Assembly (NCBI GenBank): GCA_046483495.1
Contig: JAWODC010000088.1
Span: 1 to 64,000, forward strand
Source of the DNA: Desulfobacterales bacterium
GTDB lineage: Bacteria > Desulfobacterota > Desulfobacteria > Desulfobacterales > UBA5616
Direction of reading: 5' to 3'
DNA length: 64,000 nucleotides
Both the position numbers and the translations under genes were made by a program. This document shows positions 1 to 64,000 of the stretch, piece after piece (position 1 is the stretch's first letter; each line of letters opens with the position of its first letter). The notes below the pieces were generated by a model that was given only the letters and a program-made list of their open reading frames with translations, made no database searches and was not told where the DNA came from.

Positions 1-235
1 GTGATCGTGATGATGCACAACTGCCGTTCATGGATAGTGGCGGAAACGATGGCGATGGGCCAAGCCTTGATTTCCTTGGCAGTGGTGGCAGTGGAAATGG
101 AGGACCGCAAATGCCCATGTTCGGACCACCAATGGATGAAGACGACAACCAGCCGCAAAGCCCAATGATGATGGGTGAAGGGCCTGATATGGGAAGCTTG
201 CCCTTTGGTCGACAAACAGAGGAAGAAACTGATGC

Positions 236-997
236 ATGGGCCTCCGGATCGATGACAAGGTCACATTGATGAGACAACCGTTTACCGTAAAGGGATGCTA
301 TTCGGAACGGGGAAACAAAGACGATATCACCGCCTGGATACACCTTGAAGAGGCTCAAGAATTATTGGGCAAAAAAGGCCTGATCAATGCCATCCTTGCA
401 TTGGAATGCCTGTGCTCGGGCAATTCGATACCAACCGTTCGCAAGGAGATTGCCGACATCCTTCCCGGAACCCGGGTCATTGAAAGGGGCTCCCTTGCCG
501 TGGCACGTGCAGAAGCCAGAACCCAGGTAGCCAGGGAAGCCGAAACAGCGCTGCTGAAAGAGGAGCAGGGGCGGGAGCAACTCCGCCTGGAACGTGAACA
601 CATTGCATCCATTTTGATACCGTTCATCGTATTTGCCTGTTCTCTGTGGATAGGACTGGCGGCATTCTCAAATGTCCGGGCAAGGCGCGACGAGATCGGT
701 ATTCTCATGGCCATTGGAGTTTCCTCACGGCGCATTCTGGGATTGTTTCTATCAAAACACCTGTCCATCGGCATACTGGGCGGATTTTTGGGGTTTTGCC
801 TGGGGAGTATCGCCGCCGTCATAATGGGCATGCCCGAGGTGGTTTTCACACCGGAAAAAATCGGGGGAATATCTTTCTGGCTGGGCTTGGCGGTCCTATC
901 CATGACCGGCGCCTCGATTCTTGCCGTCCTTTCAGGATGGATTCCCGCGGTCGTTGCCGCCCGCCAGGACCCTGCAGAAGTGTTGAGAGAGGAATAG
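236..997 (+). CDS. ABC transporter permease, FtsX/MacB family (probably 5'-truncated)
   Basis: C-terminal FtsX motifs 'RRDEIGILMAIG' and 'GWIPAVVAARQDPAEVLREE'; an in-frame TGA at 230-232 precedes the ATG, so the usual N-terminal part is missing. Confidence 0.8.
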   Translation: MGLRIDDKVTLMRQPFTVKGCYSERGNKDDITAWIHLEEAQELLGKKGLINAILALECLCSGNSIPTVRKEIADILPGTRVIERGSLAVARAEARTQVAREAETALLKEEQGREQLRLEREHIASILIPFIVFACSLWIGLAAFSNVRARRDEIGILMAIGVSSRRILGLFLSKHLSIGILGGFLGFCLGSIAAVIMGMPEVVFTPEKIGGISFWLGLAVLSMTGASILAVLSGWIPAVVAARQDPAEVLREE

Positions 998-1003
998 ACC
1001 GGT

Positions 1004-1660
1004 ATGCTCGAGTTGGTCCATATTACCAAAACATTTTCCGGGCCCAACGGCAAAATTGTTGCGCTCGATAATGTCACCGTGACGATATCACCGGGAGAAC
1101 TGCTGGTCATCCGAGGTTCGAGCGGCTGCGGAAAATCGACCCTGCTTCTAACGGCAGCCGGATTGTTAAGACCCGATCAGGGAGAAGTTGTATACGACGG
1201 GTTACGGCCTATCTATGACATCGGAAATGACAAGCGCAGCCGGTGGCGGGCTGAAAATATCGGCTTTGTATTTCAGCAGTTTCATTTGATTCCCTATTTG
1301 ACGGCAAAAGAAAACATTGTTGCCGGGACATTATCCTTACCCAAACATAATGCCGATTCGCGGAGTGAGGAGCTGATAAGGCGATTTGGGTTGACTGATC
1401 GAGCCCGACATTTTCCGGCCCAGTTGAGTACAGGAGAACGGCAAAGGGTCGCCCTTGCAAGAGCGCTTTTTAACGAACCCAAAATCATTATGGCGGATGA
1501 ACCCACCGGCAATCTGGATGATGAAAACGCTCAAACTGTTTTGAAATACTTGGGTGACTATGTATCGAATGGCGGAAGTGTATTGCTTGTTGCGCATGAT
1601 CGAAGAGCCGCCGATTACGCTTCTCGGACATTGCAGATGAAAAAGGGTATGCTGAATTAG
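1004..1660 (+). CDS. ABC transporter ATP-binding protein (LolD/MacB-type)
   Basis: Walker A GSSGCGKS, signature LSTGERQR, Walker B IIMADEPTGNLD. Confidence 0.93.
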   Translation: MLELVHITKTFSGPNGKIVALDNVTVTISPGELLVIRGSSGCGKSTLLLTAAGLLRPDQGEVVYDGLRPIYDIGNDKRSRWRAENIGFVFQQFHLIPYLTAKENIVAGTLSLPKHNADSRSEELIRRFGLTDRARHFPAQLSTGERQRVALARALFNEPKIIMADEPTGNLDDENAQTVLKYLGDYVSNGGSVLLVAHDRRAADYASRTLQMKKGMLN

Positions 1661-1687
1661 ATGATTTTTGCAGATCGGGAAAGCCGA

Positions 1688-3685
1688 ATGGCTGAAAAGC
1701 TCATGTATTTCCAGATTTCTTTTTTTTTAATGTTTCTCATCTTCTTTGTTTTGCCTGCCGCAGCAGGGGAAGAACCCGACGATTCCGTCCTTGAACCCAG
1801 TGAAATGGCGGATATGGTAGTCACCGGCAAGAGGCTGTCCAATTACACCACCCTTTTGCCGCAGGATCTTATGTCGAGGCCGTATACGGAATCTCCGGGA
1901 CTTTATACAGCGACAAGCGTTATCGGACAGAAAGAAATCCAGCATATGAAGGCTTATTCCGTCGTGGACGCACTGAAATACATTCCCGGTGCATGGACGG
2001 AATCACGGGGTCGAAAGGTCAAGACATTTTTTTCGGTCCGCGGCCAGCGATACCCTTATCCGGGATACACCATTGACGGCGCCTGGTTTCGTGAATTCCA
2101 CGAAACGAATTATTTTTTAAGCACTGCAAATGTCGATCGAATTGAAGTCGTTCGGTCCAGCAGTGCCATGCTGCTTGGACCCGGCGGTATGACCGGGATG
2201 ATTAATATCATCCCCCGGAAATACACCTCCAAGCAAACACAGATCGATGCGCTTTACGGGAGTCACGATACCGCCGTAATGCAATTGGGCCACGGTGACA
2301 CCAACGATCATCTTGGCTACGCCATCGGCCTTGGCCATCGGTTTACGAGCGGTCCCTTTCCCAATTCCAGGGAAAGCATATCAAATCTCTACGGCAGGCT
2401 TTCATATCAGGTGACCCCCGATGTAAATCTGGCTGCAAATTCCTATGTGATATTCGGTGATCGGGAATTGCGGCTTGCAGAGCCCCCTGCAACCCAAACG
2501 CTGCAGACCAGACGGGACAGTTTCGATCCCATGAGAACATACATTCTTGTGGGAAAAATGACGTATGATCCCGGTTCATTCGCATCAACGCACATCACCG
2601 TCAATTATGCAGACCGAGAGCTGAAAGGACACCGCACCGGTGCGGATGACTGGTGGGAAAAAGATCATGAATACGGCATTAACGCCATTCAAAGTCTCAG
2701 GTTAAGCGAAAATAATGTTTTACGATTCGGCGGAATGTTCAACTATTGGAAGTCTCCCACCGGCAAACGCTTTTATGTGGGCCGCCCGGGTGAGTTGTGG
2801 ACCTACTCCGGGGTTGTTTTGGATGATCACGAATTTGGAAAGCTGGCTCTAAATGCCGGATACCGCGTAAGCCGGACGTATTATGAACAGTTCGGCGGTT
2901 TCAATATAGAAGGCAGTGCCGGTCCACTGCAGTCCGTTTTGGTCGAGGACGAGTGGGAGGACCCGCTGCATACGCTCACACTCGGCCTGTCTTACAAACT
3001 GACGAAGGATCTTGCCGTTTTAGGAAATATCACATGGGGACAGATTGCCGCATCCCCGGGCATGGTGGATGTGAATCTGAATATCCCCGGAACCGAAACA
3101 CGGTCCAAAATCGATCTCGGTTTCCGCAAAACATATCCAAACTTCGGAGATATTTCGCTCACGGGGTTTTACGTAAAGCAGGATGATGCCGCTGCAGTAA
3201 CGAACCGGATCGTCGTCATCAACGATGAGGACTACGCCCTGTATGAGAATACGGATCTCGAAAATTACGGAGTGGAACTGGACATACAATCCCACCGCCT
3301 GAAAAACGGCCTTCAGTTTTTTTTAAATGCAGCGGCAATGAAGACACGGAAAAAGGAAAACGGATCATGGGAATCCGACGAGGAAGTCCCTGAACTGATT
3401 TTTGGAGGTGGTGCTTCCTATTATTATCGGCATATCGATGTCTCGGTATTTTCGAAATATGTATCATCCTATGAAAACGAGCGCTTTCTTCCTAAAAGCA
3501 GTCCACCGGCCCCACTCGGGGATTACACCGAGGTTACGGCACAGGCTGCATATTATTTCGGGAAACGATCGAAAAAGGAAATTTTTTTCAGAGTAGAGAA
3601 TATAACAGATGAAGAATACTCAACGGTAAACGGATACCCGGATGAGGGGCGCCGATATGAAGTCGGTTTAAGTGCTATTTTTTGA
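1688..3685 (+). CDS. TonB-dependent outer-membrane receptor
   Basis: Signal peptide, TonB-box-like 'DMVVTG', plug motif 'VDRIEVVRS...G..GMINII', C-terminal 'VENITDEEY...GRRYEVGLSAIF'; start could be 1661, 1688 or 1703. Confidence 0.9.
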   Translation: MAEKLMYFQISFFLMFLIFFVLPAAAGEEPDDSVLEPSEMADMVVTGKRLSNYTTLLPQDLMSRPYTESPGLYTATSVIGQKEIQHMKAYSVVDALKYIPGAWTESRGRKVKTFFSVRGQRYPYPGYTIDGAWFREFHETNYFLSTANVDRIEVVRSSSAMLLGPGGMTGMINIIPRKYTSKQTQIDALYGSHDTAVMQLGHGDTNDHLGYAIGLGHRFTSGPFPNSRESISNLYGRLSYQVTPDVNLAANSYVIFGDRELRLAEPPATQTLQTRRDSFDPMRTYILVGKMTYDPGSFASTHITVNYADRELKGHRTGADDWWEKDHEYGINAIQSLRLSENNVLRFGGMFNYWKSPTGKRFYVGRPGELWTYSGVVLDDHEFGKLALNAGYRVSRTYYEQFGGFNIEGSAGPLQSVLVEDEWEDPLHTLTLGLSYKLTKDLAVLGNITWGQIAASPGMVDVNLNIPGTETRSKIDLGFRKTYPNFGDISLTGFYVKQDDAAAVTNRIVVINDEDYALYENTDLENYGVELDIQSHRLKNGLQFFLNAAAMKTRKKENGSWESDEEVPELIFGGGASYYYRHIDVSVFSKYVSSYENERFLPKSSPPAPLGDYTEVTAQAAYYFGKRSKKEIFFRVENITDEEYSTVNGYPDEGRRYEVGLSAIF

Positions 3686-3702
3686 ATAACTCTTGACAGG
3701 AA

Positions 3703-3743
3703 TAGAAGTGGTTTCAAAACTAAAGGTTTTGAAACCACTTCTA
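3703..3743. repeat. Perfect 18-bp inverted repeat between convergent genes (REP-like element or bidirectional terminator)
   Basis: TAGAAGTGGTTTCAAAAC-taaag-GTTTTGAAACCACTTCTA. Confidence 0.8.
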
Positions 3744-3814
3744 AGCAGGCCCGGCACCGCTTAGATTTTTCGCAAACATTTTTATATCGAAAAACCCAGC
3801 AGCAAATCAGAAAA

Positions 3815-4939
3815 TTAAAACAGAACTGCGAGCTGTACAAGTATCCGGTCGGTGTCCTGCGCATCGCCTTCGAAATCGTTGTGTAGATATTCGACGGCCA
3901 GATTGGTATCCGCATAAAATCGCCAATTCAGCACCGCACCATATTCCGTTTCAGGCAAAAGGTCACCCCCGTCATCCGATCCGGCGTACCGTGCGGCAAT
4001 CCCCACTGCATCCGCAACCAAAAAGCCGAATTCCGCATTCCAGGCCATAGGCTGTCGATTTTCGATGTCTGTCACGTCGTAGATTTCTCCTGCTTTGAAA
4101 TGGTCCAGGGCTGTTACGATTTCACCGATGAATCGGAATCGGTCCAGAAAATCAAAGACCGCATATGCGCTCAACCCGCCTACGAGTGATTCCAGGTTAT
4201 CCGGATCGATGGCCGCATCTTCAAAGGCGCCCGAACCGGCTAAATTGGAGGTATATGATGCGCCGAGTGTCAGGCCGTTTAAAGCATAAACATTTGCGCT
4301 TGCGACAAAACCGTCTATGACATCATCGTCACCGGCCTCTTTCGCATCGGCGTTGAAGGCCCCTATAGCGAGATTGACCTTTTCACCCAACAAGGAATAA
4401 CCGGCAACGATTGCCTCGTCATTGGTTTCGCCCAACACCAGGGTAACGGAATCCGTTATAAAATGGCTCTCAAAATAACCGAACGGTAGGTATTGGCGTC
4501 CGGCGATCAAAAATGCGGGGAATGCTTCCGTTCCGAACAGGGTGATGAAGCCCTCATCCACAAACAGGTCGTCATCCTCATATTTGATCATCACATGCCC
4601 GTCCATAAAATCGGCGATTGCAACATCCATCACCAGCTCGATCGTCGCAAGATCGATGTCGCCGGTTTTTTCATCGTCTACAGCCGGATCCGAGAAATCT
4701 GTTTCTTCGTACCCTGCCTCGATTTCGATCAATCCGCTGATCCGTATTCGGTCGTACCACTTCTTGCCCTCGGTTTGACGTTCAATGGCTTTTTCCAATT
4801 GCTCGATTCGGTCTTCGAGACTTTTAACGCCGCCGGGAGGCTCCTCGGATGGGAATTCTTCCGGGGAGCCGGATGCCGTAACCAATGCCGTACCGACAAA
4901 AATCACTGCCGCAAACAACACAAAACCATGTTTCTTCAT
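3815..4939 (-). CDS. LbtU-family (siderophore-type) porin
   Basis: Signal peptide MKKHGFVLF with AAGGAG RBS; short coiled coil; 'ISGLIEIEA', 'VDEGFITL', 'AGRQYLPFG.FESHFITD'; C-terminal Phe. Confidence 0.75.
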   Translation of the reverse strand: MKKHGFVLFAAVIFVGTALVTASGSPEEFPSEEPPGGVKSLEDRIEQLEKAIERQTEGKKWYDRIRISGLIEIEAGYEETDFSDPAVDDEKTGDIDLATIELVMDVAIADFMDGHVMIKYEDDDLFVDEGFITLFGTEAFPAFLIAGRQYLPFGYFESHFITDSVTLVLGETNDEAIVAGYSLLGEKVNLAIGAFNADAKEAGDDDVIDGFVASANVYALNGLTLGASYTSNLAGSGAFEDAAIDPDNLESLVGGLSAYAVFDFLDRFRFIGEIVTALDHFKAGEIYDVTDIENRQPMAWNAEFGFLVADAVGIAARYAGSDDGGDLLPETEYGAVLNWRFYADTNLAVEYLHNDFEGDAQDTDRILVQLAVLF

Positions 4940-5161
4940 CGTTTCATTCTCCTTCATTCGGTCTCCATACAGCAGGGAGGTCGCTGCATTTCTCACAGGT
5001 CCGTTTACAGCCTTCCGTTGCTTTGTTTCCGCCTTTTCGAATCCAATAACCAACATTTCTTTATGGGCTTCCTGTTCGTTATCGAAATAAACGGCGGTAT
5101 CGTAACGCATTTGTTTTTTCATCAGAAAGCTCTGTATTTCAGAAATAAGCCATACTAACTT

Positions 5162-5178
5162 TGTTTTATTAATCTAAC
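5162..5178. promoter_or_regulatory. Putative DtxR-family operator upstream of the porin
   Basis: TGTTTTATTAATCTAAC, 16/17 identical to the reverse complement of the site at 5782-5798. Confidence 0.6.
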
Positions 5179-5226
5179 TGAAAGTCAAAAAAATACCCCC
5201 CGAAAGTCTGCTCTTCAACTTACCCC

Positions 5227-5769
5227 CTACTCGGAAGAGAGTTCGCCATTTAAAAGAATTCTATTTTCAAATTCCTCGGAAAAATTTCTGCTTTGCAATC
5301 GGCATTTTTCCGGTTTTAGCCCATGCAAGCGAAAATCGTGGAAATTTTTCAGCCAGCTGTCTCCGGCACGCGGACAGGATTGAATGAATTCCATGAAATC
5401 GATCAGTCTGTCCAGGGTGGAAGCGCTGAGAGAATGTTCCATTCTACATGCTTCTTCGTCGGCGACCGGTGGTTCAATTTTCAGAATTTCAGTCAAAAAC
5501 TTTTTCAGAACCTGATGCCTGCGCCGCATTTCCTTTCCGACATCCGCCCCCTTTTTCGTCATTTCCACATATTCGTATTTTTCGTAGTGAACCAATCCAC
5601 GTTCATTCAAACTTTTAAGCATGCTGGTTACGGTGGGCATTTTAACATTCATCCGCTTTGCGATATCCTTGACACGGACCGCTTTCTTTTCTTGATCCAA
5701 ATCGAATATAGTCTCCAGATAATCTTCCATTACCGAAGTCATTGGTTTTCGGGTATTTTCTTTAGCCAT
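5227..5769 (-). CDS. DtxR/MntR-family metal-dependent repressor
   Basis: 'MEDYLETI', HTH 'VRVKDIAKRMNVKMPTVTSML', 'RRHQVLKKFL', 'EEACRMEH'. Confidence 0.93.
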   Translation of the reverse strand: MAKENTRKPMTSVMEDYLETIFDLDQEKKAVRVKDIAKRMNVKMPTVTSMLKSLNERGLVHYEKYEYVEMTKKGADVGKEMRRRHQVLKKFLTEILKIEPPVADEEACRMEHSLSASTLDRLIDFMEFIQSCPRAGDSWLKNFHDFRLHGLKPEKCRLQSRNFSEEFENRILLNGELSSE

Positions 5770-5781
5770 GAGATCACCTTT

Positions 5782-5798
5782 GTTAGATCAATAAAACA
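5782..5798. promoter_or_regulatory. Putative DtxR-family autoregulatory operator
   Basis: GTTAGATCAATAAAACA immediately upstream of the regulator RBS; near-identical copy at 5162-5178. Confidence 0.6.
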
Positions 5799-5915
5799 TA
5801 TATTTATCGTTCTAATAATTGAATGAAAAACTATTTGTCAAGTTTTTTTATCGAGGAAAATGCTGAACATGAAAAGCCGGAAGTTTATGTTTTTCTCACA
5901 ATCGACCGGTCTTCC

Positions 5916-6578
5916 CTATCTTCGTCCAGAGAGATGGGGTGCAAGGCTATGGGCTACTGCCAGGTGGACGCATCCAAAGAAGTAGGGGAAGCAATCCGAA
6001 ATCCGGAATCCCGTTTTTCCCAGCCAATACGGCAGCCCACCGGCTCTGACGAAATCTCTGCTGTTCCTGTAATGCCGCAGACCTGCCGAGAATTCGGCCA
6101 TCCGGATCAGGCATGTTATTGGATTGAACACAGTCGGCCCTACGAAATCGATTACAAGAAACAGGGCGTCCTCTCTTGCCACTCGCTTCATCTCCTGAAG
6201 AACCCCCAGCATAATCTCCCGATCCATTTCATGCAGGACGAGCTGAATGGTGACCGCATCGAAAGCGGAAGAAGCGAAGGGTAGGTTAAAAGCGTCAGCC
6301 ATTACGAGTTCGAAACCTGCAGCCCCCCTCTTGTGAGCCTTCTTTTTTGCATGCGCCAGCATCGCGGCGGACAGGTCTAAGCCGATCGCATTGAATCCCA
6401 TCCGGTCCAGCAGCTCCACCTGGCTGCCGGTACCGCAACCGAGGTCGAGCACCCTTATTTCCTCGGGTGCACACACTCGCTCCTGCAGCATCTTCGCCAT
6501 TCGAACCCTAAGGGGCCGAAGAAAAGGCTCCACCAGGGGATCATATATTTTAGAGAGGAAATTATATGGAATCCTCAC
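5916..6578 (-). CDS. Class I SAM-dependent methyltransferase (UbiE-like)
   Basis: 'VLDLGCGTG', 'GLDLSAAML', 'LPFASSAFDAV'. Confidence 0.88.
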   Translation of the reverse strand: MRIPYNFLSKIYDPLVEPFLRPLRVRMAKMLQERVCAPEEIRVLDLGCGTGSQVELLDRMGFNAIGLDLSAAMLAHAKKKAHKRGAAGFELVMADAFNLPFASSAFDAVTIQLVLHEMDREIMLGVLQEMKRVAREDALFLVIDFVGPTVFNPITCLIRMAEFSAGLRHYRNSRDFVRAGGLPYWLGKTGFRISDCFPYFFGCVHLAVAHSLAPHLSGRR

Positions 6579-6859
6579 GTTATCGGCTTTCTAGTGTACA
6601 TCCAGAAATGGATAAGCAAATTGATCTCAGCAACTGCGGTCTCGAACTTTAGCATGACCTTAATCCTGTTGGGAGCTATTGAGATTTTCACGCCTGTAAC
6701 AAAAGTAATCGAAATCGAATAATCCGGCAAGCGAAAAACCGGATATTGCCATCTTCCAAATTAGCCGCCTTCAATTATAATAGTATCATTCTTTCGGGTT
6801 ATTTGAGATGTGCAAACATAACCATATGATCGGGATCGTATTTTTCCATACGTGCTTTT

Positions 6860-6932
6860 CGATACCGATACCGATAACGATATGGACCCCATCCACACCC
6901 ATCACCCATTACCCCTCACCATATCCCATCAC
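6860..6932. repeat. Short tandem repeats: (CGATAC)n followed by a degenerate (CCCATCA)n heptamer tract
   Basis: cgatac-cgatac-cgataa-cgata at 6860-6882; cccatca-cccatta-cccctca-ccatat-cccatca at 6898-6931. Confidence 0.65.
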
Positions 6933-7398
6933 TTACAGGCCTGAATGCTATCCGATCACTTTTTCATCCGGGTCAGGTTTTTCCTTTTTCATTGACTCAA
7001 TCAACGTTTTCCGGTTAAATTAAAATGTTGATTTCGGTATGTGTTTCTGAAGTTGATTTGAAATCGACCATTTGCAACGAGACCTCTCTTCCGGTTTACA
7101 CCTCTTGCTCCGGCATTCTATTGTATAGCGTTTCTTTTAATAAAATTCCTATCCGGCACTTCTTCGCCATCTCATTGGATACCGTTTGCGGCGACACGTA
7201 ATTCATTTTTCCGATCTTTACATCTTCACCTTGTTCAAAACGGCCGGTTTCAATGAATTTTTCACTGTTAAACCGCCCTCTTCACTGGCGTTAATATAGA
7301 CTGCATTCGAGGATCCTGCAAATCGGGATCAATGAACACCTGAGCGTTTTTTGTTTACAGGAAATCATCTTGTATTTTTAAAAATGGAGGCCGGAAAT

Positions 7399-8661
7399 AT
7401 GAGCACTTATTTTGATGTCAACCTGGATCTAAGCCGGGAAGACAGGATGATAAGGGATGAGGCCCACAAATTTGCGAGGGACATTATGCGGCCCATCAGC
7501 AGGGAAATCGATAAAGTGTCAGCCGAGGAGGCGACATCGGAAGGCTCTCCGGTCTGGCGATTTTTAAGCCAGGCATACCGGCTGGGATATCACAAGGCAG
7601 CCTTTCCGGAGGAAGTCGGGGGACTTGGATGTACACCGCTGCAGTCCCATCTGATTGCAGAAGAACTCAGCTGGGGAAGTGTGGGCTTAAATGCGATTTT
7701 AGGAATGGCCTCATGGATTTTCGGGAAAGTGTTGGCAACCGGTGATGCGGCCCTGATCCAAACGTTCGTCATGCCGTTCTTTCAATGCAGAGACGGCAGC
7801 ATACTGGGATGCTGGGCCATAACAGAGCCTGCTCACGGCTCGGATCATTTGGCCATAGGAGAAACGTTTTTTAAGGATTCCAAAATCGAGGGGCAGGTCA
7901 GCGCCCGATTGGAGGGTGATGCCTATGTCCTGAACGGGCAAAAAGCCGCATGGGTGTCGTGCGCCCCGATTGCCACTCATTGCATGCTGAACGTCCATAT
8001 CGACAAATCGATGGGGCTCTCAGGAGGGGGGGTGTGCATACTGCCCTTGGATCTTCCGGGCATCAGCCGGGGAAAACCGCTTGAAAAAGTGGGGCAACGG
8101 GAACTCCCCCAAGGCGAGCTTTTTTTTGACGAGGTTAAAATTCCAAAAGATTGGATGTTCCACGGCACCGACACCTATACGGAATCGGTTCTTGGTAATT
8201 TAGGCTTGGGAAACACGGGAATGAGCATCGTCGCCTTGTCTTTGGCCAGAGCGGCATTCGAAGAGGCGTTTACATACGCCAGGGAGCGCGTTCAAGGGGG
8301 GAAGCCGCTGATCGAGCACTATTCGATGAAGGCAAGAATACATCGGTTGTTTTCAAAGGTGGAGGCCATTCGAGCGATGAGTCGTGCGATTCACAATCTG
8401 AACTCCCGGGTGGATCCTCCGGTTTATGAATATGCTTATGCAGCGAAGACCTTTTGCACCGACACAGCCAGGGAAGTTGTCGAGGAGGCTGTACAGATCC
8501 ACGGCGCCAATGGACTTACAAAAGAATATCTGATCGAAAAGTTATGGCGGGATTCGCGGGCACTCACCATTGAAGACGGGGACAACCGATCATTAAACCG
8601 CTTGGGGGGCCATATCCTTAAGGAAACATTTCCCCGAAGAACAGTAAATCAGTTCGTATAA
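7399..8661 (+). CDS. Acyl-CoA dehydrogenase family protein
   Basis: 'WAITEPAHGSD', 'LNGQKAAWV', 'YARERVQGGKPL', 'AVQIHGANG'; GGAGG RBS before ATG 7399. Confidence 0.92.
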   Translation: MSTYFDVNLDLSREDRMIRDEAHKFARDIMRPISREIDKVSAEEATSEGSPVWRFLSQAYRLGYHKAAFPEEVGGLGCTPLQSHLIAEELSWGSVGLNAILGMASWIFGKVLATGDAALIQTFVMPFFQCRDGSILGCWAITEPAHGSDHLAIGETFFKDSKIEGQVSARLEGDAYVLNGQKAAWVSCAPIATHCMLNVHIDKSMGLSGGGVCILPLDLPGISRGKPLEKVGQRELPQGELFFDEVKIPKDWMFHGTDTYTESVLGNLGLGNTGMSIVALSLARAAFEEAFTYARERVQGGKPLIEHYSMKARIHRLFSKVEAIRAMSRAIHNLNSRVDPPVYEYAYAAKTFCTDTAREVVEEAVQIHGANGLTKEYLIEKLWRDSRALTIEDGDNRSLNRLGGHILKETFPRRTVNQFV

Positions 8662-8703
8662 AAACGTAAAATGCCGATCCGTTGATGGGGGAAAGACAAA
8701 GCC

Positions 8704-10074
8704 ATGAAAAAAATGAAAGAACAAAAATATTGGGACATGGATATCGAACCATATTTGAATACAGAAAAAATGCACCAAATCCAATCAGCCAGGTTGCAGC
8801 CGATGTTGAACTTTCATTACCGGTTCGTTCCGTTTGACAGAAAGCGCATGCAGCGTGCAGGCATCGAACCCGAAGGCATCCTGTCGTTCAACGACTTGGC
8901 AAAGGCTTTACCTCCCGTAGGCCAGGCGGAATATAGACAGGTTTATGAAGAAAAAATGTTGGATATGGATGCCATTTTTGAAGAACTGTACGGCCCAAAA
9001 CGATTGGAAAACCTGTACATGGTCAATTCCACTTCGGGAACGACCGGAATACCCACTCCGTATCCCCTTTTCAGAGTCGAAGATCCGGATAGAATTCCCA
9101 ATATTAACGGTCGAATGAGCTGGAGAGCCAACATTCGACCCGGCGACCGCATCGCCATACTTTTCGGTTTGAGTATGCATGCGGCCAGTACGCCGCAAAT
9201 CTTAGGGTACCAGAAATTTCCGGGAATAACGCTATACCCTATCGGTGCCGAAGCCGGGACCGAACGCATTTTAAATTACATCAAGTGGTTTAAAATAAAC
9301 GTGTTCAGCGGCACCCCTTCCCTGGCGCTTCATCTCATTGAACGATCTCCCGATGTCCTAAAGGAGCCGGTCAGGGCTCTGAACATGAAGGTTTTGTTCT
9401 GTGGCGCAGAACCGGGGGCCGGTATTCCTGAAGTAAAAAGTCGCCTTGAAAACGAATATGGAGCAAAGGTGTACGATGCAGGCGCCGGCTACGGAATTTC
9501 ATGTGATCATCCGGTTTATCAGGGAATGCATTGGGTCGCCGATGATTACTGCTATTATGAACTGATCGATCCTGAAACAAAGGACCCGATTCCGCTGACG
9601 CATGGCGCAACCGGGGTGGCTGTTTTTACCAGCCTGTACCCTGAATCACCGGGATTTTTTCCAAATATCCGGTTTACCTTGAATGACATTCACCAAGTGT
9701 TTACCGAACCCTGCCCCTGCGGTTTAAGCGGATTCCGGTACAAGATCGTGGGGCGAGCCGACGACATGCTGAAGGTTAAAGGCGTCCCGGTGTATCCCGC
9801 GGCCATCGAAGGCGTGATCCAATCATTTTTCCCTCGATTGACGGGTTCTTTCAGAATCGTGCTTGAAGAGCCGCCGCCGCGTGTCGTTCCTCCCTTGAAG
9901 CTGAAAGTGGAATACGGCGAAAGCATTCAGGAAAGCGATCGGGTGGAGCTGGAAAAAGAAATTATCGAAAAGATGCATCAAACATTAAAATTACGGCCGA
10001 CGATCACCTGGCTGAAACCCTATACGTTGGAGCGCGCGACAAAGAAAACGCAGTTGCTGGAAAAGCTTTATTGA
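8704..10074 (+). CDS. Phenylacetate-CoA ligase (PaaK)-like acyl-CoA ligase
   Basis: P-loop 'STSGTTGIP', 'GAEPG', 'GRADDMLKVKGVPVYP', C-terminal 'KKTQ'. Confidence 0.88.
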   Translation: MKKMKEQKYWDMDIEPYLNTEKMHQIQSARLQPMLNFHYRFVPFDRKRMQRAGIEPEGILSFNDLAKALPPVGQAEYRQVYEEKMLDMDAIFEELYGPKRLENLYMVNSTSGTTGIPTPYPLFRVEDPDRIPNINGRMSWRANIRPGDRIAILFGLSMHAASTPQILGYQKFPGITLYPIGAEAGTERILNYIKWFKINVFSGTPSLALHLIERSPDVLKEPVRALNMKVLFCGAEPGAGIPEVKSRLENEYGAKVYDAGAGYGISCDHPVYQGMHWVADDYCYYELIDPETKDPIPLTHGATGVAVFTSLYPESPGFFPNIRFTLNDIHQVFTEPCPCGLSGFRYKIVGRADDMLKVKGVPVYPAAIEGVIQSFFPRLTGSFRIVLEEPPPRVVPPLKLKVEYGESIQESDRVELEKEIIEKMHQTLKLRPTITWLKPYTLERATKKTQLLEKLY

Positions 10075-10222
10075 ATGATTCCTTCGGGATCACCAGGGGA
10101 CGTCTATGGCCTTTTTCACAATAGCCGTTCATCAAAAGGCGGCGAAAATTGTGCATATATTACTTTAAGCTGATCGCAAAAGAAAAAAGCTTAAAAACAT
10201 AGACGCCCCGGTTTCATCCAGA

Positions 10223-10969
10223 TCAACGGAAGATCCCTTTAAATACGTCTTTAGACCCTTTGATTGAATTCTGAACGGAGTCCTTTATTACCCTGCCTGT
10301 CTTCCCACCGATTTCGTCCGCTGCGGAGAGGGCCCCGGTCACCGCCGCCGAGGTTGCTTCGGTCAGATCTCCGGTAATCGCCGCTGTACTTTTGATAGCC
10401 TCCTGGGTTGCCGAGACAGCCACTTTGGCCACATCCGCTCCGGCCTCCGAGGCCCCCTTGATCGCTCCGTGAACAGCCGACCTCGCAGTCATATTCAGAT
10501 CCGCCCCCATTTCGGCGGCCCCGGAAATAGAGCCCCGCACGATCTGAACCACAGATTTCTGAAGCGTAACGGTCACATCCGTAACCCCTTCGGCAGCCGT
10601 AATCACCAAATCGCGGGTGGAATTCAAAATCTGTTCAGCCGTATCTCCTGTCGCCTGAATCGACCAGATGGTCAATCTTTTTGCAGTCTCTCCAATGGAA
10701 GTCAGGGTCATGGAGAGTTTTTTCAGGGCCTGTCCAATGAAGGTCATGGCCGCAGCGCCGGCGGTCACCATCCCGGCTACATAAAGCGCCTTTCGCTTAT
10801 CCATATTTTTCACATTTTTAGATACCTTGTTGGAATGTCGTCTGGCCGACTCGCCGAAATCCCCCATCTTTTTCCTGACCCTTTGCCGGGCCTTTTTGGG
10901 AGATTCAAACGAGCCCATTTTTTCCGATATCTCTTCTCTGCCTTTTTCAAGATCGATGTGCTGATCCAT
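10223..10969 (-). CDS. Hypothetical Ala/Thr/Gly-rich helical-repeat protein
   Basis: 248-aa ORF with AGGAGG RBS; repeated 'V.GAI.GA.E.G.D'-like units. Confidence 0.7.
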   Translation of the reverse strand: MDQHIDLEKGREEISEKMGSFESPKKARQRVRKKMGDFGESARRHSNKVSKNVKNMDKRKALYVAGMVTAGAAAMTFIGQALKKLSMTLTSIGETAKRLTIWSIQATGDTAEQILNSTRDLVITAAEGVTDVTVTLQKSVVQIVRGSISGAAEMGADLNMTARSAVHGAIKGASEAGADVAKVAVSATQEAIKSTAAITGDLTEATSAAVTGALSAADEIGGKTGRVIKDSVQNSIKGSKDVFKGIFR

Positions 10970-11241
10970 ATTTCCCTCCTTTCCTTATTTGTCCTGAAAA
11001 ATCCAATGGTACGCTATCTTGTATTTCTCTTGTATTTTTTCGGCCAAATTAGGCTCACCATCAATAAGGTCTACAGGGTATTATGGCGTGCAGGTGACTG
11101 TATCCAATACGGATAAGAGAGGGACTTCAGATATTATACGAACCCCTCAGGGACCTGTGCCCTTCCGGACATAACATAGTGTCCATCCAGGTCCCGTTTT
11201 ATACGTTTTATATTGACTGAATGCAGCTTTTTGGGATAAAT

Positions 11242-11381
11242 AGAGCCCATCTTGAAATGGATCGATCCGTCCTTTTGGAGTCGGCCGAAAAATAGTAACC
11301 CTCAAAACTACTTCAAGCACTCCTGTTTCCGGCCGCCTTGAAATAAACTGAATCGAATATTCTCATTTCCGGATGGCCACT
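11242..11381. repeat. ~140-bp palindromic dispersed element (MITE/REP-like), degenerate copy
   Basis: Ends AGAGCCCATC...GGATGGCCACT; internal CCGCCTTGA and CCTCAAAA motifs shared with 30571-30714. Confidence 0.65.
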
Positions 11382-11659
11382 AAATCAAATGAGCTGATTT
11401 CCATCAGAACCTCGTCACCAAATGCTTTTACCGAGGCCGACTGACCAAAACCTCCTGCTAATCTTTCTTTTCTGGTCCTATATCGAAAACTATCGATTGG
11501 ATCGGAGAAATGAGACGGCCAAAATGCCAATTTGAAAACCGTAAAGGAGGAATGTTGTAAAGAAGCGATTTTCCCTGGGCAGTGGCCCCCACCTTTTTAT
11601 CAGGGCCTTTAAAACCGGTTTCAATCAATTTGCCCATTTTCACAGCACAAGGAGATGTC

Positions 11660-12940
11660 ATGGAGAAGACAGATCGAGAGAAGGCGGCGTATCGTTGGCC
11701 CATGCTTACGTACTTGTTTCTCACCAACCTGATCATGAACGGCGTTGTCATAATGGTTATGCCCCCTTTGTTTCCGCGCATTGCCGGTGACCTGGGGCTG
11801 AACTATGCGCAAATAGGGTCCATATGGGGTGCTGTGCCGCTCGGGATGCTTCTGTTTTCGCTTATTGGAGGCGTTGTGGCAGACCGCTTCGGTGTAAAGA
11901 GGGTTGTCACCATAGCGCTTATTTGCGCGGTGGTGTTTGCAGGATTGAGAGGTTTGGCTTCCCACTTCTGGACGCTTTGGTTTTTTATGTTTTCGCTGGG
12001 AGTGAGTTATGGCTTTATCGTGCCCAATCTTACCAAGGGCGTAGCCATGTGGTTCGGGCCTGAGGAACTTAGCCGGGCAAACGGTATTCTGCTTATGGGG
12101 GCGAGTATCGGTATGGGCCTCGGTATGATTCTCGGTATTCCTCTGGTTCAGGCGTTTGGAACCTGGCGCAATGTGATGTTTCTGACCTCTGGTGTTTCCC
12201 TGGCTCTATGGGTGCTGTGGATTGTGGCTGCGAGAGAAAGAAAATACACCGGGGTGATGGCTCAGTTGATGAAAACACGCCCCGGACCTGTAGAGGGGCT
12301 GAAGCGCGTTTTCACCGTGAAAGAGATGTGGCTTTTATGCTTTGCGGAACTTTTCCTCATTGGCGGCATTCTTGCTGTGGTGGGTCTTATTCCCACCTAT
12401 CTTGTGGAAAAAGGAATGACAGAGTCCGAGGCGGGAATTTTTACATCACTTGCCACATGGACGTCAATCATCGGCATGTTTGTCGGGCCTTATCTTTCTG
12501 ACAAGTTTGGATTGAGAAAGCTTTTCGCATGGCCTTTTTTCTTGATGAACGGAATTTTTACGGTGGCACTGCCGCTTTTATGGGGCTGGCCGCTGTATCT
12601 TATCTGGTGCCTGACAGGCTTCAACAACGGGTGCGCCCTTCCCCAGCTCAGGTCCATTATCGTCGAATTGAGGGAAATAGGGCCTATCCTTGCGGGAAGT
12701 GCTTTTGGAGGCATTTTCACGTTCAACCGGATAGGAGGTTTCACGATGCCCTGGCTGATGGGGTCCGTGATGACCGTGACAGCCGTGCCGGCATCGGGTT
12801 TTTATGTGATCGGAGGAGGTATCTTCATACCGGTGATTCTGATTACGTTTGTAAGAGAAACAGGCCACCGGGCTGCAGTCCCTGAAGCGGAGTCTCCGAA
12901 ATCTGGGGAGCCCTCGGACAGAGCGGCTTCGGGGTCATGA
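11660..12940 (+). CDS. MFS transporter
   Basis: ~12 TM segments, motif A 'GVVADRFGVKR' and 'LSDKFGLRK'; AAGGAG RBS. Confidence 0.9.
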   Translation: MEKTDREKAAYRWPMLTYLFLTNLIMNGVVIMVMPPLFPRIAGDLGLNYAQIGSIWGAVPLGMLLFSLIGGVVADRFGVKRVVTIALICAVVFAGLRGLASHFWTLWFFMFSLGVSYGFIVPNLTKGVAMWFGPEELSRANGILLMGASIGMGLGMILGIPLVQAFGTWRNVMFLTSGVSLALWVLWIVAARERKYTGVMAQLMKTRPGPVEGLKRVFTVKEMWLLCFAELFLIGGILAVVGLIPTYLVEKGMTESEAGIFTSLATWTSIIGMFVGPYLSDKFGLRKLFAWPFFLMNGIFTVALPLLWGWPLYLIWCLTGFNNGCALPQLRSIIVELREIGPILAGSAFGGIFTFNRIGGFTMPWLMGSVMTVTAVPASGFYVIGGGIFIPVILITFVRETGHRAAVPEAESPKSGEPSDRAASGS

Positions 12941-13021
12941 GGATATATCAGGGCGGCAGTTTTGTCCTATCTTTTGTGCTTACCGCAATGGCGGCAAACC
13001 CATTTAAATCAAGGAAAAACT

Positions 13022-14344
13022 ATGTCGCAGGAAAAACATCGAAAAAAAATCTTCTATGGATGGTGGGTTGTTGCAGGATGCTCGATGATCGCACTCCTGT
13101 CAGCTTCCAGCAGGTTTTCCTTCACCATGTTCCTGCCGTATCTGATAGAGGATCTGGGGTGGACCAGGGCGACACTGGGATTCGGCTTGACCCTTCACAT
13201 GTGGATATATGGAATCGGTGCCTTTGCTTCGGGATTTATCGTCGATCGATATGGTCCAAGGGTGTTGATGATAGTCGGCGGCTTCATTATCATGGTAAGC
13301 CTGGTTTTAACATCCCGAATGAATGAACCCCTGCAGTTTTATATTTTCTATGGTGTTATATTGGCGATTGGTGTATCCGCCACGCTCGTTGTACCCAACG
13401 CCAGTACAGCCAGAAAATGGTTTGTCAGAAAAGGGGGGCTGGCCGTTGCCCTTATCATCGTCGGTATGACGCTGGGTATTTCCATTATCTCTTTGATCAT
13501 TCCCGATTTGATCGATGCCTTCGGTTGGCGAAAGAGCTGGTTTTATATCGGGCTTATCATGGGTGCGGTAATTATGGGTATATCCTGGATCGTCGTCAGA
13601 AAAGATCCAGAATCCATGGGTTTATACCCTGATGGAGAACAAGGTTCTCGAAGGGTATCAGAATCGGCGGATGTCTCACCTATAGACGAAACGGAGTGGA
13701 CAGTCAGGGAAGCCGTCAGAACAAGGTCTTATTGGCTGCTGCTTTTCGCAAATTCCGTATTTATAATACCCGTGATGGGATTCATGGGACACGTAGCCGC
13801 CTGGGGTTTCGATATTGCAAAAGCTGCAAACGTACCTGAAGTCAGTGCCACGGGAATGGTCAAACTCAGTATTTTTTTGCTGGGCATCGCTTCGATTACG
13901 GGTGCGCTCATTGGCGGACCGCTGTCTGATAAATACGGAAGAAAACCCGTTCTTGTAACAGGGTTCATTCTGCAGATTTTTCTGATAGTGTATGCAGTAA
14001 ATGTCGACCGGATGAGCGGCATTGTCATCTTCAGTTTATCGGCGGGAATCGTCGGAGGTATACTCACGCCGTTATGGGCCCCTTATGTCGGTGATATCTT
14101 CGGTCGTGTTTCATTGGCTTCTCTTTTCGGCATGATCGTTTTTGCTGTTGGGATCATCGGCGGAACCGGTCCGTTTTTATTTGGATGGATCTTCGATCTT
14201 ACGGGCTCCTATTTCTGGGCCTTTATCTTTTCAGGTTGCTGTTACCTCGTCGCTATGATCTTGATCATTTTTATTCGGAAAGAGGAAAAAGAACCCGGCT
14301 CCATGATGAAAGGAGAAGAGGAAATAACATATTCCACGATCTGA
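13022..14344 (+). CDS. MFS transporter (OFA/MCT-like)
   Basis: 'IFYGWWVV', 'GFIVDRYGPR', 'WFVRKGGLA', 'LSDKYGRK'. Confidence 0.9.
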   Translation: MSQEKHRKKIFYGWWVVAGCSMIALLSASSRFSFTMFLPYLIEDLGWTRATLGFGLTLHMWIYGIGAFASGFIVDRYGPRVLMIVGGFIIMVSLVLTSRMNEPLQFYIFYGVILAIGVSATLVVPNASTARKWFVRKGGLAVALIIVGMTLGISIISLIIPDLIDAFGWRKSWFYIGLIMGAVIMGISWIVVRKDPESMGLYPDGEQGSRRVSESADVSPIDETEWTVREAVRTRSYWLLLFANSVFIIPVMGFMGHVAAWGFDIAKAANVPEVSATGMVKLSIFLLGIASITGALIGGPLSDKYGRKPVLVTGFILQIFLIVYAVNVDRMSGIVIFSLSAGIVGGILTPLWAPYVGDIFGRVSLASLFGMIVFAVGIIGGTGPFLFGWIFDLTGSYFWAFIFSGCCYLVAMILIIFIRKEEKEPGSMMKGEEEITYSTI

Positions 14345-14382
14345 CGGTCCGGTATTATCGGACTTAGGACCCCCCCTAAAAC

Positions 14383-14418
14383 AAAACGGTGAACCACCAA
14401 CAAGGGTTCACCGTTTTT
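14383..14418. terminator. Bidirectional intrinsic terminator between convergent MFS and ahcY
   Basis: AAAACGGTGAACC-9 nt-GGTTCACCGTTTTT. Confidence 0.75.
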
Positions 14419-14432
14419 GATTCGATATTTTG

Positions 14433-15701
<1,269 letters not shown>

Positions 15702-15708
15702 TTATTTT

Positions 15709-16878
15709 TTAAATGCCGGCTTTTTCCCGGATCGTATCGGCCATATTGGTTTTTTCCCATGTAAAATTCGGATCTTTTCGCCCGAAATGGCCATATGCCG
15801 CCGTGGGCCGGTAAATCGGCCGCAACAAATCCAGGTATTCGATAATGGCCGCAGGCCGAAGATCGAATACTTCCGTGATGATTTCCCGAATCCGTTTTGA
15901 GGAAATCTTTCCGGTGCCCATGGTGTCTACAAGAATGGAGAGCGGTTCGGAAACGCCGATGGCATAGGCCACCTGGACTTCGCATTTTTTGGAAAGGCCT
16001 GCGGCGACAACGTTCTTGGCCACATGCCGCGCCATATAGGAAGCGCTCCGGTCCACCTTGGAAGGATCTTTTCCGGAAAAGCAGCCTCCGCCATGGCTTC
16101 CATGTCCGCCGTATGTATCCACTATGATTTTTCTGCCGGTGAGCCCGCAATCCCCCATGGGGCCGCCCACGACGAATCGGCCGGTGGGATTGATATAATA
16201 CCGGGTTTCTTCATCGATCAGGTCCCCGGGAATAATCCTATTAATGACACTTTTGATGATCGCATTTCTCAGATCTTCGTATTCTACATCGGGTTTGTGC
16301 TGGGCGGAAATGACAACGGCATCGATCCGTTTGGGTGAACCGTTTTCGTATTCCACGGTGACCTGGCTCTTTCCGTCCGGCCTTAAAAAGTCCAGTGACC
16401 CGTTTTTCCGAACCTCGGCCAGCCGTTTGCACAACTTGTGGGCATAAATGATCGGCATCGGCATGTATTCGGGCGTTTCATCGCTGGCAAATCCGAACAT
16501 CAGGCCCTGGTCGCCTGCCCCCTGGTCCAGGAACAACCCTTCTCCAACATTAACACCCAATGCGATATCCGGAGACTGGTGGTCAATGCTGGTAACGATG
16601 GAACATGTCTGCCAGTCGAATCCCATTTGAGACGACCGGTAGCCGATATCCCGGATCGTGTTTCTGACAATCTGCGGCAGATCCACGTAACATTCGGTCG
16701 TGATTTCCCCGGCGACGAATGCAAGCCCGGTGGTCACCAAGGTCTCGCAGGCAACCCGACTGTTTTTATCCTGCGCAATAATAGCATCCAGAACGGCATC
16801 CGATATGGCATCGGCAACCTTGTCGGGATGTCCCTCCGTTACCGACTCAGAGGTAAACAACAAATTTCCAGAATCCAT
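15709..16878 (-). CDS. metK: S-adenosylmethionine synthetase
   Basis: '[13 protein letters not shown]', 'GAGDQG', '[14 protein letters not shown]', '[12 protein letters not shown]'. Confidence 0.98.
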
Positions 16879-16930
16879 AAATTAACTCCTTCGCTTTGAC
16901 CAATTGAATAGTATCTCAACTGAATTCCTC

Positions 16931-16967
16931 AAGAAAAGAGCACTTTCAAGTTGCTGAAAGTGCTCTT
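16931..16967 (-). terminator. Intrinsic terminator between the DUF1015 gene and metK
   Basis: 13-bp stem AAGAGCACTTTCA / TGAAAGTGCTCTT with a U-rich tail on the minus strand. Confidence 0.75.
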
Positions 16968-17030
16968 CCATCAACCCTTACCGATCGAAATCGGCATTTG
17001 CGGTGCCGTCTAAATCAGCAGAAACATTGC

Positions 17031-18380
17031 CTATGAAGCCTTTTCGATTCCAACTTCGAAATCGTTAATTTTGAGCAAATTCATCACCTGGCCGCTGATG
17101 ACCTTTGGATAATAAAAGGTGGTTTTTCTCGGCATCGTCAATCCTGCTTCGGCAATTTGACACACCTGACCATTTGTGGGCGGCTTCAATAATACGGCCA
17201 TATCATGGGAACCTGAAACGACGGAGAGAACGGCTTCCGCGTCGTCGCTGGTAAAATCGATTTTTTCCTCGTCATCCAGACTCGCCTCATCAAAATTCAG
17301 CATATGCATCAAGATCAGCCGTGTAAACACCGTTACGTCCAGCTTTCGCAAAGGCAATGGGATATTCTCTCCAAACAGTTCTTCCATCACCCCGGGCTTC
17401 AACGTGAGCAGGTAAAGATAAGGATCTTCTTTGATATGCAACCCGATTTGCTGTGAACCGGGATTTGACTGCATAAAACAATTCAGCTTTTCCTGGATGT
17501 CGTCCAATTCCAAGGGCATGGACTGAATCTGAAAGTATCGAGAAGCCTTTTCAATAAAATTCATGCATATGGGATCTGGAATTTTCCGAAGCACTCGATG
17601 GGTTGGCCGGATGATCAAGCCTTCCTGAATCGGACATATATACATCATGACATGATTCGCCGGATGATCGGAATCAAAATCAGGCTGCGTTTCCTTCAGC
17701 CAATCTCTGTAATTTAAAGCCGTTTCGTAACGGTGATGACCGTCGGCGATAAACAGGCGCTTGTCCTTGATCGCCCGCTTTATTCTTTCCTGGCAATCGG
17801 CATCGGTAATTCGCACCATTTTGTGAATATGCCCGTCGTCATCCGTGAATTCCAAATCCGGCCGGAATTCGGCGGATGCCGATTGCAGCATCTCCAGCAA
17901 TCCTTCGGTATCCGAAAAAACCGAGAAGATATGGCTGAAATTGGCATGGCACGTTTTCATGAGCTGCAGCCGTTCAGACTTGTATTTTGAGAAGGTATTT
18001 TCATGAGGCAAAATAACCCTTTTCTCGAAGGGCTCCAACCTAACGCGGGCAATCAAACCAAACCGGACATATTTCCGGGATTTAATCTGAAATTCAACGG
18101 TGGTGACATAAAACGTATCCGCAGGGTCTTGTAAAAGAACGCCGTCTGCAAGCCATTGGGAGAAAAAGGCTGCAGCCCGCGTATAGGGATTATCCGTTTT
18201 CGTGTCTCCGGGTGAAGCCTTGTTTTTATCCAACCGGATAATATTATACGGATGACGGTCATAATACAGTTTCTGTTCACGATCCGAGATCACATCATAG
18301 GGAGGTGTTACCACATGGGATAAATCTTCTATCATGTCGGGATTATAGACCAATCCTCGAAACGGACTTACATCTGCCAT
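17031..18380 (-). CDS. DUF1015 family protein
   Basis: 'VTPPYDVIS', 'ILPHENT', 'IADGHHRYETA', 'MPRKTTFYYPKV.SG'. Confidence 0.9.
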   Translation of the reverse strand: MADVSPFRGLVYNPDMIEDLSHVVTPPYDVISDREQKLYYDRHPYNIIRLDKNKASPGDTKTDNPYTRAAAFFSQWLADGVLLQDPADTFYVTTVEFQIKSRKYVRFGLIARVRLEPFEKRVILPHENTFSKYKSERLQLMKTCHANFSHIFSVFSDTEGLLEMLQSASAEFRPDLEFTDDDGHIHKMVRITDADCQERIKRAIKDKRLFIADGHHRYETALNYRDWLKETQPDFDSDHPANHVMMYICPIQEGLIIRPTHRVLRKIPDPICMNFIEKASRYFQIQSMPLELDDIQEKLNCFMQSNPGSQQIGLHIKEDPYLYLLTLKPGVMEELFGENIPLPLRKLDVTVFTRLILMHMLNFDEASLDDEEKIDFTSDDAEAVLSVVSGSHDMAVLLKPPTNGQVCQIAEAGLTMPRKTTFYYPKVISGQVMNLLKINDFEVGIEKAS

Positions 18381-18622
18381 ATTCTTCTCCTGTTTTCAGC
18401 TCCTGGAGTCGAAACCATTGCAATACGTCACCTTTTACCCGATTTCTATATCGGATTCAAAACGTAATCCTCAAGATACTCATTGAATTTATTCGATTAA
18501 ATGTTTTCTCTTCCTCGAAATTGAGCAAACCGCCACCTATGACAGGCGGTTTTTTCCACCCTGCTTTTCAGGGAAGAAATCAAAGGACACATAAGTATCC
18601 ACAAAAAGCGCTTCTTCTTATA

Positions 18623-19141
18623 TCAAGCCGAATCCACCACAGATCCGGTTGCAAGCAATGGTGCGGCATGAAACTTTTCCGCAGACATCAAATCCACCAT
18701 GCGTTTCATTGCGCTTAAAAGCATTAATTTTTCCCATGCACTTAATCGGGAAAATCGTTCCACAAAAACAGCCTGCAGGTGGGATGGCGTGTTCTCGAGT
18801 ATTCGAACCGATTCTTCCGTCAATGTGATGAAGCTTCGGCGTTTGTCGTGGTCGTCCTTCGATTTTTGCACAAGCCCTTTTCGTTCCAGGCGGTTAATAA
18901 TATCCGTCACTGTTGTCTGTTTTAAACTGACGATGTCCGCCAGTTTCGTCACCGTAATTTGTTCATGATCCGAAATTTCCTGCAGGATGAGCAGCTGCGG
19001 GGCCGTAATGCCGAATCTCCGGTTAAGGTTTTTCGAATGTATATCAATTGCCTGGACGATCTTTCGCAATGAAACCAGAATATCTTTGCAAATTTGCTCA
19101 GATGAAATGATTTCATCGATATTTTTAATGTTGGAATCCAT
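18623..19141 (-). CDS. MarR-family regulator, EctR/CosR-like
   Basis: 'ILVSLRKIVQAIDIHSKNL...GITAPQLLIL', 'TVTDIINRLERKGLV', 'DKRR', C-terminal 'AAPLLATG'. Confidence 0.85.
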   Translation of the reverse strand: MDSNIKNIDEIISSEQICKDILVSLRKIVQAIDIHSKNLNRRFGITAPQLLILQEISDHEQITVTKLADIVSLKQTTVTDIINRLERKGLVQKSKDDHDKRRSFITLTEESVRILENTPSHLQAVFVERFSRLSAWEKLMLLSAMKRMVDLMSAEKFHAAPLLATGSVVDSA

Positions 19142-19423
19142 TTGGTTTTTTTTGGGTGTTTTATTTGTTTCCGACTATTTTTTTAGTCCGTCGATCAACC
19201 TATCAATCAACATAATCAACACTCTCAGACTCCGTCAATTGGATGACCGAACCCATCGAGCACTACCATTTACATTGAATACGATATATTTTCAAGCATA
19301 AAAAAATTTTTTTTTGTCTTATTTTGCTTACAATTATCTTAAGGGCCAATTCACGCACAGGAAAAGCTCTTTTCACCAAGGGATTTTTAAAGTCTTGGAA
19401 TCAAGCGGCTAAAAATTTTTTAC

Positions 19424-19460
19424 TTGATTCTTCCCGGTAAAATATATAGAGTACGATTTT
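19424..19460 (+). promoter_or_regulatory. Sigma70-type promoter of the methyltransferase operon overlapped by a pseudo-palindromic operator
   Basis: -35 TTGATT (19424-19429), 17-bp spacer, -10 TAGAGT (19447-19452); TATATAGAGTACGATTTT at 19443-19460, related copy at 19271-19288. Confidence 0.55.
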
Positions 19461-19614
19461 TCAGACGATATTTCATTTAAACGACTTAATGATCGATCAT
19501 TCATGATGCTTGCTGATCGGGTTGCTTACATAATATTCGGATGCCAATCCGCACATAAAATCAGCATATCTGTATTTCATGTTGACGGGTAAAAAATGAC
19601 GGGGGTTTTTATCT

Positions 19615-20454
19615 ATGCCTGGCAAAAAATATTCCAATGCGGTTGAAGTGACACGGGATTATTACAACAGCGATGACGCCCACAACTTCTACTACACGAT
19701 TTGGGGCGGTGAAGATCTTCATCTTGGAATTTATGAATCCGAAGCCGATTCGATTTACCATGCCGGTCGTCGGACGATCGAACGGATGGCGGAACAGGCG
19801 CGCTCTTTAAACCAGGATACACGCCTGATCGATTTGGGCGGCGGATTTTCAGGAACCGCCCGTTTTCTGGCCGAAAAATTCGGATGCCGTGTAGTAGTCG
19901 TAAATTTGAGCGAAACAGAGAACAACCGTGCACGGAAAATGAACCGGGAAAGCAATATGGACCACTTAATCGAAGTGGTCGAGGGAAACTATGCCGATAT
20001 TCCGTATCCGGAAAACACGTTCGATGTGGTTTGGTCCCAGGACGCCATCCTCCACAGCGACAACCGGGAAAAAGTGTTGGAAGAGGCGTACCGGGTTATG
20101 AAACCGGGCGGTGAAATGATTTTTACAGATCCGATGCAAACAGATGATTGCCCGTCCGATGTGCTCGGCCCGATTTATGAACGCATTCATCTTCAGTCCC
20201 TCGGATCGCCGAAATTTTATCGGGACCATGCACGAAAAGTAGGATTTGTAGATGCCGGATATGTGGATTTAACACCTCACTTAACCATCCATTACGCCCG
20301 AATTTTGCAGGAATTGGAGAGGCGGGAAAAGGATCTTGTGAAACGGGTCAGCCGTGAATACATCCAAAACATGAAAAAGGGGCTTGCTCACTGGATTGAC
20401 GGAGGGGAAAGAGGATACCTTACCTGGGGTATTTTCCACTTTGTAAAAGAATGA
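19615..20454 (+). CDS. SAM-dependent sarcosine/dimethylglycine N-methyltransferase (SDMT)-like protein
   Basis: 'DYYNSDDAHNFYYTIWGGEDLHLGIY', 'FDVVWSQDAILHS', 'FTDPMQ', 'MKKGLAHWIDGG...LTWGIFHF'. Confidence 0.85.
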   Translation: MPGKKYSNAVEVTRDYYNSDDAHNFYYTIWGGEDLHLGIYESEADSIYHAGRRTIERMAEQARSLNQDTRLIDLGGGFSGTARFLAEKFGCRVVVVNLSETENNRARKMNRESNMDHLIEVVEGNYADIPYPENTFDVVWSQDAILHSDNREKVLEEAYRVMKPGGEMIFTDPMQTDDCPSDVLGPIYERIHLQSLGSPKFYRDHARKVGFVDAGYVDLTPHLTIHYARILQELERREKDLVKRVSREYIQNMKKGLAHWIDGGERGYLTWGIFHFVKE

Positions 20455-20508
20455 TTCGTCTAACGCATTTCGTATTTTTATAAATTTTCAATTACTAGGG
20501 AGGATACC

Positions 20509-21147
20509 ATGTCAGAAGATTTTGGTAAGATGGCGGAATTGTTGATATCCGGAAAAGTTGATGCGGTCGCTGAAATGACACAGAATTTTATTGATTCCGG
20601 TGCAGATGCCAAAGAGGTGATGGACAAAGGTTTGATTGCCGGTATGGATGTTGTCGGCCAGCGCTTTAAAACCGGCGAGATGTTTATCCCCGAAGTTCTG
20701 CGGTCGGCAAAAGCAATGAGCGCCGGGATGGAAAAGCTCCGCCCGATTTTGGCAGAAGGCGACGCCAAGATGGCGGGTACGCTTATCATTGGAACGGTAA
20801 AAGGGGATCTGCACGATATCGGTAAAAATCTGGTTGCCATGATGTTTGAAGGTGCGGGTTTTAAAGTTGTTAATCTCGGAATCGATTTGGAACCCGATGC
20901 CTTTGTCAATGCGGTCAAGGAACACAAACCGGATCTGTTGGGAATGTCCGCCCTGTTGACCACTACCATGCCGAAGATGGGTGAAACGATCAACGCACTG
21001 AAGGAAGCGGGGATTCGTGACCAGGTAAAGATTATGATAGGCGGCGCACCCGTTACGGATGAATTCGCAAAAGAAATCGGAGCGGATATTTACGGCGCCA
21101 ATGCCGCCAGCTCCGTCGATAAAGGCAAAGAAGCGTTAGGCCTCTAA
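20509..21147 (+). CDS. Methyltransferase cognate corrinoid protein (MttC/MtgC-like)
   Basis: B12 cap 'EMFIPEVL' plus 'GDLHDIGKNLV', 'MSALLTTT', 'IGGAPV'. Confidence 0.95.
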   Translation: MSEDFGKMAELLISGKVDAVAEMTQNFIDSGADAKEVMDKGLIAGMDVVGQRFKTGEMFIPEVLRSAKAMSAGMEKLRPILAEGDAKMAGTLIIGTVKGDLHDIGKNLVAMMFEGAGFKVVNLGIDLEPDAFVNAVKEHKPDLLGMSALLTTTMPKMGETINALKEAGIRDQVKIMIGGAPVTDEFAKEIGADIYGANAASSVDKGKEALGL

Positions 21148-21305
21148 TCGCAGCATCTGCAGTATACATGCCGTGTTGATCTATACCCCGGCAGCATCGC
21201 CCCGTTGCATTCGGATGAAGTGCTGCCATAAGTGTCGATAGCGATAACAGGCAAACGTTTTGCATCCGTTAACTAAAAAAAATCCGAAGGGATAGGAGAT
21301 ATGCA

Positions 21306-22784
21306 ATGAAGTCGATCATGCCTAATATGGATTTGATGAATCACACCGTCCAGGAAACGCCGGTATTCCGTGTATTGACGGAAGATCAGATCGAGCAGAT
21401 ATACTTTTCCGCTCTCGAAGTTCTAGAACGTGTGGGTTCACGGGTTCATCACGAAGAAGCGTTGGAGTTATTTAGAAACAGCGAAGCGGTTGTATCGGAT
21501 GACAAGCGGGTAAGGGTACCGGTTTCATTGGTGGAGCGGGCCCTGAAAAGCTACCCGGGCAAAATTACCTTAAAGGGCAGGAACGGCATCCGCTCGGTCG
21601 CCCTTCAAAAAGATCACGTTTATTTCGGAACCGGATCGGACCTGCCGTTCACCTATGATCGAAAAACCGGTCAACGGCGAAGAACAATTTACGAAGATAT
21701 CGTCAATGCAGCGCGATTCGTGGATTGCCTGCCGAATTACGATTTTTTCATGTCTCACGGAATCGTCGGTGACGCCCCCAATCCGCTGACGTATGACCGG
21801 CATCAGTTTATGGCCATGCTCGAAGGTTGTGCCAAACCCATGGTCGTCACCAGCGTTGATGGTGAAGGACTCGAGGATTTATGGAGGATGGCCTGCCTGA
21901 TACAGGGCGGCGAGGGCGAATTTCGTTTGAACCCCCTCTTTGTCGCTTATATCGAGCCGATTTCGCCGTTGACGAATGATCAAACGGCGGTCGAAAAATT
22001 ATTGTTTGCCGCTGAGAAGAGTATACCGGCAATGTATACGCCCTGCCCGAGTTCAGGCGCGACAGCGCCGGCGACGATTGCCGGCATGCTCGTTCAGTCT
22101 CTGGCCGAAACACTGCTGGCGGTTGCATTGTGCTACTTGAAAAAACCGGGCATGCCGCTGATCATGGGCGGTGTGACCACCGTTATGGATATGCGAACCA
22201 CCACGTATTCATACGGCGCCCCTGAAATGGCACTGGCCTCAGCCGCAAACACCGACATTTCCAAGTGGTTGGGACTTCTGATGTTTTCAACCGGCGGTTG
22301 CACGGATTCCAAAGTCGTGGATGAACAAGCCGCCATCGAGTGCACGCTGAATCTTTTAACCGCCTATCTTTCCGGCGCCAGCCTCGTACACGACGTCGGC
22401 TATATTGACAGCGGCGTAAATGCATCGTTGGAAAGCTTGGTGATGAACGACGAAATCATCGGAATGGTGCGTCAGGTCGGGAAAGGCATTAATACGGATG
22501 AAAACCACATGGCGCTTCGGGTTATCGATGAGGTCGGCCCAGGCGGTGAATTCGTCACGCACGACCACACATACGATCACTGGAAGGAATGGTTTCTCCC
22601 CAAACGCATGGATCGGACGGACTGGGAAACGTGGAATAACGAAGGAAGTAAAACCATGTCGGATCGCATCAACGAAGAAACCGAGCAGATATTGGATACC
22701 TATACGCCGCTGCCGATCGAGGAAAAACTGCACAAAGAACTCAAACAGATCGTCCGTGATGCAGATAAACGTCATTCCAAATAA
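21306..22784 (+). CDS. Trimethylamine methyltransferase (MttB) superfamily protein 1, non-pyrrolysine
   Basis: 'LTEDQIEQI', 'GATAPATIAG.LVQ..AE', 'MDMRT...YGAPE', 'TDSK..DEQA', 'VGPGGEF'; no in-frame TAG. Confidence 0.92.
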   Translation: MKSIMPNMDLMNHTVQETPVFRVLTEDQIEQIYFSALEVLERVGSRVHHEEALELFRNSEAVVSDDKRVRVPVSLVERALKSYPGKITLKGRNGIRSVALQKDHVYFGTGSDLPFTYDRKTGQRRRTIYEDIVNAARFVDCLPNYDFFMSHGIVGDAPNPLTYDRHQFMAMLEGCAKPMVVTSVDGEGLEDLWRMACLIQGGEGEFRLNPLFVAYIEPISPLTNDQTAVEKLLFAAEKSIPAMYTPCPSSGATAPATIAGMLVQSLAETLLAVALCYLKKPGMPLIMGGVTTVMDMRTTTYSYGAPEMALASAANTDISKWLGLLMFSTGGCTDSKVVDEQAAIECTLNLLTAYLSGASLVHDVGYIDSGVNASLESLVMNDEIIGMVRQVGKGINTDENHMALRVIDEVGPGGEFVTHDHTYDHWKEWFLPKRMDRTDWETWNNEGSKTMSDRINEETEQILDTYTPLPIEEKLHKELKQIVRDADKRHSK

Positions 22785-22838
22785 AAGAAAAGGTGACCTT
22801 TTGCGGAATGGTTTTCAGCATAGAGCAAGGAGACAGCT

Positions 22839-24305
22839 ATGACCTTCAGGACAAATTATACAGTGAATAAAACCCCTCGATTTTCGTTACTCTCAGAAGA
22901 TCAAAAAGACCGCATTTTCCGCGGAGTGATAAAGACCATGAATGATACCGGTGTGAACGTTCATCATGAGAGGGTTCGTGAACTGCTTTCGAACAATCGC
23001 TGCAAAGTAGACGGCGTTCGCGTGCGAATACCGCCGGAAATCGTATTGGATGCACTATCGTCCCTGCCGCCGACCACCACGATTTACAGTTGGGACGGTG
23101 ATGAGGAAATGTGCTATGTGGAAAAAGGACGAAGCTATTTCGGCCCCGGCCCGACCCCCCCGAACTTTATCGATCCGGACACGCTCGAACGGCGTCCGTA
23201 TTTAAGAAAAGACGCCACGACCGTAGCCCGGGTATGCGATGCCCTGCCGAATATCGGGTATGTCCAGTCTCTCGGATCCATCAACGATGTAACGAACGGA
23301 TTGGCCGACGTATACGAATTCGCCGATATGATCCAGAATACGCGAAAGATTAATATGAACTGGTCATTCAATGTCGAAAACCTCAGAGATCAGCATCGCA
23401 TCGGAATCGTGATGGCGGGCAGTGAAGAGGCGTTCAACCGGCGGCCGAATTTCATCCATTACAGTGAACCGATTTCACCTTTGACCAGTGATTTCGATGC
23501 CATCGGCAAATGCCTGTACTGCGCGGAAAACAGGATTCCCCAGGTATACACCCCCTGCAGCATCGGGGGCGCTACGGTTCCCGCAAGCCACGCCGGCCAG
23601 ATCGTTGTGGCAATGGCGGAATCCATGGCCGGGGTTGTCGTCTCACAGCTGGTCAACCCGGGAACCTGCATCATCATCGGCGGTGTTCAATCCATTCTCG
23701 ATATGCGCCGAACCATTTATTCGTACGGTGCACCCGAACTGGGCATCATGAGTGCGATGTACACGGAAATGCTGAACCATGTGGGACTCCCCATGTATTC
23801 GACATCGGGATGCACCGACACCAAAAAAATGGAGCTGCAGTCCGGCATCGAAGCGGCATTTTCAATTCACATGGCCATGTTGAGCGGCGCCAATTTCGTT
23901 CATGACAACGGGTACACCGAATCGGGTATTACCGGCGATGTTTTCCAGACGGTCATGGATGATGAAATAATCGGTATGAGCCGTCTTATCTGCGGCGGGG
24001 TGGAGGTGAACAAAGAAACACTGGCCGTTGAGGAAATATGCAGTGTCGGGCCGGGCGGCCATTATCTGTACGAAGACCACACCATGAAATATTTTCGAAA
24101 ACACTGGCAACCCACGCTGATGGACCGGAACAGCTATGAGGATTGGGATGCCCAGGGACGCCTGACCATGAAGGATCGGATTATCAAGAAAACACGTGAC
24201 ATTATCGAAAACCATGAAGGCCCCGTATCCAAGGTTCCACCCGAAGCAAAAAAAGATATCCAACAGATTTTGGATGAAGCCGAAGAACGGGTCCGAAGCA
24301 ACTGA
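22839..24305 (+). CDS. Trimethylamine methyltransferase (MttB) superfamily protein 2, non-pyrrolysine
   Basis: 'GGATVPASHAGQ', 'LDMRR..YSYGAPE', 'SGCTDTK', 'VGPGGHYL'; no in-frame TAG. Confidence 0.92.
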   Translation: MTFRTNYTVNKTPRFSLLSEDQKDRIFRGVIKTMNDTGVNVHHERVRELLSNNRCKVDGVRVRIPPEIVLDALSSLPPTTTIYSWDGDEEMCYVEKGRSYFGPGPTPPNFIDPDTLERRPYLRKDATTVARVCDALPNIGYVQSLGSINDVTNGLADVYEFADMIQNTRKINMNWSFNVENLRDQHRIGIVMAGSEEAFNRRPNFIHYSEPISPLTSDFDAIGKCLYCAENRIPQVYTPCSIGGATVPASHAGQIVVAMAESMAGVVVSQLVNPGTCIIIGGVQSILDMRRTIYSYGAPELGIMSAMYTEMLNHVGLPMYSTSGCTDTKKMELQSGIEAAFSIHMAMLSGANFVHDNGYTESGITGDVFQTVMDDEIIGMSRLICGGVEVNKETLAVEEICSVGPGGHYLYEDHTMKYFRKHWQPTLMDRNSYEDWDAQGRLTMKDRIIKKTRDIIENHEGPVSKVPPEAKKDIQQILDEAEERVRSN

Positions 24306-24402
24306 CCAGGCATTTAGAAGGATGAAGGACGAATCGACTTTTCCGGTAAAAGAAAGTAGATACAAAGTGGGCATTCACCTTCATTCTTCTCCCGATCATA
24401 AC

Positions 24403-26451
24403 ATGTATGCAAAAGCACAGAACATAACCGGCCGTTTTCAAAAATCATCTCTTTCCGATGATTTGTCCGGAAATTTTGTTGTGGGCATAGACACGGGAGG
24501 CACCTACACCGACGGCGTGCTCATGGATTATCAGACCCGACACGTGATCGCCTCGGGCAAGACGCTGACGACGCGTGGGAATCTGGAAAACGGCGTTATC
24601 GCTGTTTTAAAAAAGTTGAAGATAAAAGATCCCTCCGGAATAAAGCTGGTCGGCATTTCCAGCACGCTTTCGACCAATTCCATTGCCGAAGGCAAGGCCA
24701 GGGAGGTCGGGTTGATTCTGATTGGATATGACCCCGACCTGATCGAATCTTTCCGTCTGGATGCCAATTTTAACACGGCCCACATCGCTTACTTTAAAGG
24801 AGGGCATACATCCCAGGGAGATGAAAAAGAGCCCCTGGATATCGACGCTGTCAAGACGTGGGTAAACCGGTACAAGGACACGGTGGACGCATTTGCCGTT
24901 TCAAGTTACTTCAGCCCCTTAAATTCCTCCCATGAAGAAACCGTATTCCATCTGATCGAAAAATGCTGCGACCTCCCCGTGGTTTTGGGTCATCAGTTGT
25001 CTACGAAACTGGATTCGGTCAAGCGGGCATCCACTGCCTGTTTGAATGCCTCCTTGGTCGCGGTGATGCAGGAATTTATCCTCGCGGTTCAAAAAGCACT
25101 GATCAATCGAAAGATCCGGGCTCCTTTAATGATCGTAAAGGGCGATGGATCGCTGATGCCGCATTCGGAAGCGATTGAAAAACCGGTGGAAACCATCCTG
25201 TCGGGTCCGGCAGCCAGTGCCATGGGAGGCCTTTTCCTTTCCGGAACCGCCGATGCCTTGATGATCGATATCGGCGGCACGACCACGGATATGGCGTTTA
25301 TCAGGAATTCACAAATTATTATATCCGATGAAGGCCCCCGTGTGGGAAATATTGAAACGGCTGTGAAGGCCGCTCGAATTCGTACCATTTGTGTAGGATG
25401 TGACAGCCGGATTCGTATTGACCAGTGGAACACGACACAAGTAGGCCCGGATCGGGTGGTGCCTTTGTCACGGCTGGCATCATACTATCCTTCGGTTCGG
25501 GATAATATCACCGCGCTGGCCAACAGAAATCGGAATACCTGGACCGGCAACGACATTGTCTACTGGTTTCTGAATGAACGGGCTAAACATGAAGGGATAC
25601 CATGTGAAAACCCAAAACACGAAACCGTAATCCGTTTGTTAAAAAAAGGCCCTGTGAGTATGGCACATCTTTTGGCGTCCGTCGGCGTCTATCATGCGGT
25701 CCAGCTGAACGCAGACGACTTGTTGCGCCAGGGCGTGATCGAAGAATCCACACTGACGCCTACAGATTTGCTTCACGCGAACGGAAAGCTGGACAAGTGG
25801 GATGCACAAGTTGCCCGACAGGCCGTGGATTGCGCATGCACGGTTTATGGAAAAGACAAAAAGGTATTTGTCGAAGAAACCCTCGAATCAATTATCGCAT
25901 CGATTGTTGAAGAAGCTATCGTGTTTCTGGCCCGGCAGACGGACGGCCATTTGCCTGAAAACCTTGACGGGGAATGGTCCCGTTGGCTCCTCAACGAGGC
26001 AATCAACGGACGAAACGGTTCGTTATCCGTGAATATCGCCGGCCGTTTTCCGATCATCGGCATCGGCGCGCCCGCAGGTATTTTTATTGAAAAAGTGGCA
26101 AGAGCCCTTAAAGCGCCGTTCATCCTACCGGATCATGCGCACGCTGCGAATGCCGCCGGAGCCGTTGCCGGATCCGTGATCAGTGAAAAGGAGGCCCTGA
26201 TTTATATCAGGGAACGCGGTGATACCCGCACGTATATCGTACAAATAGACGCTTGCCGAACGCATTTTCCCGAATACGGAAAAGCAGCGCAATTTGCAAG
26301 GCAACAGGTCGCCGGAACCGCCCGGGAACGGGCGACTACGGCCGGCGCCGCATCTCCTCTGGTTCATGTGACAACCATGACCGAAGGGTCTGTGGAACGT
26401 ATCAAGGCACGGGCCGTCGGCAACCCGAAACTGCTTGGAACCGTAGATTAA
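24403..26451 (+). CDS. Hydantoinase/oxoprolinase-family (ASKHA-fold) protein
   Basis: 'GIDTGGTYTD', 'STLSTNS', 'ETILSGPAAS', 'IDIGGTTTD', 'TPTDLLH', 'ANAAGA'; start uncertain (24322 or 24403). Confidence 0.88.
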   Translation: MYAKAQNITGRFQKSSLSDDLSGNFVVGIDTGGTYTDGVLMDYQTRHVIASGKTLTTRGNLENGVIAVLKKLKIKDPSGIKLVGISSTLSTNSIAEGKAREVGLILIGYDPDLIESFRLDANFNTAHIAYFKGGHTSQGDEKEPLDIDAVKTWVNRYKDTVDAFAVSSYFSPLNSSHEETVFHLIEKCCDLPVVLGHQLSTKLDSVKRASTACLNASLVAVMQEFILAVQKALINRKIRAPLMIVKGDGSLMPHSEAIEKPVETILSGPAASAMGGLFLSGTADALMIDIGGTTTDMAFIRNSQIIISDEGPRVGNIETAVKAARIRTICVGCDSRIRIDQWNTTQVGPDRVVPLSRLASYYPSVRDNITALANRNRNTWTGNDIVYWFLNERAKHEGIPCENPKHETVIRLLKKGPVSMAHLLASVGVYHAVQLNADDLLRQGVIEESTLTPTDLLHANGKLDKWDAQVARQAVDCACTVYGKDKKVFVEETLESIIASIVEEAIVFLARQTDGHLPENLDGEWSRWLLNEAINGRNGSLSVNIAGRFPIIGIGAPAGIFIEKVARALKAPFILPDHAHAANAAGAVAGSVISEKEALIYIRERGDTRTYIVQIDACRTHFPEYGKAAQFARQQVAGTARERATTAGAASPLVHVTTMTEGSVERIKARAVGNPKLLGTVD

Positions 26452-26510
26452 AAGACGTCCTGTGTATGTGAATCCATCTGCAATCGGGTTACGGAAAAAG
26501 GACATGAGGT

Positions 26511-26972
26511 ATGCAACAGCCACTCGAAGAAAAAATTGCAGCATGCTTGAAAGAAACCGACACAGCCTATGAAACAGTAAAACATCAGCCGGTTTATACG
26601 AATCCGGATATGGCAAAAGCCTTAAAAGTAAAGGAATCCGAAACCGTTAAATCGCTGGTATTGAATACGAAAGAAAATGAGATCATTGTGATGGTGATGC
26701 CCGGAGATAAAAAGGCAAACTGGAAACGCATTGCAGCAGCGGCCGATTCAAAAAAAGTGTCCTTTGCCGAACCTGATGCGGTCAAACAACACATCGGCTG
26801 TGAAGTCGGCTGTGTTCCGCCGTTCGGGCATCTGACCCCGATTCGAATCTTTATGGACAGAGCGTTGATGCGAAATCCTTACGTTTATTTCAACCCCGGC
26901 GTGCACGATAAGTCCTTTAAAATCGCCTCGAAGGATCTTGAAAATTTGTGCCGCCCGATTTTTGTGGAGTAA
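26511..26972 (+). CDS. YbaK/EbsC (aminoacyl-tRNA deacylase) family protein
   Basis: 'VKSLVL' Lys motif, 'GCEVGCVPPFG', 'FNPG'. Confidence 0.85.
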   Translation: MQQPLEEKIAACLKETDTAYETVKHQPVYTNPDMAKALKVKESETVKSLVLNTKENEIIVMVMPGDKKANWKRIAAAADSKKVSFAEPDAVKQHIGCEVGCVPPFGHLTPIRIFMDRALMRNPYVYFNPGVHDKSFKIASKDLENLCRPIFVE

Positions 26973-27037
26973 ACCGCGCCGTCCAACCGGCGGTTTGCGG
27001 AAAAATATTCAAACATTTTCAAAAAAAGAGATCTCAG

Positions 27038-28801
27038 ATGGCAAAGCTCACCATATTCCCGATCGAAAAATCCATATATACGAGACGTAAAGAAACCGTC
27101 AGGGAGGCACTGAATCGCATAGGAGTCGACTTCGAGACCCCGTGCAATGGACAGGGGATCTGTGGAAAATGCATTGTTCGGGTGTCGCCCGCCGATGATG
27201 CACCGGAGACGCCGCATCCGGACATTTCTGAACAGCAGGCTCGAGAAGGGCTGCGGCTGGCATGCCGTCTCGTTCCGCAAAAGGATCTCAACGTATACTT
27301 ATTGTCTGACGATCTCGGGGATGATCATCGCATTCTAACGGGAGCCCGTTATCGTGATGATGATGTAAATGCCCGACATGGATCACATAAACGTAATTTT
27401 TTGCATTCAAAACCCGTCATTGGCATTAAAACCCATCCTGCAGGGCGGGTGGCTGAAAAAAACGGAAAATTTGTTTTTACATACGACGGCATACACCGTG
27501 AAATCGTCATGTCCTGGATGGAAGGGACGTCTGAAAAAGGCCTTGCGATAGACATCGGAACGACGACGTTGGTGGTATCCCTGGTGACGTTGAAAGAGTT
27601 TCGAAAATTATCCACGGCATCCAGCTTAAATCCGCAGATTAAATACGGCCATGATGTCATCAGTCGTATACAGATGGGGTCTACAGAAGAGGGGCTCAAA
27701 GCATTATCCGATATGATCCATGAGGCTCTCAACCTTCTTATCGAAGAGGTGTGTGAAAACGCCGGATCACATCCTCAAGAGATTATCGATGTGGTGATCG
27801 GCGGAAATACCACCATGCTTCAGATTGCTGCAGGAATTGATCCCGCGCCGTTAGGGCGGGTTCCGTTTACAGTCGGAATCGAAGGCGGGCGGACCTATTC
27901 GGCAAAACGCTTCAGGTTAAATGTCAACCCGGTTGCACGTGCGTATGTGCCGCCGGTGGCACATGCCTTCATCGGCGCGGACATCAGTGCCGGACTCCTT
28001 GTTCCCAAGGGTTTTTTCGAATCAGGACGGAATATGTTATTCATCGATATCGGAACCAATGGCGAAATGGGCCTTAGTGTTGACAACCGGTGGTTCGTCA
28101 CATCCACCGCCGCCGGACCCGCGTTCGAAGGAATGGGGGTATCCGGCGGCATGCGCGCCCAAATCGGCGCAGTGGAAGCGGCAAAATTAAAGAATACGTC
28201 AATTACAATCCAAACCATCGGAAATGCGCCTCCAATTGGTATTTGCGGCAGCGGCATCATTGACATCACGGCGGTGCTTTTGAAAGCAGGTGTGATCGAT
28301 GCTTCCGGTCGCATGAGACGGCCGCATGAAAAGGACGAGTTACTTATAGGGCTTTCTGAAAGACTGGTTGAGATCGACAACAAGGCTGCATTTCGAATCG
28401 GCAACGATATCTATTTCACCCAGGAAGATGTCCGGCAGGTGCAACTGGCAAAAAGCGCCATATCTTCGGGTATCGATATTCTCCTGGAAGAAGCCGGAAT
28501 CGAGCCCGATCAGTTGGACCGAATTATTATTGCGGGCGGATTCGGTTTCTCATTGAATCCGGACTCGCTCGAAGCCATCGGCCTGATACCTTCGGGGACG
28601 GGGCCAAAGGTTTATTTTGCCGGAAATACCTGCCTTATCGGATGTGTGCGTCTGTTAAGGAATATCGAATATCGGCGATTTATAGAAAAACAGATGAACC
28701 GGGTATCCCATCTTCCTATAGAATCCCGGCCGGATTTTATGGACAGGTATGTTGAAAATATGGAATTTAAAGCAACGCCGCCTCTGGCATCGGTTGCATA
28801 G
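27038..28801 (+). CDS. Reductive activator of corrinoid proteins (RACo/RamA-like; 2Fe-2S + ASKHA ATPase)
   Basis: 'CNGQGICGKC', 'RLAC', 'AIDIGTTT', 'IDIGTNGE', 'AAGPAFEG', 'GICGSG', 'AGGFG'. Confidence 0.93.
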   Translation: MAKLTIFPIEKSIYTRRKETVREALNRIGVDFETPCNGQGICGKCIVRVSPADDAPETPHPDISEQQAREGLRLACRLVPQKDLNVYLLSDDLGDDHRILTGARYRDDDVNARHGSHKRNFLHSKPVIGIKTHPAGRVAEKNGKFVFTYDGIHREIVMSWMEGTSEKGLAIDIGTTTLVVSLVTLKEFRKLSTASSLNPQIKYGHDVISRIQMGSTEEGLKALSDMIHEALNLLIEEVCENAGSHPQEIIDVVIGGNTTMLQIAAGIDPAPLGRVPFTVGIEGGRTYSAKRFRLNVNPVARAYVPPVAHAFIGADISAGLLVPKGFFESGRNMLFIDIGTNGEMGLSVDNRWFVTSTAAGPAFEGMGVSGGMRAQIGAVEAAKLKNTSITIQTIGNAPPIGICGSGIIDITAVLLKAGVIDASGRMRRPHEKDELLIGLSERLVEIDNKAAFRIGNDIYFTQEDVRQVQLAKSAISSGIDILLEEAGIEPDQLDRIIIAGGFGFSLNPDSLEAIGLIPSGTGPKVYFAGNTCLIGCVRLLRNIEYRRFIEKQMNRVSHLPIESRPDFMDRYVENMEFKATPPLASVA

Positions 28802-28901
28802 CACATCAAAAGAGCTTTAAAAGAGCGGGGTCTGGTTCGGACCAGTTGAGCGGGCCGAATTCTGAAATAGAGCGAAAAAGGGGTTTTCAAAACACCAGGG
28901 A

Positions 28902-29633
28902 ATGGCCGGTTTCTGTATGGAACATGAAAGCAATGAAAAAATTTATCTGCCGAATAAGAACAATCGCAAGCGGGTGGTCATTGCCTGCCGGGTTATGCAG
29001 CGGGAGCTTAATGCGGCAAAAGAAAAGCTCACGCAAACCATTGAAATACGATATCTGAACCAGAATCTGCACCGTACGCCGGATAAAATGCCCGGGGTTA
29101 TTCAGGCGGAAATCGATGCGGTCGCCGATTGTGCGTCGGATATCGTATTGGGCTATGGTTTATGCTCCAACGGAATCGTAGGCGTGTATGCCCCCGCACA
29201 GCCATTGTACGTTCCCAGAGCGCATGATTGTGTTGCTCTGCTGATGGGTTCACGAAAATCCTATGAAAAAGCATTTCGTGAAAACCCCGGGACGTATTAT
29301 TTGTCTCCCGGCTGGATTCTGGAAGAAAAAGATCCCTTGGGGATAATGGAAACGGAATATGCACCCAGAATGGGAAAAAAGGAGGCAGAGTGGGGTATTC
29401 GTGAGGAGCTGAAGCACTATTCCAGAATTGTACTGATCGATACCGGGGTTATGCCACCTGCTTATTTGCAGGAACGTGCCCGTGAAAACGCCCGCTTTCT
29501 GAAAAAGGATTATGGTGAGATAAGCGGCGATCCGATTTTTTTTAAAAAACTCCTTAACGGCCCATACCATCCGGAGGAATTTTTCTGTTATGAGCCGGGC
29601 GAACGGATAAAGCAGCAACCTTTTTTGAAATAA
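28902..29633 (+). CDS. DUF1638 domain protein
   Basis: 'IAC', 'LHRTP', 'LGYGLCSNG', 'PRAHDC', 'GTYYLSPGW'. Confidence 0.87.
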   Translation: MAGFCMEHESNEKIYLPNKNNRKRVVIACRVMQRELNAAKEKLTQTIEIRYLNQNLHRTPDKMPGVIQAEIDAVADCASDIVLGYGLCSNGIVGVYAPAQPLYVPRAHDCVALLMGSRKSYEKAFRENPGTYYLSPGWILEEKDPLGIMETEYAPRMGKKEAEWGIREELKHYSRIVLIDTGVMPPAYLQERARENARFLKKDYGEISGDPIFFKKLLNGPYHPEEFFCYEPGERIKQQPFLK

Positions 29634-29656
29634 ATTTCAAAAGGAGACGGACTCTC

Positions 29657-30451
29657 ATGATCATTGTCGGAGAATTAATCAACTCAAGCCGAAAACAGAT
29701 AAAAGAAGCCATCGAAGTTCAGGACGCCGATACAATCAAAGGCATTGCATCGGACCAGTACGCCAATGGGGCCGATTTCATCGATGTAAACGCGGGCACA
29801 TTCATCGGAAAAGAAGCCGAGTACATGAAATGGCTGGTCACGCGCATTCAGGAGGCCGTGGATGCGCCCTGTTGCATTGACAGCCCTGATCCTGCAGTCA
29901 TTGAGGCCGCCTTGAAAGTGCATAAGGGTACGTCCATGATCAATTCCATTTCCTTGGAAAAAGAACGATGCGATGCGCTTCTGCCGATTTTGGCGGGAAC
30001 GGACTTAAACGTAATCGCGCTTTGCATGAGCGATGAAGGAATGCCGGAAACCAGGCAGGACCGAATAGCCATTGCCGAAAAATTGATCAATAAACTTGTC
30101 AAGAATAACATTGCCCTTGAAAATATCTATGTGGACCCTCTGGTTCAACCGGTTTCTACGAATGATGCATACGGAAAAGAATTTTTAAATGCCGTAGAAG
30201 CCGTGATGAGCGGTTTTCCGGGCGTTCACACCATTTGCGGTCTTTCAAATATTTCCTACGGACTGCCGTTACGAAAACGGATCAATCAAACATTTGTGGT
30301 AATGGCCATTGCAAAAGGGCTGGATGGAGCAATCGTAAACCCCCTGGACAGGCAGATGATGGCAAACATAATCACAGCTGAAATGCTGGCGGCAAAAGAT
30401 GAGTTCTGCATGGCCTATTTAACGGCCTATCGCAATAAAAAGTTCGAATAA
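29657..30451 (+). CDS. Methyltetrahydrofolate:corrinoid methyltransferase (AcsE/MtgA-like pterin-binding)
   Basis: 'IVGELINSSRK', 'IDVNAG', 'CIDS', 'INSIS', 'VDPLV', 'GLSNISYGLP'. Confidence 0.92.
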   Translation: MIIVGELINSSRKQIKEAIEVQDADTIKGIASDQYANGADFIDVNAGTFIGKEAEYMKWLVTRIQEAVDAPCCIDSPDPAVIEAALKVHKGTSMINSISLEKERCDALLPILAGTDLNVIALCMSDEGMPETRQDRIAIAEKLINKLVKNNIALENIYVDPLVQPVSTNDAYGKEFLNAVEAVMSGFPGVHTICGLSNISYGLPLRKRINQTFVVMAIAKGLDGAIVNPLDRQMMANIITAEMLAAKDEFCMAYLTAYRNKKFE

Positions 30452-30570
30452 TAGCGGCTTAGCGCGGGTGACCGTGCAGCGCGACGGCTCACCCGCCAAA
30501 CACCGGATATTTGACCTTTTTCTGATCAGACCTTTTTCTTGATATTATCCAGGTTTGTTTTAAAATAAGT

Positions 30571-30714
30571 AGTGTCCATCCATAAATGGCCCTTTCACGC
30601 AATTTCTGCGTTGGACCCAAGATCGAAATCCTCAAAATAGTATACTATTCCTGCGGTTTCGATCTTGGGTCCGCCTTGAACTCACGCGAAATTGCCTATT
30701 TCTGGATGGACACT
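30571..30714. repeat. 144-bp palindromic dispersed element (MITE/REP-like), intact copy
   Basis: Terminal IR AGTGTCCATCCA...TGGATGGACACT; nested IR GGACCCAAGATCGAAA / TTTCGATCTTGGGTCC; central AATAGTATACTATT. Confidence 0.85.
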
Positions 30715-30779
30715 GATACGTTCTCTCACTCCGGTGCTGATTGCCAAGGTGCCCGGGCCCTTTCATTTCGGAGTGTAGA

Positions 30780-31019
30780 ATGGAAATCGAATACATCCTC
30801 TTTGCCTCATTTTCCAGGTATATGCCTGTTAAAATGCAGGAAAAACCGTGTGTTGTCTCGTTGTCGGAAGGCGCGACAATTGGAACGCTCATCGAATTTT
30901 TGAACCTTCCCAAAAATTCACCTAAGATGATATTTTTAAATGGTGTCAGGGTCGAGGAAGATGTTTTGCTCGAGAACGGAAACCGGGTGGGCATCTTCCC
31001 ATTAGTGGCCGGTGGGTAA
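30780..31019 (+). CDS. MoaD/ThiS-family sulfur carrier
   Basis: 79 aa ending in 'FPLVAGG'; lies directly before AOR. Confidence 0.88.
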   Translation: MEIEYILFASFSRYMPVKMQEKPCVVSLSEGATIGTLIEFLNLPKNSPKMIFLNGVRVEEDVLLENGNRVGIFPLVAGG

Positions 31020-31065
31020 ACATATTGGGAATGTCAATCACCTTTTTAAAGAAAGGAGGCAATAC

Positions 31066-32802
31066 ATGGACAAAATCCTTAGAATCGATATGGGAGCCGA
31101 CGGCGGACCGAGCATCAGTGAAGCAGAACCCGGACCCTATGCCGGGTTAGGCGGAAGAGCATTGACCTCGGCTGTAGTTTCAAAGGAAGTGCCGCCCGCA
31201 TGTCATCCATTGGGTGCTGACAACAAACTGGTGATTGCCGCCGGTTTGCTGAGTGGTACGACGGCTGCAATGTCCGGTCGTCTGTCTATCGGCTGCAAGA
31301 GCCCTTTAACCGGAGGAATAAAAGAGGCCAATGCCGGAGGACAGGCAAGTCAGGTCCTGGCCCGGTTGGGCTATGCGGCTGTTGTTATCGAGGGTAAACC
31401 CGCCGATGGCACGGCATATAAGATCGCAATCAACAAGGACGGGGTAACCATCACCCCTGACAGTTCCATCAAGATGCTGGGAAACTATGATCTCGTTGAA
31501 AAAATGAAGGCGGAATTCGGTGAAAAGATCGCGTGCATATCCATCGGCCAGGCGGGTGAAATGAAAATGTACGCATCTTCCATTGCCATAACGGACATGG
31601 AGGGGCGTCCCACTCGTCATGCGGCGAGGGGAGGCGTGGGCGCCGTTATGGGCTCGAAGGGGATAAAGGCCATTGTCCTCGATGATGCCGGAAGGACAAT
31701 GAGACCGGCAAAAGATCCGGAGAAATTCAAACGGGCGAATCGGAAGTGGGTGGAAGGCCTGAAGAAACATCCGGTAACCGGGGAAGGGCTGCCTGCCTAC
31801 GGCACAAACGTGTTGACAAATGTCATTAATGAAGCCGGTGCTTATCCCACCCGTAATTTTTCAAGTGGGCGGTTTGAAGGCGCATCCAAAATCAGCGGGG
31901 AAACCCAGGCCGAAACCGAGACCGCCCGGGGCGGCCTTGCCACCCACGCCTGCCATCGGGGCTGCGTCATCCGGTGCTCCGGAATTTATCATGACAAGGA
32001 CGGCCACTACCTGACCAAGCAGCCGGAATATGAAACCGTTTGGGCCCATGGCGGAAATTGCGGAATCGATGATCTGGATGCCATTGCCATGATGGATCGC
32101 TTAGACGATGATTTCGGCCTGGATACCATCGAGATGGGCGTCACCCTCGGGGTGGCCATGGAGGCCGGTATGGCTGAGTATGGTGATGCCGAGGCGGCCA
32201 TTCAACTGGTCAAAGAGGTGGGCAAGGGCACGCCTCTCGGCCGCATTTTAGGCAGTGGTGCGGCCGTTGCCGGAAAGGTCCTCGGCGTGGAAAGGGTCCC
32301 GGTTGTGAAAGGCCAGGGGTTGCCGGCATATGACCCCCGGGCTGTCAAGGGAGTCGGTGTAACCTATGCCACATCCCCCATGGGGGCGGACCACACGGCC
32401 GGTTATGCGGTGGCCACAAATATTATGCAGGTGGGCGGAAAAGTCGATCCCCTTAAGGCGGCAGGGCAAATCGAGCTGTCCCGAAATCTCCAGATTGCCA
32501 CCGCAGCAATCGATTCAACCGGCATGTGCATTTTTATAGCATTCGCGGTATTGGATCAGCCGGAAACATTCCAGGCCTTGATCGATATGATCAATGCATT
32601 TTACGGTTTGAATCTGACCGCTGATGACGTGACCGAGTTGGGAAAATCCGTACTTAAAAACGAAAGGGAGTTTAACATACGCGCCGGCTTTACGGCTCAA
32701 GATGACAGGCTTCCCGAGTACTTTGTAAAAGAAGCGCTCCCGCCCCATAACGTGACGTTCGATGTAGCGGATACGGAACTGGACGGATTGTTCAACTGGT
32801 AG
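31066..32802 (+). CDS. aor: Tungsten-dependent aldehyde:ferredoxin oxidoreductase
   Basis: 'KSPLTGGIKEANAGG', 'GVGAVMGSKG', 'CHRGCVIRC', 'PEYET', 'AYDPR', 'MGADH'. Confidence 0.93.
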   Translation: MDKILRIDMGADGGPSISEAEPGPYAGLGGRALTSAVVSKEVPPACHPLGADNKLVIAAGLLSGTTAAMSGRLSIGCKSPLTGGIKEANAGGQASQVLARLGYAAVVIEGKPADGTAYKIAINKDGVTITPDSSIKMLGNYDLVEKMKAEFGEKIACISIGQAGEMKMYASSIAITDMEGRPTRHAARGGVGAVMGSKGIKAIVLDDAGRTMRPAKDPEKFKRANRKWVEGLKKHPVTGEGLPAYGTNVLTNVINEAGAYPTRNFSSGRFEGASKISGETQAETETARGGLATHACHRGCVIRCSGIYHDKDGHYLTKQPEYETVWAHGGNCGIDDLDAIAMMDRLDDDFGLDTIEMGVTLGVAMEAGMAEYGDAEAAIQLVKEVGKGTPLGRILGSGAAVAGKVLGVERVPVVKGQGLPAYDPRAVKGVGVTYATSPMGADHTAGYAVATNIMQVGGKVDPLKAAGQIELSRNLQIATAAIDSTGMCIFIAFAVLDQPETFQALIDMINAFYGLNLTADDVTELGKSVLKNEREFNIRAGFTAQDDRLPEYFVKEALPPHNVTFDVADTELDGLFNW

Positions 32803-32833
32803 ATTAAAAACCCAAACAACACCGAACCGGGAA

Positions 32834-33442
32834 TTGCCGACGGTGAATCTGTGCCTATCGTTACCTGCTGAAAAGACGGCTGTGTTTTACCCGATTCTAC
32901 AGGACGGGTTGAACATCCGCACGGACATTCACTGCAGTGTAAAACAGTTCCTGCAAACGACCTTTCACATATCTCGGGACTACATCGAATCCCGAATCCC
33001 CACCATCATGCTCAACGGAAAAGCCGTAGATGATCTGAACACAGCCTTTCTCGAAGAAAACTCGACGCTTGCCCTGTCCTCCGCCATGCCGGGATTGGCG
33101 GGGGCGACCCTCCGCAGGAGAGAATCCCTGTCTCCCATGCGTTCCGGAATAACCTACCGGGAGCAAAAGAAACCTGAGCAAACCCGAAGAGGAACCCTGA
33201 AAATAAAGTTTTTCAATGTCTTGATCCGGGAGCTGGGGCTGAAGCTGCTTTATCAGGGGATCCATATGAGAGGCATGGATGTTGCGGCATTGCTTCGGCA
33301 GCTCATAAATTCATTAAAGGTCGATTGTGCGCAGATCATCCTCGATGATCAGGAAATCACCATGGATGAATTGCAGAAAACGAAGATGTTCACCCAGGCG
33401 GGTGTAGAAGAAGTGTTTTTCCGGGTCGTTGGGAGAATTTGA
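32834..33442 (+). CDS. Hypothetical protein downstream of aor
   Basis: 202-aa ORF, co-oriented with aor; 'LNGKAVDD...LALSSAMPGLAGATLRR'. Confidence 0.7.
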   Translation: MPTVNLCLSLPAEKTAVFYPILQDGLNIRTDIHCSVKQFLQTTFHISRDYIESRIPTIMLNGKAVDDLNTAFLEENSTLALSSAMPGLAGATLRRRESLSPMRSGITYREQKKPEQTRRGTLKIKFFNVLIRELGLKLLYQGIHMRGMDVAALLRQLINSLKVDCAQIILDDQEITMDELQKTKMFTQAGVEEVFFRVVGRI

Positions 33443-33529
33443 TCCTGTCTTGTTCTTCGACAAAATCGATATTGAAGCTCTTTGTAGCCATTCTCATAGA
33501 ACACCAAGTACTTACAGGAGGATTTTACC

Positions 33530-34144
33530 ATGCTGAAAATCAAACACCGGAGCTTACTGTCCCTAACAATTTTCTTCTTTGTCGTCTCAGGCATGATTGC
33601 AAGTGCCCACGGCCAGTGGGGACCGCCGGGGGGACAACAAACACCTGCAGAACAATACCCGGACCCGTTTTCATCCTCTCCGCATCAGCAGCAGCCGTAT
33701 TCACCTCCGGCTCAACCCATATCTCCCCAGTCGGGCGGTGCTCAACAGCTAAACGATGCTCTCGGTCGATTCCGCCTCAATCTCCCTTCAGGAACCGTTC
33801 CCATGGGCGCCACATACAACTTCAGTGTTCCCGCCGCGATGTGCCAGGTCAGCATTATGGCAGTAACCCAAGACCAGATGTTCCAGATGCAGCAGCAAAA
33901 CTTTCCCAATATGTTGAGGCAGATGGGTGGAACCATAGATGCAGAGCAGTCCATGGAAGTCCAGGGGCGGCCTGGGCGCTTCATCACCGCTACGATGCGC
34001 GATCAAAACTCGGGAACCGCGATGCATTCCATGAATGTCTTCATCAGCAATGGCGGTATCTGGGTCCAGGTGATGGGTCCGGAACAGAATGTTCAACAAA
34101 TAAGCCGGATATTCAATTCGGTCTTGGCCGGCCTGCAGTTTTAG
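33530..34144 (+). CDS. Hypothetical exported protein (Pro/Gln-rich linker, small globular domain)
   Basis: AGGAGG RBS, signal peptide, PQ-rich N-terminal region. Confidence 0.75.
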   Translation: MLKIKHRSLLSLTIFFFVVSGMIASAHGQWGPPGGQQTPAEQYPDPFSSSPHQQQPYSPPAQPISPQSGGAQQLNDALGRFRLNLPSGTVPMGATYNFSVPAAMCQVSIMAVTQDQMFQMQQQNFPNMLRQMGGTIDAEQSMEVQGRPGRFITATMRDQNSGTAMHSMNVFISNGGIWVQVMGPEQNVQQISRIFNSVLAGLQF

Positions 34145-34274
34145 CGGACAATTAAAAACAAACTGATATCATTTGGGAAATGAGCGGCAAGGGAAATTTG
34201 CCATCTGCACGTTGACCTGTATGCGGCCTGTCTGCCGGAGAAAAAAGCCGGATTACTTGCCCATATCGTTTCTG

Positions 34275-35537
34275 TTATTGATTGAATTGCCAGAGGGGAA
34301 TCTCACGGAAACGCTCGTAACCTTCGGAAGCGTTCAAATTTTGGACAATCTCTTTGGACCAGGCGAGATTTGCACTCCCCCACTCGCCCGTTAAGCTGTC
34401 CTCGACGATGCGTGTTCCTCTGATGACTTCCGTCCATTTGTCGTGTATTCTTTCTTGTGTCTTCACCTGATTCCCTGTCGCCTGTCTATAAATTTCACCG
34501 GCCTCCTTCAGGTTCTGAATTGCGTTTTCGATGCGCTCCTGGATAACGTGCCGGGCTGTTCGGGACGAACCCCAGATCTCAAGAAGGATGGGAAGATTTT
34601 GCGAAAAAGTTTCAGAGGGAGACGCCACATAGGTTGTGTAGAGAATCCAGCTGCCATCGACACCGACATTGCCCAACATGATGTACTGAATGCAGCGATA
34701 CCGCTGATGAGACATTTCATACTCGTAATCGATATAGGCAGCCTGTGTATATCCGGGTACCACCGGTGCAGGGACCGCCTCTATCAAGCGCAGGATATTT
34801 CGGCCGGCCGTTCCCTGCTGTTGGTTCATGGTGTTGACGTACGCAAAGTACTCATTCAGAGCCGTAACCGGATCAGTCGGGTCAAATACCGGCCCCGGAA
34901 TAGGCAGGCCTCCGAGACTTGAAAATTGGGCTGCCGCCGCTCTTGTGTATACGGGTGTCCAAATCCCCCGCTCAATCAACCCATGGGGCCCCTGGGCCGA
35001 GGCCATGCCTTTCTGTGCAAAAGTAATGCCCCACCCGTCCGGTATCCTCATTGAACCGCTGCCATCCGGAAATGGGGTTTCCCGCCAGTTCAAAGCAGAG
35101 GGGGCTGAGACGCTTTGTCCATTTCCGGAGAGTTGAATCAGCTGGGGTAAGCTGGCGCGGATCGTCTGAGGACTATCAAAAATGAAGCCCGATTTTCCGG
35201 CGTTATCGGCGACGATGGCATAGGCAACCCCCACTACCGGTGCACCATTGATTTTGGCCCGGAAAATCACCTCTGATCGCCGATCTTCTGCATCTTTGAA
35301 TCCTGCCACTGCCACCGGTCCTTTCGTAAAGAATCCACCCACTTCTTTAAATGATTTTAACAGCAGATCTGTCGCAGCCCCTGTCCCATATCGAGCAGCG
35401 ATCAGGTGCCCGCCGGTAACCGCCGGAGCAGTCAGCAGCCGGTATCCTTCAGGAACTCCCTGTTCCGCCGGTGCCGGGGTTACCGATGCCATCGCATACA
35501 AGAAATAAATAATAAGCACGCCATATTTCCTGTTCAT
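34275..35537 (-). CDS. Hypothetical exported protein
   Basis: 420-aa ORF, AGGAG RBS, signal peptide ending 'APA'. Confidence 0.78.
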   Translation of the reverse strand: MNRKYGVLIIYFLYAMASVTPAPAEQGVPEGYRLLTAPAVTGGHLIAARYGTGAATDLLLKSFKEVGGFFTKGPVAVAGFKDAEDRRSEVIFRAKINGAPVVGVAYAIVADNAGKSGFIFDSPQTIRASLPQLIQLSGNGQSVSAPSALNWRETPFPDGSGSMRIPDGWGITFAQKGMASAQGPHGLIERGIWTPVYTRAAAAQFSSLGGLPIPGPVFDPTDPVTALNEYFAYVNTMNQQQGTAGRNILRLIEAVPAPVVPGYTQAAYIDYEYEMSHQRYRCIQYIMLGNVGVDGSWILYTTYVASPSETFSQNLPILLEIWGSSRTARHVIQERIENAIQNLKEAGEIYRQATGNQVKTQERIHDKWTEVIRGTRIVEDSLTGEWGSANLAWSKEIVQNLNASEGYERFREIPLWQFNQ

Positions 35538-35829
35538 AGTATCTCCTGAAATAGAAAGGAAAAGAAATAGACTTCATCTTTAGGCCGACGTCCCTGTCAA
35601 AATGCCTTCTATTCGTTTCTCAAATGACGTTGTATTCGCATTTTATTTCGACCGGCTGGTCGTATTGTCATTTGTATAAGGGATGTACTATTATTAAGAG
35701 GAGAACAAATTATGTGGAAATACCCGTCACATAACGTTGCTCTAAGTATCAGAAAAATAGAAAAAATACAAGATCCCAAGCCATTATCCATCCCTGCGAT
35801 AGAAATCGGTCATCCGGATTATTTGTTCA

Positions 35830-36081
35830 TCAAGAGGGTTGTATCGTGATTGAAATAGAGTCCGGGCCGTGCTCGTTTCTTATTTCTTTTTTTAGTTCCT
35901 CGATCAAAAACTCGGCATTAAAATTGTATTTCAGGGATACGGATGCTAATGTTTCAAAAAGAGAATTACAGCAAATGCATTCACCGGCCGCTTTATCATA
36001 GCGCTTAAATACTGCTTCAGTTTCTGGATGGGCTGCGATCACATCCAATAGAGTCATATCAAAAGTGATTTTTGGTTTCAT
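35830..36081 (-). CDS. Small DUF1858-like protein
   Basis: 'ITFDMTLLDVIAAHPETEAVF', 'CICC'; last gene of the yedE run. Confidence 0.65.
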   Translation of the reverse strand: MKPKITFDMTLLDVIAAHPETEAVFKRYDKAAGECICCNSLFETLASVSLKYNFNAEFLIEELKKEIRNEHGPDSISITIQPS

Positions 36082-36117
36082 GTCTTCAGCCTTTAAAATC
36101 GCCCGTATTTTTTCACA

Positions 36118-36187
36118 TACGCTTATGGATTAAAGTTTTTCGGCCAACGCCGAAATGGAGCGAATCAGCCATTTCCGGATCGACACC
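36118..36187 (-). repeat. Half copy of the palindromic dispersed element
   Basis: Minus strand GGTGTCGATCCGGAAATGGC...ATTTCGGCGTTGG...AATCC aligns to the first half of 30571-30714. Confidence 0.55.
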
Positions 36188-36189
36188 AA

Positions 36190-37335
36190 TTAAAACCCGA
36201 ATGCAGCCTGAACAGTGATAAGGTCGATGTCATGTGCATCATAATCGACCCGTGTCCATTCTGCGGTCAGCTTATTGGCCGGCCCTTTGATATAGTAATT
36301 GCAGCCAAGTCCATAAATATGAGTGTTTTCGCTGCCCGATACGTCCGGCAAAATCGCCTGGAAATGCGCAAAGGGCTGAAAACGATCCGAAAGAAGAAGA
36401 CCGGCTTTAGAAGTGAAAACATCACCATCGCTTCCGGAAGTCACATCAGACCAGGTAATGCCGTTGACCGAATTATCGATGCGGGTAAAAGACAGAGCGG
36501 AGGTAAAAGTAGTTGCCCCCACGGGAAATTCCAGGTGAAGGTCGATTGTATAAGCGCTGTAATCCATTTTGCCGCCCCCGATAACGAGATTGTTTTGCCG
36601 GTCGAAGCCGCCACCGATTGCCAGGATTCTTTTCTTCCCCAAATACGTTTCCTGTTTGAACCAGCCCGTTTCCGCATCAAGAAAGTTATAGCTCAAGCGA
36701 CCGGCAAACCTCAAATTATCGTCGGGATTTTCCGTATCGTTTTCCACGCCTTCACCCACCATCAGGCGATATTGAAGCCTGTCCTCGAGAATGTTTCCCC
36801 ACACGGTAACGCCGTCGTCCCGGCCGACTTTGCCCGGGTAGAAAATCCCGCTTCGCAATCCACCCTGCCCCCAATCGAGATCGGTGGTCAGCAGGGCTTT
36901 GGTGGAAGTGGTGCCGTAATTGCGCGTAAAAGGGATGTACATCCTGCCGGCCTTTACCATCAGATCATCACCTGAAAGTTTATACACCACCCAGCCGTCT
37001 CTCAAGGCAAGGCCGCTTCCGAGTCCCAGTGAAGCGTCGCTCAACCCGTCCTGCCCGATGCGGTCCCCGGCATAATGCATGAAAAAGCTCAGGCTCGGTG
37101 TGATAGTCCCCTGAAGGCTGAGGTAGGTGCGCCTGAGCATGAAATCATCGACGTCGTCATCCCAATCGCCGTCTCCGTCTTTGTCGTAGCCGTCTACGCG
37201 CTGGTACCAGGCCTGTGCCCAATAGCTTATACTCAGACTGACGTCACCGTTTCGATACACTTCAAAGCCCCATGCCGCTGCCGGCATCCCCATCAACACC
37301 ACTCCGATAGCACTCAAAAACAGTTTTCTCATCAT
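36190..37335 (-). CDS. extI: ExtI-like (selenite/tellurite operon; OprO/P superfamily) porin
   Basis: Signal peptide; 'FMLRRTYL', 'GRMYIPFTR', 'GRDDGVTVWGN', 'ETYLGKKRILAIGGGFD'; C-terminal Phe. Confidence 0.7.
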   Translation of the reverse strand: MMRKLFLSAIGVVLMGMPAAAWGFEVYRNGDVSLSISYWAQAWYQRVDGYDKDGDGDWDDDVDDFMLRRTYLSLQGTITPSLSFFMHYAGDRIGQDGLSDASLGLGSGLALRDGWVVYKLSGDDLMVKAGRMYIPFTRNYGTTSTKALLTTDLDWGQGGLRSGIFYPGKVGRDDGVTVWGNILEDRLQYRLMVGEGVENDTENPDDNLRFAGRLSYNFLDAETGWFKQETYLGKKRILAIGGGFDRQNNLVIGGGKMDYSAYTIDLHLEFPVGATTFTSALSFTRIDNSVNGITWSDVTSGSDGDVFTSKAGLLLSDRFQPFAHFQAILPDVSGSENTHIYGLGCNYYIKGPANKLTAEWTRVDYDAHDIDLITVQAAFGF

Positions 37336-37367
37336 TTTTCCACTCCTTATCTGAATTTTCACACAAC

Positions 37368-38222
37368 TCAAAAACCTGAACGCTTTAGAACTTCCGGAAT
37401 CCGTTCGATAATTTCAATAACCTGAGTTCCGGGGTGAGGGTTTGCCATCTTTCCGGCCAAACGGCTTATTCTGCAGGCCGACAGGCAGGCGGCTTTCATA
37501 TCTTTCCCCATTCCTGTGAAGGCGGCCACCAGTCCGGTAATGACATCCCCGGTTCCGCCGATCGCCTCCAACGAGGGGACCATGGGTTCGGACACGAAAT
37601 CCACTACTCCTCCGGCGTTCGCAAGAATATCCGTTTCCCCTTTGACGAGAAGATAACGGGCGGCATTATCGTGAGCATATGCAGCCGTAATGAGTTCCGG
37701 AACTCGTTTTTCATCGTGAAAAATAAAGCCCCGGGTATAAAAGGGGTGAGGTGCCGTGTCATCGGCCAGGAAAGCCAATTCCCCGACATCCGGGGTAAAG
37801 ACGTCATAATCGGAGGCCCTGCCGCTCATCTTGGCGGCATACATGAAACCGGCATCAGCGACGAGAACCGGCCGGGCCTCCATTCGATCGACGGCGAACA
37901 GGATCTTGTTGTGCCAGTCTACATCCGGTTGGATGTAATGAAAGGTCAGTCCGGTAAATCGCCGGTCAGGCAGGTCTTCCGAAAGGTGCCGGTATAGCTC
38001 CCGGCTGCCGGCGCCCCGTCCGGTGTCCCCGATCAAATAAACAAAAGGGGCCGGTTCGTTGAAACAGCGGCAGGCCATTTCAGCGGCAGCGATCAATGCC
38101 GGCGTTCCTCGATTGATATCGATGCTTTGATCCCGAACCTGAAGAAACCCATCCCGCTTCGATGCCGCTGCGGCGGTCAATGGGAAATCGTCGTGGGGTA
38201 TCGTTCCAATCACGGCAAACAT
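37368..38222 (-). CDS. Ribokinase-fold (NAD(P)HX dehydratase/ThiM-like) protein of the yedE operon
   Basis: 'VADAG', 'FTPDVGELAFL', 'LLVKG', anion-hole motif 'GGTGD'. Confidence 0.78.
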   Translation of the reverse strand: MFAVIGTIPHDDFPLTAAAASKRDGFLQVRDQSIDINRGTPALIAAAEMACRCFNEPAPFVYLIGDTGRGAGSRELYRHLSEDLPDRRFTGLTFHYIQPDVDWHNKILFAVDRMEARPVLVADAGFMYAAKMSGRASDYDVFTPDVGELAFLADDTAPHPFYTRGFIFHDEKRVPELITAAYAHDNAARYLLVKGETDILANAGGVVDFVSEPMVPSLEAIGGTGDVITGLVAAFTGMGKDMKAACLSACRISRLAGKMANPHPGTQVIEIIERIPEVLKRSGF

Positions 38223-38755
38223 TGTCTGTTCAACTCCTCATAAGCCAACTGTAGCGCATAGCCGCACAAGGTGTGGCCGATGCTGCGGGGAGCCGGAGCG
38301 GCATCCAGCGTTTGACCCACCATTTCACGCGCCAAATAGGGCACATCCGGACATCCGCCTCCCGAGATATTCACGATCACCATAGATTTCTTCTCGATCG
38401 TGATCTTCATGTTGGCGGCCCTGACCATCAAAAAATCTCCGAAATCTCTGATATTAAAAATGTTCACGGGCTCCAGCAAAGGACCGGAAACAGGCACCAC
38501 TTTCAATGGCGATATGTTTACCTCCTCCAGATGCCGAAGGATCTTAAGCTCTTCAATCAGGGGTATTTCAATGACAAGATCACACCCCGTTTGAATTTCA
38601 GGGGGGGGCCCCATCACCCGTATATGCCAACCGCCTTGCTTCAGGACCTGCTCGCCGCGTATGACATGGCTGGTGCTTTCAAATACGATGATGCCACGGT
38701 CCGCTTTGGGAATTTGGGCGGATCTGGATTTCTTTCTTCTCAAAAAGCCCAGCAT
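38210..38755 (-). CDS. DUF3343 domain protein
   Basis: 'F.STSHVIRGE..LK', 'PP.EIQTGCDL', 'SGGGCPD', 'TLCG'. Confidence 0.78.
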   Translation of the reverse strand: MLGFLRRKKSRSAQIPKADRGIIVFESTSHVIRGEQVLKQGGWHIRVMGPPPEIQTGCDLVIEIPLIEELKILRHLEEVNISPLKVVPVSGPLLEPVNIFNIRDFGDFLMVRAANMKITIEKKSMVIVNISGGGCPDVPYLAREMVGQTLDAAPAPRSIGHTLCGYALQLAYEELNRQCLP

Positions 38756-38756
38756 A

Positions 38757-38978
38757 TCAGGAATTCCTGACCAGCATGATATGGTATTCAATACCATCGG
38801 CCTGAATGTCCTTGAGTCCCCATCCCTTCGATTGCGCCGCCCGGATCACGTTTTCTTTAGAGGCGGCATTGTCTACAACGACTTCCATTTCGTCTGTCGG
38901 AGTGGTCTTGATGGCATTCAAGAGCAATAAAACCGGTTGCGGACAGGACAATCCCCTTGCGTCGAGAATCGAATCCAT
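38757..38978 (-). CDS. TusA/SirA-family sulfur(selenium) transferase (YedF-like)
   Basis: 'LDARGLSCPQPV', 'VVVDN'. Confidence 0.92.
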   Translation of the reverse strand: MDSILDARGLSCPQPVLLLLNAIKTTPTDEMEVVVDNAASKENVIRAAQSKGWGLKDIQADGIEYHIMLVRNS

Positions 38979-39044
38979 TTCTGTCTCCTTTCATTATGCC
39001 CGTTCAGAAACGGCTGATTCACGCCATTTCCGGACGGGCACTCA

Positions 39045-40175
39045 TTACGTGGTCGCCTGTTGTGTCGAAGGAACGGCGGTATTCACGCTCATGGACCTCG
39101 TCCTCATTGAAAATCCGATGATCAGGCAAACGGCAAGCCCGATGATTACAGCGGCAATACCGTAGGGCCCGACGCCGGCGGGAGATGAAGCCAGTCCGAA
39201 ATTGTGGGCAATGGCCGCACCCACAACCATGCCGATGACAAATACAGCCGCATCGCCGTCGCCTTCTCCGGCAAGAAAAAGCTGGCGCCCGGGGCATCCG
39301 CCGGCCAGCGCGAATGCAAGACCCGCAAGGACCATACCGCCAAAATTCCAGATGTGCATGGTGTGGGCAACCGGCTGATCTTTGAAACCGGGGCTGAACT
39401 GGCCGAGAATCACGTTCGTTATAAAGGCGACGACGACCAGGGCGGCAACCCCGAGAAAAAGATGGACCTGCCTGAACAGAATCAGATCTCTAAATGCCCC
39501 CATTGTACAAAAGCGGCTTCGTTGGGCTATAAAACCGATGCCGATGGCGGCAAGCAAGGACACGACTAAAGGAGCATGCATAGCCCCCGGTCCTTTCAGG
39601 CTGTAAAACAAAAGCCCGCTCCGGCCCTGGCCCTCGATTTGAGGAAAAAAGAGCATTAATGACAAAAACCCCAACATGATCAGGGGGAAAATCCATCCAA
39701 CCAGCACAGGCGCCTGCTGAGAGCGGCCGAGGTTGTAGCCGTTTTTGAAGAATCGGGTGCCGATCCAGACGCCGCCGACGAGCCCGAGAAGTCCGAGAAT
39801 GGCGTTTCCGTCTCCGCCGGAGAGACGCAGCATGGCCCGCCACGGGCACCCGAGAAAAACCAGGGCACCGATCATAGCAAACACACCCAATAAAAAACGA
39901 ATCAGCGGAGCCGATCCCGAACGCGGTTTGAATTCTTTAAACAGGTAGGCGGCAATGATTGCCCCGATAACGAATCCGATGATCTCCGGGCGCATGTACT
40001 GCACGACGTCGGTCCGATGCAGCCCGATGGATCCGGCGATGTCCCTTTCGAAGCACGCCACGCAAATACCCATATTCCCGGGATTGCCGAGCTTTTGGAG
40101 TATGGGGGCCAGAACGCCTATTGCCGCTCCCACGGAAATGATCCCCCATTTAGTTGCAAACAGGTTCTTTAGCAT
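39045..40175 (-). CDS. yedE: YedE/YeeE-family putative selenium/sulfur-compound transporter
   Basis: 'GNPGNMGICVACF', 'YMRPE', 'FLGCPWR', 'QRSRFCT', 'AGGCPGRQ'. Confidence 0.92.
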   Translation of the reverse strand: MLKNLFATKWGIISVGAAIGVLAPILQKLGNPGNMGICVACFERDIAGSIGLHRTDVVQYMRPEIIGFVIGAIIAAYLFKEFKPRSGSAPLIRFLLGVFAMIGALVFLGCPWRAMLRLSGGDGNAILGLLGLVGGVWIGTRFFKNGYNLGRSQQAPVLVGWIFPLIMLGFLSLMLFFPQIEGQGRSGLLFYSLKGPGAMHAPLVVSLLAAIGIGFIAQRSRFCTMGAFRDLILFRQVHLFLGVAALVVVAFITNVILGQFSPGFKDQPVAHTMHIWNFGGMVLAGLAFALAGGCPGRQLFLAGEGDGDAAVFVIGMVVGAAIAHNFGLASSPAGVGPYGIAAVIIGLAVCLIIGFSMRTRSMSVNTAVPSTQQATT

Positions 40176-40335
40176 GTGAATAAACCTCCCCGAATTGTTG
40201 AATGTGTGATGATCATCTTCAAGATGACTTGATTAAATTAAAAAAAACAATTTATCCAATTGTTAATATTAATGATAAAATCCATATTTATAGACACTCT
40301 CGATCGGCCGTTTTGGTGCTTATAGCTTGATTCTT

Positions 40336-40488
40336 GGACCTGACCCGGGCGAGGAACGGCCGCCCCCGGAGGTGCCGGAAAACGTAAACATCATTGATTT
40401 GGGAAATCTCGGTCTATCTGCAGAAGAGGAGGCAGCCATAGTGTCTTTTCTGAAAACCCTTACAGATGGTTTTTTCAGTCCTGAATAA
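40336..40488 (+). pseudogene. C-terminal remnant of a di-heme cytochrome c peroxidase (Ccp/MauG family)
   Basis: Frame reads ...PPPEVPENVNIIDLGNLGLSAEEEAAIVSFLKTLTDGFFSPE*; upstream in-frame TAG at 40291; no heme motifs remain. Confidence 0.7.
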
Positions 40489-40807
40489 GTAGGAACAGAA
40501 GTATCGAAGACCGGAATACCATTTCCGGTCTTTGATTAAAAAACGGCTTCATTCTACAAAGAGTGAAAAAGACACAACTCCCGGGCATTCAGTTGACCGT
40601 GAGCTCCGACCGCTGGCGTCCGGTAGAAGTTATGGGAACGGGCTAACAGGATTGAACGGTAATCCATGGATGCTTTTTATTATTGTTCTCGCTTTCCTGA
40701 TTTTGTTGGCGGGAATCATGTGGGCCTTGCCATCGGAAAAGGATCGCATCCCACGGTTTGTCATCTGTCGAACGAGAAAATACATTGATTATCCTGCCTG
40801 AAACGCT

Positions 40808-41251
40808 TTACAAAACATAAGGAACCTTAAGATTATAATTCTTGAACACAACAAAGGTTTCGGTTGACTGTACACCCTGAATTCTGGACATTTCGATCTT
40901 GAAAAAATCAAGCAGTTCAAAATCATCGTTAACTAAAGCAGTGAGCATCAGGTCGTATCGGCCCGTGACAACGGCTACGGAGACGACCCCTTTAAGCTCG
41001 GAAAACTCTTTTCCCTTTTCTTCAAGGTCCATGGTGTTCACTTTCACACCCACCATCACCACCTGATGCCCATGCAGCTTGTCCGGATCCACCCGTCCGG
41101 TGACGTCCAGTAAGCCCTGTTCCGTCATATTGTGAATCCTGGACCGTATCGTATTGTGGGAAACTTTTAATTTTTCGGCAATGGCGGTATAAAGTTTACG
41201 CCCGTCCTGTAATTGCCTAATGATATTGATATTCATTTCATCCACTTTCAT
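40808..41251 (-). CDS. Lrp/AsnC-family transcriptional regulator
   Basis: 'LQDGRK.YTAIAEKLKVSHNTIRSRI', 'VTGRYDL', 'STETF'. Confidence 0.92.
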   Translation of the reverse strand: MKVDEMNINIIRQLQDGRKLYTAIAEKLKVSHNTIRSRIHNMTEQGLLDVTGRVDPDKLHGHQVVMVGVKVNTMDLEEKGKEFSELKGVVSVAVVTGRYDLMLTALVNDDFELLDFFKIEMSRIQGVQSTETFVVFKNYNLKVPYVL

Positions 41252-41431
41252 CGCACCTCCATTTTCAGGTCTTAGGAAAATAATACCATTCAATGTTATA
41301 GGAAACGTATTTTGATATTTGTGTCAAATATTAACAAAAATATTGACATTAATCAAAATTAATCATTAAATAATTTACAAATTATCATATCATGAATTGA
41401 ATATCATTTACGCTTTCCAGGCTTATTTATC

Positions 41432-42829
41432 ATGAACGGTGCGAATCTATCCCGCCTGATGAATCCAAGGGCGATAACGGTAATCGGTGCAAGCAACCGC
41501 GAGGGTGCGCCGGGAAAAATCATATTTAAAGGGTTGATGGGATCTCTTCGCAGGCTGTATCCGGTTCATCCAGCAGAAAAGGAGATACTGGGACACCCTG
41601 CAGTGCCGTCCGTTACGCTTCTTCCACCGGATATCGATTTGGCCGTTATCAGCACCAACGCCGAAGAGGCGTTGAAGTCCGCATATGACTGCGCCAAACA
41701 GAGAATCCCCTTTATTATCGTCGTATCATCGGGTTTTGGCGAAGCCGGCCAGTACGGCATCGAGCTTGAAAACAAGCTCCGTGATATTCCAGAGCGGTTT
41801 GGAAGCCGCATCCTTGGGCCCAATTCCCTCGGCATATTCATTCCGGTGGAACGGCTGGATACCCTCTTTGTCGAGCATGGTGACCGGTCACTGGCTGCGG
41901 GTGGCGGTATCGCATTCGTCACCCAGAGCGGATCAGTGGGAGTGGAGGCCTTGGGACTTGCCGGCAATATGGGATTCGGCCTACGCGCCTTCGTGGGGCT
42001 GGGAAACAAATGTGATCTGGATGAGTTGGATTTTCTACAATACTTCGCCAATGATCCTGAAACGGATTGCCTGGCGTTTTATCTTGAAAACATCGAGCAT
42101 GGCATGACGTTTCTCGAGGAAGCAAAAGCCTTAGCCAAAACAAAACCCGTGGTCATCCTCAAGGCAGGACGAACCCCTGGGGGCATCAAGGCCGTATCCA
42201 GCCATACCGGGCGAATGGCGGGATCGGACGACATCATAAACGGTCTTTTCAGGCAATACTGCATCATCCGGGCAGCCGATGACGAAGAATTGTGCGATGC
42301 AGCAAAAACCCTGTCCATGCTGCCTCTCCCCGAAGGAAACCGTGTGGCCGTGGTTACGCCCGCCGGCGGTTTCGGGGTCATTTGTGTGGATTATATCGAA
42401 TCCTCCTATCGTGGAACAGATCTCCAACTTGCCCAACCGGCGCCCCAAACCCTTGAAAGAATTCGGCAGAAGGTTCTGCCTTTTGCCTCCATGGGCAATC
42501 CGGTGGATTTGACTGCCGGAGCAGATGATGCCATGTTTGGCACAACGCTGGATGCGCTGTTGGAAGATGATGGTGTAGACATTGTCATTTGTACGGCCTT
42601 TTTTGCACCTCCCGCCGTATCCGACCGCTTGATCGATGAAATTGCCGCGAGAGTCCGCTTGTCAAAAAAACCGATTATCGTATTCACCCAGTACGGCCCC
42701 TTTACCGACCTGTATTTAAAGCGAATGCACAGTGCCGGGGTGGTGGGATTCCCATCCATTTCAAGGGCCGTTCGTGCAGTACGAATATTGGTGGAACGGC
42801 GGAATCTTTTGAAAAGGCTATCCGTTTAG
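41432..42829 (+). CDS. ADP-forming acyl-CoA synthetase alpha subunit (AcdA-like)
   Basis: 'VIGAS', 'SSGFGE', 'LGPNSLG', 'QSGS', phospho-His 'SHTG', 'NPVDLT'. Confidence 0.9.
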   Translation: MNGANLSRLMNPRAITVIGASNREGAPGKIIFKGLMGSLRRLYPVHPAEKEILGHPAVPSVTLLPPDIDLAVISTNAEEALKSAYDCAKQRIPFIIVVSSGFGEAGQYGIELENKLRDIPERFGSRILGPNSLGIFIPVERLDTLFVEHGDRSLAAGGGIAFVTQSGSVGVEALGLAGNMGFGLRAFVGLGNKCDLDELDFLQYFANDPETDCLAFYLENIEHGMTFLEEAKALAKTKPVVILKAGRTPGGIKAVSSHTGRMAGSDDIINGLFRQYCIIRAADDEELCDAAKTLSMLPLPEGNRVAVVTPAGGFGVICVDYIESSYRGTDLQLAQPAPQTLERIRQKVLPFASMGNPVDLTAGADDAMFGTTLDALLEDDGVDIVICTAFFAPPAVSDRLIDEIAARVRLSKKPIIVFTQYGPFTDLYLKRMHSAGVVGFPSISRAVRAVRILVERRNLLKRLSV

Positions 42830-43087
42830 AGCCTGATATCGTTGAATAGTGCCTCAGAAATGGCTACTGTTTTGTTTGATTCGATGACTCTCGCACAGAG
42901 GCATGATGTGTTTTTTTGTGAGTTCTTTTCCCTTGAAATATTCAAGGACCGGAAATATTTCCGGTCTTTCTATTAGATGTTTTATAAAAATTAGGCAGGA
43001 ATAAGGACCCGAACTCATATTTATTCCCGCCGCTCCCGAAGAAGATACCTAAAACTGCTATACGATTCGGCATCGGATTCACCCTCC

Positions 43088-43651
43088 TCATGGTTCGTTA
43101 CGATATTGATGGGCATGCCCATGATCACCCTCCGCTTCTGCCTGGTTTGCGGGAATCATCTGCCGGTACTTTTCAGGCGCCATCTGATGTATTTCTTGCA
43201 CCAGTGAAACAAGATTCCACATTTCGGATTCACCATGGGTCGGAGAAAAGGCAGGCATTCCAGTCAGCTTGATCCCGTGCTTTATGGTCCAATATATCTG
43301 AGCGGTGCTGTATTCTTCCTGAATATGCCCGGTGGTCATGCTCGGGGGCTTCGGATATAATCCTTTGGCAAATTCCTTGGACGGCAAGTCCGGTGCGCCA
43401 TGGCAGAATCGACACATTTCATGGTAGTGAACAAAGGCAGCTTTTTCAGTATCCCCCGCTCCTATCTTCGGGACTTGAATATTGTCACTGCGCACGGCAA
43501 TGGAGCGATTCCGCAGCATCTCGATGTACCGGGCCGTTATATTCCAATGAGGTTTTGTCGCTGCAATGTTGTAAATGCCGGACCAGGCAAAAAAGAGCGC
43601 ACCACCCCCCAAAATCACCAGAACAATAAGAATGGTAAACACGTACTTCAT
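43088..43651 (-). CDS. Membrane-anchored monoheme cytochrome c with His-rich tail
   Basis: N-terminal TM helix, 'SGIYNIAA', CXXCH 'CRFCHG', 'HGIKLTGMPAF', tail 'DHGHAH'. Confidence 0.88.
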   Translation of the reverse strand: MKYVFTILIVLVILGGGALFFAWSGIYNIAATKPHWNITARYIEMLRNRSIAVRSDNIQVPKIGAGDTEKAAFVHYHEMCRFCHGAPDLPSKEFAKGLYPKPPSMTTGHIQEEYSTAQIYWTIKHGIKLTGMPAFSPTHGESEMWNLVSLVQEIHQMAPEKYRQMIPANQAEAEGDHGHAHQYRNEP

Positions 43652-44051
43652 GTGCACACCTCCAATCTGTTCAGGTTTTGAAACCGGTTCCAAGCGTCAT
43701 AAAAACCAGAACCTTACACCTGCCACGATCGGTTTCAGAGTCCTCGAAGGACCGGCCGAACAGGACCACCGCATAATCCCGCTGTTGAAGTAACTTACAA
43801 TTTTCGATACAAATCAAGAATGGGTTAATTAATGTATTTTCTTTATAATTCTGTAAATTGGGCAAGTACCCATCGGGAATCAGCCGTTTTTGCATCTTCA
43901 AATCAAATAATGGGTTAGGAAAATATTGACAACATCCGTTTAAACACATTAAGCATAAGGTATCAAAAATACATGTCATTTAAATATGAAGATCATCCTT
44001 TCAGAAAATGCAAGTCATCATTACACTTTTGATGTTGAGGTTTATGAGATC

Positions 44052-44183
44052 AGTGGCCATCCAGAAATAGGCAATTCCCGTGAATTCAAAGCGGGCGCAA
44101 GATCGAAACCGCTGGAATAGTGTGCTGTTTTGAGAATTTCGATTTTACGCCCAACGCAGAAATCGCGTTAAAGGGCCATTTAT
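44052..44183. repeat. Palindromic dispersed element, inverted copy of 30571-30714 with one end eroded
   Basis: AGTGGCCATCCAGAAATAGGCAATT...CAAGATCGAAACCGC...CCAACGCAGAAAT...AAAGGGCCATTTAT is collinear with the reverse complement of 30571-30714. Confidence 0.85.
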
Positions 44184-44201
44184 AAATATGGGAGGTTTAA
44201 A

Positions 44202-44561
44202 ATGCATATCGTCCATACGAAAGAAGTGCCAAAAAGTCCTCTAAAAGCCCCGCTCTTTACCGGAAATGATGTCAGTATTCAGCCCTTGATCCCCGAGGGT
44301 GGAGACTATAACATGAACATCGTAAACTTTGGGAGAGGCGTCAGAAATAAATTCCATGTGCATGAAAGTGACCAAATTTTGATCGTCACGGCCGGAAAGG
44401 GAATCGTGGCCACGGAGCAGGAGCAAAAGGAAGTTGCCGTAGGCGATATCATCCTGTTTCCCAAGGGTGAAAAGCACTGGCATGGAGCGACCGAAAATTC
44501 CGAATTTTCCCATATATACATAACAATGGCCGGTACCGATACCACTCAAATGGAAGATTAA
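44202..44561 (+). CDS. Cupin domain protein
   Basis: 'FHVHESDQIL', 'GDII.FP.GEKHWHGA'. Confidence 0.9.
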   Translation: MHIVHTKEVPKSPLKAPLFTGNDVSIQPLIPEGGDYNMNIVNFGRGVRNKFHVHESDQILIVTAGKGIVATEQEQKEVAVGDIILFPKGEKHWHGATENSEFSHIYITMAGTDTTQMED

Positions 44562-44630
44562 CGATAAGTCAGACAAATCAGGAAAAAAAGAAAGAATAAA
44601 ACCACGTTCGAAGCAACTTGGGAGGCTCTT

Positions 44631-45023
44631 ATGATTACAGAGGCAAAACCCGACGTAAAATATTTATCTTCCGAACAAATGAAAGGCCTGCCTTTTTCTG
44701 AAGCAGTACGGGTCGGACATATGCTATATCTATCCGGCATGATCGGAATGGATAGTACCAGGAAATTACGTTCAGGCGGAATTACGGCGGAGACGCGGCA
44801 AGTGATGGAAAACATGAAAGACACTCTTAAACGGCATGGTTCTTCGCTTGAGCATGTCATTAAAGTCACGGTAATGTTGGCTGATATGAATGAGTGGGCA
44901 GAAATGAACAAGATCTATGTGACCTATTTTCCTAAGAACCTGCCCGCTCGGAGCGCCCTGGGAGCCAATGGACTGGCCCTTGGTGCGCGAGTGGAAATCG
45001 AGTGCATTGCTGTCGTAAAATAG
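44631..45023 (+). CDS. RidA-family (YjgF/UK114) protein
   Basis: 'PFSEAV', 'LYLSG', 'PARS', 'VEIEC'. Confidence 0.92.
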   Translation: MITEAKPDVKYLSSEQMKGLPFSEAVRVGHMLYLSGMIGMDSTRKLRSGGITAETRQVMENMKDTLKRHGSSLEHVIKVTVMLADMNEWAEMNKIYVTYFPKNLPARSALGANGLALGARVEIECIAVVK

Positions 45024-45096
45024 AATTAAACTTGTCTTAATATGGTAGTTGGGATCGGATGGCTTGAACTTCTAAAAAAAATCTTGAGAGATAACA

Positions 45097-45681
45097 ATGA
45101 GCAAAATCAAGCTGGGAAAGAGAAATCTTCTTCTTCCCTATTTACCTGTTTTAGTGGGTACAAACGTCGGAGGCAAACCGAACTACATTACCATCGCCCT
45201 GGTCGGCTGGTTATGCTATGATGCAATATCCGTTTCTGTAGGCCGCGATCAGTATTCAAATGCAGGCATAAGAGAAAACAGAACGTTCAGCATTAACCAA
45301 CCTTCAGCCGAGATGGTGAAAGAGCTCGATTACTGCGGATTGTACAGCGGCAGAAAAGTGGATAAATCAGCGCTGTTTGAAAACTTCTACGGGGGGCTCG
45401 AAACCGCTCCCATGATTAAACAATGTCCTGTAAATATTGAATGCCGAGTAGTTCAAACAATAGAACGGCCGGTTCACACGATATTCATTGGAGAAGTGGC
45501 CGAAGTCTACTTTGATGAAGATTGCATGACAGGTGGTGTTCCTGACGTGTCCAAGGTCGATCCGATTTTTTTCGGTCCTGTCAAAGGCCGAACAGAGCTT
45601 GCCGGCTGTTATTATAAAATGGGGGACTATCTGGCACCCGCATGGAACGTAGGAAAAGAGCTAAAAGGCTCAAAAAAATGA
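45097..45681 (+). CDS. Flavin reductase-like (flavoredoxin) protein
   Basis: 'GKPNYIT', 'DYCGLYSG', 'APMIKQCPVNIEC', 'HTIFIGEV'. Confidence 0.88.
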   Translation: MSKIKLGKRNLLLPYLPVLVGTNVGGKPNYITIALVGWLCYDAISVSVGRDQYSNAGIRENRTFSINQPSAEMVKELDYCGLYSGRKVDKSALFENFYGGLETAPMIKQCPVNIECRVVQTIERPVHTIFIGEVAEVYFDEDCMTGGVPDVSKVDPIFFGPVKGRTELAGCYYKMGDYLAPAWNVGKELKGSKK

Positions 45682-45713
45682 GACGGGGTGCTCCGTTAGT
45701 GATTTTTCAGCAT

Positions 45714-45859
45714 TACAAGCTATCTCAAAATAAATATTTTGGTTCAAGATCAAGGCGGAACCGCATGTTAAGCCGCAGGCATACTCATGTATGTTGAGGA
45801 CTTAACATGCTGTTCCAACAAAGATATTGGGGCAAAAGATTATTTTGAGATAGCTTGTA
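45714..45859. repeat. 146-bp palindromic element with a perfect 20-bp terminal inverted repeat
   Basis: TACAAGCTATCTCAAAATAA...TTATTTTGAGATAGCTTGTA; internal TCAAGGCGG, CCGCAGGCATAC/GTATGTTGAGGA and CCAAC landmarks as in the other copies. Confidence 0.85.
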
Positions 45860-45895
45860 TCCTTTTTTCAATCATCTTCTGCAGGAGAAGCCCGA

Positions 45896-46843
45896 ATGAT
45901 CATCGACAGTCATGTGCATTTGTTTTATGAGAATTCCGATCCCGAGTCCTGGTTTATCGGTTCGGCAAGAGCGGGATTAGCCGCTCTGAATCGGATTACC
46001 GGCGAAAGAGCCGATCCATTCGAGTTCTACACCCAAATCGCCCCCCTTTTGTATGACAGAAACGGGGATAGGCTGGTGGGATGGATGGACGAGGCAGGGA
46101 TCGATCGGGCCGTTCTTCTGCCGATCGATCTGCGACTGCTGGCGGACGAACCTTCGACATCGGAATTTCATTTTCCCTCCATTCAAGAGAAAAACAATAC
46201 CTATTTCGAGGCGGTTCGTCGGCACAAAGGACGGCTCTTTTCATGCGCCGGGGTGGATCCCCGGAGGAAAAACGCGGTCGAATTGTTTCGGAAAGGTGTG
46301 GAAAAGTGGGGTATGATTGGGATAAAGCTTCATCCCACCGCCGGATATTATCCTCATGATTCCACCTGTTATCCGATATACGAGGCGGCCAGGGAATTCA
46401 ATGTGCCGGTAATCATCCACTCAGGAAGTGAACCGGCGCCGCTGAAGTGTCACTATTCCCAACCCAAATACATCGATGCGGTGGCCGCCGATTTTCCCGA
46501 GGTCATCTTTGTCATCGCCCACTGCGGGCACGGGTGGTACAAGGAGGCGGTGGACCTGGCTACCATGAAACCCAACATCTACTGTGATTTTTCCGGGTGG
46601 CAGGTAGAGTACCTCACCGGTGCAGACTATTTCTTCGGGCCGCTGCGCTACGCCCTCGACTTCCTCGGTCCATGGCGGGTGATGTTCGGCACGGATGGTC
46701 CGGCATACACCATGTTTATGAGCAACAAGAACTGGGTGGAAGTGGTCCGCAGCGCCGAGTCCCCTTCGGGAATCCAATTTTCCAGGGAGGAGATGGACAT
46801 TTTTCTGGGCGGTGCCGCTGCTCGACTGTATGGGTGGGATTGA
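45896..46843 (+). CDS. Amidohydrolase_2 family metal-dependent hydrolase/decarboxylase
   Basis: 'IIDSHVH', 'GIKLHP', 'IHSG', 'AHCG', 'MFGTDGP'. Confidence 0.9.
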   Translation: MIIDSHVHLFYENSDPESWFIGSARAGLAALNRITGERADPFEFYTQIAPLLYDRNGDRLVGWMDEAGIDRAVLLPIDLRLLADEPSTSEFHFPSIQEKNNTYFEAVRRHKGRLFSCAGVDPRRKNAVELFRKGVEKWGMIGIKLHPTAGYYPHDSTCYPIYEAAREFNVPVIIHSGSEPAPLKCHYSQPKYIDAVAADFPEVIFVIAHCGHGWYKEAVDLATMKPNIYCDFSGWQVEYLTGADYFFGPLRYALDFLGPWRVMFGTDGPAYTMFMSNKNWVEVVRSAESPSGIQFSREEMDIFLGGAAARLYGWD

Positions 46844-47103
46844 CGGCTGACGATCCGTTTTTGGTTCATTGTTTTTTTACTTGGTCTGGTATTCACATTG
46901 GCCCGCTCTTCCAAAACATTCCTGGTGTTGCGTGCACGTGATGTCGGGATGGCGGGAGGCACTAAATGAATTGTCGACTTATTTGCCTGGAAATACGTCA
47001 AATGATAGTATAAAAATAAGAGCTTTAGAGGAAAAAGATCCGTTGAACAGATCAAAAGGCATTATTATGGATAAACATAAACCCGAATGGATAAGGAGAA
47101 ATT

Positions 47104-47502
47104 ATGTTTCTAAGATCGTTGATCATTTTTATTTTGGCCGGCACTTTGACGTTGTCAGCCGGTTTTGCATCGGCTTCTGACCAGGAAAGAGCCCGGGAAA
47201 GAATTCACATGCAGGAGCAGACGCAAATATACGGAAGCCGGCTTATGACACCTGAAGAACGGACCCAATTTCATGAAAGAATGCGCGCTGCAGAAACAGA
47301 ACAGGATCGTGAGCAGATCCGCAATGAGCATCACGAAATGATACAGGAGCGCGCCAAGGAAAGAGGAATAACCATGCCCGATGGAACACCCGCTGGAGAG
47401 CATCGGATGAATTCAGGCGCCGGCTCATTTACGAATCCAGGTGGTGGAATGGGCCAGGGCTCCAGAGGAGGCATGGGACACGGTGGCCGCCGTAATCGTT
47501 GA
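47104..47502 (+). CDS. Hypothetical exported protein with Gly-rich tail
   Basis: AAGGAG RBS, signal peptide, 'IYGSRLMTPEER...EHHE.IQERA'. Confidence 0.75.
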   Translation: MFLRSLIIFILAGTLTLSAGFASASDQERARERIHMQEQTQIYGSRLMTPEERTQFHERMRAAETEQDREQIRNEHHEMIQERAKERGITMPDGTPAGEHRMNSGAGSFTNPGGGMGQGSRGGMGHGGRRNR

Positions 47503-47539
47503 CCTGATACAAACTTGAGATTGGGTGGTGGATTTGGTA

Positions 47540-49051
47540 TCAAGAAAGAAGTCTTTTTAACAGCTTGCCTGTGGGGGTTCGCGGCAGTTCATCGACGAAT
47601 TCAATCGATGTGGGGCATTTGATTTTTGACAATCTGCTTCTGCAATATGTGATGAGTTCTATTTCCATTTCGGGTCCGGCCTCGGAAGGTTCATTCAGCT
47701 GGACAACACCTTTGGGTGTTTCCCCAAAATCTTCATGCGGTACTCCGATAACGGCCACATCCAATACTTTTGGGTGCGTGATGAGAACGTTTTCAGCTTC
47801 TTGGGGATAGATATTCACGCCGCCTGAAATGATCATATTGCTTTTGCGGTCTGTCAGGTAAAGGTAGCCTTCTTCATCAACATAGCCTACATCGTTTATG
47901 GTTGACCACCCCTGCGAGGTGTGTGCTGATGCTGTTTTTTGGGGGTCGTTGTGATATTCAAAGGATTGACCGTCGGCAAAATAGATCGTTCCGATTTTCC
48001 CGGCGGGCATTTCATTTAAATCGTCGTCAAGAATTTTAATAGTGCCCAATATCGCTTTTCCCACGGATCCCTTGTTTTGCAGCCACTCTTCCGATTTAAT
48101 GACAGTCAAGCCGTTCATTTCAGATCCGGTATAGTACTCGAATAATATTGGTCCCCACCAGGCGATCATTTTTTCTTTGATCGCGATTGGAATCGGTGCA
48201 GCCGAATGGATGGCGACCCGGTGAGAAGACAGATCATATCCGCTTCTATCCTCATGGGACAATTTCAGCATTCTGATGAACATGGTGGGCACCCATTGGC
48301 TGTGGGTCACCTTGTATTTATCCAGAATTTCAATCGCCGCCAAAGCATCGAATTTTTCCATAATAACGACCGTGGCGCCGACGTTGATGCATATGATGAC
48401 AAACCGGAGAGGTCCTGCGTGGTATAAAGGGGCGGGAGACAGATAAACGGCGTCTTCGTTGATGTCAAATAAGCTGGTAACAAGATCGGCAGCCGGCGAC
48501 ATTTCACCGAATGCCAGATCCGGGAGGTTCACCTTGATTCCCTTGGGGCGCCCCGTTGTGCCGGAAGAATAGACCATGTCCTTGCCCGTCTTTTCATCAG
48601 GGATGGGTTCTGCGGGATAGGATGCGATTACGTCGTCATAAGATGTATAATTGTCTTGGCAGCCGCCAATCATGAAGCGGGCGTTTAGCGAAGGGGGCGG
48701 ATGCAGCTCATCTGCCAAATCCCTTTTCGCCCATGAGGTGAAGAGTACTCTGGCCCCGCAATCATTGAGAATATATTCGATCTCGGAAGGATTGAGATGA
48801 ATGCTGATGGGCGTATATATGAGACCGGAACGGTCGGCGGCCATGCAGATCTCGATAAAGCGCGGATGGTTTTCCATCAGTATGGCGATGGTGTCGCCAT
48901 AACGGAGCCCCAGATCCCTGAACAAATGGGCACATCGATTGGCCCCGGATTCGAGCGCGCTGCTGGTGATTGTTTCGCCGGACGAGCCCATGATGACAGA
49001 GGGCTTGTCAGGCATTTCCAAAGCCAGCTGTCGGGCTTTAAACAGAGCCAT
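47540..49051 (-). CDS. AMP-forming acyl-CoA synthetase
   Basis: 'YSSGTTGRPKG', 'APLYH', 'EYYTGSE', 'DRKSNMIISGGVNIYPQE', 'LPRTPTGK'. Confidence 0.93.
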   Translation of the reverse strand: MALFKARQLALEMPDKPSVIMGSSGETITSSALESGANRCAHLFRDLGLRYGDTIAILMENHPRFIEICMAADRSGLIYTPISIHLNPSEIEYILNDCGARVLFTSWAKRDLADELHPPPSLNARFMIGGCQDNYTSYDDVIASYPAEPIPDEKTGKDMVYSSGTTGRPKGIKVNLPDLAFGEMSPAADLVTSLFDINEDAVYLSPAPLYHAGPLRFVIICINVGATVVIMEKFDALAAIEILDKYKVTHSQWVPTMFIRMLKLSHEDRSGYDLSSHRVAIHSAAPIPIAIKEKMIAWWGPILFEYYTGSEMNGLTVIKSEEWLQNKGSVGKAILGTIKILDDDLNEMPAGKIGTIYFADGQSFEYHNDPQKTASAHTSQGWSTINDVGYVDEEGYLYLTDRKSNMIISGGVNIYPQEAENVLITHPKVLDVAVIGVPHEDFGETPKGVVQLNEPSEAGPEMEIELITYCRSRLSKIKCPTSIEFVDELPRTPTGKLLKRLLS

Positions 49052-49080
49052 ATGAAAAGCCTCCTTTCCGGGGCCGCCAT

Positions 49081-49461
49081 TTATACCAGCGCCATCAGCC
49101 GTTCCTGAAGGGATTCCAGCTTGTCAAACGGATGAAATACCTCTCTTACACCGAGTCCGCGAATATACAATTCGTCCTTTTCCGACACAATGCCCCCGAC
49201 GACCACGGGAATATTCGGGATATTATGCTTATCCAGCTCTTTAAACAGTATTTCCATAACCACCCGTGGCGATGCATCCATCAGCCTGCAGCCGATGATA
49301 TCGACATCCTCCTGGATAGCGGTTCTGACAATTTCTTTGGGTGTTTGGATGCCCCCCAAAACGACCTCGAAACCTGCATTGGAAAGGGCCTTTGCGACGA
49401 CGTGGTAGCCCCTGGCATGATACCAGTCGTCTCGACTCAGCAGCATTTTAGGCTTTTTCAT
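49081..49461 (-). CDS. Cobalamin-binding small subunit of an acyl-CoA mutase (IcmB/HcmB-like), atypical motif
   Basis: 'HARG...AL..AGFEV', 'QTP.EIV..AIQEDVD.IG', 'VVVGGIV'; GGGAGG RBS. Confidence 0.85.
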   Translation of the reverse strand: MKKPKMLLSRDDWYHARGYHVVAKALSNAGFEVVLGGIQTPKEIVRTAIQEDVDIIGCRLMDASPRVVMEILFKELDKHNIPNIPVVVGGIVSEKDELYIRGLGVREVFHPFDKLESLQERLMALV

Positions 49462-49477
49462 GATGATTGAACCTCCC

Positions 49478-51163
49478 TTATGAAAGTATATCCGGTGGCG
49501 AGCAGACATAAGGCCCTTCAGGAGGGCGGCTGAAGATTTCAGATATGATTGATGCATACTCAGCCCTTGTCAGGCCGGAACGGGCAGCCGCAATCAGGGA
49601 GGGAATCATGTTATCCCCGTTTTGAATGGCGTCAAAGAGGCGTTGGCGGGCGGCGTCAAGCTTTTTAGCATCGCGTTCGGCCCTAACCTTCTTGAGACGG
49701 GCAATCTGCTTGTCCGCAGCCTCCGCCGAGTATTCCGTCAGCACCTCGAAATCGGCATGTTTTTGAAGGACCCGCAGCGCCTGCATCTGGACGTCCTCTT
49801 CTTCTACATATATATTTACGCCGACCAATTTCCTCTCTCCCGAGTCGAACTCCATCTGGTTCTGGTATGCTGCACGCCTGATTTCATTTTGCATCCAACT
49901 TCTCGCTTTTGTCGCACCGCCGCGTTTTTGGACCTCATCAATAAGGGCGAGCGCCTGTTTCTCAAGCGCTTTGGTGAGCCATTCCACGTAATAGGAGCCG
50001 CCCAGCGGGTCGATGACCTTTGTCACCCCCGTTTCATGGTCAATGATTTGCTGGGTGCGGACGGATAAAGAGGCTGAAAACTCGGTGGGCAGGGCCAGGG
50101 CTTCGTCAAAAGAATTGACATGCATCGACTGAACTCCGCCAAGAATTGCCCCCATGGCATACAGGGTTCCCCGAATCAGGTTGTTAAACGGTTGCTGCTT
50201 GGTCATGGTGGGGGCATAGATCTGGCAATGCATTCGGCATCTGAGGGACTTCGGATTTCGGGCATCGTATTTTTCCTTGAAAATTTTTGCCCATACTTTG
50301 CGCAGCGCGCGGAACTTGGCCGCCTCTTCGAAAATCTCGGGCCCTGCATTGACAAACCACGCCACGCGGTGCAGGAAGTCATCAATTTTCAGGCCGCGCC
50401 GGATCAGGGCGTCGGCTGTGTCCATGGTGGTGGCGACCCCGAAGGCGATTTCCTGGGCGGCGGTGCAACCCCCTTCCCGTGTATTGCGCATATCCAGATA
50501 TCCCGAATTGAAAAGCGGCATGTTGTTCGTGCAAAATTCGATGATGTCGATGCACTCAGCGTCATTTCGCAGGCCGTTGGACATGCTGCCGCGGAGTCTT
50601 TCAAGGTCGATTCCCCTGGATTGCGCAATGGAAATATAGCAGGCCAATGCATAGGGAGACATGGTGATGAGGTGCACAGGATATTTCATCATGTCGATGT
50701 CTTCAAACAGCGTTTCGAAGTCGTATAATGTATCCAGTGCCACTCCCCCGGCTCCGACCAGTCCCCTGACTCTTTCATCGTCGCTGTCGGCCCGGTATCC
50801 CAAGCCGTCGTCAGGAACAACCGAGAGGGCGGTTGCCCCCTTCGAGAGGAGAAACTTCCACCGCTTGTTGGTCTCCTCTGCTGTGCCGAAACCGGTCACC
50901 TGACGGATATTCGGCCGCCGAGACAGAAATCCTGCTGGAAAGGTTCCTCGGGTGTAAGGGTGCTGTCCTGGAAATGAGATATCGTCGGAATAGTCGATGT
51001 CATGAATATCCGATGGTGTATAAATCGGTTTAACCGGCATTCCTGAGAAGGTAACGTATTGCGCTTCAGCTCCGGGGATTTTTTCCATGATCTGACGCAG
51101 CTCTTCCTCATACTTTTCCCGGGCAACGGCAATTTCATCAAGCGTTTCTTGAGTAAAAAGCAT
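49478..51163 (-). CDS. Acyl-CoA mutase large (substrate-binding) subunit, methylmalonyl-CoA mutase family, divergent active site
   Basis: 'PG.HPYTRG', 'IRQVTGFG', 'FEEAAKFRALR', 'LGGVQSMHVNSFDEALALPT', 'RTQQII', 'DPLGGSYYVE'; no fused B12 domain. Confidence 0.92.
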   Translation of the reverse strand: MLFTQETLDEIAVAREKYEEELRQIMEKIPGAEAQYVTFSGMPVKPIYTPSDIHDIDYSDDISFPGQHPYTRGTFPAGFLSRRPNIRQVTGFGTAEETNKRWKFLLSKGATALSVVPDDGLGYRADSDDERVRGLVGAGGVALDTLYDFETLFEDIDMMKYPVHLITMSPYALACYISIAQSRGIDLERLRGSMSNGLRNDAECIDIIEFCTNNMPLFNSGYLDMRNTREGGCTAAQEIAFGVATTMDTADALIRRGLKIDDFLHRVAWFVNAGPEIFEEAAKFRALRKVWAKIFKEKYDARNPKSLRCRMHCQIYAPTMTKQQPFNNLIRGTLYAMGAILGGVQSMHVNSFDEALALPTEFSASLSVRTQQIIDHETGVTKVIDPLGGSYYVEWLTKALEKQALALIDEVQKRGGATKARSWMQNEIRRAAYQNQMEFDSGERKLVGVNIYVEEEDVQMQALRVLQKHADFEVLTEYSAEAADKQIARLKKVRAERDAKKLDAARQRLFDAIQNGDNMIPSLIAAARSGLTRAEYASIISEIFSRPPEGPYVCSPPDILS

Positions 51164-51245
51164 AGCAGCCCTCCAAGATTATGGATGGTTGGAGTGGGTT
51201 TCTTTGATGTGAAGTTTATCAATTTATCAATAATTTTTTGCGGCC

Positions 51246-51671
51246 TTACCAATCATTCTGCCTTGAGTTCTGCAATAGGAGAGTAAGCCGCTCGATTTCA
51301 GATTCCAGCAGGTAAATATGATCCTTCAAATCTTTCATTTTTTGATACGCAGAGGTTAGGTTCGTTTGGATAATTTCTTTGGCGCGGAGAATCATCTGAT
51401 CCTCATTTTCAGGATTTTGGTGCCGGATACCCGCCAATTCTTTTAATTCTTTCAGTGAAAATCCCAAACGTTTTGCGCGCCGGATCATTTTCGTGCCGTT
51501 AAGGTGATTTTCTGTGTAAGTACGGTAGCCGTTCGTGTTTCTGTGCGGAGGTGGGAGGAGGCCGACTTCTTCATAGTAACGGATTGTGCGTGTGGTCACG
51601 CCGGCTTTTTTTGCCAACTCACCAATCGTCATGGAAGTGAATTCATGTTGGGGCAGTTTTCTTGTTTTCAT
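51246..51671 (-). CDS. MerR-family transcriptional regulator (LiuR-like)
   Basis: 'MTIGELAKKAGVTTRTIRYYEEVGLL', 'RAKRLGFSLKE'; no Cys in the C-terminal domain; start uncertain. Confidence 0.9.
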   Translation of the reverse strand: MKTRKLPQHEFTSMTIGELAKKAGVTTRTIRYYEEVGLLPPPHRNTNGYRTYTENHLNGTKMIRRAKRLGFSLKELKELAGIRHQNPENEDQMILRAKEIIQTNLTSAYQKMKDLKDHIYLLESEIERLTLLLQNSRQNDW

Positions 51672-51692
51672 CGCGGGATAGCTGAAGGCATA

Positions 51693-51743
51693 TACGTTAA
51701 CGTTGACGTTAACGTAACTATCATTCTGCCAAGTCCATGTCAA
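51693..51743 (-). promoter_or_regulatory. Promoter with 24-bp palindromic operator upstream of the MerR-mutase-ligase run
   Basis: TACGTTAACGTTGACGTTAACGTA (51693-51716; 22/24 self-complementary); minus-strand TTGACA at 51738-51743. Confidence 0.7.
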
Positions 51744-52092
51744 CAGAAAAAGACGGCTCTGTGATAATCCTAAAATGAAGCCTTGAATCGTGATTAGATA
51801 TAATGTAAATAAATTCAAGGCACTTAGAAAAAATTGGGGGGGTTGCCTGGAAAAAATTCCAGGAGATCCTCCCCATGTGGAGGAAATGCGATTTATTTAG
51901 AACATTCCGGTTGTGAAATCTATGAATCTAATTGTAGCAATCCGAGTTTGTTTTTGATAAGTTTTTGTTCGGTAGTCATGGCTTTCTCCTTTCGTTTCAA
52001 GGTTTGGTTGCCTTAGAAAGGATAGCTGTAACAGTCCCAAGTGTCAGATTTGGTCGCAGCTAATACATCATAACACATAAGGAATATAACAG

Positions 52093-52880
52093 ATGCGCCA
52101 GACTGATCTAATTCCGTTCTTTACCATCACCTTTGTCATCACCTGGGTTATTCTTGGGCTTTATATGTTTGCATCCGAGACGATGGTCCGGTTGTTTGGA
52201 AATCTTACGGGCCAGCACCCGCTGTTTTATGCTGCCGTTTATGCGCCGGCCATCGCAGCGCTGGCTGTAATCTTTATTCGACAGGGGTTTGGCGGCATAC
52301 CGCGTTTTCTATCCCGACTGCTGTTGTGGCGGACCTCCATTTACTGGTATGTTTTGTTGATCCTAATCGTGCCTCTGGTGTTCTATGTCTCGGCCCTGTT
52401 CAAACCAGGCGCACTGGACACGCTGTTTCCGTTTGCATCGGTAACCGCTTATCTGGCAGCACTGTTTTTCATGGCCATCAAGGGACCCGTCGAGGAAATC
52501 GGCTGGCGTGGACTGGCCCTGCCTTTGCTTCAACGACGAATGGCACCCATCTGGGCTTCGCTCGTGCTGGGAGTTGTCTGGGCTGTCTGGCATCTGCCCG
52601 CGTTCATGCTCAGCGGCACACCCCAAAGCGCATGGGCATTGACACCCCTCCCTGTGGGCACCCTGGCCTTGAGCGTCATCGTGACACCGCTTTTCAACCA
52701 TTCTCGCGGCAGTATCCTGCTGCCTGCGTTTTTTCACCTGCAGTTGATTAATCCCCTGTGGCCGGATGCTCAGCCTTATGATCCTGGGTGTTTGTGGGTG
52801 TTGCCGCAGTCGTGGTGTGGCTCAACCGGGAAACGATGTTCTCACGCCACAGTGCCATAACAGAGGTGCTTTCAAAATGA
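52093..52880 (+). CDS. CPBP/Abi-family intramembrane metalloprotease with an apparent 1-bp deletion near 52783
   Basis: 'EEIGWRG', 'WAVWHLP', 'FH'; the hydrophobic final helix WVFVGVAAVVVWLNRETMF... continues in another frame to TGA 52878-52880. Confidence 0.82.
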
Positions 52881-52954
52881 GAGGGGTAGTTTCTGTGAGT
52901 TGGGAGACGTTGGTGCAGAAAGTGCGAAGGACTCTGAAGTCCGTTTTTCCATAA

Positions 52955-53070
52955 AATTATCCGAAACCCGATTATCCTGAAACGAACGGTCATTGAATGC
53001 CGTTAGAAAATATATTGCCCGTAATCCGATAAACTGGGAACATGACATCGACAATCTGATCAATCTATAA
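52955..53070 (+). pseudogene. C-terminal remnant of a REP-associated (Y1/IS200-like) tyrosine transposase
   Basis: ...II[frameshift]NERSLNAVRKYIARNPINWEHD..., matching the RAYT pattern 'HIIRNE....IR.YI..NP..W..D'. Confidence 0.65.
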
Positions 53071-53129
53071 CCACGGCATAAAGACGACGGCAAAAAGCCG
53101 CCGCGCCTTATGCCGGCTGGAGGTTTAAC

Positions 53130-53501
53130 GTGTCCTCAAAGAAAGCCGGCAACATCAAGGGAAGTGTAGCAGAGGCAATTCGTATACGGAAAGAACGAGA
53201 AAAAAGTTATCGGGAACGTGCTCTCAAAATTTTCCCCAAAATTTGCGCGCGGTGCGGGAGAGAGTTCAGCGGAAAGCGTTTGCGTGAGCTCACAGTACAC
53301 CATAAAGATCACAATCATGACAATAATCCTCCTGATGGAAGCAACTGGGAGCTTTTGTGCATTTATTGTCACGAAAATGAACATACACGTCAACAGGTTG
53401 CCGATGCTTATGCTGCAAAGTCTGGCGATGAATACCCGGATAATAGCCTCAGTCACAATCCTTTTGCAGAATTAGCAGACTTAATAAAAAATAAGAAATA
53501 G
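53130..53501 (+). CDS. yajD: YajD-family HNH nuclease
   Basis: 'YRERALKIFP.ICARCGREF', 'LTVHHKDHNHDNNPPDGSNWELLCIYCH.NEH', 'HNPFA.L'. Confidence 0.9.
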   Translation: MSSKKAGNIKGSVAEAIRIRKEREKSYRERALKIFPKICARCGREFSGKRLRELTVHHKDHNHDNNPPDGSNWELLCIYCHENEHTRQQVADAYAAKSGDEYPDNSLSHNPFAELADLIKNKK

Positions 53502-53773
53502 ACATTTGATAAAAATTCATTTACAGGATTGAACAATAATTTTCCGAAAATGGAGCATTAACATAACGGTTTTGTATAGAATACCGATACAATAAGTCAG
53601 TTCGGATTTGATTTTACATGCTTAAAAAAAATGAAAAAATCATGAAAATCTTGATATCCCGGGATTTCCGGTTTATTGGATATACTAACATAAAAGCATC
53701 GTACGTTTACATTGGCATATAAACGTATTCTCATTTATTCAATTCATTCGTTAAGACATTAGAGGAGAAAGTG

Positions 53774-54973
53774 ATGAGTGAGCTAGATGTGTTTCGAAAA
53801 ACCGTTCGAACATGGCTTGAGGAAAACGCGCCTGAATCGTTAAGAGGTAAGGCGGGTGACTTTAAAGATGGTTATTGGGGCGGGAAGAAAACGCCGCTGC
53901 CTTTCCCCGATTCCAGATCATGGGCGGACATGATGGCGAAGAAAGGATGGACGGTTCCCATGTGGCCCAAGGAATACGGTGGGGGCGGACTATCCAAAAA
54001 GGAAAATAAGATTTTAATCGAAGAACTGGATCGGTTGAAATTGCCACTTCCCCTGGTCGGATTTGGTATTACCATGATAGGGCCCACGATTCTTCAATTT
54101 GGGACGGAAGAGCAAAAACAGTTTTTTCTTCCGAAGATCTGCAGTGGTGAAATAAGGTGGTGCCAGGGGTACTCCGAGCCGAATGCAGGTTCGGATCTGG
54201 CCAACGTCCAGACCATGATGGTGGACGATGGAGACGGGTTTATCATCAACGGCCAGAAAGTCTGGACCAGCTACGGTGATCTGGCAGACTGGATTTTCAT
54301 GATCGGTCGCACGGATTGGGACGTCAAAAAGCAGGCCGGCATCACATTCATCCTGGTGGATATGGATCAGCCCGGCGTGAAAGTTAGACCGATAGAATTG
54401 ATCAGTGGAGAAAGCCCCTTTTGCGAAGTGTTTTTCGATAACGTCAAAGCATCGAAAAAACATGTACTGGGTGAGTTAAACAACGGATGGGGAGTAGCCA
54501 AGGCTCTTCTGGGTCACGAACGGACAATGATCGCAGATGTTTTTGGAACCGGCAGACCCCCGGCCGATCAGGCGTTAACGCCGGAAGGCGCAGCCGCCCA
54601 TTATATCGGGATGAAAGACGGCCGGGTTGCCGATCCCTCTATACGGGACCGTATGGCCCAGACCCAGATGGATGAAATCTGTTTCAATTTAACGGTTCAA
54701 AGGAATGCGGACAATATGAAGGCGGGGCACAATCCCGGCCCGGAATCGTCCATGTTCAAGGTCTATGGTACCGAGCTTAACCAGCGGCGCCTGGAACTGT
54801 TGGTTTCGATTATGGGACCGGAAGCTCTGGGTTGGGAAGGGGACGGATTTACCAAGCATGAGCTGAAACTGACACGAGAATGGCTGAGATCCCGTGGAAA
54901 TACGATTGAAGGCGGCACCTCCGAAATTCAATTGAACGTTATCTCCAAAATGGTATTGGGGCTTCCGAAATAA
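53774..54973 (+). CDS. Acyl-CoA dehydrogenase, large subunit of a PimC/PimD-like pair
   Basis: 'WCQGYSEPNAGSDLA', 'INGQKVWTS', 'LGHER', 'TIEGGTSEIQ'. Confidence 0.92.
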   Translation: MSELDVFRKTVRTWLEENAPESLRGKAGDFKDGYWGGKKTPLPFPDSRSWADMMAKKGWTVPMWPKEYGGGGLSKKENKILIEELDRLKLPLPLVGFGITMIGPTILQFGTEEQKQFFLPKICSGEIRWCQGYSEPNAGSDLANVQTMMVDDGDGFIINGQKVWTSYGDLADWIFMIGRTDWDVKKQAGITFILVDMDQPGVKVRPIELISGESPFCEVFFDNVKASKKHVLGELNNGWGVAKALLGHERTMIADVFGTGRPPADQALTPEGAAAHYIGMKDGRVADPSIRDRMAQTQMDEICFNLTVQRNADNMKAGHNPGPESSMFKVYGTELNQRRLELLVSIMGPEALGWEGDGFTKHELKLTREWLRSRGNTIEGGTSEIQLNVISKMVLGLPK

Positions 54974-54998
54974 GCAGACACGACTCAGGAGAAAATTT

Positions 54999-56156
54999 AT
55001 GGAACTTTTACTGACAGATGAACAGAGAATGCTGGATCAATCGGCCCGGAATTTTATAAAAAAAGCCTCCCCGGTCACACGGATGCGCGAACTCAGGGAT
55101 GATACGGAATCGCTTGCATACGACAAAAAGGTTTTTCAACAGATGGCCAAACTGGATTGGACTGCAATCCTGCTCCCCGAAGATCAGGGTGGGATGGGAA
55201 TGGGCATGGCCGATATGATCGTGGTAATGGAAGCCATCGGCACAGGCCTGGCGCCGGAACCCCTTTTACCCTCGGTTATACTTGCAGGGCAGGCGCTGAC
55301 GTTAAGCGGTAACGACGCGCTGATAGACGAATGGCTCGATCCAATTATTGAAGCGAAAAAAGTTCTGGCTTTGGCATATCAGGAAAAGCAGGGGCGTTTT
55401 GATTTTACACGAGTGGCAGCCACTGCCGAAAAAACAGATGCCGAAAAAACAGATGGAGGATATACGCTGAATGGCGAGAAAACCCAAGTGCAGGCAGGTT
55501 GGGGTGCTGATGCCGTCATTGTCTCAGCCAGAACCTCAGGCCGGAGCGGCGATGCAGACGGCATAACGCTTTTTCTCGTCCCCAGCAACACGCCGGGCCT
55601 GACCTTTACCCGACAACACCGGGTGGATTCCCGAAACTGTGCCATCGTCCGGCTTGAAAACGTCAAGATTCCGGAATCCAGTATTGTGGGGGAAGTAGAT
55701 AGAGGCGGAGAGATTCTAAACACGGTGATTGACATGGCCACCATCGCCCTTTGCGGAGAAATGCTGGGCGGCATAACCGCCGTTTTTGAGCGCACCATGG
55801 CTTATCTGAAAACACGCGAGCAATTTGACGTCGTTATCGGGTCATTTCAGGCGCTTCAACACCGTGCAGCCAAGATGTTTATGGAGATCGAACTTGCGCG
55901 TTCAGCGGTTATGGCGGCAGCACGGGCGTTTGATGAAAAGGATGCCGGGGCAGCCGCCTTGATATCGGTAGCCAAAGCCCGCTGTTCCGACGCATATGTC
56001 CTGATAACCAACGAGGGCGTGCAGATGCACGGAGGAATCGGCATGACCGACGAGGAGGATGTCGGTTTATATATGAAACATGCCCGCGTAACGGAAATGA
56101 CGTTTGGGGACGCCGCTTATCACAGGGATCGATTTGCCTCGATTAAAGGTTATTGA
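54999..56156 (+). CDS. Acyl-CoA dehydrogenase, small subunit of a PimC/PimD-like pair
   Basis: 'YLKTREQF.V.IGSFQALQHRAA', 'QMHGGIGMT.E', 'FGD'. Confidence 0.92.
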   Translation: MELLLTDEQRMLDQSARNFIKKASPVTRMRELRDDTESLAYDKKVFQQMAKLDWTAILLPEDQGGMGMGMADMIVVMEAIGTGLAPEPLLPSVILAGQALTLSGNDALIDEWLDPIIEAKKVLALAYQEKQGRFDFTRVAATAEKTDAEKTDGGYTLNGEKTQVQAGWGADAVIVSARTSGRSGDADGITLFLVPSNTPGLTFTRQHRVDSRNCAIVRLENVKIPESSIVGEVDRGGEILNTVIDMATIALCGEMLGGITAVFERTMAYLKTREQFDVVIGSFQALQHRAAKMFMEIELARSAVMAAARAFDEKDAGAAALISVAKARCSDAYVLITNEGVQMHGGIGMTDEEDVGLYMKHARVTEMTFGDAAYHRDRFASIKGY

Positions 56157-56194
56157 TCCTATTGCATTTCAACTATTATAATGCAGGACTTTGT

Positions 56195-57364
56195 CTATTC
56201 CCGCAGTGACTCCGGGAGGCCGTGAATGAATACATTTTGAATTCGAACTTCCGTAAGCTCAAAAGCATTCTCCCCGTCATACAACACGTAGCCGTTTGGG
56301 GCGGTGTTTTTATTCAGTTGCCGAAAAAGGTTGATCCCTTTTAGAAAACTCTTTGAAAAAGTGGCGGCGGATTTTATCTCCACTGGAATCAGATGCCTGC
56401 GTCGCCGGATTATCAAGTCCACTTCATTTCCGTGGGTATCCCTGAAAAAGAACAGCTCAGGCCGCCGGCCCCGGTTCATCCGCGACTTTAAGATTTCCAG
56501 AATGATGAGGTTTTCGTAAAGTGCGCCGCGCAGGGGGTCCCGGAATGCCTGGTCGGCTGTTTCAATCCCCAGTAAATGGCATACCAGGCCGGTATCCGAA
56601 AAGTATACTTTGGGGGACTTGATGACCCGTTTGTTGATGTTTTCAAAAAACGGCTGCACTTCAAACACGACAAACGACGCCTTCAGCACGCTGAGCCAGC
56701 TTTTTACTGTGGTGCCGGAGAGACCGATGTCATTGCCCAGGGATGTATAATTAATCACCTGGCCCACACGGCCGGCCAGCAGGGTCAAAAACCGCTGGAA
56801 CAGCCCCAAATCCTTTATATTAATGAGTGACCGGACATCCCGCTCAACATATGTCTGAATGTATCCGTTGTAAAACCGGGCGGGCGTCAAATTCTCCTGG
56901 TGAACCCTGGGAAAAGATCCGGTAACGATCCTTTTATAGGTTGTCCAGGTTCGAGAATAGTGTTCTATTTCGGTCATGGTAAACGGCAGAAGGATCAAGA
57001 CGGCCGTTCGGCCGGCAAGGGTCTGGCTGACCGCCTGGTGCACATCCGGTTGATGGCTCCCCGTTAAAATGAACATCCCGGATTTCCGGCGCTCATCCAC
57101 GATTCCCTGAATATAGGACAAGAGCATTGGCATCCGTTGGATTTCATCGAGTACGGCGCCATCAGGGACATGGTTGAGGAAACTTCTCGGATCGGTTTCA
57201 GCCGCCATTCGAGTATCCGGATCTTCCAGGGAAAAGTATGGTTTGCCCGGGCAAACCATCCGCACCAGCGTGGTTTTCCCCGACTGGCGTGGGCCGAGAA
57301 CCGTAACCACCGGGTATTCTTTTAGAGAAGCCTTAAATTCTTTACCAATTTCACGGGGTATCAT
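56195..57364 (-). CDS. AAA_14 ATPase with DUF4143 domain
   Basis: 'GPRQSGKTT', 'LDEIQ', 'LTGS', 'SPKVYFSDTG', 'EVDLI...VEIKS'. Confidence 0.9.
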   Translation of the reverse strand: MIPREIGKEFKASLKEYPVVTVLGPRQSGKTTLVRMVCPGKPYFSLEDPDTRMAAETDPRSFLNHVPDGAVLDEIQRMPMLLSYIQGIVDERRKSGMFILTGSHQPDVHQAVSQTLAGRTAVLILLPFTMTEIEHYSRTWTTYKRIVTGSFPRVHQENLTPARFYNGYIQTYVERDVRSLINIKDLGLFQRFLTLLAGRVGQVINYTSLGNDIGLSGTTVKSWLSVLKASFVVFEVQPFFENINKRVIKSPKVYFSDTGLVCHLLGIETADQAFRDPLRGALYENLIILEILKSRMNRGRRPELFFFRDTHGNEVDLIIRRRRHLIPVEIKSAATFSKSFLKGINLFRQLNKNTAPNGYVLYDGENAFELTEVRIQNVFIHGLPESLRE

Positions 57365-57520
57365 GAAAAACAAGTGGCAATTTTATGTGAATATGTCAAG
57401 TACAAACTTATTTTTTCACAAATATTTGCGCAGCTATGCATTCAGCCTAGGCCGGCCATGCCCACAGGCTGACTTGGTCAGCAGGTAAGTGGTCAAATTT
57501 AGCTATTTGGAGGGTGCTTT

Positions 57521-58627
57521 ATGAAATTTCTCCACACCGCGGACTGGCAGATCGGAATGAAGGCTGATTTTGTCGGCAATGCCTCGCAAACCGTTCGCGA
57601 TGAACGCTTGGCCGCCGGGAAACGAGTGGTCGATGCCGCCAATGAAGAGGCCGCCGAATTCATTCTGATCGCTGGAGACCTTTTCGAAGACAATGCCGTT
57701 GAAAGAACGCTCATACAAAGGATCGTTGATATCCTGGCCCGCTTCCATGGTCCGGTGTACCTGATACCCGGTAATCACGATCCGCTGGTCCCCGGCTCCG
57801 TCTGGGGCCATCCGGCATGGCGTTCCGCTCAGAATCTTGTCGTGTTGACAGAAGCCAAACCGGTTGAAATACCCGGCGGTATTTTGTTTCCCTGCCCTGT
57901 TCTCGACAAGTATTCTCGTAAAAACCCTACGGCCTGGATCACAGAAGAACCTGGAGACGCAATTCGGCTGGCATTGGCGCATGGGAATGTTGAAGGGCTA
58001 CCACAAGTGGACCCGGATCATCCCATATCGCGGAATGCCGTCCAGCGGGCAGGCTTGGACTATCTGGCCCTGGGCCACTGGCATTCTGCGGCAACCTATC
58101 CCGATTCGAAAGGATCAGTGCGGATGGCATATAGCGGAACACATGAAACCGCCAGGTTTGGTGAAAGGGACAGCGGCCATGCGATTGTGGTCGAGATTGC
58201 CGCTCCCGGTGCTCCGCCGGATGTACGCCCAATTCAAACGGGAAGACTCAGATGGCAAATTCTGGAATCTGAAATCGGCACTCCCGGTGATCTTAGAGCA
58301 TTGCGCCGGAATCTCGAGGGGATTGATTCGCCGGAGATACTGCTGCTGGATTTGCGTTTAAAGGGTGTATTGTATTCAGAGGAAAAGGAAGATTTTTTTC
58401 ACATAGAGGACCTGATTGCTTCCCGTTTTTTATACGGACGCATAGAGGCCTCACAACTCTTTCCTTCTCCTGAGGATGCCCGCTGGATCGAATCCTTACC
58501 GTCCGGAATTTTTCAAGAAGTTGCCGGTCGTCTGCATGAAATGACGCTTACCGGCGGCAGGGAAGCTGAAACAGCATCCCGGGCTCTTCTGGAATTATAT
58601 GCGATTATCGGGGAGGGGTTGCGATGA
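57521..58627 (+). CDS. Mre11/SbcD-like metallophosphoesterase nuclease (YhaO-like)
   Basis: 'HTADWQIG', 'AGDLFE', 'PGNHD', 'AHG', 'LALGHWHS', 'YSGT'. Confidence 0.92.
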   Translation: MKFLHTADWQIGMKADFVGNASQTVRDERLAAGKRVVDAANEEAAEFILIAGDLFEDNAVERTLIQRIVDILARFHGPVYLIPGNHDPLVPGSVWGHPAWRSAQNLVVLTEAKPVEIPGGILFPCPVLDKYSRKNPTAWITEEPGDAIRLALAHGNVEGLPQVDPDHPISRNAVQRAGLDYLALGHWHSAATYPDSKGSVRMAYSGTHETARFGERDSGHAIVVEIAAPGAPPDVRPIQTGRLRWQILESEIGTPGDLRALRRNLEGIDSPEILLLDLRLKGVLYSEEKEDFFHIEDLIASRFLYGRIEASQLFPSPEDARWIESLPSGIFQEVAGRLHEMTLTGGREAETASRALLELYAIIGEGLR

Positions 58628-61332
58628 TTCTGCAATCGATTGCCCTGTCGGGTTGGCGGTGCTTTTTGGACGAAATCACGGTCGGTCCTTTTTCAGACCG
58701 GCTCAATGTTATTTCCGGACCGAACGGTATCGGAAAATCGACACTGTTCGAGGCACTTCGCCGCGTATTGATGGATAGTTATTCGGTTACCGGTCAGGAT
58801 ATCGGTACCATCCGGCCCTGGGGAAGAGCTCTTTCACCTAGAGTCAGCGTTACATTTAAACACGATGATACCCGGTACAAAGTTACCAAGCAATTTCTCG
58901 ACAGCAGTTTTGCCCGGTTGGAAAGAAAAGAAGACGGCGTTTACCGCCCTCTCGCCGAAGGAAGGCAAGCCGATGAGCAAGTTCGAGAGCTGCTTTCCAA
59001 AAACCCTCCGGGTCGCGGCCTTTCCCAGGCCCGGAACTGGGGGCTGGCCCAGGTGCTGTGGGCGCCCCAAGGCGGGTTGGAACTCATCGATCTTTCCGGG
59101 GATGTGGTTTCGGATATTCGGACCGTACTGGGAATCCAGGTGTCGGATAAAAGCTCAGGTCCCCTTGAGCGGAAACTTTTCGAGATCCATGAACGCTATT
59201 ATACGCGACAGGGCCGCGTCAAATCCGGCAGGGGGGCACCGCCGATAGTCGACTTGAATGAATCTCTCAATCAGTCCGAACAACGTCGAAAAGAGGCACT
59301 GGAGGCACTGCAACGTTGTGAAGAAATATCCCGAAAAGTGGAGGAACTGGGTGCGCGACATCACCAGCTGAGCTTGGATGCCGATGAACTCACCCAATCC
59401 ATAAAAAATAACCGCGCGCGTGCTGATCAGTATCGTAGACTCAAAACCGACTGTAAAAACCGAAAAAACGATGTGGAAAAAACAGAAGCGCAACATCAGC
59501 GACTGAAGCAACACCTGGACCTGATCCGTTCGGCCGAAAAAGAATTCAAGGAAAACAAAGGGGAACTCGCCCGGCTGGAGACCGAGATGCCGCTTAAACA
59601 TCATGAGGTGGAAACGAGAGAAGAAGAGGCAACCGAAGCCAAAAAGAGGTTGAACACCGTAAGAAAAGGGGACGATATCGTTGCAAAAGCTGAAACAGAT
59701 GCCGATATGGCACGGCAATATCGTGAGATCTCACAGCGGCGGACAGAGCTTACAAAGCGTATTCAGAATATCGAGACGGCTGATAAAAATCTGAACGAAC
59801 GCAAAAAAAAGCGATCGGAATGGGTGGCACCGGATCGTAAGGCCTTAAACCGCATCCGGAAGACAGTCCAGGCAAGAGACGAAGCCCGGCTCTTGATGGA
59901 TTCAGCCATGATCAGCCTTGAGATTACTACGGAAACCGATGGGATTCTGAATGTTTACACCGGGGAGAGCCCCGGGCAGGTGTCTATTACCACCGGCAAA
60001 GCAGCGCTTGTGAAAGGGACCCCTGAAATCATTGCTGAATTGAAAGGCGTGGCCCGGCTCCATGCATCCGGCCCGGTAATGGATATTGAGAAACATCGTC
60101 AAACCTTGCGTGATAAGGAAAAGCAGATCGGCGAGCAGACACGGCCGTTTGGAACTGAGGATATGATCCTTTTGGAAGAACGTACAGAAAAAGCGGAGCA
60201 TCTTGACAGGCAGATAGGTGAGGCGGCCAAGGAACTGGAGGCCCTACTTGGCGAAGACACACTGGATGGTTTGAAGCAGGATATCGTGCATCTTGACGCC
60301 CAGCTTATGGGAATTGAAAAGGAACACCCCGGCTGGAAAGATTCGGCGCCGGATAGCGAGGCATTGAAACGCACGGCTGCTGATTTAAAGCAGGAACATG
60401 CCCGAAAAGTCAGCGCTGAAGAAACAACCTGGGACAATGCTCAGAAAGCCTTGTCATCGGCAAAGGAGCAGGAACAGATCCTAATCGGTAGAGTGGCGGA
60501 CGCGCGGAAAGCGGTTAGGCGGCTTGAAACCCGGCTATCGGATCTAACAAGTGACGGTAAAACAACTCAAGAAAATGAAGCGGAGTTAAACCGGCTTTTG
60601 CTTGATTATGATGCCTGCAAGGCGGCATTAAAAGATCTGGAGGACAGGCTGGATTGCTTTGAAGATGATCCGGAAATGATCCTGGAAAAGTTGGAGAAAA
60701 GTCTAACCGCCGTCCAGGAATCGGTTCAAAATATACGCGATGAGGAACGAAGGGCCATGGGCACCCTGGAGACATTGACAGCTCAGGGGCCCTATTCGAT
60801 ATTGGTAAAGGCCGATGAGGAGGTCGCTCGGATTGAAGAGGAGATTAAGCGGGAAAGCCTACGCATGGATGCGATCAAGCTTCTTTACGACACGGTCCAG
60901 CAGTGCAAAAGCGAAGCAGTGGCTTCGGTGGCAAAACCGGTAGAGGAGACAGCTACACGCCTGCTGCAACGGATTGCAGGGCGGCGGATTGGTCAGATCG
61001 CCATCGGAGAAAATTTTGGACCTTCAGGAACCCGCCCGGAACTGGTCGATTCCCAGGTGGAATTGTCCAACCTGTCAGGTGGGGAGCAGGAACAGCTTTA
61101 TCTGGCAACCCGGTTGGCCCTGGCTGAAGTCCTGGCAAAAAATGAGCGTCAAATGGTGGTACTCGATGATGTGCTGACGGCAACCGATATCGGCCGGCTC
61201 GCCCGGGTGATGACCATCTTGGAGGAGTCCGCCGAGTATCTCCAGATTCTGATTCTGACCTGCCATCCTGAACGTTACAAGGCACTGGCAGGGGCAGAGT
61301 TTTTTGACCTGGAGTCGCTTCTTAAGATGTGA
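58624..61332 (+). CDS. Rad50/SbcC-like coiled-coil ABC ATPase (YhaN-like)
   Basis: Walker A GPNGIGKST, long coiled coils, 'LSGGEQEQ', 'VVLDD', 'LTCH'; overlaps the upstream stop (ATGA). Confidence 0.9.
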   Translation: MILQSIALSGWRCFLDEITVGPFSDRLNVISGPNGIGKSTLFEALRRVLMDSYSVTGQDIGTIRPWGRALSPRVSVTFKHDDTRYKVTKQFLDSSFARLERKEDGVYRPLAEGRQADEQVRELLSKNPPGRGLSQARNWGLAQVLWAPQGGLELIDLSGDVVSDIRTVLGIQVSDKSSGPLERKLFEIHERYYTRQGRVKSGRGAPPIVDLNESLNQSEQRRKEALEALQRCEEISRKVEELGARHHQLSLDADELTQSIKNNRARADQYRRLKTDCKNRKNDVEKTEAQHQRLKQHLDLIRSAEKEFKENKGELARLETEMPLKHHEVETREEEATEAKKRLNTVRKGDDIVAKAETDADMARQYREISQRRTELTKRIQNIETADKNLNERKKKRSEWVAPDRKALNRIRKTVQARDEARLLMDSAMISLEITTETDGILNVYTGESPGQVSITTGKAALVKGTPEIIAELKGVARLHASGPVMDIEKHRQTLRDKEKQIGEQTRPFGTEDMILLEERTEKAEHLDRQIGEAAKELEALLGEDTLDGLKQDIVHLDAQLMGIEKEHPGWKDSAPDSEALKRTAADLKQEHARKVSAEETTWDNAQKALSSAKEQEQILIGRVADARKAVRRLETRLSDLTSDGKTTQENEAELNRLLLDYDACKAALKDLEDRLDCFEDDPEMILEKLEKSLTAVQESVQNIRDEERRAMGTLETLTAQGPYSILVKADEEVARIEEEIKRESLRMDAIKLLYDTVQQCKSEAVASVAKPVEETATRLLQRIAGRRIGQIAIGENFGPSGTRPELVDSQVELSNLSGGEQEQLYLATRLALAEVLAKNERQMVVLDDVLTATDIGRLARVMTILEESAEYLQILILTCHPERYKALAGAEFFDLESLLKM

Positions 61333-61418
61333 GAATAACAATGAAAAGTGACCCTCCGGGCGGCAAACGACCGGTAGTCGCCAGCACGTGCGTTTCCTCG
61401 TCTCAATCGATTCGCATG

Positions 61419-61742
61419 TTAGTATTCTCTTCTGCCGCGTCCTCCGCCTCGATTGGGACCACCCTTGCCGCCCCTATAGCCTCCTCGGCCCCCCCGGTTC
61501 TCAGGTGGGCGCGCTTCGTTGACGTTCAGCGTCCTTCCTTTAAGCTCTTTGCCGCTCAATCCCTCTATGGCGGCCTGAGCCTCGTCTCGAGAGGCCATTT
61601 CCGCGAAGCCGAAGCCTTTGGAACGACCGCTGAATTTATCGTTGATGATGGTGACGGATTCAACCTGCCCAAATTGCTGCAGGACCGATTTCAAGTCTTC
61701 TTCCGTAGTCTCGTAGGATAGATTGCCAAGATATAGCTTCAT
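61419..61742 (-). CDS. RRM RNA-binding protein with Gly/Arg-rich tail
   Basis: RNP2 'LYLGNL', RNP1 'KGFGFAEM', 'VNEARP'. Confidence 0.95.
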   Translation of the reverse strand: MKLYLGNLSYETTEEDLKSVLQQFGQVESVTIINDKFSGRSKGFGFAEMASRDEAQAAIEGLSGKELKGRTLNVNEARPPENRGGRGGYRGGKGGPNRGGGRGRREY

Positions 61743-61916
61743 TTTAATGTTCCCTTTCCCTGGTTTTAAATCGCTGCCGTTTCGCCTGCAGTTTTTTCAG
61801 CCTGTTTCCATTCTCCGGTTTTTTTCTCGCCACCTTGCACGCAGCGGCTTTTTTTCGCATCACACGTTTTTGCGATAGTGTCTTGCGCTTCCTTTTGGCG
61901 CAGGCAGGTTCATCGG

Positions 61917-63401
61917 TCAGCCTGTTTTCCTAAAGGGCGGTGATTTCAATGCTCGCGCATCGGTCAACAGCCACGCCACTGCTTCTGCAGCGGAATAGGA
62001 GCGCTTGTTTTTCAGCAGCCGAGCAACGGAAAGGATGTCCTTTCCTGCCGTGATCAATGCCTTTTCCACATAACCGTCCTGGCGGCATTGACCCAGTCCA
62101 ATATTGGAAAGCAGTGCATTGCACAGGCACTTTTTTTGATCAGTGCTTCCCGGTTTTCCTCCTTTTTTCAAATGGGCGTCGACAGGTTCCGCCGGGCAGC
62201 GGTACCCGATGCTCCCATCCTCCCCGGCATAGATCTCCCGCAGATACCCGAGATCGCATATGCGCGTTCTTCTCAGATACTCGAACGGTTCGGACAGGCT
62301 GTTTTTCAAGCGCATCACTTTGAATGGAAATTGCGTCGGAGAAGCTTTAGCATCCGTAAAAACCGAGGCATCTTCGAGCAGTATGCTTTCGATGGCCTGC
62401 CGCTTCAACAGTTCCGTTAACCCCGCCTCTTTGCAGAAAGCAAACACGGTGCCGGCCTGGATGCCTTGGGCACCTGCAGACAAGGCCTGGGTCAGTTTTT
62501 CGGGGGTTCCCCAGCCGCCGGCGAGCCAGAAAGGAAGGCCAAGGGCCCCGATTTCCGTGATTTCGATATCATCCCGCTCGCCATATACGGGTTCGCCTCC
62601 CTGGGTAAGAACCAGCTTACCTCGAGGGGGGGCGTTGTGTCCGCCGGCCTTGGAAGATTCCACTACAAAACCATCAATGCCTCCCTCCGTTTTTCTTAAT
62701 AGCATTCTGGCCAGGGTAGAAGACGAGATAATAGGGAAAAACCGGGGCCGTTTTAGTTCCTGCGCCTTTTTCGGCAGAAAGGCGCGGGGGCTGAAGTTCA
62801 ATCGGAATCGGTCCGTCCCGATTTTGCCTTGAACATTTATTTTTAGGGAGACATCCTGATGCCTGGACAGACGATCGATCACCGCGGGTATTTCATTCGG
62901 AATGCCCGCCCCCATGAACACGAAATCGACATCGGCCAACATGGCGCCGTAAATAATAAAAATATTCGGCAACTGAATTTTTTCAAGCAGGTTGATGCCG
63001 ACAGCCCGATCATGCCCCTCCTTTGCCAGGAACACTTCGCTGAATGCCGCAATGACGGTCAACTCTTCAAGCAATCGGGGCATCCGGAGGGAGAACATCG
63101 GAGGCGTCTTGAACTGTCCGCCGGGGTGTTTTCCCGACGGCAGAAAGAAGGCCTCCTCGATTCTGCGGACCATTTTTAAATCGGGAAAAAAACTCATCGC
63201 CCGTCGGAGATGGCCGCCCGGATCCCCCATCTGCAGTTTCCGTACGAGTATTTGTTCCAGGGCCGTCCCGGAGACAACGCCCAACTGGCCCGTCAGGGAG
63301 ACGGCCCTGGCCAGGTTCCACCCGGACACGCCGACTCCCATCCCGCCTTGGATGATAGTTGGATAAAACCCCCGATTCGGTGCCTGTATTCTTTGGGTCA
63401 C
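61917..63401 (-). CDS. Nitronate monooxygenase/FabK-like flavoprotein with C-terminal Cys cluster
   Basis: 'IIQGGMGVGVS', 'GAGIP', 'AGGH', 'LAGG', 'QAGT.F'; Cys in 'CDLGYL', 'YRCP', 'CLCN'. Confidence 0.88.
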   Translation of the reverse strand: MTQRIQAPNRGFYPTIIQGGMGVGVSGWNLARAVSLTGQLGVVSGTALEQILVRKLQMGDPGGHLRRAMSFFPDLKMVRRIEEAFFLPSGKHPGGQFKTPPMFSLRMPRLLEELTVIAAFSEVFLAKEGHDRAVGINLLEKIQLPNIFIIYGAMLADVDFVFMGAGIPNEIPAVIDRLSRHQDVSLKINVQGKIGTDRFRLNFSPRAFLPKKAQELKRPRFFPIISSSTLARMLLRKTEGGIDGFVVESSKAGGHNAPPRGKLVLTQGGEPVYGERDDIEITEIGALGLPFWLAGGWGTPEKLTQALSAGAQGIQAGTVFAFCKEAGLTELLKRQAIESILLEDASVFTDAKASPTQFPFKVMRLKNSLSEPFEYLRRTRICDLGYLREIYAGEDGSIGYRCPAEPVDAHLKKGGKPGSTDQKKCLCNALLSNIGLGQCRQDGYVEKALITAGKDILSVARLLKNKRSYSAAEAVAWLLTDARALKSPPFRKTG

Positions 63402-63571
63402 TGGATTTCTCTTGCCAGGGGAAGATACGATAACTGGACCTTGCCGGACGCGGTCCCAATCTCGAGGACAGCTATAAAAAAGGTAAATACCAGTAAAGCG
63501 ACATAGGCAGTATAACCGATTGCCCTGGTTTTCATTTTTTTTTCTGCGATAAGAAAGAGTGCTGACTCATT

Positions 63572-63844
63572 CTAAGTCTTCCGTCCGGGTTTTTTAGGAG
63601 CCTTTCCCTGACTCTTGACTTCCTCTTGCTGACGCAATTTATTTTCGTACGCCATTCTATCGATGATCCGCCTTTGCAGATCCAAGGAGGTGACGATCTC
63701 GCTGCCATCTTCCCAGCGAATGAGCATCGAGTCGTTTTGAATCGATATCACTTCATAAACACCTTTCATGTTTTCGTACATGGCCCCTACTTCGAATCTG
63801 AAGCCATCATCTTCTTTTTCCGACTTTTTTTTGGTTAATCCCAT
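63572..63844 (-). CDS. Hypothetical protein
   Basis: 90-aa ORF with AAGGAG RBS; 'FEVGAMYENMKGVYEV'. Confidence 0.7.
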   Translation of the reverse strand: MGLTKKKSEKEDDGFRFEVGAMYENMKGVYEVISIQNDSMLIRWEDGSEIVTSLDLQRRIIDRMAYENKLRQQEEVKSQGKAPKKPGRKT

Positions 63845-64000
63845 TGTTTACTCCTTTCGGCGCCGCATAATGCTTCTCGCGCGTTCAACCTGTCCGGCCG
63901 GCCGTTGGGCCCCCGCATGAATCGGCCGACGTCAAAACTACTGTCACACCGTCCTGCGGATCACCGGCCTTGTTGGACGGGGCTCTTTGCCCCGCTTGGA

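Follow-up and report, generated by a model that had tools for sequence, protein, structure and literature searches.

A strongly conserved, uncharacterised subfamily of two-subunit acyl-CoA mutases with a replaced active-site signature

Introduction

To our knowledge, few acyl-CoA mutase reactions have been described, and every addition so far has either exposed a pathway or supplied a tool for making branched chemicals. A possible addition is encoded in a 64,000-nucleotide stretch of a Desulfobacterales genome (GenBank assembly GCA_046483495.1, contig JAWODC010000088.1, positions 1 to 64,000; hereafter, the window), where a preliminary description reported a mutase large subunit with an active-site signature unlike those of characterised mutases. 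Is this protein a divergent copy of a known mutase, or does it belong to a subfamily of its own and, in that case, what might it rearrange?

A mutase operon with an acyl-CoA ligase

The gene belongs to an operon that comprises a MerR regulator, the large subunit, a B12-binding small subunit and an acyl-CoA ligase:

51246..51638, minus strand: MerR-family regulator, about 130 aa (PF13411, E 4.8e-22; PF00376)
49478..51163, minus strand: mutase large (substrate-binding) subunit, 561 aa (PF01642, TIGR00641, HcmA match, AF2 model)
49081..49461, minus strand: B12-binding small subunit, 126 aa (PF02310, TIGR00640, HcmB match)
47540..49051, minus strand: AMP-forming acyl-CoA ligase, the third gene after the large and small subunits, 503 aa (PF00501, PF13193)

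The open reading frame at 49478-51163 encodes a full-length acyl-CoA mutase large subunit of the methylmalonyl-CoA mutase (MCM) superfamily. Its ATG, at position 51163, is preceded by GGAGGG, and the PF01642 match spans residues 38-544 (E 9.7e-142, 473.5 bits against a cut-off of 22.1), with TIGR00641 also passing (450 bits, cut-off 303.8). The best sequence match among solved structures is HcmA (4r3u_A, E 4e-110), and the AF2 model (pLDDT 91.5, pTM 0.92) is predicted by Foldseek to superimpose most closely on the same chain (TM 0.91, rmsd 2.3 A), with the MCM chains at TM 0.84-0.87. All residues at least 90% conserved over 73 diverse mutases are retained, the near-invariant ones including R87, N196, K283, R285, R288, N328, Q345, D353 and E354. 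Membership of the superfamily is thus supported by the PF01642 domain, the barrel fold and a dedicated B12-binding subunit encoded next door. The match to an inactive MCM beta subunit is far worse (6oxc_B, 96 bits).

The three enzyme genes are consecutive and have strong Shine-Dalgarno sites, with 16 nt between the large and small subunits (GGGAGG before the small-subunit ATG) and 29 nt between the small subunit and the ligase (AAGGAGG before the ligase ATG). The ligase (PF00501, E 5e-61, plus PF13193) scores best against the FadD4 model among NCBIfam families, at 614 bits and under the cut-off of 850, and its best solved relatives are FadD5 and FadD13 of M. tuberculosis. The MerR gene, for which we took the ATG at 51638 although the open frame extends to 51818, ends 82 nt upstream of the large-subunit gene on the same strand. 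Its product contains no cysteine, and the metal-sensor models CueR, ZntR and MerR all score under their cut-offs on it; a MerR-type regulator of branched-chain acid genes, LiuR, is described in PMC7238569. An Rfam scan of the window returned no riboswitch or other RNA family, and GC content does not point to a recent transfer. Matching contigs of at least 99% identity come from RNA libraries in three studies (P2, P3 and P5); those compared with the operon, from runs of P2 and P3, cover parts of all three genes, and one crosses the junction of the small- and large-subunit genes. Stretches of the operon that no such contig covers carry no information on expression. Expression of the operon is possible, with DNA carry-over in the RNA libraries as an alternative source of these contigs.

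A distinct clade of uncharacterised mutases

Sequence scores separate the large subunit sharply from other mutases, at 847 bits to its own clade representative and 430 to the next. In the tree, the clade has a support of 1.0 and is sister to another uncharacterised clade, and both MCM (ScpA) and HcmA are placed elsewhere. The phylogeny therefore upholds the earlier proposal of a new subfamily: judged from sequence, the large subunit is a member of a distinct, strongly conserved and uncharacterised branch.

The sister clade (P0121 type; loci L019, L022, L025, L030 and L033, all of high G+C) joins the studied clade with a support of 0.99-1.0. Like the studied clade, it has Val89 (in RQVVG), an Arg-Asn or Arg-Asp pair where other mutases have Tyr-His, a shortened loop and, in its small subunit, the D-x3-H-x2-G and GYR(I/L)M motifs, but it differs in showing only 39-46% identity, in keeping the Gln of GTIQN and in having a loop of 37 rather than 29 residues. 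Its genes occur with TetR, acyl-CoA dehydrogenase, crotonase, a second mutase and a methylcrotonyl-CoA-carboxylase-like subunit.

The studied clade comprises at least 120 sequence clusters and occurs widely among uncultured anaerobes. Among the 80 loci of a metagenome scan, only four carry a member (L016, L017, L018 and L027), the others being ICM-, ECM- or HCM-like or of the sister clade. A search of genome contigs with the large-subunit protein found only relatives of 34-37% identity, tblastn against plasmids found nothing over 39%, and seven genomes from the order of G165 yielded no further carrier. Database names for the relatives are generic, as are the mutase clusters returned by the ESM Atlas. 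A literature search for the clade found no paper in the collection covered; mutases are not mentioned in PMC11887813, and no residue table was found in PMC2847961 or PMC7176365.

A replaced active-site signature under strong constraint

In MCM, Tyr89, Arg207, Tyr243 and His244 are active-site residues, the substrate carboxylate being bound by Tyr and the Arg-bearing loop; in HcmA, Ile90 and Asp117 are specificity residues, with the Asp binding the hydroxyl group. The large subunit carries a different set, namely V89, V116-P117-D118-D119, G192-S-M-S-N196, R199, D224-M-R226-N227 and H312-C-Q-I-Y-A-P318. The strings on which the preliminary description was based (IRQVTGF with V89, GSMSNGLRND at 192-201, YLDMRNTREGG at 222-232, SVVPDD and HCQIYA) are all present with correct residue numbers, and alignment to solved structures bears out the substitutions read from them: V89 aligns to Ile of HcmA and Tyr of MCM, V116 to the Asp of HcmA STDFD, Ser195 to Gln197 of MCM, and DMRN (R226-N227) to SGYH in place of Tyr243-His244.

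The same description had claimed a deletion of roughly 15 residues that removes the loop carrying MCM Arg207. Its length is right, since the G192-S220 loop has 29 residues here against 44 in HcmA and MCM, and the loss of Arg207 itself is less firmly settled because the alignments differ. In the phmmer alignment, R199-N200 is placed on the 'RN' of MCM that contains Arg207, whereas profile-profile alignment sets R199 under the Leu of NDIL and the Arg207 segment within a 12-residue gap, with a second gap of 3 after it. The latter placement makes loss of the loop the better-supported reading, in which R199 would be a new arginine.

These features are not peculiar to one sequence. Across 120 relatives with 54-81% identity to the large subunit, S195, N196, R226, N227, H312, C313 and Q314, as well as the 29-residue loop, are each found in 120/120, D224 in 119, V89 in 118 and R199 in 113. 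Constraint was judged by these counts rather than by dN/dS, since protein identities of 65-69% imply saturation at synonymous sites; as far as sequences can tell, the conservation of the signature is far beyond chance.

The B12-binding subunit

Binding of B12 in the base-off/His-on mode is associated with a DxHxxG ... SxL ... GG motif. The small subunit, whose start we took at MKKPKMLLSR, matches PF02310 (E 1.5e-13), TIGR00640 (85 bits, cut-off 57) and HcmB (4r3u_C, E 3.7e-20), but reads SRDDWYHARG where DxHxxG would be expected and GCRLM at the site of the SxL motif. Aligned to P. shermanii MCM, it has Trp at the Asp of DGHDRG and retains the His. The family as a whole follows this pattern: all seven small subunits compared retain the His, the Gly and the GG, with the Asp two positions before the His replaced by Trp, Phe, Pro or Ile, conserved Asp residues at -3 and -4 instead, and Tyr or Cys for the Ser of SxL. 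In 6/6 related loci that extend far enough, the next gene downstream of the large subunit encodes an ortholog of the small subunit. By alignment, the small subunit thus keeps the putative cobalt-ligand His and has its DxHxxG Asp displaced, which amounts to an altered B12-ligand motif.

Genomic neighbourhoods and the host genome

We compared nine loci of the clade. Of the seven with usable flanks, six encode an enzyme for CoA activation, be it an AMP ligase, a family III CoA-transferase or one of the ADP-forming type; among all nine, a crotonase lies directly upstream of the mutase in three, acyl-CoA dehydrogenases are present in three, and FadR-like TetR regulators are directly upstream in two. 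In G165, the dehydrogenase encoded beside the small subunit scores best against butyryl-/short-chain acyl-CoA dehydrogenases (340 bits) and lower against isovaleryl-CoA (278) and glutaryl-CoA dehydrogenase (229). At L098, a PduO-type adenosyltransferase gene is directly upstream. No MeaB gene (PF03308), carboxyltransferase or decarboxylase is adjacent to the mutase in any of the nine loci. With CoA-activating enzymes, crotonases and short-chain-type dehydrogenases as neighbours, the context points to a catabolic step in which an acid is activated and then rearranged; because the neighbourhoods vary by locus, this is a theme rather than a pathway.

The host genome (96.7% complete) encodes its own MCM (contig C18) and IcmF (contig C66), and on contig C56 a separate mutase within an alkylsuccinate-synthase-like cluster, together with a carboxyltransferase, CoA-transferase, ligase and MeaB. 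Four of its seven mutase paralogs have MeaB adjacent or fused. A search for PduO-type adenosyltransferases, the one type sought, found none in this genome. For the C59 paralog, a close ortholog was found only in G134, so no co-occurrence rule emerges.

Comparison with characterised mutases

The nearest characterised system is HcmAB of Aquincola tertiaricarbonis (PDB 4R3U), which likewise has two separate subunits, of equal sizes to those studied here, and whose operon (regulator, small subunit, ligase, large subunit) contains the same parts; HcmA orthologs occur on plasmids of Methylibium petroleiphilum PM1 and Xanthobacter autotrophicus Py2. The likeness ends at about 41% identity: Ile90 and the Asp of STDFD (Asp117) are both replaced by Val, the Gln of GTVQAD by Ser and the Tyr-His pair by Arg-Asn, and the loop is shortened by 15 residues. 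The large subunit precedes the small one here, the small subunit has DDxxHxxG against DxHxxG in HcmB, and the MeaB-type GTPase gene of the hcm operon has no counterpart in the operon studied. With Val89, Val116 and no PF03308 gene in the nine loci, the HcmAB hallmarks (Ile90, Asp117, a MeaB-like operon gene) are absent.

MCM (P. shermanii 1REQ, human MMUT 2XIJ; EC 5.4.99.2) shares the domain, barrel fold and near-invariant residues, yet shows only 32-35% identity and is a fusion rather than two subunits; Val stands for Tyr89, Ser for Gln197 and Arg-Asn for Tyr243-His244, the segment with Arg207 is missing, and the MCM equivalog NF006944 (NCBIfam) scores 392 bits, under its cut-off of 876. Isobutyryl-CoA and pivalyl-CoA mutases (IcmF; PDB 4XC6, 5CJW) act on short acyl-CoAs that feed short-chain beta-oxidation, in keeping with the crotonases and the butyryl-CoA-dehydrogenase-like enzyme encoded near members of the clade. 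IcmF itself is remote, at E 5.5e-37 and 24% identity in the fold alignment; its specificity positions are occupied by Phe and Gln, its Tyr-His pair is intact and its G-protein is fused to it, whereas the studied protein has Val89 and no equivalent Gln segment, and scores 167 bits against NF045497 (cut-off 1500). The large subunit has none of the specificity pairs, whether Tyr and Arg of MCM, Ile and Asp of HcmA or Phe and Gln of the genome's IcmF.

A further B12 mutase, IaaGH of the anaerobe Aromatoleum aromaticum, acts on phenylsuccinyl-CoA (benzylmalonyl-CoA), and in its catabolic operon it is accompanied by genes for CoA ligase, family III CoA-transferase and acyl-CoA dehydrogenase (PMC8360864). 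The window's operon contains no glycyl radical enzyme, carboxyltransferase or iaa gene, and hydantoinase-like iaa genes are not found beside the mutase in the nine loci. Elsewhere in the window, a Hydantoinase_A gene at 24196-26451 lies 23 kb from the mutase in another cluster.

Proposed function

Taken together, we consider it fairly probable that the two-subunit B12 mutase and the ligase cooperate in activating an acid to its CoA ester and rearranging the carbon skeleton for beta-oxidation. An imported short organic acid would be converted to a CoA ester by the ligase encoded downstream; the mutase pair would then rearrange the ester by adenosylcobalamin radical chemistry, the cofactor presumably being bound through the conserved small-subunit His, in a 1,2-shift of the thioester carbon, with Arg226 and Asn227 assuming the roles of MCM Tyr243 and His244; and ordinary beta-oxidation enzymes would degrade the product. 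As the usual catalytic and substrate-binding residues are replaced, the large subunit likely rearranges an organic acid handled by no studied mutase. The substrate we envisage is a short acyl-CoA, of about C4-C6, whose carbon beside the thioester is branched or bears a polar substituent, and which differs from the substrates of MCM, ICM, ECM, HCM and PCM. The enlarged pocket and the new substrate or radical chemistry suggested in the preliminary description are inferences from sequence.

Several observations count against this explanation. With other residues at the positions of Gln197, Tyr243 and His244, no Arg207 loop, and a displaced DxHxxG Asp in the partner, classical activity may be lost or changed. 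MeaB is not adjacent in the nine loci, no PduO-type adenosyltransferase was found in the genome, which already carries an IcmF, and the conserved polar residues R199, D224, R226 and N227 would seem a poor fit to a plain hydrophobic branched acyl group. A broader proposal, which we advance only tentatively, is that the studied clade and its sister, with a rebuilt core (Arg-Asn, deleted Arg207 loop, D-x3-H-x2-G) and MeaB-free, carry out a CoA-ester rearrangement outside the known mutase reactions, as part of an unrecognised anaerobic route for a branched or substituted short acid.

The arginines also allow another substrate class. R199 and R226, conserved and clade-specific, could bind a carboxylate, and the enzyme would then interconvert 2-substituted succinyl-CoA and (substituted-methyl)malonyl-CoA pairs, as do mutases of the ethylmalonyl-CoA, IaaGH or alkylsuccinyl-CoA type, using fumarate-addition products or bulky dicarboxylic acids. 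The activity of IaaGH on phenylsuccinyl-CoA, described in PMC8360864, provides a precedent, and individual loci agree: L017 has a glycyl-radical-enzyme activase (TIGR02494, 352 bits) three genes upstream, L097 a family III CoA-transferase, closest to dicarboxylate transferases, directly upstream, and L096 a TRAP DctPQM transporter, while glycyl radical enzymes occur in four of the five gene-carrying genomes. However, G165, which is 100% complete, carries the gene without a PFL-like enzyme, L017 is the only locus with an activase nearby, and both carboxylate-binding elements of MCM, the Tyr and the Arg-bearing loop, are gone. The lack of an adjacent carboxyltransferase or decarboxylase and a neighbouring dehydrogenase nearer to the butyryl-CoA than the glutaryl-CoA enzymes speak against it as well, and the separate mutase in the host's alkylsuccinate-synthase-like cluster is a better candidate for the alkylsuccinate role. 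We regard a succinyl-type substrate as unlikely.

Relatedness to HcmAB suggests a variant hydroxyacyl-CoA mutase that would convert 2-hydroxy-2-methylacyl-CoA to and from 3-hydroxyacyl-CoA of another chain length or stereochemistry. Besides HcmA being the closest solved relative in sequence and fold, HcmB the closest for the small subunit, and the operon parts shared, crotonases, which act on 3-hydroxyacyl-CoA, are the upstream neighbours in three loci, and ketone degradation by sulfate reducers involves a B12 mutase that acts on 2-hydroxyisobutyryl-CoA (PMC7888143). Yet both HcmA specificity residues, Ile and the STDFD Asp, are Val in the large subunit, which shows the modest identity and separate tree position given above, and the MeaB, dehydrogenase and thiamine enzyme that accompany the mutase in the Desulfosarcina ketone-pathway cluster, according to PMC7888143, were not seen in the nine loci; this makes such an enzyme improbable.

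That the protein is no classical isomerase at all, being an inactive or regulatory paralog or using its corrinoid for different chemistry, would agree with the replaced or lost Tyr-His pair, Gln197 and Arg207 loop, the displaced ligand-motif Asp and replaced SxL Ser of its partner, and the absence of MeaB genes at the loci, but is very improbable given replacement residues invariant in 120/120 relatives, which argue for a working site rather than decay, the near-invariant superfamily residues kept, a conserved B12 subunit of its own, a ligase in the operon, and the far poorer match to inactive MCM beta subunits.

The clade among other mutases

Naming the substrate would close a gap in the picture of anaerobic carbon degradation and would probe the extent to which the radical machinery can accommodate other residues in place of the Tyr-His pair and the ligand-motif Asp. 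The clade is strongly constrained and departs from studied enzymes at residues common to all solved members, and its B12 partner departs as well. The original claim that the signature is unlike those of characterised mutases stands in so far as no MCM, HcmA or IcmF residue pair is present, and its uniqueness was overstated. Among 140 other representatives and paralogs, Tyr-His is kept in only 48, and Asn occupies the His position in 19; non-canonical clades are therefore common in the superfamily, and, with many mutase clades having no assigned reaction, the studied clade is one good candidate among many. What sets it and its nearest relatives apart is the Arg at the Tyr position, found in 3 of the 140, and the short loop, which has 29 residues here; two relatives have 36 and 37, and the rest at least 42.

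A divergent mutase branch in a four-gene operon

The mutase under study is encoded together with its presumptive partners on the minus strand of the window:

49478-51163, minus strand: mutase large subunit P0001, an open frame of 561 residues
49081-49461, minus strand: B12-binding small subunit of 126 residues (PF02310; passes TIGR00640; matches HcmB with E 3.7e-20)
47540-49051, minus strand: AMP-forming acyl-CoA ligase, nearest to FadD4-, FadD5- and FadD13-type enzymes and under all curated family cut-offs
ending 82 bases upstream of the large subunit: MerR-type regulator lacking cysteine

The small subunit starts 16 bases past the large-subunit stop, preceded by GGGAGG, and the ligase starts 29 bases past the small-subunit gene, preceded by AAGGAGG. 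In all 6 related loci that reach that far, the large subunit is followed directly by a small-subunit ortholog. Small contigs from RNA libraries (at least 99% identical) overlap parts of the large-subunit, small-subunit and ligase genes, and one bridges the junction between the two subunit genes; these are compatible with expression of the operon, but could also stem from DNA in the libraries.

PF01642 covers residues 38-544 of P0001 (E 9.7e-142), and the protein passes the NCBIfam N-terminal-domain model TIGR00641 (450 bits versus a cut-off of 304) while remaining below the NCBIfam equivalog cut-offs for MCM (392 versus 876 bits) and IcmF (167 versus 1500 bits). Its top solved relative is the large subunit of 2-hydroxyisobutyryl-CoA mutase, HcmA (4r3u_A, E 4e-110), followed by the human and Propionibacterium MCMs (E 8e-85 and 9e-75), with IcmF much more distant (E 5.5e-37). 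An AlphaFold2 model built from an alignment of 73 relatives was confident (mean pLDDT 91.5, pTM 0.92) and superimposed on 4r3u_A with a TM-score of 0.91 and an rmsd of 2.3 A.

A search of 5.8 billion proteins with P0001 recovered at least 120 clusters at 54-81% identity. Those listed all carry generic names and come from genome assemblies of Desulfobacteraceae, Desulfobacterales, Syntrophaceae, Peptococcaceae and Spirochaetota, among other groups. In a library of representatives at 50% identity, this entire clade collapses into a single entry, P0069 (847 bits with P0001), and the first match outside it reaches 430 bits (42% identity). Two maximum-likelihood trees, with 151 and 158 sequences and excluding any that were gapped at over 25% of the trimmed columns, recovered the 12 sampled members as monophyletic with support of 1.0. 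As expected for the new subfamily proposed in the preliminary description, HcmA of Methylibium and Xanthobacter, rhizobial ScpA and the canonical MCM of the same genome all branch outside the clade. Its sisters are the mutase P0122 and the P0121 group (loci L019, L022, L025, L030 and L033), with joint support of 0.99-1.0. We found no description of the clade in the literature, mainly the main text of freely accessible articles. The enzyme type is known, and what would be new in this branch are the catalytic residues, the cofactor motif and the presumed substrate.

Active-site signature and its conservation

All motif strings in the preliminary description are present in P0001 at the residue numbers it gave, and pairwise alignments to solved structures upheld the substitutions read from them by eye. 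Val89 aligns with HcmA Ile and MCM Tyr, Ser195 replaces the Gln of GTxQ, and Arg226-Asn227 replace the Tyr-His of SGYH; in addition, the Asp of HcmA STDFD aligns with Val116. The segment G192-S220 spans 29 residues, compared with 44 in HcmA, rhizobial ScpA and the MCM of the same genome, which bears out the 15-residue shortening. The accompanying claim that the loop carrying MCM Arg207 is lost depends on the alignment: phmmer places R199-N200 under the MCM 'RN', whereas profile-profile alignment of 18 clade members with 11 MCM- and ECM-type sequences places R199 under the Leu of NDIL and the Arg-bearing segment in a 12-residue gap, followed by a 3-residue gap. We consider the latter placement, in which the Arg207 segment would be deleted, better founded. 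In the model, a strand (192-195) leads through a six-residue turn into a helix (202-214), at pLDDT of about 89-94.

The substitutions are common to the clade. In the alignment of all 120 listed clusters, S195, N196, R226, N227, R229, E230, H312, C313, Q314, A317 and P318 are invariant, as are N350, D353 and E354 and the 29-residue loop length; D224 and C233 are kept in 119 clusters, V89 in 118, R199 in 113 and P200 in 111. This near-invariance indicates fixed, constrained features rather than decay of a single sequence. The P0121 group resembles the clade in Val89, in Arg-Asn or Arg-Asp replacing Tyr-His, and in a shortened loop, but one of 37 residues. Among the 140 other representatives and paralogs, Tyr-His is retained by only 48, Asn occupies the His position in 19, Arg occupies the Tyr position in only 3, and only 2 have a loop shorter than 42 residues. 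Judging from these sequences, the wider mutase family is rich in unassigned variants.

The small subunit departs from canonical ones as well. Relative to DGHDRG of P. shermanii MCM, the window protein aligns His with His and has Trp in place of Asp and Arg in place of the preceding Lys. Seven clade small subunits share SRDD-x-x-H-x-RG, the canonical Asp being replaced by Trp, Phe, Pro or Ile, and three from the sister clade have D-x3-H-x-TG. At the SxL position of canonical small subunits, both clades carry GYR(I/L)M, the window variant being GCRLM. The aligned His suggests that the cobalt ligand is retained, and its hydrogen-bond partner would have to come from a place other than the canonical Asp.

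Genomic neighborhoods and distribution

We compared nine loci carrying the clade gene, namely the window, L016, L017, L018, L027, L096 (genome G165), L097 (G242), L098 (G395) and L099 (G134). Among the 7 loci whose flanks are usable, 6 have genes for CoA activation nearby: the window, L016, L017, L027 and L096 encode AMP ligases, L097 has a family III CoA-transferase immediately upstream, and ADP-forming-type synthetases occur in L016, L097 and the window (at 41432). L017, L096 and L099 each have a crotonase immediately upstream, acyl-CoA dehydrogenases are nearby in the window, L016 and L096, and L016 also encodes an SCP-x-type thiolase with a zinc-ribbon partner. FadR-like TetR regulators directly precede the clade gene in L027 and L018, Liv-type ABC or TRAP transporters occur in L027 and L096, and a PduO-type adenosyltransferase is directly upstream in L098. 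A gene for the GTPase chaperone MeaB was found in none of the nine. Neighbors in the sister clade include TetR, a dehydrogenase, a crotonase, a second mutase, a CoA-transferase and a methylcrotonyl-CoA-carboxylase-like subunit.

Two of the operons, L099 (G134:C323:1-4190) and the sister-clade L022:2762-10634, each contain two different mutases separated by a crotonase. In G134, a large subunit of the type on contig C59 of the window genome and a canonical small subunit precede the clade gene; downstream in L022 are a CoA-transferase and a second mutase, of the Tyr/Arg type.

The clade gene was found in 5 of 401 genomes sampled in the phylum, including the window genome; within the order of G165, 2 of 7 genomes carry it. 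Two carriers from one family of this phylum, G242 and G395 (the latter just 78% complete), show large gene-family expansions, with 33 and 13 domain matches to PFL-like glycyl radical enzymes and, at first look, 33 and 29 candidate mutase large subunits, respectively.

The window corresponds to contig C33 in an assembly of 4.19 Mb that is 96.7% complete and contains seven PF01642 genes:

C18: canonical MCM, with MeaB
C66: fused IcmF
C17: mutase with MeaB
C56: mutase within a cluster
C33, C29 and C59: three mutases without MeaB

The C59 gene is solitary, with no adjoining B12 subunit, unlike the arrangement in G134. The C29 operon (L104:275-8932) is another non-canonical one, with TetR, large subunit, small subunit, crotonase, DUF362, family I CoA-transferase and crotonase genes; its large subunit has MQQMVFG, and MYG in place of GYH.

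Probable function

The most likely reading, and one we think probable, is that P0001 and its partner form a working corrinoid-dependent acyl-CoA mutase. It draws on the conserved fold, the retention in P0001 of all residues common to at least 90% of diverse mutases, a B12 subunit with its ligand His, the adenosyltransferase neighbor in one locus and the ligase of the operon. The neighboring genes make a catabolic setting the likeliest, in which an acid would be activated to its CoA ester, rearranged by the mutase and passed to short-chain beta-oxidation. Val89 and Val116 argue for a pocket wall less polar than that of MCM or HcmA, and the conserved R199, D224, R226 and N227 for a group close to the migrating center that is polar or anionic.

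That P0001 acts on substituted succinyl-CoA esters seems unlikely. The C56 cluster (L103:1338-16745) encodes a glycyl radical enzyme of 844 aa and a radical SAM protein, a mutase large subunit and MeaB, a family III CoA-transferase, an AMP ligase, a carboxyltransferase and a crotonase, together with an NMO-type protein and a 137-aa ORF. We take this to be the gene set expected for an alkylsuccinate-synthase (fumarate-addition) pathway, which suggests that the organism degrades hydrocarbons anaerobically. The mutase of this cluster keeps GYH and the ARGTY Arg and is the better candidate for alkylsuccinyl-CoA rearrangement. The carboxylate binders are missing from P0001. Moreover, no PFL-like enzyme was found in the carrier G165 (100% complete), and the dehydrogenase adjoining its small subunit has its best score, 340 bits, with butyryl- and short-chain acyl-CoA dehydrogenases, ahead of isovaleryl-CoA (278 bits) and glutaryl-CoA dehydrogenase (229 bits). 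A hydroxyacyl-CoA mutase like HcmAB, the closest solved relative, is less probable still, given the loss of the HcmA Asp and the position of HcmA elsewhere in the tree. Least probable is an inactive or differently acting protein, as the replacement residues are invariant in the clade.

Other features of the window

Several further gene sets were observed on the plus strand:

53771-56156, plus strand: two adjoining acyl-CoA dehydrogenase genes, 2.6 kb from the mutase operon and on the opposite strand, with pimeloyl-CoA dehydrogenase large and small subunits as top models (283 and 251 bits, both under cut-off)
44202-46843, plus strand: cupin, RidA, flavin reductase and Amidohydro_2 genes, convergent with the ligase gene, which may form an aromatic-acid module
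19615-30451, plus strand: corrinoid methyltransferase system

The last comprises a methyltransferase, a corrinoid protein (B12-binding and B12-binding_2), an MttB-family methyltransferase (492 aa, uninterrupted by any in-frame stop), a hydantoinase-like protein, a RACo-type reductive activase, DUF1638 and a pterin-binding methyltransferase, and resembles a pathway for demethylating a quaternary amine or similar compound.
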